From: Macrostomum lignano | Taxonomy: Eukaryota | NCBI GenBank assembly: GCA_002269645.1 | Contig: NIVC01004527.1 | Location: forward strand, 1-43,262 | Direction: 5' to 3' | DNA length: 43,262 bases | In this document: positions 1-43,262 of the stretch, piece after piece | How the letters are laid out: each line of letters begins with the position of its first letter | How positions within the stretch are numbered: the first letter of the stretch is position 1 | The notes under the pieces: model-generated | Seen by the model: the letters and a program-made list of their open reading frames with translations, nothing else | Database searches by the model: none | What the model was told of the DNA's origin: nothing | Program-made: the position numbers and the translations under genes

Positions 1-834
1 TAGGTGTATTGATTCAAAGATAAAGGTTATACCTATTCCATAGTCTAGATCATGCTAGGTGCACGCCTGAACAAAAATTGAATAATTACAAAACATACAT
101 GCGCAACAGTCAGCCGAGTTGGCCGATCGGCCGACTGATTTGGCAGCCAACCAAGGAAGTCGCAAAAATGCGGCAATGCCCACCCAAAAATACCAAAGTA
201 GTAGTACTAAGTAGCTGACGAGGCATTTTGACTCTGTAAGACAGTCATAGTTACTCCTGCCGTTTACCCAAAGTTGCGTTAATTTTGTGTTAGGGTTTTT
301 TTTACATGTAAGTCGCATTTTTGGCCAAAAACTACATCGCATTTTTGTTAAAACTAAGTCGCATGGCCGACCGAATTTTGGAGGTTGCGCATGTATGATT
401 ACAAATGCATGCTGGAAAAAATGTAGAGCATGCCCATTCTCAAAAATATGCCAGTGTTGCAACAATAAATGACCTTTTTTATGTCATGACAATCTAAATA
501 TACTAAATCTCTAAGGTTTGTATGCTTGAATGAATGAATGTCCATAATAAAAAACTATTTTTAATTATGTAATAGACCCTTATTACCAGATACTTTGGTT
601 GCTATTTATGCTTTTCGGCAACACTTTTTATAGCAGAAAATTTATACATGCAAAGATTTGTTTAAATGCCATTTTACAAGCTTGAAAAAACTGGAAAGCT
701 TGAAATTTGCGCTTAAAATTGAACTTTTTCATCCTTTTTCTACTTCACAATAACTTTTACGCGTGATTCTATAAAGTGCATGCCAGGTGTGCACGCATAT
801 TATCTTCTCAGGAGTGATGCATGCCAACTGTGCA

Positions 835-1397
835 CCACAGCCAGGAAGACGGTAGAATCCTCGGAATTTTCCGGCGCAAATCAGCAATTTGCCGGCGCAC
901 GGCGCACACTTCACTGCGCCGCGCGCATGGGCTCGGCGCATCGGCGCATGGCTCGGTGCATCGGTGCTTGGCTCGGCGCATGGCGCACAAGGTACGTCAG
1001 TGTACGTGACAATATAATAATGAATAATAAAAAAACGTATATTAAATGTCAATCAATCAATAAAATAAACGATAGTTGATACGATAGTCGTTATTTCCAA
1101 TGTTGTTTCTATTTCAAATTTCATTAATCGACTTAACAAACTTAACAAATTTGCGCCTTTCGCGGCTTTTGTTGCGTCTTTTTGCTTATATTTTGCAAAT
1201 AGAAGCCATGATTGAACTGCTTGAACTTCCATTGATATTGATTCAATTTAGATACTTAATACTTGATGGTGCTTTTTCAAGTGTATTTTTCTCGGCGCAT
1301 GGCGCACAAGTAATTTTTTTTCTCGGCGCACGCGGCGCACAACAAAAATTTTGATGGATGTTATTCCGGCGCACACGCTGCACCTTCCTGACCATGG
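835..1397. mobile_element. Non-autonomous DNA transposon (MITE) with 8-bp target-site duplication, probably hAT superfamily
   Basis: ACTGTGCA lies directly on both sides (827-834 and 1398-1405). Imperfect 14-bp terminal inverted repeats CCACAGCCAGGAAG / CTTCCTGACCATGG match at 11/14. Many subterminal GGCGCA motifs, no transposase ORF. An 8-bp TSD is typical of hAT (also P and Merlin), so the superfamily is inferred. Confidence 0.7.
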
Positions 1398-2851
1398 ACT
1401 GTGCATGCCTAATTTTGGCATGCAAGGCCAATGGCAATTGGCAATACACGCTTGAATTTTTGGGCAATATACTACATGATCCGGAGTGTGGTACCTATTC
1501 CTAAGCTAAATATAAAGGCATTTTAATATATAGGTTTGATGGCACAAAAAAACATTATTGATAGGCCTAGTTGCAGCTTGCAGTTAGTGAAGCCATAAAG
1601 ATAGCACAGCAAAAATATTCTTTGGACATTTATTATTATGTTGACAACTGTAACAAAAAATCACAAAATCAGTAATTACACCCAATTCTTAAATTATTAT
1701 ACTGAATTCAATATGTATTAACAAAAACATTGGCCCTAGTAAATAGGGTCTAAGATATTGACTAAATCAAACTTACTAACACACTTCTTTTCCAACCATG
1801 CCATGTAGTGGTGCCCTAGTGATAGTCTGATAGAAAATTGAAATGCTAAAAAGCATAATTAAAAGCAACAAATAAAAAGGGGTTTTAGGTTATATTTGCT
1901 TTGTACCCTGCCTGCCAAGACTGCCCCCACCTTGTCCACATCTTAAAACTCTCGAACTTTATTTAGCCCTATAGTAGGCCCTATTTAGCTCGTAGGATAT
2001 AGTAGGTATAAATCTAGTAGTAGTATAGTCGGTATAGGGCGGAAGCAGCAAGCAGCAAAGCTCAAGATTAGTTCAGTTCAGAAAACTAGCTATTAGGCCC
2101 TTGCCCTGATAAAACTCTATTTAAAAGCGATCGATTATACATCTAGGAAACTATAATTACAAATAAAACTGTTAAACTTTTACTAGTTATAACAAATATT
2201 TTACTTTTTTAGACTCCAATAGAGGCAAAAGAAAAGTAAAATTATCCGTTTAGTTTTTTTATTAGAATTATAAAGCTATAATATGTATGATATTCATAAA
2301 TAATCAATAAAATAACAAGCATTATCTGTTCACCATTTTTGTTGAAACGAGCTTCTTTAGAGGATCATAAAAATTGGATACGTATCAAAGACGTTCCTGC
2401 AACCAAAAAAGTTACGTATTGGAGACGTCCCACTTTCTATTGGATACGTAATTTTGCTATGCGGGCTCGCTCCAATAATTAAGCCATTTCCGAAGACTTC
2501 GGGGTTTCCCCGCTCTCGGACCGCTTTTAGTAGTAACCCAAGCTTTTTTTGCTAATTCCAATCTTTTCTGCGCACTCCCGAGGACTTGTCTGTTGGGTGG
2601 TGGCCTGGGTGGACTCGGTCCTAGCACCGTCCCTGATTCCACTTTTTGGGTTGGCGGTGTCTTGTACCGTAGGTTTGGGCTAGTAGCACCAATTCACTAG
2701 GTTCTCACCAGAGTCCTAAGCTCTGGTCCCAATTGTGGCCTCTCGGGCTACATGCCCCGGGCAGTATGGCCCAATCAGATCCTTGCGGCAGAGCCCGCCT
2801 TTCGGGCTGATCCGCGGGTAGCCCCCGGCTTCCCACCCTCGTTTAACAACA

Positions 2852-3150
2852 ATAGGGAAAGTGCGACCGCTGTTTTTCGTAACTTGTGCGAAAAAGCCGA
2901 CATAGGTTGCTTATATATGAGCCCAGTAGCTTAGGGACATAGACGCTATTTTTTGAGAATTTAATAGAACTTCTCATGAATTTAATAAATAGCTACCAGT
3001 CAAACTAAGAATGATGCATGCACTGCAGAGACTACTGACGAACTTGAGTTCAGTAGTTGATTTTCGCGCTGTCGCGAGTTGCAATTTTTTTACATTAGCT
3101 TCTATGGCCACATAAGTGGTTAATGAGTGGCCCATCTTGTGTATATATGA
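2852..3150 (-). mobile_element. Interspersed ~300-bp repeat, copy 1; possible non-autonomous Helitron-like element
   Basis: Clearly homologous to 11838-12159. On the minus strand it starts A|TC and ends CTAT|T with no TSD or TIR. Hairpin TTTTTCG/CGAAAAA about 20 nt from the 3' end; internal stem ACTACTGA/TCAGTAGT. Confidence 0.55.
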
Positions 3151-3879
3151 TATTTGGTCCTACAAGACATTTAGAAAAAAAAACAGATCCCCTGCCTCGG
3201 CTACCAATTCCAGCAGACTTTGTGCTTTGGTGAACAGAGCTGAACTGAACTCCCCAGCTTCATCATTCCATTCTGCGAGTGGCCTCAGTAAGTTAGGTTC
3301 AAGCACGGAATTTGTCGCTAGCACCTGTGCCAGGTACATGTACATGTACGAATAGACACACATGCCAGACAATTAGAAAGTCAAGGGCCGCTTCAAGATG
3401 TACATGTACATCAAAAGCATTTGTCTGTGCAGTGTGAAACCTTGCGTATGCATGCGCTGATCGTATACTTGCATCCTTACTAGCGTGCGTCGACTTTCGC
3501 CTGTATTTGTCTCATTAACAGTAGAACTTCCAAGAGGGGGGGGGGGAAATCCCCCTGACAATTTTTTTTGCTGCGCCGGAACGGAGCAACGCAGGCACAC
3601 GAAATTCAAGAACACGGGCTAACTTTCTGTTGCGCACCTTCTCAAACAAGAATCAAGTCGCCAGCCCTCCAGACCGTCGAGATATTCGACGATTCTGCCA
3701 GAAGGTCGGATTTTTCCCATAAGTGCTAGTGTATTCAGTACACCTCTGTGCGCCAATTAGCACTGCGCCTCAGTGCAGCCTTCCCAAGTCTCCAAATTTC
3801 ATCAGCACGTCGACCACATGTGTCTGCATCAGTTCTGACTTCGTTGGTCACTAGCCTTCACCTAGGTGGAGCTTCTGGA

Positions 3880-4172
3880 CCCTCAACTGGTGGCACCAGG
3901 GGACTATGGACAGCCTGATAATAATTTCTCTAGTTTCGCTGATCAAGCCTCGACAGTGGGAAAAAATCAACTGCTGGACATCCTCAGCTAGTCATTCAAG
4001 CATTCAGCCATCACCCCGACGCCGTCGGCACCTTCAACAGGTGGCACCAGGTGACTATGAAGATCCTGTTGGAACTATTTCAGATTTTTATTATCAAGCT
4101 TCAATAATGGGCAAACCTCAACTGCTGGACATCCTCAGCTAGTCTCTCGAGCCTTCAGTCATCACCCCGACG
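3880..4172. repeat. Diverged two-copy tandem duplication, period about 150 bp
   Basis: CAACTGGTGGCACCAGGGGACTATG (~3884) recurs as CAACAGGTGGCACCAGGTGACTATG (~4036). CAACTGCTGGACATCCTCAGCTAGTC occurs at ~3969 and ~4119. Confidence 0.75.
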
Positions 4173-5919
4173 TCTGGCGTGGTATTCCTACTGTTAAGCA
4201 AAAGCCACTTGCGACTGCTCGTATACATGTACATGACAATACAGAATTACAGTAGTGACAGATACATAAATGAGCAACTGTGTCCATTACTATCGGACAA
4301 GGATTTGACGTGCAATGTAAATTCATATACAGTAATTAACATACATATGTACGTAATTAAAAGAAGACATCGGACTAAAAGGTTCTAGACTGCTTACTTA
4401 TTTAAGTAGGCATGTTACAGAGTAAAAGAACAGAAAATTTCGTTGTATTTAGACTATTTACATGCAATCGTACATATAATTAAATGTCGACCACCGCTGT
4501 AGTTTCGAGCAAATTTCTGTTCGAAGAAACCTTTAACCGTGACCATATACAGTTTTTGTAGCTAAATATTAATGGGATATGTGTTCCGTGCATAGAACTA
4601 CCTTTATATCATTAATTCCTGGGCATTTGCGTTCATGTTGGGTCCATAGCTCTCTTATCTGCTATATCTCGAGCTGCTTTAAAACTGGCGATACAAAACA
4701 CACAAACGCTTCAACTGCTCCCTGGGTATGCTGGAATAATCTAAATGTACTCATATAATGTACACAGAAATGTGTTTACATGTACCATGCAGGCCAAATG
4801 TAGCCTTCTTATCCAGCAATGTTAATACGGCGAATACCAAAAATAAGTCGCTTAGTTTAAACCTGATACGCACTGCACACACAGTCAAGTGGGCAGAGCA
4901 AACTGCAGTAAATTGAGACCAAAAAATCGCTAACTGTACCAAATTTCTCTTTAGCGATCTAAACTGCGACGCAATTCGCAGCAGGTGCAAGGCACTGAAT
5001 GGGATCGCTAATTTCTATAACTAAATTGCCAACCTAGCTGCAACGTGCGAACTTAATTAGCTTGCTAGACTCATTCGCATTGCGGTAATTGGCAAAGAAA
5101 GTTCATTGAGAATAATGAGAAAATATTAGGCTCAATTAAGCCAGAAAGGCCCCAGAGCTCGAAGCGATGCAAAATTTATGAATTATTAGCGATTATAATT
5201 ATGAGCCACTTTGCTGCTTTTGTTGACTGGAGAAAAGCAATTGTATGGCTCAGAAGGTTCGTTATAAACGCGACAAGCGGGCATTGCTTCTTGCTCGGAT
5301 TAAATTGTTAACGACGCATTTTTTTGCAGCAAAAGATTTTCCAAATCTTATACATGAAGAAAAATTAAAAAGCACCAGAAAAAACATGTTGAAGAAATAT
5401 TGTAAATAAAATGTCGAGTGAGGCACCGCAGTTAAGTTTTAGGTGGGAAGCTCCATTCCATTACCGCTACTTAAAGCGATTTGGATTTAAAATGGCGAGT
5501 ATATTTTTCAGCTACCCACACTCGTATATAACAAAATTCATTCCTTGATCCAGTGAAAATTGAGGGCTGCAAAACATCTGACTGGCAGCAATTGAAAGGG
5601 TTCGCTGTACAAAATGGTGTAGAAAAAATTGTAAGAAGTTTATTGGCTGATCAGATGGATAATAAAAATACAAATCAAGTCAATCAATATCGAATTAAAC
5701 TAAGAAGGGATATCAGCAAACTATTGACTATGCATTGAAGATTGTGCCCGATGCGTAAAGCGTCGTAAATAAGATTTGATCAGTCATTTTAATTAGTATA
5801 AACAGTTTAAAGTATAAAGTACAAACAAGCCCTCAATAATACCTACATTTCTGGATGCCTCCAGAACTCGATGTTAGAGCTTGATTTTTATAGAAAGATT
5901 GTTTGAAGTTAATCACTTC

Positions 5920-6645
5920 TCAAACTTCAGTTGTAGTTCTCGATTGTCGACCCAGTTGACGTACTGCGAACGAAGAGGCTGTCGTAGCAACTTTTGACGA
6001 CGGTACTGCAGCGTTTGCCATTGATGGAGCCGGCGCTCGAGTGTTAGGATTTGTCGAAGGTCTTGAAGCAGACGATTGAACAGCCACTTGTTGAGGAACG
6101 GCTGAAGCTTTTGGAAGAGAGGCAGCTGAAGCTCTTCGTGGACGAGTTGCTGGACCGCGGCTTGAAGGAACTGCTGAAGCTCTAGGGGAAGTAGTGGATG
6201 AGGCCCTTGGTGATGGAACTGCTGAAGTTGCTGAAGCTGAAGCTCTCGGTGGAGGCACTGCCGAAGCGCTTTGAGAAACTGCTGAAGCTCTCGGTGGAGG
6301 CACTGCCGAAGCGCTTTGAGAAACTGCTGAAGCTCTCGGTGGAGGCACTGCCGAAGCGCTTTGAGAAACTGCTGAAGCCCTCGGTGGAGGCACTGCCGAA
6401 GCGCTTTGAGAAACTGCTGAAGCCCTCGGTGGAGGCACTGCCGAAGCGCTTTGAGGAACTGCTGAAGCCCTTTGGGAAGTAGCTGTTGAACCCCTTGGTG
6501 CTGGAGCTGCAGCGGGTCTTATTGAAGAATTCGAATAGATTTCGTGAGCTTGTCCTGCTTGAACATCCTCCCGCACTGTCGCGGAGTTCCTATTGTCGAT
6601 CGGTTCCTCTCTGAGCGAAGAAATTTTGGTTCGATCGATTATCAA
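5920..6645 (-). CDS. Possible exon/ORF encoding a Ser/Ala/Pro-rich low-complexity repeat polypeptide
   Basis: 241-codon open frame extending well beyond the embedded 45-bp repeat (15-aa RASAVSQSASAVPPP units). No recognisable domain. Possible upstream minus-strand exons near 7330-7372 and 7117-7237 (GT/AG in compatible phase) are speculative. Confidence 0.35.
   Translation of the reverse strand: MIIDRTKISSLREEPIDNRNSATVREDVQAGQAHEIYSNSSIRPAAAPAPRGSTATSQRASAVPQSASAVPPPRASAVSQSASAVPPPRASAVSQSASAVPPPRASAVSQSASAVPPPRASAVSQSASAVPPPRASASATSAVPSPRASSTTSPRASAVPSSRGPATRPRRASAASLPKASAVPQQVAVQSSASRPSTNPNTRAPAPSMANAAVPSSKVATTASSFAVRQLGRQSRTTTEV
6233..6470. repeat. 45-bp minisatellite, about 5 copies
   Basis: AGCTCTCGGTGGAGGCACTGCCGAAGCGCTTTGAGAAACTGCTGA recurs at 6241, 6286, 6331, 6376 and 6421. 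Confidence 0.95.
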
Positions 6646-7625
6646 AGTAAAGAGTTCTAATACAAATAACTAAAAACTGCAAACCCTACATTGGCTGTCT
6701 TCTTGCTGCCAAATAGCTGAGAGGCGTTCCGCTGCCCGACCGTGGCATCATTTCGCTGTCCCGCTTGTCGCTCGCGTACGAACGCTGAAAAGTTAAAAGA
6801 TGACAGCTGCGGCGGAGTGAAGTACGACAATAATTGCTGAAGTCTTTTACAAGTTACAACTTCTTAGCGCTGCTCACAGCCACATAGCTGCTGATGCGAC
6901 GTCGGTAAGAATTGTTTTAGTTGAAGGGACAAAAAATGTCAGGATCATGGAGGACATGGTTGGCAGCGTAGTCATCCGCGCCGTTGTTAATCGCATCATC
7001 GCTGTTCTTTGTTCATGAACCTTGCATCCACTAAATGAGCAGTAGTTTCCCCGAGATGTACAGCTTAATTCTATAGAAAAAACTTCCAGCATCGAGGATG
7101 TTGGAAAGATTCAAACCTGGTTGCGTCCAGAAGTGGAGTGCCGGTCCGCGTTCAAAGGACGCGACACCATTGCCGCGGCCCTATGAGGAGTTCGAGTCAC
7201 AGCTTCGTTTGTTGATGTACCGCTTACGATAGCTTCGCTGTAAAATAGGGCCGCTAAACATGAAATAGCATCTGGAATGCTCAAAGAAATACCTGATACT
7301 ACAAGTATTCTAAAAGCCTTCTCTTACCCTGGTTGTCTCCGGTTGACATCGATGACACTGATTCGGACCATGTTGTCGCGAGCGGCAGAATACTATTGTT
7401 AAGGAAAAATGAATTGTTAGAAAATGATGACAAACGATTTGATAATTACTTTAATTATTGCATGTAATGTCAACTTAAGCACCGGAATGGAGACTGAAAT
7501 GAAGTCGATTTGGTCTTGAGTTTTGCTTCGCTCAGTATTTAAATAGGTTGAAAATCTGATGGGCTTCACTGAAGCATTACCTGCACTTTTCTTCTCTCCT
7601 TATTGCTGACAGAGTACGCATCAAA

Positions 7626-8395
7626 CTAGAACTTCATCGCGCCAGCCAGCAGCACCAGCCCGACGACAATCAGAACAGGTCCGAAAATCTCGCCCTTGTC
7701 GATTGTCAGCATGATGTTGTTGTGGAAGCGCAGCCCAAACACCACCCCCGCGCCAATGATGAACAGGATTCCGCCCACCGTTAGGCCGATCGCAATCAGG
7801 TAGGGAACCCTCCCTCTGCCGAAGTAGGGGGCGAGCAGAAGGCCGCGAACTTTCTTGTCGTGATACTCCTGCTGGATGCTGGACTTTCCGCTTCTTTTGC
7901 TGACCACCGAGGCCTTGGAGCCGCCGAGACTCTGAGATTGTCGAGTAGTAGTGGACTGAGACTGGGTCGAGTTGCTTCGAGCGCCCATCGTTGAGCTCCG
8001 GCTGCCTGTTGCCAGGGCGGACTGAGGCGAGTAGTAGACCCGCCCGGACGGATAAACAACAGGAACGTGTCGGATGGCATTCTGCGGCTGGTAGGAGTAG
8101 GATTGGCTTTGCACTCTTGACTGCGGCTGCTGTGCCGAGGCGCGACTTTGCTGCAGTGCCAGCTGCTGCTTTCTTTCTTTCTTTCTTTTTCGGGTCACGG
8201 ACATTGTAGCTAGACGTAGCTAATAGGACCGGGGGCGTAGCCCCATGCAGCCGGGGCGCTGACCCTGCGCGGGCGGGCAGTAGACGGCGGAATCCAATTT
8301 GCGGCCTGCGGCTGCTGCTGCTTCTGCTGCTGCTGAATGACAACGGGCACAGTCGCATGGGAGTGATACTGGTACGCCTTGTTAACGTAGGCCAT
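7626..8395 (-). CDS. Putative two-transmembrane protein with long low-complexity N-terminus; frame disrupted near 8200-8215
   Basis: ORF 8204-7626 ends in two hydrophobic segments (YLIAIGLTVGGILFIIGAGVVFGL and IFGPVLIVVGLVLLAGAMKF). The upstream ORF 8395-8210 (MAYVNKAY...) follows a TTTCAG acceptor and stops 5 nt before that ATG in another frame. GC-rich, coding-like composition throughout. Confidence 0.5.
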
Positions 8396-9503
8396 CAAAC
8401 TGAAATCGTGATTTTATGCGTTGAATTTAACCTTATTCAAAAGATTCTCTATGCAGGGTCATAAGGCCAAGGTTCCAGGAATGTTTACAAGTTGAATTTT
8501 CGGCAAAAGTTTGCGCTGTTACTAATTTAAACAAAATATTTAAAAAAGTATGCATACGCACGCTTAGGAATGTGAGAATCGTGAAAAATCAAACGGTTAA
8601 AAAAATTGGTTAACTCATATTTTAAACTTTTCTCTCATTCATTTCTGCACTTCAATTCCTGCAAATCGTTAGAAAGTTTGCTATAATGTCAAATATTAAT
8701 ATTAGAATTCATTTTCGTTCTACAATTTCTGCCGAATTTTAACAGAAGTACATGGAAATACGCTTATTAAAATTATCACCCAAAAATGATTGTTTTAAGT
8801 ACTACGAGCTAGATTAAAACAGAAAGCCAATATTTTAATGATACTGGTATTTGTAATAAATGAACTAAAACAACAGGCAACTTTGTTAACAGCTTAATGT
8901 TAATAAATTTTGAAACTTATATTATTTTCAATGCTATCTGAACTTAATTTTTTCAAGGGTGGCACACTGTCAATGAAAGGAAATCCAAAATGCTTCAAAA
9001 ATGCAGCAAGCAGGTATTTACAAAATTAGGTAATGAGGTAAATGTATATAGCTCGTAAATGAGCATAAATGAATCTGTAGAACAAAGGAAACACCACAGT
9101 CTCAATTTTTATGTAAGTTTGAGGCGACCCCAGTAGGTAGATATAACAGGTAGGTAGGTAAGATAGGTAGAAAATTACAATGGAACCCCAGATAGCTATT
9201 AGGAAGGGCAAACAGAAGCAGCATTAAGACAATTAATCAACTGTCAAGTCAGATATGAATGACCGAATCCAATAAAGCCTCTTTCCATTCCAGTGAGTAG
9301 CAACACCCCGCCGCAGGCACAATGGCGCTCAAACCGGCCGGGAGAAGCGAACCGAGGAAAGGCCCGACTTAGAGAGCAATGAAGTCAAAAGGACGATCGG
9401 CACGCGGCAGAATCTGGCGAACACTGGGGAGAATCAGACGGCCCGCCCACGGACTCCTATTCAACCTGGAGCTGCCCAAGAAGGCGAGATCAATCCCAAG
9501 AAG

Positions 9504-9686
<183 letters not shown>

Positions 9687-10044
9687 TGTAATCAACCATG
9701 GACAGAGTTAACAGAAGGAAGACTAAGCTCTTTTTCTGTAATTCAAACTTTATCCAACGCAACATATAGATTTGCAAAACCCTGAATAATCTCTAACTCA
9801 CGCACTTAGCAACCTACTAGAACTAACTAAATTCGTGTACAACTAGGGGATTGAGTCCCAGATTTTATATTGCTTAAACCCCTCGCCGTTGCTAACAAGC
9901 AAAGACACCCCACCGGCGGCGGGGGAGGTCAAAAATTCCAATCTGTATAAAATAGACGCCCATCTCAAACTGAAGCGGCACTGCTCTCTTTTCCTACGGT
10001 TTTCTCTGACTGCCTGATAGAAGAATTAAGGAGCTGAACAACCT

Positions 10045-10340
10045 TAAACCGCTAGACCCACATTATAGTGGGCAGATGTGCAGCCGACAGCTCAGCCGCA
10101 GCTATTGCGCGGCGCATCTGAAGGCTGCGTACGGCTGTTCAGTCCAAGGACTGGGGGGTCACCACACCCACCCTCAATTACCCCAGCTAATGCAGGCACC
10201 CATTTTACACATGGGTGAACTGAAGCAATGCAGAGTTAAGTGTCTTGCTCAAGGACACAAATTGTTCCGGGTTGGATCGAGAATCGAACCCCCGACCTAC
10301 CGGTAGTGAGTCCGACGCTCTGACCACTAGGCTACAACCC
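10045..10340 (-). mobile_element. tRNA-derived SINE with a CORE-like central domain
   Basis: Minus strand: A-box GTAGCCTAGTGG, B-box GGTTCGATTC, then TGTGTCCTTGAGCAAGACACTTAACTC...CTTCAGTTCACCCATGTGTAAAATGGG, resembling the CORE domain of MIR-type SINEs. The 3' boundary is approximate. Confidence 0.75.
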
Positions 10341-10586
10341 ACACTACTCAACACCTTCAACTATTCCCATCAGGGCATCCCGGCAGTTCTGCAACAGCAT
10401 TAATAATGGATTAGCAAGTGTAGGAAGAGTCAGGCGCGGGGCCGGTTCCAAAACTGGAATAATCCAGCTTACGCTGGATTTTTCTTTCATCAAGAGAGCC
10501 GCAGGGCAGTATAGTGCACTTACGAGGTTCACTCAGAAAGTTCTTAGCCTGAACAATAAAACAGCAACAAATGAACTAAAAAGCGA

Positions 10587-11643
10587 TTAAAAGTGCTCAA
10601 ATACTATCCACCGGCATTGATACAGGCTTGCATCCTGTGAAACCAGCTGTCGAAGCACTGCCGCCAATCCTCATCCCGGAGCTCCTCGATGATGTTTTTG
10701 AACTCATTCACAGCTTCTTCCGGTGAAGAAGAAACCTGGCCCTTCAGAATCTCCTTGCACTTAGGAAACAGAAAAAGTCGCACGGTGCCAGGTCTGGACT
10801 GTAAGCAGGGTGAGTCATCAGCTGGACACCACAGTCAGCCAGAAACTCCAGAGATTGAGCCGCCGTGTGCGCACTGGCGTTGTGGTGCAGAAGCATCCCG
10901 CGCATTCCGCACCTTGGGCGCCTCTGGCTCACAGCAGAAAAGACTTTGGGCAGGCAAACCGTTGTGTACCAGTCAGCGGTGACTGTCTGGTGATCTTCAA
11001 GTGAAACGGAAGCCACATGCCCAGTGCGCATGAAGAAACAGGCCACCATCTGCTTGCCGACACTCCAGCTGCGTCGGAACTTGGTGGGGCTGTCCTCGTC
11101 TCCAAAGGTCCACATGGCTGACTGGCGCTTGCTTTCGGGGTCGTATTGATAAATCCAGGTCTCATCGCCCGTGAGGATGTCCCAGCTACGCTGGCTGGTC
11201 CCAGATTCGAATTTCTGCAGCATGAATCGGCACCAAGCCACCCTGGTGTCCTTCTGCACGTCCGACAGCTGATGGAGGATCCACCGGGAAGCCAGCTTCC
11301 GCACTCCAAGGTGTTCGTGCAGAATGGCGTGCACACTCCCCGATCCAATACCGATCTCCTGCTGGATCTGCTGGTAGGTCACTCGCCGGTCAGCGGCAAT
11401 CATGCTGAAGACAGCGCAGATATTTTCTGGAGTCACTGCGTCACATGGTCTCCCGGATCGATGTTCATATTCGAGGCTTTCTCGACCTCGGCGAAACTCA
11501 GCGAACCGGTTTTTGACGGTTGCGTATGAAGGACATAGATGGGTGAAAACGTTCTGTAAAGTTTGATACGAATCGGGCGGCGACTTGCCTTGCTTGAAGA
11601 GCAAATAAATCATTGCTCTGAAGTCGCGATTTTCCAGCTTCAT
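10587..11643 (-). pseudogene. Mariner transposase pseudogene
   Basis: ATG at 11643 (MKLENRDFRAMI). Motifs RSGRP, WILHQL (WVPHEL-like), TGDETW and YSPDLAPCD present. The second catalytic Asp is lost (LLHH-NA instead of HHDNA). A 1-bp frameshift follows CDFF; the shifted frame continues LFPKCKEILKG...WFHRMQACINAGG with a premature stop near the end. Confidence 0.93.
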
Positions 11644-11837
11644 TGTTAAATTCAAGAACTCAAGGGGTGAACTGACTTTAACTCGCTGCAGTGGACTCAA
11701 AAGTGGCTGCTTCTGTTTGAAAATTTTGCTGCGATACTTTTAAAAGTTGGTCTTTACTATAGACAAATTTAATGCTTCTACGTCTCGTGGATCCATAGAT
11801 ATTATATTCACTAGATAGGCCCCTTTGTATGGCAGTA

Positions 11838-12159
11838 ATAAGGAAAGTGCGACCGCTGTTTTTTCGTCACTTGTAAGAAAAAGGCCGACATGGGTTGCTT
11901 AAATTTTGAGTTCAGTAGCTTAGGGACATAGACACTATTTTTTGAGAATTGAATAAAAATTCTCATGAATTAATTAAAAAGCTACTCAATTGAACTAAAA
12001 ATGATAAATTCACATATTCACATGAATTCACAACAGAGACTACTGACGAAATTGAGTTCAGTAGTTGATTTTCGCGCTGTCGCGAGATGCAAAATTTTTT
12101 ACATTAGCTTCTATGGCCACATAAGCTGTTAATGAGTGGCCCATCTTGTGTATATATGA
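11838..12159 (-). mobile_element. Interspersed repeat, copy 2 (Helitron-like), nested in the mariner 5' UTR
   Basis: Homologous to 2852-3150 with the same termini (A|TC ... TTAT|T). It sits between the right TIR and the transposase ATG with no TSD. Confidence 0.6.
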
Positions 12160-13339
12160 TCTTTGCGTGGATTCTACTCAGGCTAAAGACTTTCTGAGTG
12201 ACCCTCGCATAGTGCAGTACAGTGAGCAAAAAGTCACTTGGCATCAATCCTATTTAACACAGGTTATTTCGAATCAAGCTACAGGTACGAGTACTGAAGC
12301 TGTGACATTTAAAAGTCCAGATCGAGAAGCAAACAGCAAATTTTCTCTGTGGTTGATGTACCAGCTCAAGTCGAGAAATTTTGAGCAAATAATCAACGTA
12401 GAGTAGTAGTTCGAAGAACAAATGTACGAGTAGTTTTGTAGTCTAAACTTTTTTTGTAACTCCGTCACGACGAATAGAGGTTTTACAGACAGTAGTAAAC
12501 AACATCAAATGTAGCTCGTAGCATGATGCTGGATGCTGGACTTTCTGCATCTCCGGGGTTTCACCACAGACAAACAAAGGCGAGAAAAGTCATAATAGAG
12601 AAAAAGTACACTATAGAGATAGGGACAAACTGAAATTTTGAGGCCATGTTTTGTTTGTTTGCCCGTCTCCCCTTAGCATTTGTTTGCATTTGTTTGCTAA
12701 CATACTTGCTTGATTCGCAATTTGTAAGTAAACAATTGCTTAATTTTATGTAAGAATTAATAAATATTGAGTTTCCTATCTTCTTAGTGTATTTTGCAGC
12801 TATAGAGCCACCTCCAGTAAGATCTGTCAATGTACTTTTCCTGTCCAAGAGCGGCTAACCGTGGCTGATTCTGCCTAACCTGCAGGACTAGAGACTCCCG
12901 CTAATTAGCTAGGAAAAAGTACTGAGGACAAACACAAGCTCCCAGCCTAGCAGACACAACTGGGGAGTGTCAACCAAAAGAATTTTGCTTCTGTGAGGAA
13001 AAGTCCATAGAAAGAATTTTTTGTCTCCTCCGACAACAAACTGTTGCCTTGGCTGCAGGTGCAGTTGCATTAAGGATCTGCGAACCAATCTAAATTGCAG
13101 GGGGCCACGTGAGGCATTTATTAAGTATTCATCCAATTATAAAATTGCCAGACCCACCGCCCTTGAAGATCCACCCAGGTTCTGACACGTGCACTGCACA
13201 ACTGAGAAAAATCTCATTAACTATACCAGCTAACAAAGCTTAAAAACTGCCACACTGGCTAGAAGGAAATCTTCATTGCAATTGGACATTGGCAGTACAG
13301 TGAAAGCTATCATCTGATCCTCCCAAAATCAGGAAAAAC

Positions 13340-13400
13340 ATGCTTGGCTTCAGGTTCCTGTGCAACTTTCTATTGACTGTGACGGTGCTTATGCTTCTGG
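13340..13400 (+). CDS. Candidate signal-peptide exon (alternative first exon or orphan)
   Basis: ATG...MLGFRFLCNFLLTVTVLMLLG, 61 nt, ending in a phase-1 GTGAGT donor at 13401; hydrophobic, signal-peptide-like. Confidence 0.45.
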
Positions 13401-14487
13401 GTGAGTCTTGAATCATTACAGAATTAAGACTGTGAATGTCCTGACGTTGTTGCTCGCGGCAACTCGAAGTGTTGGCTACATAAACATGGTAGGTTCTGGT
13501 AAGTTGGCTAGTTAAGCGCCAGCTGTACAGGAATACGTGCTAAGGTGCTGAGTTGACAAGGCTCACGGGGAATTGCTGAAATGCTGCATCAAGCATTTCT
13601 TTGCATAATTTCTTTGCTGCCTCCCCAACGGGGGGGCGGAGATTGCCAGCACCTTTGCTAAAGTGTTGCATATTCATTATTTTTGCATTCCACGATCATA
13701 AACGACCATTCAACCGTTTGTCTGTCACTTTTTGCAGCTTTTAACAGACATTTTTAGTATATAGGATTGTTGGCTTGTAATTGCAATAAATACAGTATTG
13801 CTTCGCGTGTATTGCATTTTAATGATTAAATATACTGTTAAATGCAGGCGGCATCTTCTAGTGGCAATGACAGTCCTACTACTCTTCTTTCAACAAATAC
13901 GAGAGTATGCGTAAATAATATAATATAAGCCTTTGACAGCTTTGGCTGGGGCCATGGACCACTACATGTAGAACTGGATTGTAAAAACAGTAACCCATGA
14001 AAATACCGAATTTATAGTAGCCACTGCGAGTAGGCATGCGATTGAAGTTTTCAAGGATCTTTATCAGTCATTTTCAATAACCAAATATTAACATTCAAGC
14101 ATGTAGATGTTGAATTGTGACCCTCCATGAGTCCAAGAAGAGGTTGAGCAATTATTAACACACAGAGACTGCGCCTTGGATATTTGGATGAGGCGAAACT
14201 GACAGCAATTAGCTGTCTGTCAAAGAAGACTGAACCGTTGCTTGCTTGGGAAATTGCTAGTACTCAAGTATGGATCCAGGGTGCGCCGAAATACCATACT
14301 GTATTTGAGTGAGTAGTTGGCAGTTCCAATCCAAGTGTAATAAAAGAGCTCTCATCATAAGAGCTGATGCAAATGCAAACTCACAACCATCGGCTCGACT
14401 GTTCCTACTTAAAGGAAATCAATGAAGGCACGAGCTACGCATGTTTCACTTCTTCCACTTTCAACTACGGAGCCAAGCGACCAATTT

Positions 14488-15966
14488 ATGAAGCTCTTCG
14501 GTGGGCTTGTTTTGACTCCCAGCATTGTGCTGATTTTATTCCTAGCTGCCGTGGCAGGTGAGTCAACTCAAACTCCAGTCTCGATCAGTGCTACAACTGT
14601 CTTAAGAGTAGGAAACGTCGCCCACCCATCCCTGTAGGTCAGAACATCTCATGCAGCACCTTCGTGCTCATGGCATACGGTCCCTACTCCAACCGTTTCA
14701 TGACCTACGGCTCGGACTCTACCGTGTTCATTTCCGAGTCGGCAAGTGACACGCCATTGCAGATGCAGTTCGAGCGAGCACTGGACGGAACGGCCGACGC
14801 TGTGTCCATCGTTGATGCTTTGCGACCGAACTTCTACCTGGCCATGGGAGACAGTTGGCTCTACTTGGCCAGATACGACAGCGCGGTCGGATTCCAGAAA
14901 TCGGCGAGCTTCAGAATCGAGGCAGCTGCGGAGTTCTGCAACCACTGGCGCATCGCTCCGCTGAAGTATTCGGGGCAGAAACTGTGGCATTGGCACTTCA
15001 TTCTGACGAAGTCCACCTGGACCGATGATGCCATACTCAGGTCCGATTCGGCCTTTGCATTTCACTGCGTCAACTGTGAGTTTTCATATCTGATAACATT
15101 TTCTGTCTACACATATATGGCTTTTTTAAGTTAAGCTGGATTGTGCACCCTTTTTTAATTAGAGGCAGGGGGCTTTGTGCACCCTGGCGCACTTTAAGCG
15201 ACATTGTCGCACAACCGGCGAGAGGCATTACTGCCCATTCAGCAGGCACACAAGCGCGCAGATACGTACGCAGTCATACGCACAGGCACACACTCACACA
15301 GGAGTGTACAGCGGCCCTAACTTTATTTATCGTTAGACATGTACACTTCACTGTGCCTTGGGGGTTGGCTTTCAAGGCCGTTAATTGCACGAGCAGAGGC
15401 AAGCCGAGATTCCAATTCAGCCCCAAATTAATGTGACTGCACTTGGAATCGAGCCTGGACAAATAGCGCAAGATCACTAGGCTTATCTGAAGGTCAGAAA
15501 AAATAACGTCAGCATCTCTTTGCAGTCACTGAAATGTGTCAAAGTCGGCGGATGCGTTTGAAAACAGCTGATGACAAGTTCGTCTCGTGCCCAAGTGGAG
15601 AGTGCTGTTTCCTATCGCCTGAAATATTCGCCACGGTATTCACTGAGCAGCCCGGCTTGATCAAAGTGCCGCACTCCGTGTCTCTGAGGTTGGCAGAAAG
15701 CCCCAGCTACTTTCTGTTTATGGATTCGAAATGTCTCAGCCTAGCTGAGCTGAGAGCCGGCGATGCAGCGTTCAACATCAACGCTACTCTGCGATTCACC
15801 TACTCAGCCTCCGGAGACGAGTGCAGCGGTCGCCGCCTGCTGCTGCCGGGTCTGAGCGGCACCGGGATCGGCCGTGACGTCAGCTTGGGATCGAAAATTG
15901 CATCGTTCATTTGGGATCCGAGTCGATATGCCAGTTATTTAGTGCTCAGCCCTGCATGTTTACCGG
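14488..15966 (+). CDS. Spliced gene for a secreted protein with AbfB/CBM42-like beta-trefoil repeats (exons 14488-14557, 14638-15075, 15526-15966)
   Basis: All junctions are GT-AG and phase 1, giving one open frame: signal peptide MKLFGGLVLTPSIVLILFLAAVAG, then repeats such as ALDGTADAVSIVDALRPNFYL...FQKSASF and PGLIKVPHSVSLRLAESPSYFL...FNINAT. These resemble the GL..(x)..VS(F/L)...P.YYL...F...ATF pattern of AbfB domains. The domain call is from motif recall, not a search. Confidence 0.65.
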
Positions 15967-16916
15967 GTGAGCTGTTCTTTTTGAAAGTTAGTCATATGAG
16001 CTTGTCGTAAAATCCAGAACCCTAGTTTTGACGTCATAAAAATCTCTGGTAAGTACAGGTAATGTACTTTTAATGAAGTTTAGTAAATAGCTGTTTTCTG
16101 TATTTACAGTTGAGACTTTTCCGGTTTCTAAAAGAGCATTCGTACACTGCTGATTTGCTTTGATTTGTCCAACTCTGTCACTGATTAAAACAAGTATTAA
16201 ATATATGGCATAAACTATAGCGGTGATGAAAGCAGTATTGTATCTGAAATCATTCCGTATTTCATAGATCCAATTGCTATTAAGTATTGTACTTTGAAGC
16301 AGTCAGTGTCTGTTATGGCGCACAGAGGCCGCAAAGAACTTAAGTAAATCGCGTTAGGTTACTAAGAGCTCTGCTGGGCGCTCTGATTTTATTTCAAAGA
16401 TTAAGATTGAGGAGAATTACCACAGCACGGCTCAGAAAGTACAATAATCACCACATATAGTCTTCATACAAGAAGGACTTACTCATACAAAGCAAAAGTG
16501 ACGAGACAATCCTATGAACATCTGAATGGCGATCCAAGCACAAGTCAAGCAATGCTGCTTGTTTCATTGTGCTGAGCTTCCTCCACACTGAAAGAAAAGT
16601 CTGGAAGCAAGAGAGCCTGACTAAGCATACTAGACTAAGAGAAAAACTTTCTCAATTTCCGGTTTGTTAAGTCAGACATTTATGATTCTAGTCTCAACAT
16701 TCAGGAGAAATATTGTAATAGAGTATAAGCCTGTATTCATGAGTCCTACGCTTGGTGCTGAGCCGTATCGGTACTGTCAACCTCTTCGTGAGGCCTCACC
16801 AAGTTTTCGGCGAGTGTCTCTTGTTAGCTAAAAATCCCTTGCAGCATCGTTTTTTGCACTAGCTAGGATGGTAAGAAGTTGGTTGGAAAGAGAGCGGAAC
16901 TTCTCATTGAAGGCTT

Positions 16917-18464
16917 GTCACTTGCTCATTGATCCTGGTCTATTGGTCATTTGCTCATTGATCCTGGTCTATTGGTCATTTGCTCATTGATCCTGGTCTA
17001 TTGGTCATTTGCTCATTGATCCTGGTCTATTGGTCATTTGCTCATTGATCCTGGTCTATTGGTCATTTGCTCATTGATCCTGGTCTATTGGTCATTTGCT
17101 CATTGATCCTGGTCTATTGGTCATTTGCTCATTGATCCTGGTCTATTGGTCATTTGCTCATTGATCCTGGTCTATTGGTCATTTGCTCATTGATCCTGGT
17201 CTATTGGTCATTTTCTCATTGATCCAGGTCCATCCTGGTCTGTTGGTCACTTGCTCATTGATCCTGGTCTATTGGTCCCTGGATCATTGATCCGGGTCTG
17301 TTGGTCACTTGCTCATTGATCCTGGTCTGTTGGTCACTTGCTCATTGATCCTGGTCTATTGGTGATATTTGCTCATTGATCCTGGTCTATTCTGGTCTGT
17401 TGGTCACTTGCTCATTGATCCTGGTCTATTGGTCATTTGCTCATTGATCCTGGTCCATCCTGGTCTGTTGGTCCCTTGCTCATTGATCCTGGTCTATTTG
17501 TCATTTGCTCATTGATTCTGGTCTATTGGTCCCTGGATCATTGATCCTGGTCTGTTGGTCACTTGCTCATTGATCCTGGTCTGTTGGTCACTTGCTCATT
17601 GATCCTGGTCTGTTGGTCACTTGCTCATTGATCCTGGTCTATTGGTCATTTGCTCATTAATCATGGTCTATTGGTCACTTGCTCATTGATCCTGGTCCAT
17701 CCTGGTCTGTTGGTCACTTGCTCATTGATCCTGGTCCATCCTGGTCTGTTGGTCACTTGCTCATTGATCCTGGTCCATCCTGGTCTGTTGGTCACTTGCT
17801 CATTGATCCTGGTCTATTGGTCATATTTGCTCATTGATCCTGGTCTATTCTGGTCTGTTGGTCACTTGCTCATTGATCCTGGTCTATTGGTCATATTTGC
17901 TCATTGATCCTGGTCCATCCTGGTCTATTGGTCACTTGCTCATTGATCCTGGTCCATCCTGGTCTGTTGGTCACTTGCTCATTGATCCTGGTCCATCCTG
18001 GTCTGTTGGTCACTTGCTCATTGATCCTGGTCTATTGGTCATATTTGCTCATTGATCCTGGTCTATTCTGGTCTGTTGGTCACTTGCTCATTGATCCTGG
18101 TCTATTGGTCATATTTGCTCATTGATCCTGGTCCATCCTGGTCTATTGGTCACTTGCTCATTGATCCTGGTCCATCCTGGTCTGTTGGTCACTTGCTCAT
18201 TGATCCTGGTCCATCCTGGTCTGTTGGTCACTTGCTCATTGATCCTGGTCTATTGGTCATATTTGCTCATTGATCCTGGTCTATTCTGGTCTGTTGGTCA
18301 CTTGCTCATTGATCCTGGTCTATTGGTCATATTTGCTCATTGATCCTGGTCCATCCTGGTCTATTGGTCACTTGCTCATTGATCCTGGTCCATCCTGGTC
18401 TGTTGGTCACTTGCTCATTGATCCTGGTCCATCCTGGACTGTTGGTCACTTGCTCATTGATCCT
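16917..18464. repeat. Satellite array: 29-bp monomer evolving into a 218-bp higher-order repeat
   Basis: TTGCTCATTGATCCTGGTCTATTGGTCAT repeats about 10 times (16922-~17210). 39-bp and 31-bp variants follow, arranged 39-31-39-39-39-31 = 218 bp. The ORF track confirms the period (17834/18052/18270 and 17904/18122/18340). Confidence 0.97.
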
Positions 18465-18669
18465 AGTCTTGAGTTCAGATTTTTCAGCTTTTACTACACA
18501 AACAAAAATGAAGCGAATAAAACAGACAATTCATGACACACTCGAGAGTTTATCTTTTGATAAGTGAAGTAGCTGAAACCAAACCTGCCATTATGTTTAA
18601 ATCTTTTTCAAATTTAATTTTATTTCGTTGAAAACAACTCTTCCAGACACAAACTTATGCCAATCACAG

Positions 18670-18990
18670 CGCCTGCTACTAAGAGTAGTCAACAGCGAGA
18701 GTATATAATTTGCCCACCGGATGTCTCCTGTCGACTGACGTTCGAGCAGGGCGCCACGGCATTCACTGTGCACACTGGGTTGAGCAGCCGGCCAAACTCT
18801 GTGAGCTTTCGATCAGCTGACAAGCCTCATTACTAACTCAGCATGAGCTCCAGCTGCCTCAGTTTAATGGCGTCTACGAGTACTACTGGCACTTCTGGGT
18901 TCAACATTAACGCCACTCTGCGACTCACCTTCACAGCATCCGGAGACCTGTGCAGCGGTCGCCGCTTCCTGCTTCCAAGGTACAGCGGCC
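18670..18990 (+). pseudogene. Paralogous AbfB-like exon with an in-frame stop
   Basis: Phase-1 acceptor CAG at 18667-18669. Translation APATKSSQQREYIICPPDVSC...GLSSRPNSVSFRSADKPHY*LSMSSSCLSL...FNINATLRLTFTASGDLCSGRRFLLP aligns with exon 15526-15966. TAA at 18834-18836; similarity ends near 18990. Confidence 0.7.
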
Positions 18991-19174
18991 TCATGACCAC
19001 CTCTAAGCTCAAGCTTGAACTATTTATTGTTTTAACGGTCAGATGAGATCTTTGCTGTTTACTTTACACTAGGCCTGCTCTGTGGGCCTCAGTGTAAAGT
19101 GTGTTAACCCCACCCCCTTACCCACCTCTCCTCCGCCCCCCCCCCTCCGCCGCATGCCGGGGGGTTCTTAAACC

Positions 19175-19420
19175 CAGTTCGACCGTCTCGGAGTTGTATA
19201 GCAGGACGCTATCGGCCACCGCCTGCCACAGCCGAGAGCCCTCTGGTGGTCGGGCAGCGCTTCGGACTTGACGAAGGCTCGGATCGAACGGAAGGCCGCC
19301 CAGGCAAGTCCTCTGCGCCGCCGGAGGTCTTCCTCCACGTGAGGCACCAGGCCGCCGAGGTAGGTGAACCGCTGGCCGCGTGCGAGCTTGGTCATCTGCC
19401 CGTCTGCGCCGCGGCACGTC
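19175..19420 (-). mobile_element. Non-LTR retrotransposon fragment (RTE-like, end of RT domain and downstream region)
   Basis: Minus strand FTYLGGLVPHVEEDLRRRRGLAWAAFRSIR, then a frameshift to LWQAVADSVLLYNSET, matching the F.YLG...R...AW.AF ... V.SVLLY..ETW pattern of RTE-type LINEs. Confidence 0.75.
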
Positions 19421-20125
19421 AGGTCCGTAGTACGAGTTATCCTAAACTTGCACGGGAATATTTAAAGAATTACAGATAAAATAAGAATCCTATTTCAGTA
19501 CTTGCTAAAATAATTTGCCAGCTGTGTAGCTGAAAAAAAACTGGACTTTATTTTGATTCAGCTAACGCAAAGAACACTAAAATTAAGGATTGTTGTATCG
19601 CGTCTTCACAATGCCGTAGATTTGATACTAGAAAAGTTTGCGGTTGTCAAGGACAAGGGAACAGGACAAATAATGAAAAACTCAAGTATCATTTCAATTA
19701 AGTGGCTGCCGGTTCTCACTTCTTATACCATCGAATGCGCTCTACACCGCTCGTAACTTTATATTTATAGTAAATAAGCGTATCTAACACATTAAAGCCA
19801 TCCAAAACGACCTCGCTAGCGCATTCGTCAAGCCGGACCGATTAAAAATAAAAACAGCAAAGCTTTGAGCGAGGTGAAACTGCTGTACGACAGGAGTGGG
19901 TTGAAAAAAAGCTGTACCAAAGTGATCTATTTCTGCGTAAGAAAATAAAGCGATGCAAAAGTACATTCCTCTTTCGATATACGTATCTAAATTTCTGTTT
20001 TTGTTTACCGGCGAAAGTTGACCGCCAGGTGGGTCCAGTTTGAAGCAATCCAGACTTAAGGGCTGGCCGAATCACTTCAGCCAGCAATAGCTGCATTCTT
20101 GTTTCGACGGTAAATTCGAGGATTC

Positions 20126-20231
20126 TTAGTAGTCCTTGGTGATGCAGCGACTGATGTCCGCAGAGCAGTCTCCGCTGTCAGTTCGTCGAGTGTTGCCTCT
20201 GGACATTGCAGCTGCCGATTTGGCTCTCACT

Positions 20232-20275
<44 letters not shown>

Positions 20276-20668
20276 TGGTGGCGGTGGAGGCGGCTGCGGT
20301 ATCATGTGCGTGACGCCGCTCACCTTCAGCAAGGAAGTGACGCGCAGCGAGGTGGCCCGCTGCTGCATCAACTCGCTGAACAAGCGCAGCGTCACGTGGT
20401 GATTCTTGGTCGGGTAGGAGTAGTCAACTATTACCCTGTCGCAGACCTTGTGTCCTGGATTCTTCGGGGGCAGCTTGGTCATGCGGAACCGGCAATAGCA
20501 ACTGTCCTGGATGGTCTCCAACCGCTTGTCCAAGATGCTTCCGTCTGGGTTGAACAGGTCTTTGGTGATCTCCTTGGGCACCATCAGGCTGGCCGAGGTC
20601 ACGCGAGGACACTGGGCTTCCTGCTCCCAAAAGCTGTCTCCAGCTTCTTTGGGCTTTGCGTTCTTCAT
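20126..20668 (-). CDS. Unidentified protein-coding exon/ORF with a poly-Pro/poly-Gln tract
   Basis: 180-codon ORF with strong G/C third-position bias. The frame is also open upstream to a TTTGCAG acceptor near 20705, so this may be an internal exon. No domain recognised. Confidence 0.5.
20232..20272. repeat. (CTG/CAG)n microsatellite encoding poly-Gln on the minus strand
   Basis: About 13 CTG units inside the 20126-20668 ORF. Confidence 0.95.
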
Positions 20669-21224
20669 CGCCGTTGAGGTATTAGTTGAAAAAGACCCGA
20701 GATCTCTGCAAACAGAGAAGCAACTAAAAGTGCAGGCGTCTCTGATTTGGGACAGCTAATATAATTTCTTGAGAAAGTCCGCCGAGCTCAAAGACAGTTT
20801 TTAACAAGATTTAGTGGAACAATAGTCACCAAAAAGTGTAAATGTTTTTGGTACGAATACTTAAAAGCCATAGACGATTTCTGCCATGTGAACTCATCTC
20901 TCTTAGTACGTACGAGAGACACTCTCCAGCTAGTGCTTGTACACTATAAAACAAGCTTTTGAAGAAACTTTTGGATACAAACTTAGACGCCCAAAGGTCT
21001 GACGCTTCACTGAACTCTTGACTTGACAGCTTTTCCTTATGACGATGACCGCTTGCCGCTGCTGCGCCACAGGGTCCAACGCTAATCTAAGAGTCGATTC
21101 AGGATGCTTACCCTGCTGTCCTGCTGTTTTCAAGATAATCCTTCAGTTTTATCTACATCCGTACTCGTAATCCATCGCTAGATCATCTTCAGCGAAAAGG
21201 GATACACACACACACCATCGCTGC

Positions 21225-21345
21225 ACCGGTCTCACCCGTCAAAGCGACCTGCTCAACCGTCGCCGACTCCAGCTGGCAAGACACTTCATCCGCACCGAGT
21301 CCTATTTACTGTCCACAGCTTGTGCAGGAGGGCTGCTACTGCTGT
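21225..21345 (+). mobile_element. Short RTE-like LINE fragment (post-RT region)
   Basis: TGLTRQSDLLNRRRLQLARHFIRTESY, then a frameshift to PQLVQEG; resembles the L..RRL..AGH..R motif C-terminal to RT in RTE-type elements. Confidence 0.5.
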
Positions 21346-21549
21346 TCGCGCGGGAGAGGACATGGGCCCAATCGGCGTTTCGTCGACTGCCTGTTGGCTG
21401 ATAATGATGTGTCGGTCTATAGTCTATAGTACTTGTTCGCCCTGTGACAGCGTTTTTAATTTTCAACTTCGTTGCTGCGGAATAAAGAACGCAAAATCAA
21501 CCAGGAATCTCCTACAACATCCATAATGTTTGAACCTAACAATCCTTGC

Positions 21550-22063
21550 AGAACAGACCAATCTGTAAAACAGACCACTCTCCAGCAAAGACCACACAAG
21601 AACAAACCATTCCAGAACTGACCATTCTCCAGAACCGACTATAGACCACTCCAGAACCGACCATTCTCCTTTCTCCAGAACAGACCACTCCAGAACAGAC
21701 CACTCCGGAACAGACCACTCCAGAACAGGCCACTCCAGAACAGGCCACTCCAGAACAGACCACTCCAGAACAGACCACTCCAGAACAGACCACTCCAGAA
21801 CAGGCCACTCCAGAACAGGCCACTCCAGAACAGACCACTCCAGAACAGGCCACTCCAGAACAGGCCACTCCAGAACAGACCACTCCAGAACAGGCCACTC
21901 CAGAACAGACCACTCCAGAACAGGCCACTCCAGAACAGACCACTCCAGAACAGGCCACTCTAGAACAGACCACTCCAGAACAGGCCACTCCAGAACAGAC
22001 CACTCCAGAACAGACCACTCCAGAACAGACCACTCCAGAACAAACCACTCCAGAACAGACCAT
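21550..22063. repeat. 15-bp minisatellite (CCACTCCAGAACAGA/G)
   Basis: About 26 near-perfect units at 21678-22063 with degenerate units to the left; two alternating variants (ACAGA vs ACAGG). Confidence 0.97.
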
Positions 22064-22892
22064 TGAAATTGCATATTATCTAAAATAATCATGGTACTTT
22101 TTTGAAACATAGTTTCCTTCAGAAAATTGTCTCTTCAAAGTCAGATGCTCAGTCAGACCTTGCGTAAAAGTATGTTATTCAGGGTTACACTTCAGAAAGT
22201 TCCATGAAGGTTTATTCGAACTTTCTGACATTTAATAATAAGTTGAATGGCTCTCCAAACTTTTTTGTTGACAACTTTTTGCAGAGCAAGAACTCATAGG
22301 ATTAATTTTTCTGAAAAAAATCAGCGATGCAAAGCCATGCTGTTGTGAGCTTTCAGACTGAACTGGCACAAGTACCCTTGAATTCGTCGTTCATCATTTT
22401 GAGCTAACAAGGCGAAGGAGTCTTCTGTGTTTCGAAATGTCCGTTCTAAAAGCATAGCACATTATAAAAGCACTTCAGCTACTATGCTCAAGCTAAGAGA
22501 CAGTGCCAATTCTACTTCATAAGGCTCAAATTGTGTCGCGGCATCCTGAAGTGCATCAATTACGCTCGTAGGCAGTTTTTATAGCTTGGAGATTTTCCTG
22601 TCTCTATGAGCGAGGCCTTGGAGCCTTTTTCAATGTTCCAACAGGTGTTAAAATTCATTAAGCATCAACTGCTAGCCGTAGCCAAATAAAATTTACGTGT
22701 CTGCTCACAAAAGCGGTTTGAGTCCTTTCTACACCCATTTCCGGTCCAATAGAGGGAACAGCGAAAGCGCACCATTTTACAATGGGTAGTGCATGTGCCC
22801 TTGTAGGGCTGTAGGTGAACGGTGGACTTTGGCGGTTGCCTGGGGGTTGGTGCTCGTCGCCGGTCTGGTTTGCTGCTATAGGCTTAGGCGGT

Positions 22893-23219
22893 GCCCCCTT
22901 CGTCTGCCCCATGCTCGCGTTTTGATTGGCTGCGGCCGGCCCTGGTCTGGCACTCGCGCTGCCCTGCCCCCGTTCGTCTGCCCCGTGCTCGCGTTTTGAT
23001 TGGCTGCGGCCGGCCCTGGTCTGGCACTCGCGCTGCCCTGCCCCCGTTCGTCTGCCCCATGCTCGCGTTTTGATTGGCTGCGGCCGGCCCTGGTCTGGCA
23101 CTCGCGCTGCCCTGCCCCCGTTCGTCTGCCCCGTGCTCGCGTTTTGATTGGCTGCGGCCGGCCCTGGTCTCGCACTCGCGCTGCCCTGCCCCCGTGTTTG
23201 TGTTTTGTTTTGATTGGCT
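22893..23219. repeat. 74-bp GC/CpG-rich minisatellite, about 4.4 copies, each with an inverted CCAAT box
   Basis: Unit CCCCCGTTCGTCTGCCCCRTGCTCGCGTTTTGATTGGCTGCGGCCGGCCCTGGTCTGGCACTCGCGCTGCCCTG starts at 22893, 22967, 23041 and 23115. Confidence 0.95.
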
Positions 23220-23426
23220 GCTGCTGGGATTGTTCTCTCGATCTTGAATTGTGCGCTGTTTTTGCGCCGCTCCCCCTTCCGACAGTCTATCGATCAGAAT
23301 TAGGTCTGTGTTTTGCATTTTTTATCGCTTCTGAGTTTTGACGCAAGAGCCTTCTCCGCGCCTCCACTGTTCTAGTTCAGCTCTGAGAGTCTTATCGCGT
23401 GAATTCGCTGAACAACAGCAACAGCA

Positions 23427-23509
23427 ACAGCACAGCCCCTACACTTCCTCGCGGTGTGCTGTGGACGGTGGACAAATGTCGACAGGCAAATGTGCACTGA
23501 CTAAAGGGG
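23427..23509 (+). ncRNA. Putative HDV-like self-cleaving ribozyme at the retrotransposon 5' end
   Basis: P1 ACAGCAC(23427-33)/GTGCTGT(23456-62); P3 ACT/GGT around L3 TCCTCGC (identical to antigenomic HDV L3); P1.1 GG 23463-64; P4 CGGTGGACA/TGTGCACTG; J4/2 A-CTAA with the putative catalytic C at 23501; P2 CCCCT/AGGGG. Two extra nt (AC, 23441-42) lie between P2 and P3. Confidence 0.7.
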
Positions 23510-23532
23510 GCACACCTAGTACCTACAAGAGC

Positions 23533-23586
23533 TACTGTGATGACAGGTTGAATTTGGCGGGAGATGTGGAGAAAAATCCTGGACCA
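23533..23586 (+). other. 2A-like ribosomal-skipping (StopGo) peptide
   Basis: YCDDRLNLAGDVEKNPG|P matches the D(V/I)ExNPGP consensus, with the usual upstream L.L.GD, in frame with the downstream PHD/APE ORF. Confidence 0.85.
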
Positions 23587-23610
23587 AGGTCGAAGGAGGT
23601 GGAAAAACCC

Positions 23611-25164
23611 TGTGCAGTCTGCGCTAAGAGGACAAATGGAAGAGGACCAGTCTGCGGCGGATGCGGGAACCATATGCACCTGGGCTGCAGCAGGCTGAAA
23701 CGAGGTGAATTCTACGACCTGGAGAAGGTGGAAAGGCGGCGTGACTGGATGGGACCGTGCTGAAAGCGCGGCGAGGTAGAAGGGAGGCTCGAGACGCATC
23801 ACGGAATAGAAAGGAGGGAGATAGAAAAGTCAGAGCGATGTATAGTGTGCGGAAAGACCCTCAGAAGGGACCAACCGGGTCTTAAGTGTGAAGGCTGCGG
23901 AGCCGTGGGGCACCGGCAATGTACGGGGCTCAGCAGATGGGCCAAGGAGCAAGGAGCCAGATGGAGATGCCAGAAATGCCGGGAGGAGAGGCCGGAGGAC
24001 AAAGCGCTGGGGAAGAAGGCGCCGATGGAGAAGCAGGAGACGGGGCAGGTCCCGATGAAGAAGGGACGGTGCGCGGTCTGCGGAAGATTCAGAAGGACGG
24101 GACACGGCACCAGTTGCAGACGCTGTGGCAAAGAAGTGCACTGGACTTGCGCTGGTCTGAGCAGCCGTACGGTCAAGGAAAGAATGAAGCAGCTTGGAGG
24201 CTTTATGTGCACGGAGTGTGAGAAGGAAAAACAGGTGAAACCCGACAAAACGGCGGAGATGAAGCAGGACACGGAGGTGAGCGACGAAGGCATCAAAATC
24301 CTGCAATGGAACTGTGACAACTTGATGGCTAAGATCCCGGAGCTGAGAGTCTTCTTGGACAAGCACGATGTAGACGTTGCTATGCTCCAGGAGACCAAGT
24401 TGAGAGCTGAGGACGGAACCATCAATGTGGCTGGCTTTGAAGTGGTCAGGCAGGACAGAACCCGGCAGCAAGCTATCCGGAACTCCCGGGGAGGAGGGCT
24501 GGTCACGCTCATCCGGCAGGGGATCCCCTACAGAATCTTAGGGGAGTACTGCAACTATGTTGAAGAGGGTGTGGAGATCCTGGCGGTCCAACTCACGATG
24601 AATGGAGGTCCCATCAAGCTGGCGAATGTGTACATCCCCCCGGACAGGGGAGGAGGAGCGCAGGACATGGACAGGATCCCGAGCGGACAAAATTGGATAG
24701 TTCGAGGTGACCTTAATGTGCACCACGAGCTGTGGGACAATGAAATGGAAGCGGACGGGCGGGGAGAGCGTCTGGTAAACTGGATGGACGACAACGATAT
24801 GGTGGTGCTAAATACGGGCGATCCGACAAGGGACGCCAGAGGTGATATTAGGGATTCGGCGCCGGATGTCACGCTATGCTACCGCACGCAAGAGGCGCGC
24901 TGGGGCTGGCAGACGGTCAAAGAGCTGGGATCGGATCATAGACCGATCATCATGAGTAGCGGCCGAAGCGGTAGACCGGAGGTGAGCAGAAAGATTATCA
25001 CATGGAATTGGAACAAGGCGGACTGGGAAGCCTATCGTGAGATGTTTTCGAAGCTGGCTCTGGAATACAACTCTGATGAGGGCTCTACATCTGATGCTGA
25101 GAAACGGCTTAGGGAGGGCCTATTAACGGCGGCCAGAAAGTGTATTGGGTTGATCGCCAGGTAG
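23611..25164 (+). pseudogene. Three PHD-like zinc fingers followed by an apurinic-type endonuclease (retrotransposon ORF, interrupted)
   Basis: Fingers CAVC...CGGC..HMHLGC...W.GPC, CIVC...CEGC..GHRQC...WRCQKC and CAVC...CRRC..VHWTC...FMCTEC. APE motifs ILQWNC, LQETKL, GGGL, NVYIPP, GDLNVHH, APDVTL, SDHRPI. In-frame stops at 23761 and 25162. Confidence 0.9.
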
Positions 25165-25344
25165 ATCAGAGCGGAGATAAAAGCTAGAGATAAGAAGAGA
25201 GAATTGGCGGACGAGAATGGTAGTGGAGAGGCGGAATGGTCGGCGGCGAATGAAAAGCTGAGAGAGTATCAGGAGGAGCAAAGCCGAGGAGTGGAAAGCC
25301 CACGCCGAGGATAACTTGGCTGGAGGAAGAAGGCGGAAGCGGGC

Positions 25345-26348
25345 ATGGCGGAGTGCAAGCTTCAGAATATGGCCTTTGAGGATGAGGTGCCACCGCCACC
25401 ATGGCAACCGCGTGGGAGGGATGCTATTAAGATCGATGGTGTGAGGGAAATGTTGCCGGAGGACAGTTGGAGGAAAGGACTTTCCAGCATCATGGAACAG
25501 GGACCGATGGACCGGATACTCTACACGAACGGATCAGTGGTTGAGGACAAAGGAGGCAGTGGAGTGGTGGTGTGCCAACCCACGGAAAACGACCCGGAGG
25601 GGGTCGGTAAAGTTGAGGCGACCATCCAACAAGCTGCGGGTACGCCCTGCTCATCTACGCAAGCGGAGCTCTATGCGTTCATCGCTTGCCTGAACTGGCT
25701 TGATGAACACGCCGGCAAAGGAGGGCGCGTCATGATCATTAGTGACAGCCAGAGCTGCCTGCAAGCTATTAAAGGCTTGAGAAAAAACCCGCTGGCTATC
25801 AGAGCAAGGAATATGCTGAGGAAGCTGGAGGAGGAACAGATGGTGGTGAAGTTGATATGGGTGCCCGCGCACTGCGGTCTTGCAGGAAATGAACTGGCGG
25901 ATGAGGCGGCGAAAGTGGCATCGACTAGGGCCCTGGATGGCATCAGAGTGCCAGCCAGCAGCAGCAAAAATTACATCCAGAGCAAGCTAGGTAGAGACGA
26001 CGACAGATCACACAGGAGGAGCAAAGAGACGTACGGTGAGCAGGGAGTGGCGCTCCAACCGACGGGACTTCGTAAGGAGGAAGCGGTCGATTTCAGACGC
26101 TTCAGGAGTGGCCACTCCATGGATCTGGCGGCACACAGAAAACGGGTGGGCAAGCAAGAAGAAGGGTGGTGCACTAGGTGCGGCATGGCGGATGAGACGA
26201 TTATGGACTGTCCCGTCACGCGCAGCCTGAGGGAGAAGCTAGATCTGCACGGGCTGAGAGATCTGAGCAGAAGGCCGGGGAACGCGGCTGAGTTCTGGGG
26301 AACGCGGCTGAGTTCTGGAAGAAGTTCCGTGAGGAAGAACATCACTAG
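25345..26348 (+). pseudogene. RNase H domain and C-terminus of the retrotransposon ORF
   Basis: YTNGS (Asn at the first catalytic Asp, 25528-30), AELYA, ISDSQS and WVPAHCGLAGNELADEAAK. RFRSGH...CTRCG...DCP is a degenerate CCHC knuckle. A 20-bp tandem duplication (26279-98/26299-318) shifts the frame; without it the ORF ends WKKFREEEHH* at 26348. Confidence 0.88.
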
Positions 26349-26366
26349 AGGCTTGGTATCTACTAG

Positions 26367-26375
26367 GCACGCACG

Positions 26376-26420
<45 letters not shown>
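26367..26420. repeat. (GCAC)n + (AC)n microsatellite
   Basis: Direct reading; lies immediately 3' of the retrotransposon ORF end. Confidence 0.97.
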
Positions 26421-26425
<5 letters not shown>

Positions 26426-27032
26426 TGCACGAGGCACTTATTGGCCAAGTGTGCAAAAGCTTGCACATATTGGGACTGCTCCGACACACGAAAAATCACA
26501 CACACACACGTCCCCACACAGGCAATTTTCAACCCAACAAATAGATTTTTATTGACAACATGCTTTTAGCTTACTGAAAACAGTTGGAAAGCATTTTTCG
26601 AGGTGTATTGAACTCACAACAGACTGTACATGTATACTTGTCTAAAACAGAATTAAAAAACCCTTGCTGAATTCCACTTAAGGCAATAATATCAGCGCGT
26701 CAAATTTCACCGGATAATTTCAGCGATCATAGAATATAGAAGACAGGATGGTAAATGGCAAGGGACTTTAAGGTTATCGAAGACAAACGACATTGACACA
26801 TATCAAAAAAATTTTACGATCTGAATAAACAAAATTTGCTACATTTAGTGCCACTGGGAAAAAACAATTCTGTAGCGAAACTCCACTGTTCATAAAAATG
26901 AACTTTATTGATTATGACACAATCACTAGAATTACTCAAAAGGTACATGTCAGCTATTCGGACCCACAGAATGCTACGTAAAAGGATGCGGAAATGAACA
27001 ACACTATAGCAGAAGCCAGCACACACTATAGT

Positions 27033-27362
27033 ATGGGGCTGTCCCAACAATTCCACCATAGCCAGTGTGGATGGGGCTGTCCCAACAATTCCACCATAGC
27101 CAGTGTGGATGGGGCTGTCCCAACAATTCCACCATAGCCAGTGTGGATGGGGCTGTCCCAACAATTCCACCATAGCCAGTGTGGATGGGGCTGTCCCAAC
27201 AATTCCACCATAGCCAGTGTGGATAGGGCTGTCCCAACAATTCCAGCATAGCCAGTGTGGATGGGGCTGTCCCAACAATTCCACCGTAGCCAGTGTGGAT
27301 AGGGCTGTCCCAACAATTCCAGCATAGCCAGTGTGGATAGGGCTGTCCCAACAATTCCAGTA
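27033..27362. repeat. 38-bp minisatellite, about 8.6 copies
   Basis: GGGGCTGTCCCAACAATTCCACCATAGCCAGTGTGGAT starts at 27035, 27073 and onward; head-to-tail with no spacers. Confidence 0.97.
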
Positions 27363-27539
27363 TAGCTTGAAAAACAATATACACAAATACTATAAAAAGC
27401 AAAATGCTAGAGCTCCACCGCGGTCAGTGCACAGGATTTTATTAGAAACAGAATGCAAACAAATGCGTCCTTTAAATAATATTCGAGTGAATCAAACAAC
27501 AGTTGATCGGCTACTCGATTCAGAAACTTAAAATATAAC

Positions 27540-30500
27540 CAGCTCCGCCAGAAAACTCATGAATTAACTGACTGCTGCACAGATAGCGGCTGCTGCTGCT
27601 GCTGCTGCTGCGGCTTGTGAGCAGCAAGTGAACTAAATGACGGATGCAGCGGCGAGATCAGAATGCTCGCTGCTGATCGTTAAAGCGCATTCTTGTCTCT
27701 TAGGCATGTCGCTGGCGTTGCTGACTTCAGAAGCTGCGAGGAAAAGAAATCAATTAAGATAGGCTTGCTTTAGTAATCATTAATAGGCTATAAAAGAACC
27801 CTTTAATAGAACGTGTTCAACTAATGCTGGGTCTGTTTTGAAAAGTCAGAACTCAGAAGTAGTCGCGATTAGAATCAGTACGAGCGTATTGTCCCAATAA
27901 GTGCGACCCAACAAATGCTGTTCAAAAAATAAGCCTGGCTGCAATGTCCCAATAAATGCCCAACAAATTACTAGCCTTGAACTAGGCTGGGCTGTGTTTA
28001 CTATTCATTGCGTTTGTAGCTTGTGTCCCAACAATGCCACTGAGATGTTGCATTGCTTTTGAATTGTGCTCTACCAGGTAACACAAGTACTCTGGTGTAC
28101 AATACTTCTACAGAAGATAATACTCACCCAAAACAGATCGTCTCTTTCTCTTTAATCCTGTGCCGGATGGGTTTTCTTCAGATCCACCAGAAAATTCACA
28201 AATAGACTGACTGCCTGCAAGGATAGCGGCTGCTGCTGCTGCGGCTTGTGAGCAGCAAGTGAACTAAATGACGGATGCAGCGGCGAGATCAGAATGCTCG
28301 CTGCTGATCGTTAAAGCGCATTCTTGTCTCGTAGGCATGTCGCTGGCGTTGCTGACTTCAGAAGCTGTGAGGAAAAGAAATCAATTAAGATAGGCTTGCT
28401 TTAGTAATCATTAATAGGCTATAAAGAACCCTTTAATAGAACGTGTTCAACTAATGCTGGGTCTGTTTTGAAAAGTCAGAACTCAGAAGTAGTCGCGATT
28501 AGAATCAGTATTGTCCCAATAAGTGCGACCCAACAAATGCTGTTCAAAAAATAAGCCTGGCTGCAATGTCCCAATAAATGCCCAACAAATTACTAGCCTT
28601 GAACTAGGCTGGGCTGTGTTTACTATTCATTGCGTTTGTAGCTTGTGTCCCAACAATGCCACTGAGATGTTGCATTGCTTTTGAATTGTGCTCTACCAGG
28701 TAACACAAGTACTCTGGTGTACAATACTTCTACAGAAGATAATACTCACCCAAAACAGATCGTCTCTTTCTCTTTAATCCTGTGCCGGATGGGTTTTCTT
28801 CAGATCCACCAGAAAATTCACAAATAGACTGACTGCCTGCAAGGATAGCGGCTGCTGCTGCTGCGGCTTGTGAGCAGCAAGTGAACTAAATGACGGATGC
28901 AGCGGCGAGATCAGAATGCTCGCTGCTGATCGTTAAAGCGCATTCTTGTCTCTTAGGCATGTCGCTGGCGTTGCTGACTTCAGAAGCTGTGAGGAAAAGA
29001 AATCAATTAAGATAGGCTTGCTTTAGTAATCATTAATAGGCTATAAAGGAACCCTTTAATAGAACGTGTTCAACTAATGCTGGGTCTGTTTTGAAAAGTC
29101 AGAACTCAGAAGTAGTCGCGATTAGAATCAGTATTGTCCCAATAAGTGCGACCCAACAAATGCTGTTCAAAAAATAAGCCTGGCTGCAATGTCCCAATAA
29201 ATGCCCAACAAATTACTAGCCTTGAACTAGGCTGGGCTGTGTTTACTATTCATTGCGTTTGTAGCTTGTGTCCCAACAATGCCACTGAGATGTTGCATTG
29301 CTTTTGAATTGTGCTCTACCAGGTAACACAAGTACTCTGGTGTACAATACTTCTACAGAAGATAATACTCACCCAAAACAGATCGTCTCTTTCTCTTTAA
29401 TCCTGTGCCGGATGGGTTTTCTTCAGATCCACCAGAAAATTCACAAATAGACTGACTGCCTGCAAGGATAGCGGCTGCTGCTGCTGCTGCTGCTGCTGCT
29501 GCGGCTTGTGAGCAGCAAGTGAACTAAATGACGGATGCAGCGGCGAGATCAGAATGCTCGCTGCTGATCGTTAAAGCGCATTCTTGTCTCTTAGGCATGT
29601 CGCTGGCGTTGCTGACTTCAGAAGCTGTGAGGAAAAGAAATCAATTAAGATAGGCTTGCTTTAGTAATCATTAATAGGCTATAAAGGAACCCTTTAATAG
29701 AACGTGTTCAACTAATGCTGGGTCTGTTTTGAAAAGTCAGAACTCAGAAGTAGTCGCGATTAGAATCAGTATTGTCCCAATAAGTGCGACCCAACAAATG
29801 CTGTTCAAAAAATAAGCCTGGCTGCAATGTCCCAATAAATGCCCAACAAATTACTAGCCTTGAACTAGGCTGGGCTGTGTTTACTATTCATTGCGTTTGT
29901 AGCTTGTGTCCCAACAATGCCACTGAGATGTTGCATTGCTTTTGAATTGTGCTCTACCAGGTAACACAAGTACTCTGGTGTACAATACTTCTACAGAAGA
30001 TAATACTCACCCAAAACAGATCGTCTCTTTCTCTTTAATCCTGTGCCGGATGGGTTTTCTTCAGATCCACCAGAAAATTCACAAATAGACTGACTGCCTG
30101 CAAGGATAGCGGCTGCTGCTGCTGCGGCTTGTGAGCAGCAAGTGAACTAAATGACGGATGCAGCGGCGAGATCAGAATGCTCGCTGCTGATCGTTAAAGC
30201 GCATTCTTGTCTCTTAGGCATGTCGCTGGCGTTGCTGACTTCAGAAGCTGTGAGGAAAAGAAATCAATTAAGATAGGCTTGCTTTAGTAATCATTAATAG
30301 GCTATAAAGAACCCTTTAATAGAACGTGTTCAACTAATGCTGGGTCTGTTTTGAAAAGTCAGAACTCAGAAGTAGTCGCGATTAGAATCAGTATTGTCCC
30401 AATAAGTGCGACCCAACAAATGCTGTTCAAAAAATAAGCCTGGCTGCAATGTCCCAATAAATGCCCAACAAATTACTAGCCTTGAACTAGGCTGGGCTGT

Positions 30501-33500
30501 GTTTACTATTCATTGCGTTTGTAGCTTGTGTCCCAACAATGCCACTGAGATGTTGCATTGCTTTTGAATTGTGCTCTACCAGGTAACACAAGTACTCTGG
30601 TGTACAATACTTCTACAGAAGATAATACTCACCCAAAACAGATCGTCTCTTTCTCTTTAATCCTGTGCCGGATGGGTTTTCTTCAGATCCACCAGAAAAT
30701 TCACAAATAGACTGACTGCCTGCAAGGATAGCGGCTGCTGCTGCTGCGGCTTGTGAGCAGCAAGTGAACTAAATGACGGATGCAGCGGCGAGATCAGAAT
30801 GCTCGCTGCTGATCGTTAAAGCGCATTCTTGTCTCTTAGGCATGTCGCTGGCGTTGCTGACTTCAGAAGCTGTGAGGAAAAGAAATCAATTAAGATAGGC
30901 TTGCTTTAGTAATCATTAATAGGCTATAAAGGAACCCTTTAATAGAACGTGTTCAACTAATGCTGGGTCTGTTTTGAAAAGTCAGAACTCAGAAGTAGTC
31001 GCGATTAGAATCAGTATTGTCCCAATAAGTGCGACCCAACAAATGCTGTTCAAAAAATAAGCCTGGCTGCAATGTCCCAATAAATGCCCAACAAATTACT
31101 AGCCTTGAACTAGGCTGGGCTGTGTTTACTATTCATTGCGTTTGTAGCTTGTGTCCCAACAATGCCACTGAGATGTTGCATTGCTTTTGAATTGTGCTCT
31201 ACCAGGTAACACAAGTACTCTGGTGTACAATACTTCTACAGAGATAATACTCACCCAAAACAGATCGTCTCTTTCTCTTTAATCCTGTGCCGGATGGGTT
31301 TTCTTCAGATCCACCAGAAAATTCACAAATAGACTGACTGCCTGCAAGGATAGCGGCTGCTGCTGCTGCTGCTGCTGCTGCTGCAGCAAGTGAACTAAAT
31401 GACGGATGCAGCGGCGAGATCAGAATGCTCGCTGCTGATCGTTAAAGCGCATTCTTGTCTCTTAGGCATGTCGCTGGCGTTGCTGACTTCAGAAGCTGTG
31501 AGGAAAAGAAATCAATTAAGATAGGCTTGCTTTAGTAATCATTAATAGGCTATAAAGGAACCCTTTAATAGAACGTGTTCAACTAATGCTGGGTCTGTTT
31601 TGAAAAGTCAGAACTCAGAAGTAGTCGCGATTAGAATCAGTATTGTCCCAATAAGTGCGACCCAACAAATGCTGTTCAAAAAATAAGCCTGGCTGCAATG
31701 TCCCAATAAATGCCCAACAAATTACTAGCCTTGAACTAGGCTGGGCTGTGTTTACTATTCATTGCGTTTGTAGCTTGTGTCCCAACAATGCCACTGAGAT
31801 GTTGCATTGCTTTTGAATTGTGCTCTACCAGGTAACACAAGTACTCTGGTGTACAATACTTCTACAGCAGATAATACTCACCCAAAACAGATCGTCTCTT
31901 TCTCTTTAATCCTGTGCCGGATGGGTTTTCTTCAGATCCACCAGAAAATTCACAAATAGACTGACTGCCTGCAAGGATAGCGGCTGCTGCTGCTGCGGCT
32001 TGTGAGCAGCAAGTGAACTAAATGACGGATGCAGCGGCGAGATCAGAATGCTCGCTGCTGATCGTTAAAGCGCATTCTTGTCTCTTAGGCATGTCGCTGG
32101 CGTTGCTGACTTCAGAAGCTGTGAGGAAAAGAAATCAATTAAGATAGGCTTGCTTTAGTAATCATTAATAGGCTATAAAGAACCCTTTAATAGAACGTGT
32201 TCAACTAATGCTGGGTCTGTTTTGAAAAGTCAGAACTCAGAAGTAGTCGCGATTAGAATCAGTATTGTCCCAATAAGTGCGACCCAACAAATGCTGTTCA
32301 AAAAATAAGCCTGGCTGCAATGTCCCAATAAATGCCCAACAAATTACTAGCCTTGAACTAGGCTGGGCTGTGTTTACTATTCATTGCGTTTGTAGCTTGT
32401 GTCCCAACAATGCCACTGAGATGTTGCATTGCTTTTGAATTGTGCTCTACCAGGTAACACAAGTACTCTGGTGTACAATACTTCTACAGAAGATAATACT
32501 CACCCAAAACAGATCGTCTCTTTCTCTTTAATCCTGTGCCGGACGGGTTTTCTTCAGATCCACCAGAAAATTCACAAATAGACTGACTGCCTGCACGGAT
32601 AGCGGCTGCTGCTGCTGCGGCTTGTGAGCAGCAAGTGAACTAAATGACGGATGCAGCGGCGAGATCAGAATGCTCGCTGCTGATCGTTAAAGCGCATTCT
32701 TGTCTCTTAGGCATGTCGCTGGCGTTGCTGACTTCAGAAGCTGTGAGGAAAAGAAATCAATTAAGATAGGCTTGCTTTAGTAATCATTAATAGGCTATAA
32801 AGAACCCTTTAATAGAACGTGTTCAACTAATGCTGGGTCTGTTTTGAAAAGTCAGAACTCAGAAGTAGTCGCGATTAGAATCAGTATTGTCCCAATAAGT
32901 GCGACCCAACAAATGCTGTTCAAAAAATAAGCCTGGCTGCAATGTCCCAATAAATGCCCAACAAATTACTAGCCTTGAACTAGGCTGGGCTGTGTTTACT
33001 ATTCATTGCGTTTGTAGCTTGTGTCCCAACAATGCCACTGAGATGTTGCATTGCTTTTGAATTGTGCTCTACCAGGTAACACAAGTACTCTGGTGTACAA
33101 TACTTCTACAGAGATAATACTCACCCAAAACAGATCGTCTCTTTCTCTTTAATCCTGTGCCGGACGGGTTTTCTTCAGATCCACCAGAAAATTCACAAAT
33201 AGACTGACTGCCTGCACGGATAGCGGCTGCTGCTGCTGCGGCTTGTGAGCAGCAAGTGAACTAAATGACGGATGCAGCGGCGAGATCAGAATGCTCGCTG
33301 CTGATCGTTAAAGCGCATTCTTGTCTCTTAGGCATGTCGCTGGCGTTGCTGACTTCAGAAGCTGTGAGGAAAAGAAATCAATTAAGATAGGCTTGCTTTA
33401 GTAATCATTAATAGGCTATAAAGGAACCCTTTAATAGAACGTGTTCAACTAATGCTGGGTCTGTTTTGAAAAGTCAGAACTCAGAAGTAGTCGCGATTAG

Positions 33501-36500
33501 AATCAGTATTGTCCCAATAAGTGCGACCCAACAAATGCTGTTCAAAAAATAAGCCTGGCTGCAATGTCCCAATAAATGCCCAACAAATTACTAGCCTTGA
33601 ACTAGGCTGGGCTGTGTTTACTATTCATTGCGTTTGTAGCTTGTGTCCCAACAATGCCACTGAGATGTTGCATTGCTTTTGAATTGTGCTCTACCAGGTA
33701 ACACAAGTACTCTGGTGTACAATACTTCTACAGCAGATAATACTCACCCAAAACAGATCGTCTCTTTCTCTTTAATCCTGTGCCGGACGGGTTTTCTTCA
33801 GATCCACCAGAAAATTCACAAATAGACTGACTGCCTGCAGGATAGCGGCTGCTGCTGCTGCGGCTTGTGAGCAGCAAGTGAACTAAATGACGGATGCAGC
33901 GGCGAGATCAGAATGCTCGCTGCTGATCGTTAAAGCGCATTCTTGTCTCTTAGGCATGTCGCTGGCGTTGCTGACTTCAGAAGCTGTGAGGAAAAGAAAT
34001 CAATTAAGATAGGCTTGCTTTAGTAATCATTAATAGGCTATAAAGGAACCCTTTAATAGAACGTGTTCAACTAATGCTGGGTCTGTTTTGAAAAGTCAGA
34101 ACTCAGAAGTAGTCGCGATTAGAATCAGTATTGTCCCAATAAGTGCGACCCAACAAATGCTGTTCAAAAAATAAGCCTGGCTGCAATGTCCCAATAAATG
34201 CCCAACAAATTACTAGCCTTGAACTAGGCTGGGCTGTGTTTACTATTCATTGCGTTTGTAGCTTGTGTCCCAACAATGCCACTGAGATGTTGCATTGCTT
34301 TTGAATTGTGCTCTACCAGGTAACACAAGTACTCTGGTGTACAATACTTCTACAGAAGATAATACTCACCCAAAACAGATCGTCTCTTTCTCTTTAATCC
34401 TGTGCCGGACGGGTTTTCTTCAGATCCACCAGAAAATTCACAAATAGACTGACTGCCTGCACGGATAGCGGCTGCTGCTGCTGCGGCTTGTGAGCAGCAA
34501 GTGAACTAAATGACGGATGCAGCGGCGAGATCAGAATGCTCGCTGCTGATCGTTAAAGCGCATTCTTGTCTCTTAGGCATGTCGCTGGCGTTGCTGACTT
34601 CAGAAGCTGTGAGGAAAAGAAATCAATTAAGATAGGCTTGCTTTAGTAATCATTAATAGGCTATAAAGGAACCCTTTAATAGAACGTGTTCAACTAATGC
34701 TGGGTCTGTTTTGAAAAGTCAGAACTCAGAAGTAGTCGCGATTAGAATCAGTATTGTCCCAATAAGTGCGACCCAACAAATGCTGTTCAAAAAATAAGCC
34801 TGGCTGCAATGTCCCAATAAATGCCCAACAAATTACTAGCCTTGAACTAGGCTGGGCTGTGTTTACTATTCATTGCGTTTGTAGCTTGTGTCCCAACAAT
34901 GCCACTGAGATGTTGCATTGCTTTTGAATTGTGCTCTACCAGGTAACACAAGTACTCTGGTGTACAATACTTCTACAGCAGATAATACTCACCCAAAACA
35001 GATCGTCTCTTTCTCTTTAATCCTGTGCCGGACGGGTTTTCTTCAGATCCACCAGAAAATTCACAAATAGACTGACTGCCTGCAAGGATAGCGGCTGCTG
35101 CTGCTGCGGCTTGTGAGCAGCAAGTGAACTAAATGACGGATGCAGCGGCGAGATCAGAATGCTCGCTGCTGATCGTTAAAGCGCATTCTTGTCTCTTAGG
35201 CATGTCGCTGGCGTTGCTGACTTCAGAAGCTGTGAGGAAAAGAAATCAATTAAGATAGGCTTGCTTTAGTAATCATTAATAGGCTATAAAGGAACCCTTT
35301 AATAGAACGTGTTCAACTAATGCTGGGTCTGTTTTGAAAAGTCAGAACTCAGAAGTAGTCGCGATTAGAATCAGTATTGTCCCAATAAGTGCGACCCAAC
35401 AAATGCTGTTCAAAAAATAAGCCTGGCTGCAATGTCCCAATAAATGCCCAACAAATTACTAGCCTTGAACTAGGCTGGGCTGTGTTTACTATTCATTGCG
35501 TTTGTAGCTTGTGTCCCAACAATGCCACTGAGATGTTGCATTGCTTTTGAATTGTGCTCTACCAGGTAACACAAGTACTCTGGTGTACAATACTTCTACA
35601 GAGATAATACTCACCCAAAACAGATCGTCTCTTTCTCTTTAATCCTGTGCCGGACGGGTTTTCTTCAGATCCACCAGAAAATTCACAAATAGACTGACTG
35701 CCTGCACGGATAGCGGCTGCTGCTGCTGCGGCTTGTGAGCAGCAAGTGAACTAAATGACGGATGCAGCGGCGAGATCAGAATGCTCGCTGCTGATCGTTA
35801 AAGCGCATTCTTGTCTCTTAGGCATGTCGCTGGCGTTGCTGACTTCAGAAGCTGTGAGGAAAAGAAATCAATTAAGATAGGCTTGCTTTAGTAATCATTA
35901 ATAGGCTATAAAGGAACCCTTTAATAGAACGTGTTCAACTAATGCTGGGTCTGTTTTGAAAAGTCAGAACTCAGAAGTAGTCGCGATTAGAATCAGTATT
36001 GTCCCAATAAGTGCGACCCAACAAATGCTGTTCAAAAAATAAGCCTGGCTGCAATGTCCCAATAAATGCCCAACAAATTACTAGCCTTGAACTAGGCTGG
36101 GCTGTGTTTACTATTCATTGCGTTTGTAGCTTGTGTCCCAACAATGCCACTGAGATGTTGCATTGCTTTTGAATTGTGCTCTACCAGGTAACACAAGTAC
36201 TCTGGTGTACAATACTTCTACAGCAGATAATACTCACCCAAAACAGATCGTCTCTTTCTCTTTAATCCTGTGCCGGACGGGTTTTCTTCAGATCCACCAG
36301 AAAATTCACAAATAGACTGACTGCCTGCACGGATAGCGGCTGCTGCTGCTGCTGCTGCTGCTGTTGTGAGCAGCAAGTGAACTAAATGACGGATGCAGCG
36401 GCGAGATCAGAATGCTCGCTGCTGATCGTTAAAGCGCATTCTTGTCTCTTAGGCATGTCGCTGGCGTTGCTGACTTCAGAAGCTGTGAGGAAAAGAAATC

Positions 36501-39500
36501 AATTAAGATAGGCTTGCTTTAGTAATCATTAATAGGCTATAAAGGAACCCTTTAATAGAACGTGTTCAACTAATGCTGGGTCTGTTTTGAAAAGTCAGAA
36601 CTCAGAAGTAGTCGCGATTAGAATCAGTATTGTCCCAATAAGTGCGACCCAACAAATGCTGTTCAAAAAATAAGCCTGGCTGCAATGTCCCAATAAATGC
36701 CCAACAAATTACTAGCCTTGAACTAGGCTGGGCTGTGTTTACTATTCATTGCGTTTGTAGCTTGTGTCCCAACAATGCCACTGAGATGTTGCATTGCTTT
36801 TGAATTGTGCTCTACCAGTAACACAAGTACTCTGGTGTACAATACTTCTACAGCAGATAATACTCACCCAAAACAGATCGTCTCTTTCTCTTTAATCCTG
36901 TGCCGGACGGGTTTTCTTCAGATCCACCAGAAAATTCACAAATAGACTGACTGCCTGCACGGATAGCGGCTGCTGCTGCTGCGGCTTGTGAGCAGCAAGT
37001 GAACTAAATGACGGATGCAGCGGCGAGATCAGAATGCTCGCTGCTGATCGTTAAAGCGCATTCTTGTCTCTTAGGCATGTCGCTGGCGTTGCTGACTTCA
37101 GAAGCTGTGAGGAAAAGAAATCAATTAAGATAGGCTTGCTTTAGTAATCATTAATAGGCTATAAAGGAACCCTTTAATAGAACGTGTTCAACTAATGCTG
37201 GGTCTGTTTTGAAAAGTCAGAACTCAGAAGTAGTCGCGATTAGAATCAGTATTGTCCCAATAAGTGCGACCCAACAAATGCTGTTCAAAAAATAGGCCTG
37301 GCTGCAATGTCCCAATAAATGCCCAACAAATTACTAGCCTTGAGCTAGGCTGGGCTGTGTTTACTATTCATTGCGTTTGTAGCTTGTGTCCCAACAATGC
37401 CACTAAGATGTTGCATTGCTTTTGAATTGTGCTCTACCAGTAACACAAGTACTCTGGTGTACAATACTTCTACAGCAGATAATACTCACCCAAAACAGAT
37501 CGTCTCTTTCTCTTTAATCCTGTGCCGGACGGGTTTTCTTCAGATCCACCAGAAAATTCACAAATAGACTGACTGCCTGCACGGATAGCGGCTGCTGCTG
37601 CTGCGGCTTGTTGTGAGCAGCAAGTGAACTAAATGACGGATGCAGCGGCGAGATCAGAATGCTCGCTGCTGATCGTTAAAGCGCATTCTTGTCTCTTAGG
37701 CATGTCGCTGGCGTTGCTGACTTCAGAAGCTGCGAGGAAAAGAAATCAATTAAGATAGGCTTGCTTTAGTAATCATTAATAGGCTATAAAGGAACCCTTT
37801 AATAGAACGTGTTCAACTAATGCTGGGTCTGTTTTGAAAAGTCAGAACTCAGAAGTAGTCGCGATTAGAATCAGTATTGTCCCAATAAGTGCGACCCAAC
37901 AAATGCTGTTCAAAAAATAAGGCCTGGCTGCAATGTCCCAATAAATGCCCAACAAATTACTAGCCTTGAGCTAGGCTGGGCTGTGTTTACTATTCATTGC
38001 GTTTGTAGCTTGTGTCCCAACAATGCCACTGAGATTGTTGCATTGCTTTTGAATTGTGCTCTACCAGGTAACACAAGTACTCTGGTGTACAATACTTCTA
38101 CAGCAGATAATACTCACCCAAAACAGATCGTCTCTTTCTCTTTAATCCTGTGCCGGACGGGTTTTCTTCAGATCCACCAGAAAATTCACAAATAGACTGA
38201 CTGCCTGCACGGATAGCGGCTGCTGCTGCTGCGGCTTGTGAGCAGCAAGTGAACCAAATGACGGATGCAGCGGCGAGATCAGAATGCTCGCTGCTGATCG
38301 TTAAAGCGCATTCTTGTCTCTTAGGCATGTCGCTGGCGTTGCTGACTTCAGAAGCTGCGAGGAAAAGAAATCAATTAAGATAGGCTTGCTTTAGTAATCA
38401 TTAATAGGCTATAAAGGAACCCTTTAATAGAACGTGTTCAACTAATGCTGGGTCTGTTTTGAAAAGTCAGAACTCAGAAGTAGTCGCGATTAGAATCAGT
38501 ATTGTCCCAATAAGTGCGACCCAACAAATGCTGTTCAAAAAATAGGCCTGGCTGCAATGTCCCAATAAATGCCCAACAAATTACTAGCCTTGAGCTAGGC
38601 TGGGCTGTGTTTACTATTCATTGCGTTTGTAGCTTGTGTCCCAACAATGCCACTGAGATTGTTGCATTGCTTTTGAATTGTGCTCTACCAAGTAACACAA
38701 GTACTCTGGTGTACAATACTTCTACAGCAGATAATACTCACCCAAAACAGATCGTCTCTTTCTCTTTAATCCTGTGCCGGACGGGTTTTCTTCAGATCCA
38801 CCAGAAAATTCACAAATAGACTGACTGCCTGCACGGATAGCGGCTGCTGCTGCTGCGGCTTGTGAGCAGCAAGTGAACCAAATGACGGATGCAGCGGCGA
38901 GATCAGAATGCTCGCTGCTGATCGTTAAAGCGCATTCTTGTCTCTTAGGCATGTCGCTGGCGTGGCTGACTTCAGAATCTGCGAGGAAAAGAAATCAATT
39001 AAGATAGGCTTGCTTTAGTAATCATTAATAGGCTATAAAGGAACCCTTTAATAGAACGTGTTCAACTAATGCTGGGTCTGTTTTGAAAAGTCAGAACTCA
39101 GAAGTAGTCGCGATTAGAATCAGTATTGTCCCAATAAGTGCGACCCAACAAATGCTGTTCAAAAAATAGCCTGGCTGCAATGTCCCAATAAATGCCCAAC
39201 AAATTACTAGCCTTGAGCTAGGCTGGGCTGTGTTTACTATTCATTGCGTTTGTAGCTTGTGTCCCAACAATGCCACTGAGATTGTTGCATTGCTTTTGAA
39301 TTGTGCTCTACCAGGTAACACAAGTACTCTGGTGTACAATACTTCTACAGCAGATAATACTCACCCAAAACAGATCGTCTCTTTCTCTTTAATCCTGTGC
39401 CGGACGGGTTTTCTTCAGATCCACCAGAAAATTCACAAATAGACTGACTGCCTGCACGGATAGCGCTGCTGCTGCTGCTGCGGCTTGTGAGCAGCAAGTG

Positions 39501-42500
39501 AACCAAATGACGGATGCAGCGGCGAGATCAGAATGCTCGCTGCTGATCGTTAAAGCGCATTCTTGTCTCTTAGGCATGTCGCTGGCGTGGCTGACTTCAG
39601 AATCTGCGAGGAAAAGAAATCAATTAAGATAGGCTTGCTTTAGTAATCATTAATAGGCTATAAAGGAACCCTTTAATAGAACGTGTTCAACTAATGCTGG
39701 GTCTGTTTTGAAAAGTCAGAACTCAGAAGTAGTCGCGATTAGAATCAGTATTGTCCCAATAAGTGCGACCCAACAAATGCTGTTCAAAAAATAGGCCTGG
39801 CTGCAATGTCCCAATAAATGCCCAACAAATTACTAGCCTTGAGCTAGGCTGGGCTGTGTTTACTATTCATTGCGTTTGTAGCTTGTGTCCCAACAATGCC
39901 ACTGAGATTGTTGCATTGCTTTTGAATTGTGCTCTACCAGTAACACAAGTACTCTGGTGTACAATACTTCTACAGCAGATAATACTCACCCAAAACAGAT
40001 CGTCTCTTTCTCTTTAATCCTGTGCCGGACGGGTTTTCTTCAGATCCACCAGAAAATTCACAAATAGACTGACTGCCTGCACGGATAGCGGCTGCTGCTG
40101 CTGCGGCTTGTGAGCAGCAAGTGAACCAAATGACGGATGCAGCGGCGAGATCAGAATGCTCGCTGCTGATCGTTAAAGCGCATTCTTGTCTCTTAGGCAT
40201 GTCGCTGGCGTGGCTGACTTCAGAATCTGCGAGGAAAAGAAATCAATTAAGATAGGCTTGCTTTAGTAATCATTAATAGGCTATAAAGGAACCCTTTAAT
40301 AGAACGTGTTCAACTAATGCTGGGTCTGTTTTGAAAAGTCAGAACTCAGAAGTAGTCGCGATTAGAATCAGTATTGTCCCAATAAGTGCGACCCAACAAA
40401 TGCTGTTCAAAAAATAGGCCTGGCTGCAATGTCCCAATAAATGCCCAACAAATTACTAGCCTTGAGCTAGGCTGGGCTGTGTTTACTATTCATTGCGTTT
40501 GTAGCTTGTGTCCCAACAATGCCACTGAGATTGTTGCATTGCTTTTGAATTGTGCTCTACCAAGTAACACAAGTACTCTGGTGTACAATACTTCTACAGC
40601 AGATAATACTCACCCAAAACAGATCGTCTCTTTCTCTTTAATCCTGTGCCGGACGGGTTTTCTTCAGATCCACCAGAAAATTCACAAATAGACTGACTGC
40701 CTGCACGGATAGCGGCTGCTGCTGCTGCGGCTTGTGAGCAGCAAGTGAACCAAATGACGGATGCAGCGGCGAGATCAGAATGCTCGCTGCTGATCGTTAA
40801 AGCGCATTCTTGTCTCTTAGGCATGTCGCTGGCGTGGCTGACTTCAGAATCTGCGAGGAAAAGAAATCAATTAAGATAGGCTTGCTTTAGTAATCATTAA
40901 TAGGCTATAAAGGAACCCTTTAATAGAACGTGTTCAACTAATGCTGGGTCTGTTTTGAAAAGTCAGAACTCAGAAGTAGTCGCGATTAGAATCAGTATTG
41001 TCCCAATAAGTGCGACCCAACAAATGCTGTTCAAAAAATAGGCCTGGCTGCAATGTCCCAATAAATGCCCAACAAATTACTAGCCTTGAGCTAGGCTGGG
41101 CTGTGTTTACTATTCAATGCGTTTGTAGCTTGTGTCCCAACAATGCCACTGAGATTGTTGCATTGCTTTTGAATTGTGCTCTACCAAGTAACACAAGTAC
41201 TCTGGTGTACAATACTTCTACAGCAGATAATACTCACCCAAAACAGATCGTCTCTTTCTCTTTAATCCTGTGCCGGACGGGTTTTCTTCAGATCCACCAG
41301 AAAATTCACAAATAGACTGACTGCCTGCACGGATAGCGGCTGCTGCTGCTGCGGCTTGTGAGCAGCAAGTGAACCAAATGACGGATGCAGCGGCGAGATC
41401 AGAATGCTCGCTGCTGATCGTTAAAGCGCATTCTTGTCTCTTAGGCATGTCGCTGGCGTGGCTGACTTCAGAATCTGCGAGGAAAGAAATCAATTAAGAT
41501 AGGCTTGCTTTAGTAATCATTAATAGGCTATAAAGGAACCCTTTAATAGAACGTGTTCAACTAATGCTGGGTCTGTTTTGAAAAGTCAGAACTCAGAAGT
41601 AGTCGCGATTAGAATCAGTATTGTCCCAATAAGTGCGACCCAACAAATGCTGTTCAAAAAATAGGCCTGGCTGCAATGTCCCAATAAATGCCCAACAAAT
41701 TACTAGCCTTGAGCTAGGCTGGGCTGTGTTTACTATTCAATGCGTTTGTAGCTTGTGTCCCAACAATGCCACTGAGATTGTTGCATTGCTTTTGAATTGT
41801 GCTCTACCAAGTAACACAAGTACTCTGGTGTACAATACTTCTACAGCAGATAATACTCACCCAAAACAGATCGTCTCTTTCTCTTTAATCCTGTGCCGGA
41901 CGGGTTTTCTTCAGATCCACCAGAAAATTCACAAAGAGACTGACTGCCTGCACGGATAGCGGCTTGCTGCTGCTGCGGCTTGTGAGCAGCAAGTGAACCA
42001 AATGACGGATGCAGCGGCGAGATCAGAATGCTCGCTGCTGATCGTTAAAGCGCATTCTTGTCTCTTAGGCATGTCGCTGGCGTGGCTGACTTCAGAATCT
42101 GCGAGGAAAAGAAATCAATTAAGATAGGCTTGCCTTTAGTAATCATTAATAGGCTATAAAGGAACCCTTTAATAGAACGTGTTCAACTAATGCTGGGTCT
42201 GTTTTGAAAAGTCAGAACTCAGAAGTAGTCGCGATTAGAATCAGTATTGTCCCAATAAGTGCGACCCAACAAATGCTGTTCAAAAAATAGGCCTGGCTGC
42301 AATGTCCAATAAATGCCCAACAAATTACTAGCCTTGAGCTAGGCTGGGCTGTGTTTACTATTCAATGCGTTTGTAGCTTGTGTCCCAACAATGCCACTGA
42401 GATTGTTGCATTGCTTTTGAATTGTGCTCTACCAAGTAACACAAGTACTCTGGTGTACAATACTTCTACAGCAGATAATACTCACCCAAAACAGATCGTC

Positions 42501-43262
42501 TCTTTCTCTTTAATCCTGTGCCGGACGGGTTTTCTTCAGATCCACCAGAAAATTCACAAATAGACTGACTGCCTGCACGGATAGCGGCTGCTGCTGCTGC
42601 GGCTTGTGAGCAGCAAGTGAACCAAATGACGGATGCAGCGGCGAGATCAGAATGCTCGCTGCTGATCGTTAAAGCGCATTCTTGTCTCTTAGGCATGTCG
42701 CTGGCGTGGCTGACTTCAGAATCTGCGAGGAAAAGAAATCAATTAAGATAGGCTTGCTTTAGTAATCATTAATAGGCTATAAAGGAACCCTTTAATAGAA
42801 CGTGTTCAACTAATGCTGGGTCTGTTTTGAAAAGTCAGAACTCAGAAGTAGTCGCGATTAGAATCAGTATTGTCCCAATAAGTGCGACCCAACAAATGCT
42901 GTTCAAAAAATAGGCCTGGCTGCAATGTCCCAATAAATGCCCAACAAATTACTAGCCTTGAGCTAGGCTGGGCTGTGTTTACTATTCAATGCGTTTGTAG
43001 CTTGTGTCCCAACAATGCCACTGAGATTGTTGCATTGCTTTTGAATTGTGCTCTACCAAGTAACACAAGTACTCTGGTGTACAATACTTCTACAGCAGAT
43101 AATACTCACCCAAAACAGATCGTCTCTTTCTCTTTAATCCTGTGCCGGACGGGTTTTCTTCAGATCCACCAGAAAATTCACAAAGAGACTGACTGCCTGC
43201 ACGGATAGCGGCTGCTGCTGCTGCGGCTTGTGAGCAGCAAGTGAACCAAATGACGGATGCAG
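27540..43262. repeat. Tandem array of a ~624-bp unit, about 25 copies, running off the window end
   Basis: The anchor GATAGCGGCTGCTG recurs every ~622-640 bp from 27582 to ~43204. Copies are near-identical apart from (CTG)n length, scattered indels and a few diagnostic SNPs. Confidence 0.99.
38118..38354 (-). CDS. Representative putative exon inside the 624-bp unit (237 nt, phase 1-1)
   Basis: Acceptor TTAATTGATTTCTTTTCCTCGCAG| before 38354 and donor TTTTGG|GTGAGT after 38118. Open frame SEVSNASDMPKRQECALTISSEHSDLAAASVIWFTCCSQAAAAAAAIRAGSQSICEFSGGSEENPSGTGLKRKRRSVL. No transcript evidence. Confidence 0.4.

Follow-up and report, generated by a model that had tools for sequence, protein, structure and literature searches.

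A tandem exon–intron cassette array in Macrostomum lignano, probably an expanded and decaying copy of a species-specific gene

The Stellate and Su(Ste) loci of Drosophila are tandem arrays that derive from genes and decay or take on another role. The array described here is akin to them in that its intron-containing units appear to stem from a protein-coding gene, belong to a transcribed family and, in some of the arrays, have disabled frames; the Stellate unit, however, is a whole gene with its own promoter, whereas the unit of the present array is an internal exon–intron piece (a cassette) of a single transcription unit. The spider flagelliform silk (Flag) gene, as Hayashi and Lewis are said to have described in 2000, consists of iterated exon–intron units. 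As in Flag, entire exon–intron modules are repeated and the introns are homogenised as much as the exons or more, which points to concerted evolution of the entire cassette; but Flag is a functional structural protein gene, and neither function nor constraint was seen for the cassette array. Multi-copy precursors and polyproteins, such as neuropeptide precursors and nematode polyprotein antigens, are cut at dibasic or furin sites. The cassette resembles these in its regular repeat with RKRR/S and KR sites (slashes mark cleavage or splice positions throughout) and in a conserved short segment beside a variable spacer, as judged between its two subfamilies, A and B; it differs from them in having one intron per repeat and no amidation glycine, and in that most copies in the window are disabled.

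In the human LPA gene, the kringle IV type 2 repeat is a 5.5-kb unit with two exons that varies in copy number (PMC4378929). In both LPA and the cassette array, the unit consists of whole exon(s) plus intron, symmetric and in frame, the intron is homogenised along with the unit, and one copy of the locus may differ greatly from another in the number of repeats; the LPA repeats are spliced head to tail, as are the cassettes according to the gene models of paralogous loci. All LPA copies are open, however, and their product is a folded kringle domain of known phenotype, whereas the cassette unit is nine times shorter, has a single exon and no known domain, and in most window copies contains a stop.

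Anatomy of the array and its gene end

The window, that is, the whole stretch of 43,262 nucleotides of Macrostomum lignano DNA analysed here, carries a head-to-tail array from about 27,430 to its edge at 43,262, with units spaced 621-638 bp apart: 24 are complete, one is cut off by the right edge, and the terminal one has diverged. With a unit of more than 100 bp repeated in tandem 24 times in full and twice in partial or variant form, it is a macrosatellite. On the minus strand, which also carries all features listed below, each unit has one donor GGTGAGTAT and one CTTAAT (25 of each in the array) and an acceptor TTTTCCTC[G/A]CAG, with GCAG in 10 cases and ACAG in 15. These delimit an intron of 384-388 nt and an exon of 237 nt in 17 of the 24 full units, whose encoded C-terminal end reads ...GLKRKRRSVL. 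Each repeat thus contains a complete phase 1-1 exon with its own splice sites, as in an intragenic exon–intron cassette repeat. The original prediction of one exon plus one intron per 624-bp unit, in at least 25 tandem copies with splice-like signals in each, is borne out by this anatomy and by gene models at paralogous loci; the phase it assigned to the exon is also correct, but a length divisible by three is found in only 19 of the 24 full units.

From the right, the array begins in the window with a partial exon (u0, 43110..43262) in the open, TGG form, which is truncated by the window edge, so that the array extends past 43262. It is followed by cassettes u1-u8 (38118..43109), each with a 386-387-nt intron and a 237-nt exon, all with TGG, and by u9-u24 (28128..38117), all of which have TGG replaced in frame by TAG; the acceptor is GCAG in u9 and ACAG in u10-u24. 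In u8, which may serve as an example, the 387-nt intron (38355..38741) runs GTGAGTAT...CTTAAT...TTTTCCTCGCAG and contains one exact and four degenerate TTGTTGGGAC motifs; the 237-nt phase 1-1 exon (38118..38354) encodes ASEVSNASDMPKRQECALTISSEHSDLAAASVIWFTCCSQAAAAAAAIRAGSQSICEFSGGSEENPSGTGLKRKRRSVL. Its donor and acceptor coincide exactly with the unit-to-unit junction 38742>38354 singled out beforehand. Peptides predicted from the cassette include SVLASEVSNASDMP and a 57-residue spacer.

The last unit is no plain repeat. Behind a terminal intron of 394 nt with a GCAG acceptor (27734..28127), it diverges from about 27,545 into a terminal exon, a 3′ UTR and AATAAA. The terminal exon (27520..27733) is homologous to the last coding exon of the GenBank model BOX15_Mlig026960g1 (ending ...IRAGSQLIDEFSGRAGYFLSF and a stop); its window version carries TAG at 27635-27633 and lacks 1 nt near 27,578, and the TGA homologous to the stop codon of the paralogue lies at 27522-27520. 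The 3′ UTR (27420..27519), which is conserved in L002, a paralogous locus described below, has its poly(A) signal AATAAA at 27443-27438. Alignment with L002 shows that the left end of the array corresponds by homology to the end of the model P0017, with its terminal coding exon, TGA stop and AATAAA, so that this unique flanking exon and 3′ end are common to both loci. Just downstream of the gene end follow nine copies of a 38-bp minisatellite (27033..27366; about five copies in L002), which has the TTGTTGGGAC motif in common with the cassette intron.

Paralogous loci and their gene models

Three paralogous copies with 4.3, 7.3 and at least 16 units (L001, L002 and L003) are found in the Mlig_3_7 assembly, which is PacBio-based and redundant, the redundancy being attributed to extra large chromosomes in the sequenced line (PMC5730564). 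They have at least 1.9-2.7 kb of upstream flank in common at 95-97% identity, and their arrays all begin at unit position 455; the 3′ flank of L002 is 97% identical to that of the window. The common flanks and the same array start show that L001-L003 go back to one locus as its paralogues and are not separate insertions. All three have a distinct 189-nt first array exon behind an acceptor-like site (cacag/GTTCATCC). In L002, TGG stands in every one of the six full units, five of which are open, while in L003 the TAG substitution occurs in 12 of 16 units. The copies can be told apart by TGG or TAG, by exon starts of the D-H type, which is specific to the window, or of the A-N type, and by exon lengths of 237 or 249 nt.

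The GenBank annotation builds on RNA-seq assembled with StringTie/TACO and on de novo transcripts (PMC5730564). In the models P0006 (L001), P0017 (L002) and P0018 (L003), cassette exons are joined head to tail at the predicted GT/AG sites and in the predicted phase. P0006 uses a 387-nt GT..AG intron in L001; P0017 equals the conceptual splice of L002 10001-10256, 10644-10892 and 11280-11497, except for a 12-nt gap in the (GCA)n run, which indicates that its transcript came from another copy. One public model finishes in the terminal exon, with stop codon and AATAAA. That transcripts of the family splice cassette exons head to tail is thus supported by RNA-seq-derived models, whose basis is the paralogues and not the window copy, in a setting where repeats attract multi-mapping reads.

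Within 2-7 kb upstream of the paralogous arrays, no 5′ end of the gene with promoter, start codon or signal peptide was found, and L002 has no convincing upstream ORF or start exon. The upstream donor candidate GAGAAA/GTAAGT was rejected as coding since an in-frame TGA stands just before it, making it 5′ UTR at most; the upstream flank resembles the cassette intron no more than shuffles do.

Reading frame, constraint and the encoded peptide

In 17 of the 26 exon copies of the window (u9-u25, from 37,631 down to 27,633), the frame is interrupted by the TGG>TAG change, TGG being retained only in the nine copies u0-u8 on the 5′ (right) side. Five units are frameshifted, namely u2 (+1), u6 (+2), u11 (+8), u15 (-1) and u19 (+4), a count that may be overstated because single-base or 1-2-nt indels may be long-read assembly errors; the shifts of u2 and u6 lie in the (GCA)n run. 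Six of the units u1-u8 are fully open (u1, u3, u4, u5, u7, u8). The frame is not open through the window array, and the proposal that its copies could be chained in frame is not supported, given 17 nonsense copies, five frameshifted units and a frameshifted terminal exon. Nor does the (CTG)n run vary mostly by whole codons: of seven length variants in it, only three are whole-codon changes (u9 +3, u22 +15, u25 +9).

Among 50 pooled units, variable sites number 16 of 387 in the intron and 13 of 237 in the exon (Fisher p=0.44); of the exon changes, 2 are synonymous, 11 missense and 1 nonsense, where chance would give 23/73/4%. The reading frame thus bears no sign of purifying selection among these copies: changes fall on exon and intron alike and are blind to the frame, which is the pattern that the original prediction had itself set against a coding gene. 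Variants occur in blocks and gradients along the window array, and units are 98-100% identical within this array as opposed to 95-98% to units of other loci, as expected of concerted evolution.

The search for homologues of the cassette peptide proposed at the outset returned matches only among M. lignano proteins. An exhaustive, profile-free search of 1.8 billion representative proteins yielded M. lignano repeat fragments and one diverged subfamily; a match to a bacterial PKD protein was spurious. No Pfam family was found with the cassette peptide or the plus-strand ORF, no Rfam match at E<=1 with two units plus flank, and only chance matches (E>0.08) in a sequence search of the PDB. The tRNA scan found no tRNA, and together with the empty Rfam search this disfavours a repeat derived from an SL RNA, snRNA or tRNA. 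Exact look-up found neither the 76-aa unspliced ORF nor P0001 on record, and the literature searched yielded neither an M. lignano satellite nor a mention of the locus tags.

The diverged subfamily B (P0016), represented in UniProt by A0A1I8HX90 from assembly ML2, has a cassette of 80 aa that is 53% identical and an open frame over at least three units plus a terminal exon, a hint that the family is, or once was, under coding constraint. Across the exon junction, A and B have an almost identical segment, KRKRR-SVLAS[E/K]VSNASDMP-KR, whereas they diverge in the middle of the cassette and differ in their cysteine positions. The exon does end in a segment with KRKRR, as had been noted; its reading as NLS-like is not favoured by the sequence over that as a cleavage site, so that it could be a nuclear-localisation signal or a furin-type site (RKRR/S). 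Predicted cleavage sites, KRKRR/S and PKR/Q, are found in every cassette, and both are conserved in subfamily B.

The window copy might itself be a working gene, its product a long repetitive precursor cut by convertases at RKRR/S and KR into many identical peptides; cassettes with TAG or a frameshift would then be skipped, or the protein would end at the first TAG after nine open-type copies. The phase 1-1 exons would let any cassette drop out in frame, the nine TGG-type copies do lie at the 5′ side, the junction-spanning segment is the part conserved between subfamilies, and three models, all of them fragments, bear the name 'Secreted protein' in UniProt. Yet frameshifts affect two of these nine copies and the terminal exon is disrupted, selection on the frame is not detected among the 50 copies, and neither a signal peptide nor a start exon was found upstream of the paralogous arrays; the cysteines are not conserved between the subfamilies, an AlphaFold2 model of the three-cassette P0017 has a pLDDT of 38 and no confident fold, and homologues outside M. 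lignano were not found. We consider a working gene in the window unlikely on balance. A related conjecture, to which we give slightly less credence still, is that the family as a whole encodes a Macrostomum-specific secreted polyprotein that releases SVLAS[E/K]VSNASDMP, bounded by KRKRR and KR; cassette number would set the dose, and the window would hold a decaying runaway copy.

A probable passage from gene piece to satellite

The spread of TAG, the frameshifts and the broken terminal exon are best read together as marking an expanded, decaying paralogue. The window array is probably an intragenic macrosatellite that comes from a species-specific, uncharacterised M. lignano gene and is turning into satellite DNA. 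That the cassettes belong to a transcribed, species-specific gene family appears genuine. Within it, L002 with its seven units has the appearance of an open gene, and the window copy, of at least 25 units, that of a satellite derived from it; the two origins between which the original prediction had left the choice, a gene with a duplicated exon cassette or a satellite from a gene fragment, thus each hold in part, the former for L002 and the latter for the window. The window copy is presumably without function, and if transcribed it would yield only non-coding or truncated RNA, although its nine upstream open-type copies could still give a truncated product up to the first TAG.

The array may have arisen by amplification of a symmetric (phase 1-1) 237-nt exon with its 387-nt intron, through unequal crossing-over or replication slippage, with concerted evolution upholding the uniformity of the cassettes. 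The locus exists in paralogues with 4.3, 7.3, at least 16 and, in the window, at least 25 cassettes. In the short paralogue, the open chain would encode a putative Ser/Ala-rich repetitive protein with KRKRR every 79-83 residues; in the window copy, the TGG>TAG variant has spread through 17 consecutive copies.

That the array is instead an ordinary non-genic satellite, with signals arising by chance and gene models being ORF-calling artefacts on repeat-derived read pile-ups, would accord with the equal variability of exon and intron regardless of frame, with the lack of a match in Pfam, PDB and Rfam, and with the public models, all of which are short and partial and disagree with one another on splice choice. 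It is improbable, however: the combination of strong donor, pyrimidine-tract/CAG acceptor and open multiple-of-three exon arose in only 5 of 5000 unit shuffles (0.1%), the introns of RNA-derived models at three loci coincide exactly with those predicted, a distinct terminal exon with stop codon and AATAAA is conserved between paralogues, and the cassette architecture recurs, with an open frame, in a diverged subfamily. Marginally less probable is that copy number and some of the variants are artefacts of noisy long-read assembly through a repeat; the assembly is indeed PacBio-based and redundant, and many differences are 1-nt indels, but the TGG/TAG change is a substitution, present in 17 consecutive units of the window and in 12 of 16 in L003, and ordered gradients of variants are unexpected from random error. 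Carriage or dispersal by a transposable element or circular DNA, as suggested by the downstream sequence of L001, which differs from that of the window, by the motif in common with the neighbouring minisatellite, by transposons nearby and by the occurrence at several loci, was rejected as very improbable, since L001-L003 have their upstream flank and array start in common (L002 also the 3′ flank), the array is bounded by neither transposon protein nor terminal repeat, and none of the loci compared lies at an unrelated, transposon-bounded site.

Read as an expanded and decaying paralogue, the array offers a clean, datable view of a gene piece becoming satellite DNA, at one locus in one genome, in paralogues of 4, 7, at least 16 and at least 25 cassettes, of which a short copy is open and the long ones have been taken over, through homogenisation, by one nonsense variant. 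It also carries a warning for the annotation of M. lignano, where about 30 distinct entries for 'hypothetical', 'secreted' or 'Rho-GAP domain' proteins are fragments of this repeat. M. lignano is a model in which in situ hybridisation, RNAi and transgenesis are routine. If the intact paralogue is expressed and translated, the family would provide the animal with a species-specific repetitive protein whose dose is tied to the number of repeats.

Anatomy of the cassette array

The array runs head to tail from ~27,430 to the right edge of the window at 43,262, with a unit spacing of 621-638 bp; with GGTGAGTAT on the minus strand as the cutting point, it comprises 24 complete units (u1-u24, numbered leftward from the right edge, 43,109-28,128), plus u0, which the window edge cuts short, and u25 at the other end, whose final third has diverged. 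Every unit opens with GTGAGTAT on this strand and carries CTTAAT ~27 nt upstream of TTTTCCTC[G/A]CAG; the exon-like stretch of each ends in ...TTTTGG, directly followed by GTGAGT. The intron is 384-388 nt long and the exon 237 nt in 17 of the 24 full units, translating in phase 1-1 as (A/D)SEVS(N/H)ASDMPKRQECALTISSEHSDLAAASVIWFTCCSQAAAAAAAIRAGSQSICEFSGGSEENPSGTGLKRKRRSVL. When the unit is shuffled, only 5 of 5000 permutations combine a strong donor, a pyrimidine-tract/CAG acceptor and an open exon whose length is a multiple of three; the gene-like appearance of the unit is therefore not due to chance.

The cassette gave no match in Pfam, PDB or Rfam and no tRNA, and AlphaFold2 models its product with a pLDDT of 38. 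Rich in Ser and Ala, the peptide contains a poly-Ala tract that is polymorphic and a basic motif, KRKRR; the latter, originally taken as NLS-like, does fit a nuclear-localisation signal, but RKRR|S fits a furin-type consensus equally well. Neither a signal peptide nor a start exon was found upstream of the paralogue arrays described below.

Paralogous loci and splicing

Matches to the cassette peptide were confined to predicted proteins of the flatworm Macrostomum lignano, whether 5.8 billion proteins were searched with a word index or 1.8 billion representatives exhaustively with HMMER; all matches are pieces of the same repeat, variously joined. Three are GenBank models of the Mlig_3_7 assembly, and their loci were compared: L001 (NIVC01003014.1) has 4.3 units, L002 (NIVC01000487.1) 7.3, and L003 (NIVC01001277.1) at least 16, its array running off the contig. 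They have in common an upstream flank of at least 1.9-2.7 kb (95-97% identity), and all three arrays start at unit position 455, directly after ttttcttttgtgcgcccacgcacag|GTTCATCC, which in L002 gives a 189-nt first array exon that is also phase-compatible. L002 further shares its downstream flank with the window (11651-12458 and 27214-26414, respectively; 97%). Given these common flanks and the identical array start, the arrays are paralogues of a single locus that differ widely in cassette number, and not independent insertions. The redundancy of Mlig_3_7 comes from extra large chromosomes in the line that was sequenced (PMC5730564).

The alignment of the last unit, u25, to the L002 terminal exon extends across the stop codon and the 3' UTR; it gives a TGA homologous to the L002 stop (27522-27520) and an AATAAA (27443-27438), both on the minus strand, and places the 3' end of the gene inside the window.

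The GenBank annotation was built from RNA-seq (StringTie/TACO) together with de novo transcripts, and TransDecoder supplied the ORFs (PMC5730564). One of its proteins, P0017 (BOX15_Mlig026960g1), is exactly what results from splicing L002 10001-10256, 10644-10892 and 11280-11497 in silico at the predicted GT/AG sites (two cassette exons and the terminal exon), except for a gap of 12 nt in the (GCA)n run. A second model, P0006, uses the same 387-nt intron in L001, and a third, P0018, joins three cassettes of L003 and ends at TAG. These RNA-derived models are indirect evidence, but they speak against the absence of spliced reads named as a refutation of the original prediction, whose core idea of an amplified exon-intron unit of a gene stands; the junction it had singled out, 38742>38354, is the donor and acceptor of u8. 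The unit is a true exon-intron cassette that has been amplified in tandem; it belongs to a species-specific gene family which, by its RNA-derived models, is transcribed.

Its own locus (L002 10644-10892) encodes 11 alanines, of which P0017, through its 12-nt gap, is missing 4. The transcript behind it probably came from another paralogous array; public models of the family therefore mix copies. About 30 distinct UniProt or GenBank entries (P0001-P0025) are fragments of this one repeat, using varied alternative donors (CC|GTCCGG, GGCA|GTCAGT) and an internal acceptor (CAGCAG|CG); their sequences do not support the names 'Secreted protein', 'Rho-GAP domain-containing' and 'DRIM domain-containing'.

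Decay of the window copy and coding constraint

The window copy is an expanded, degenerate form, with a nonsense allele homogenised over two thirds of the array, frameshifts and a broken terminal exon. The codon TGG in ...SVIWFT... has become TAG in u9-u25, giving 17 nonsense copies versus 9 of open type (u0-u8), an in-frame stop that the original prediction overlooked. Its phase 1-1 exon is a multiple of three in 19 of the 24 full units, but the other five (u2, u6, u11, u15, u19) are frameshifted; whole-codon changes at the (GCA)n run, expected to predominate, make up 3 of 7. Compared with L002, the terminal exon carries the TAG, has lost 1 nt and differs by several substitutions. Along the array, variants fall into blocks and form gradients, the hallmark of unequal exchange and homogenisation.

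In the window alone, variation affects 6-7 of the 387 intron columns and 7-8 of the 237 exon columns; with one variable (GCA)n-run column set aside, the exon carries 5 missense changes, 1 nonsense and 1 synonymous. When 50 units from four loci (window, L001-L003) are pooled, 16/387 intron and 13/237 exon sites are variable (Fisher p=0.44), an even spread that counts against in-frame chaining of the window copy; the 14 exon changes (2 synonymous, 11 missense, 1 nonsense) are indistinguishable from the 23/73/4% expected for random changes. The window copies are without coding constraint relative to one another. Among the paralogues, TGG is found in 6/6 full units of L002, five of them with an open 249-nt exon, and TAG in 12/16 units of L003. 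A diverged subfamily, represented by UniProt A0A1I8HX90 (P0016), has an 80-aa cassette, 53% identical, with a frame open over three cassettes and a terminal exon; its cassette ends, AS(E/K)VSNASDMPKR and GLKRKRRSVL, hardly differ from the window ones, and its cysteines sit at other positions. This subfamily suggests that the cassette family was, or is, coding.

Neighbouring elements and known arrays of this kind

The minus strand carries 34 copies of the 10-mer TTGTTGGGAC, against an expected 0.08; they are confined to nine 38-bp minisatellite repeats (27033-27366) and to one site per cassette intron (e.g. 38014-38023), where four further degenerate copies are found. This distribution may reflect common descent or a binding motif. 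The minisatellite lies directly downstream of the gene end and also exists in L002 (~5 copies). About 1 kb beyond the poly(A) signal, a plus-strand non-LTR retroelement fragment (23338-26544) carries PHD fingers and an AP-endonuclease ORF (23845-25164) and an RNase H ORF (25345-26544), with no reverse-transcriptase domain between the two ORFs; it ends in (CA)13 exactly where homology to L002 is lost (~26414-26421), and its insertion is therefore specific to the window copy. Elsewhere the window holds a minus-strand mariner/Mos1-type transposase ORF (10744-11700; HTH_48 E=1.6e-11, partial DDE domain), (GA)87 (9507-9681), a 1.5-kb nested 29/39/70/218-bp minisatellite (16917-18469), a 15-bp repeat x26 (21673-22062), a 74-bp repeat x4 (22892-23195), and a 45-bp repeat x5 inside a Ser/Ala/Pro-rich ORF (6236-6468); this density fits the 15% of simple and tandem repeats reported for the M. 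lignano genome. Two plus-strand ORFs (14664-15134, 15534-16010), the first with a weak AbfB/beta-trefoil-like Pfam match (E=4e-4, below the curated cut-off), may belong, as exons, to a gene that lacks annotation.

Arrays of this kind are already known, among them spider Flag and the gene-derived Stellate/Su(Ste); LPA KIV-2 belongs to the same kind as the window array (PMC4378929). The locus itself is without mention in the literature that could be searched. For the window copy, the best description is a segment of a gene that evolves in the manner of a macrosatellite.
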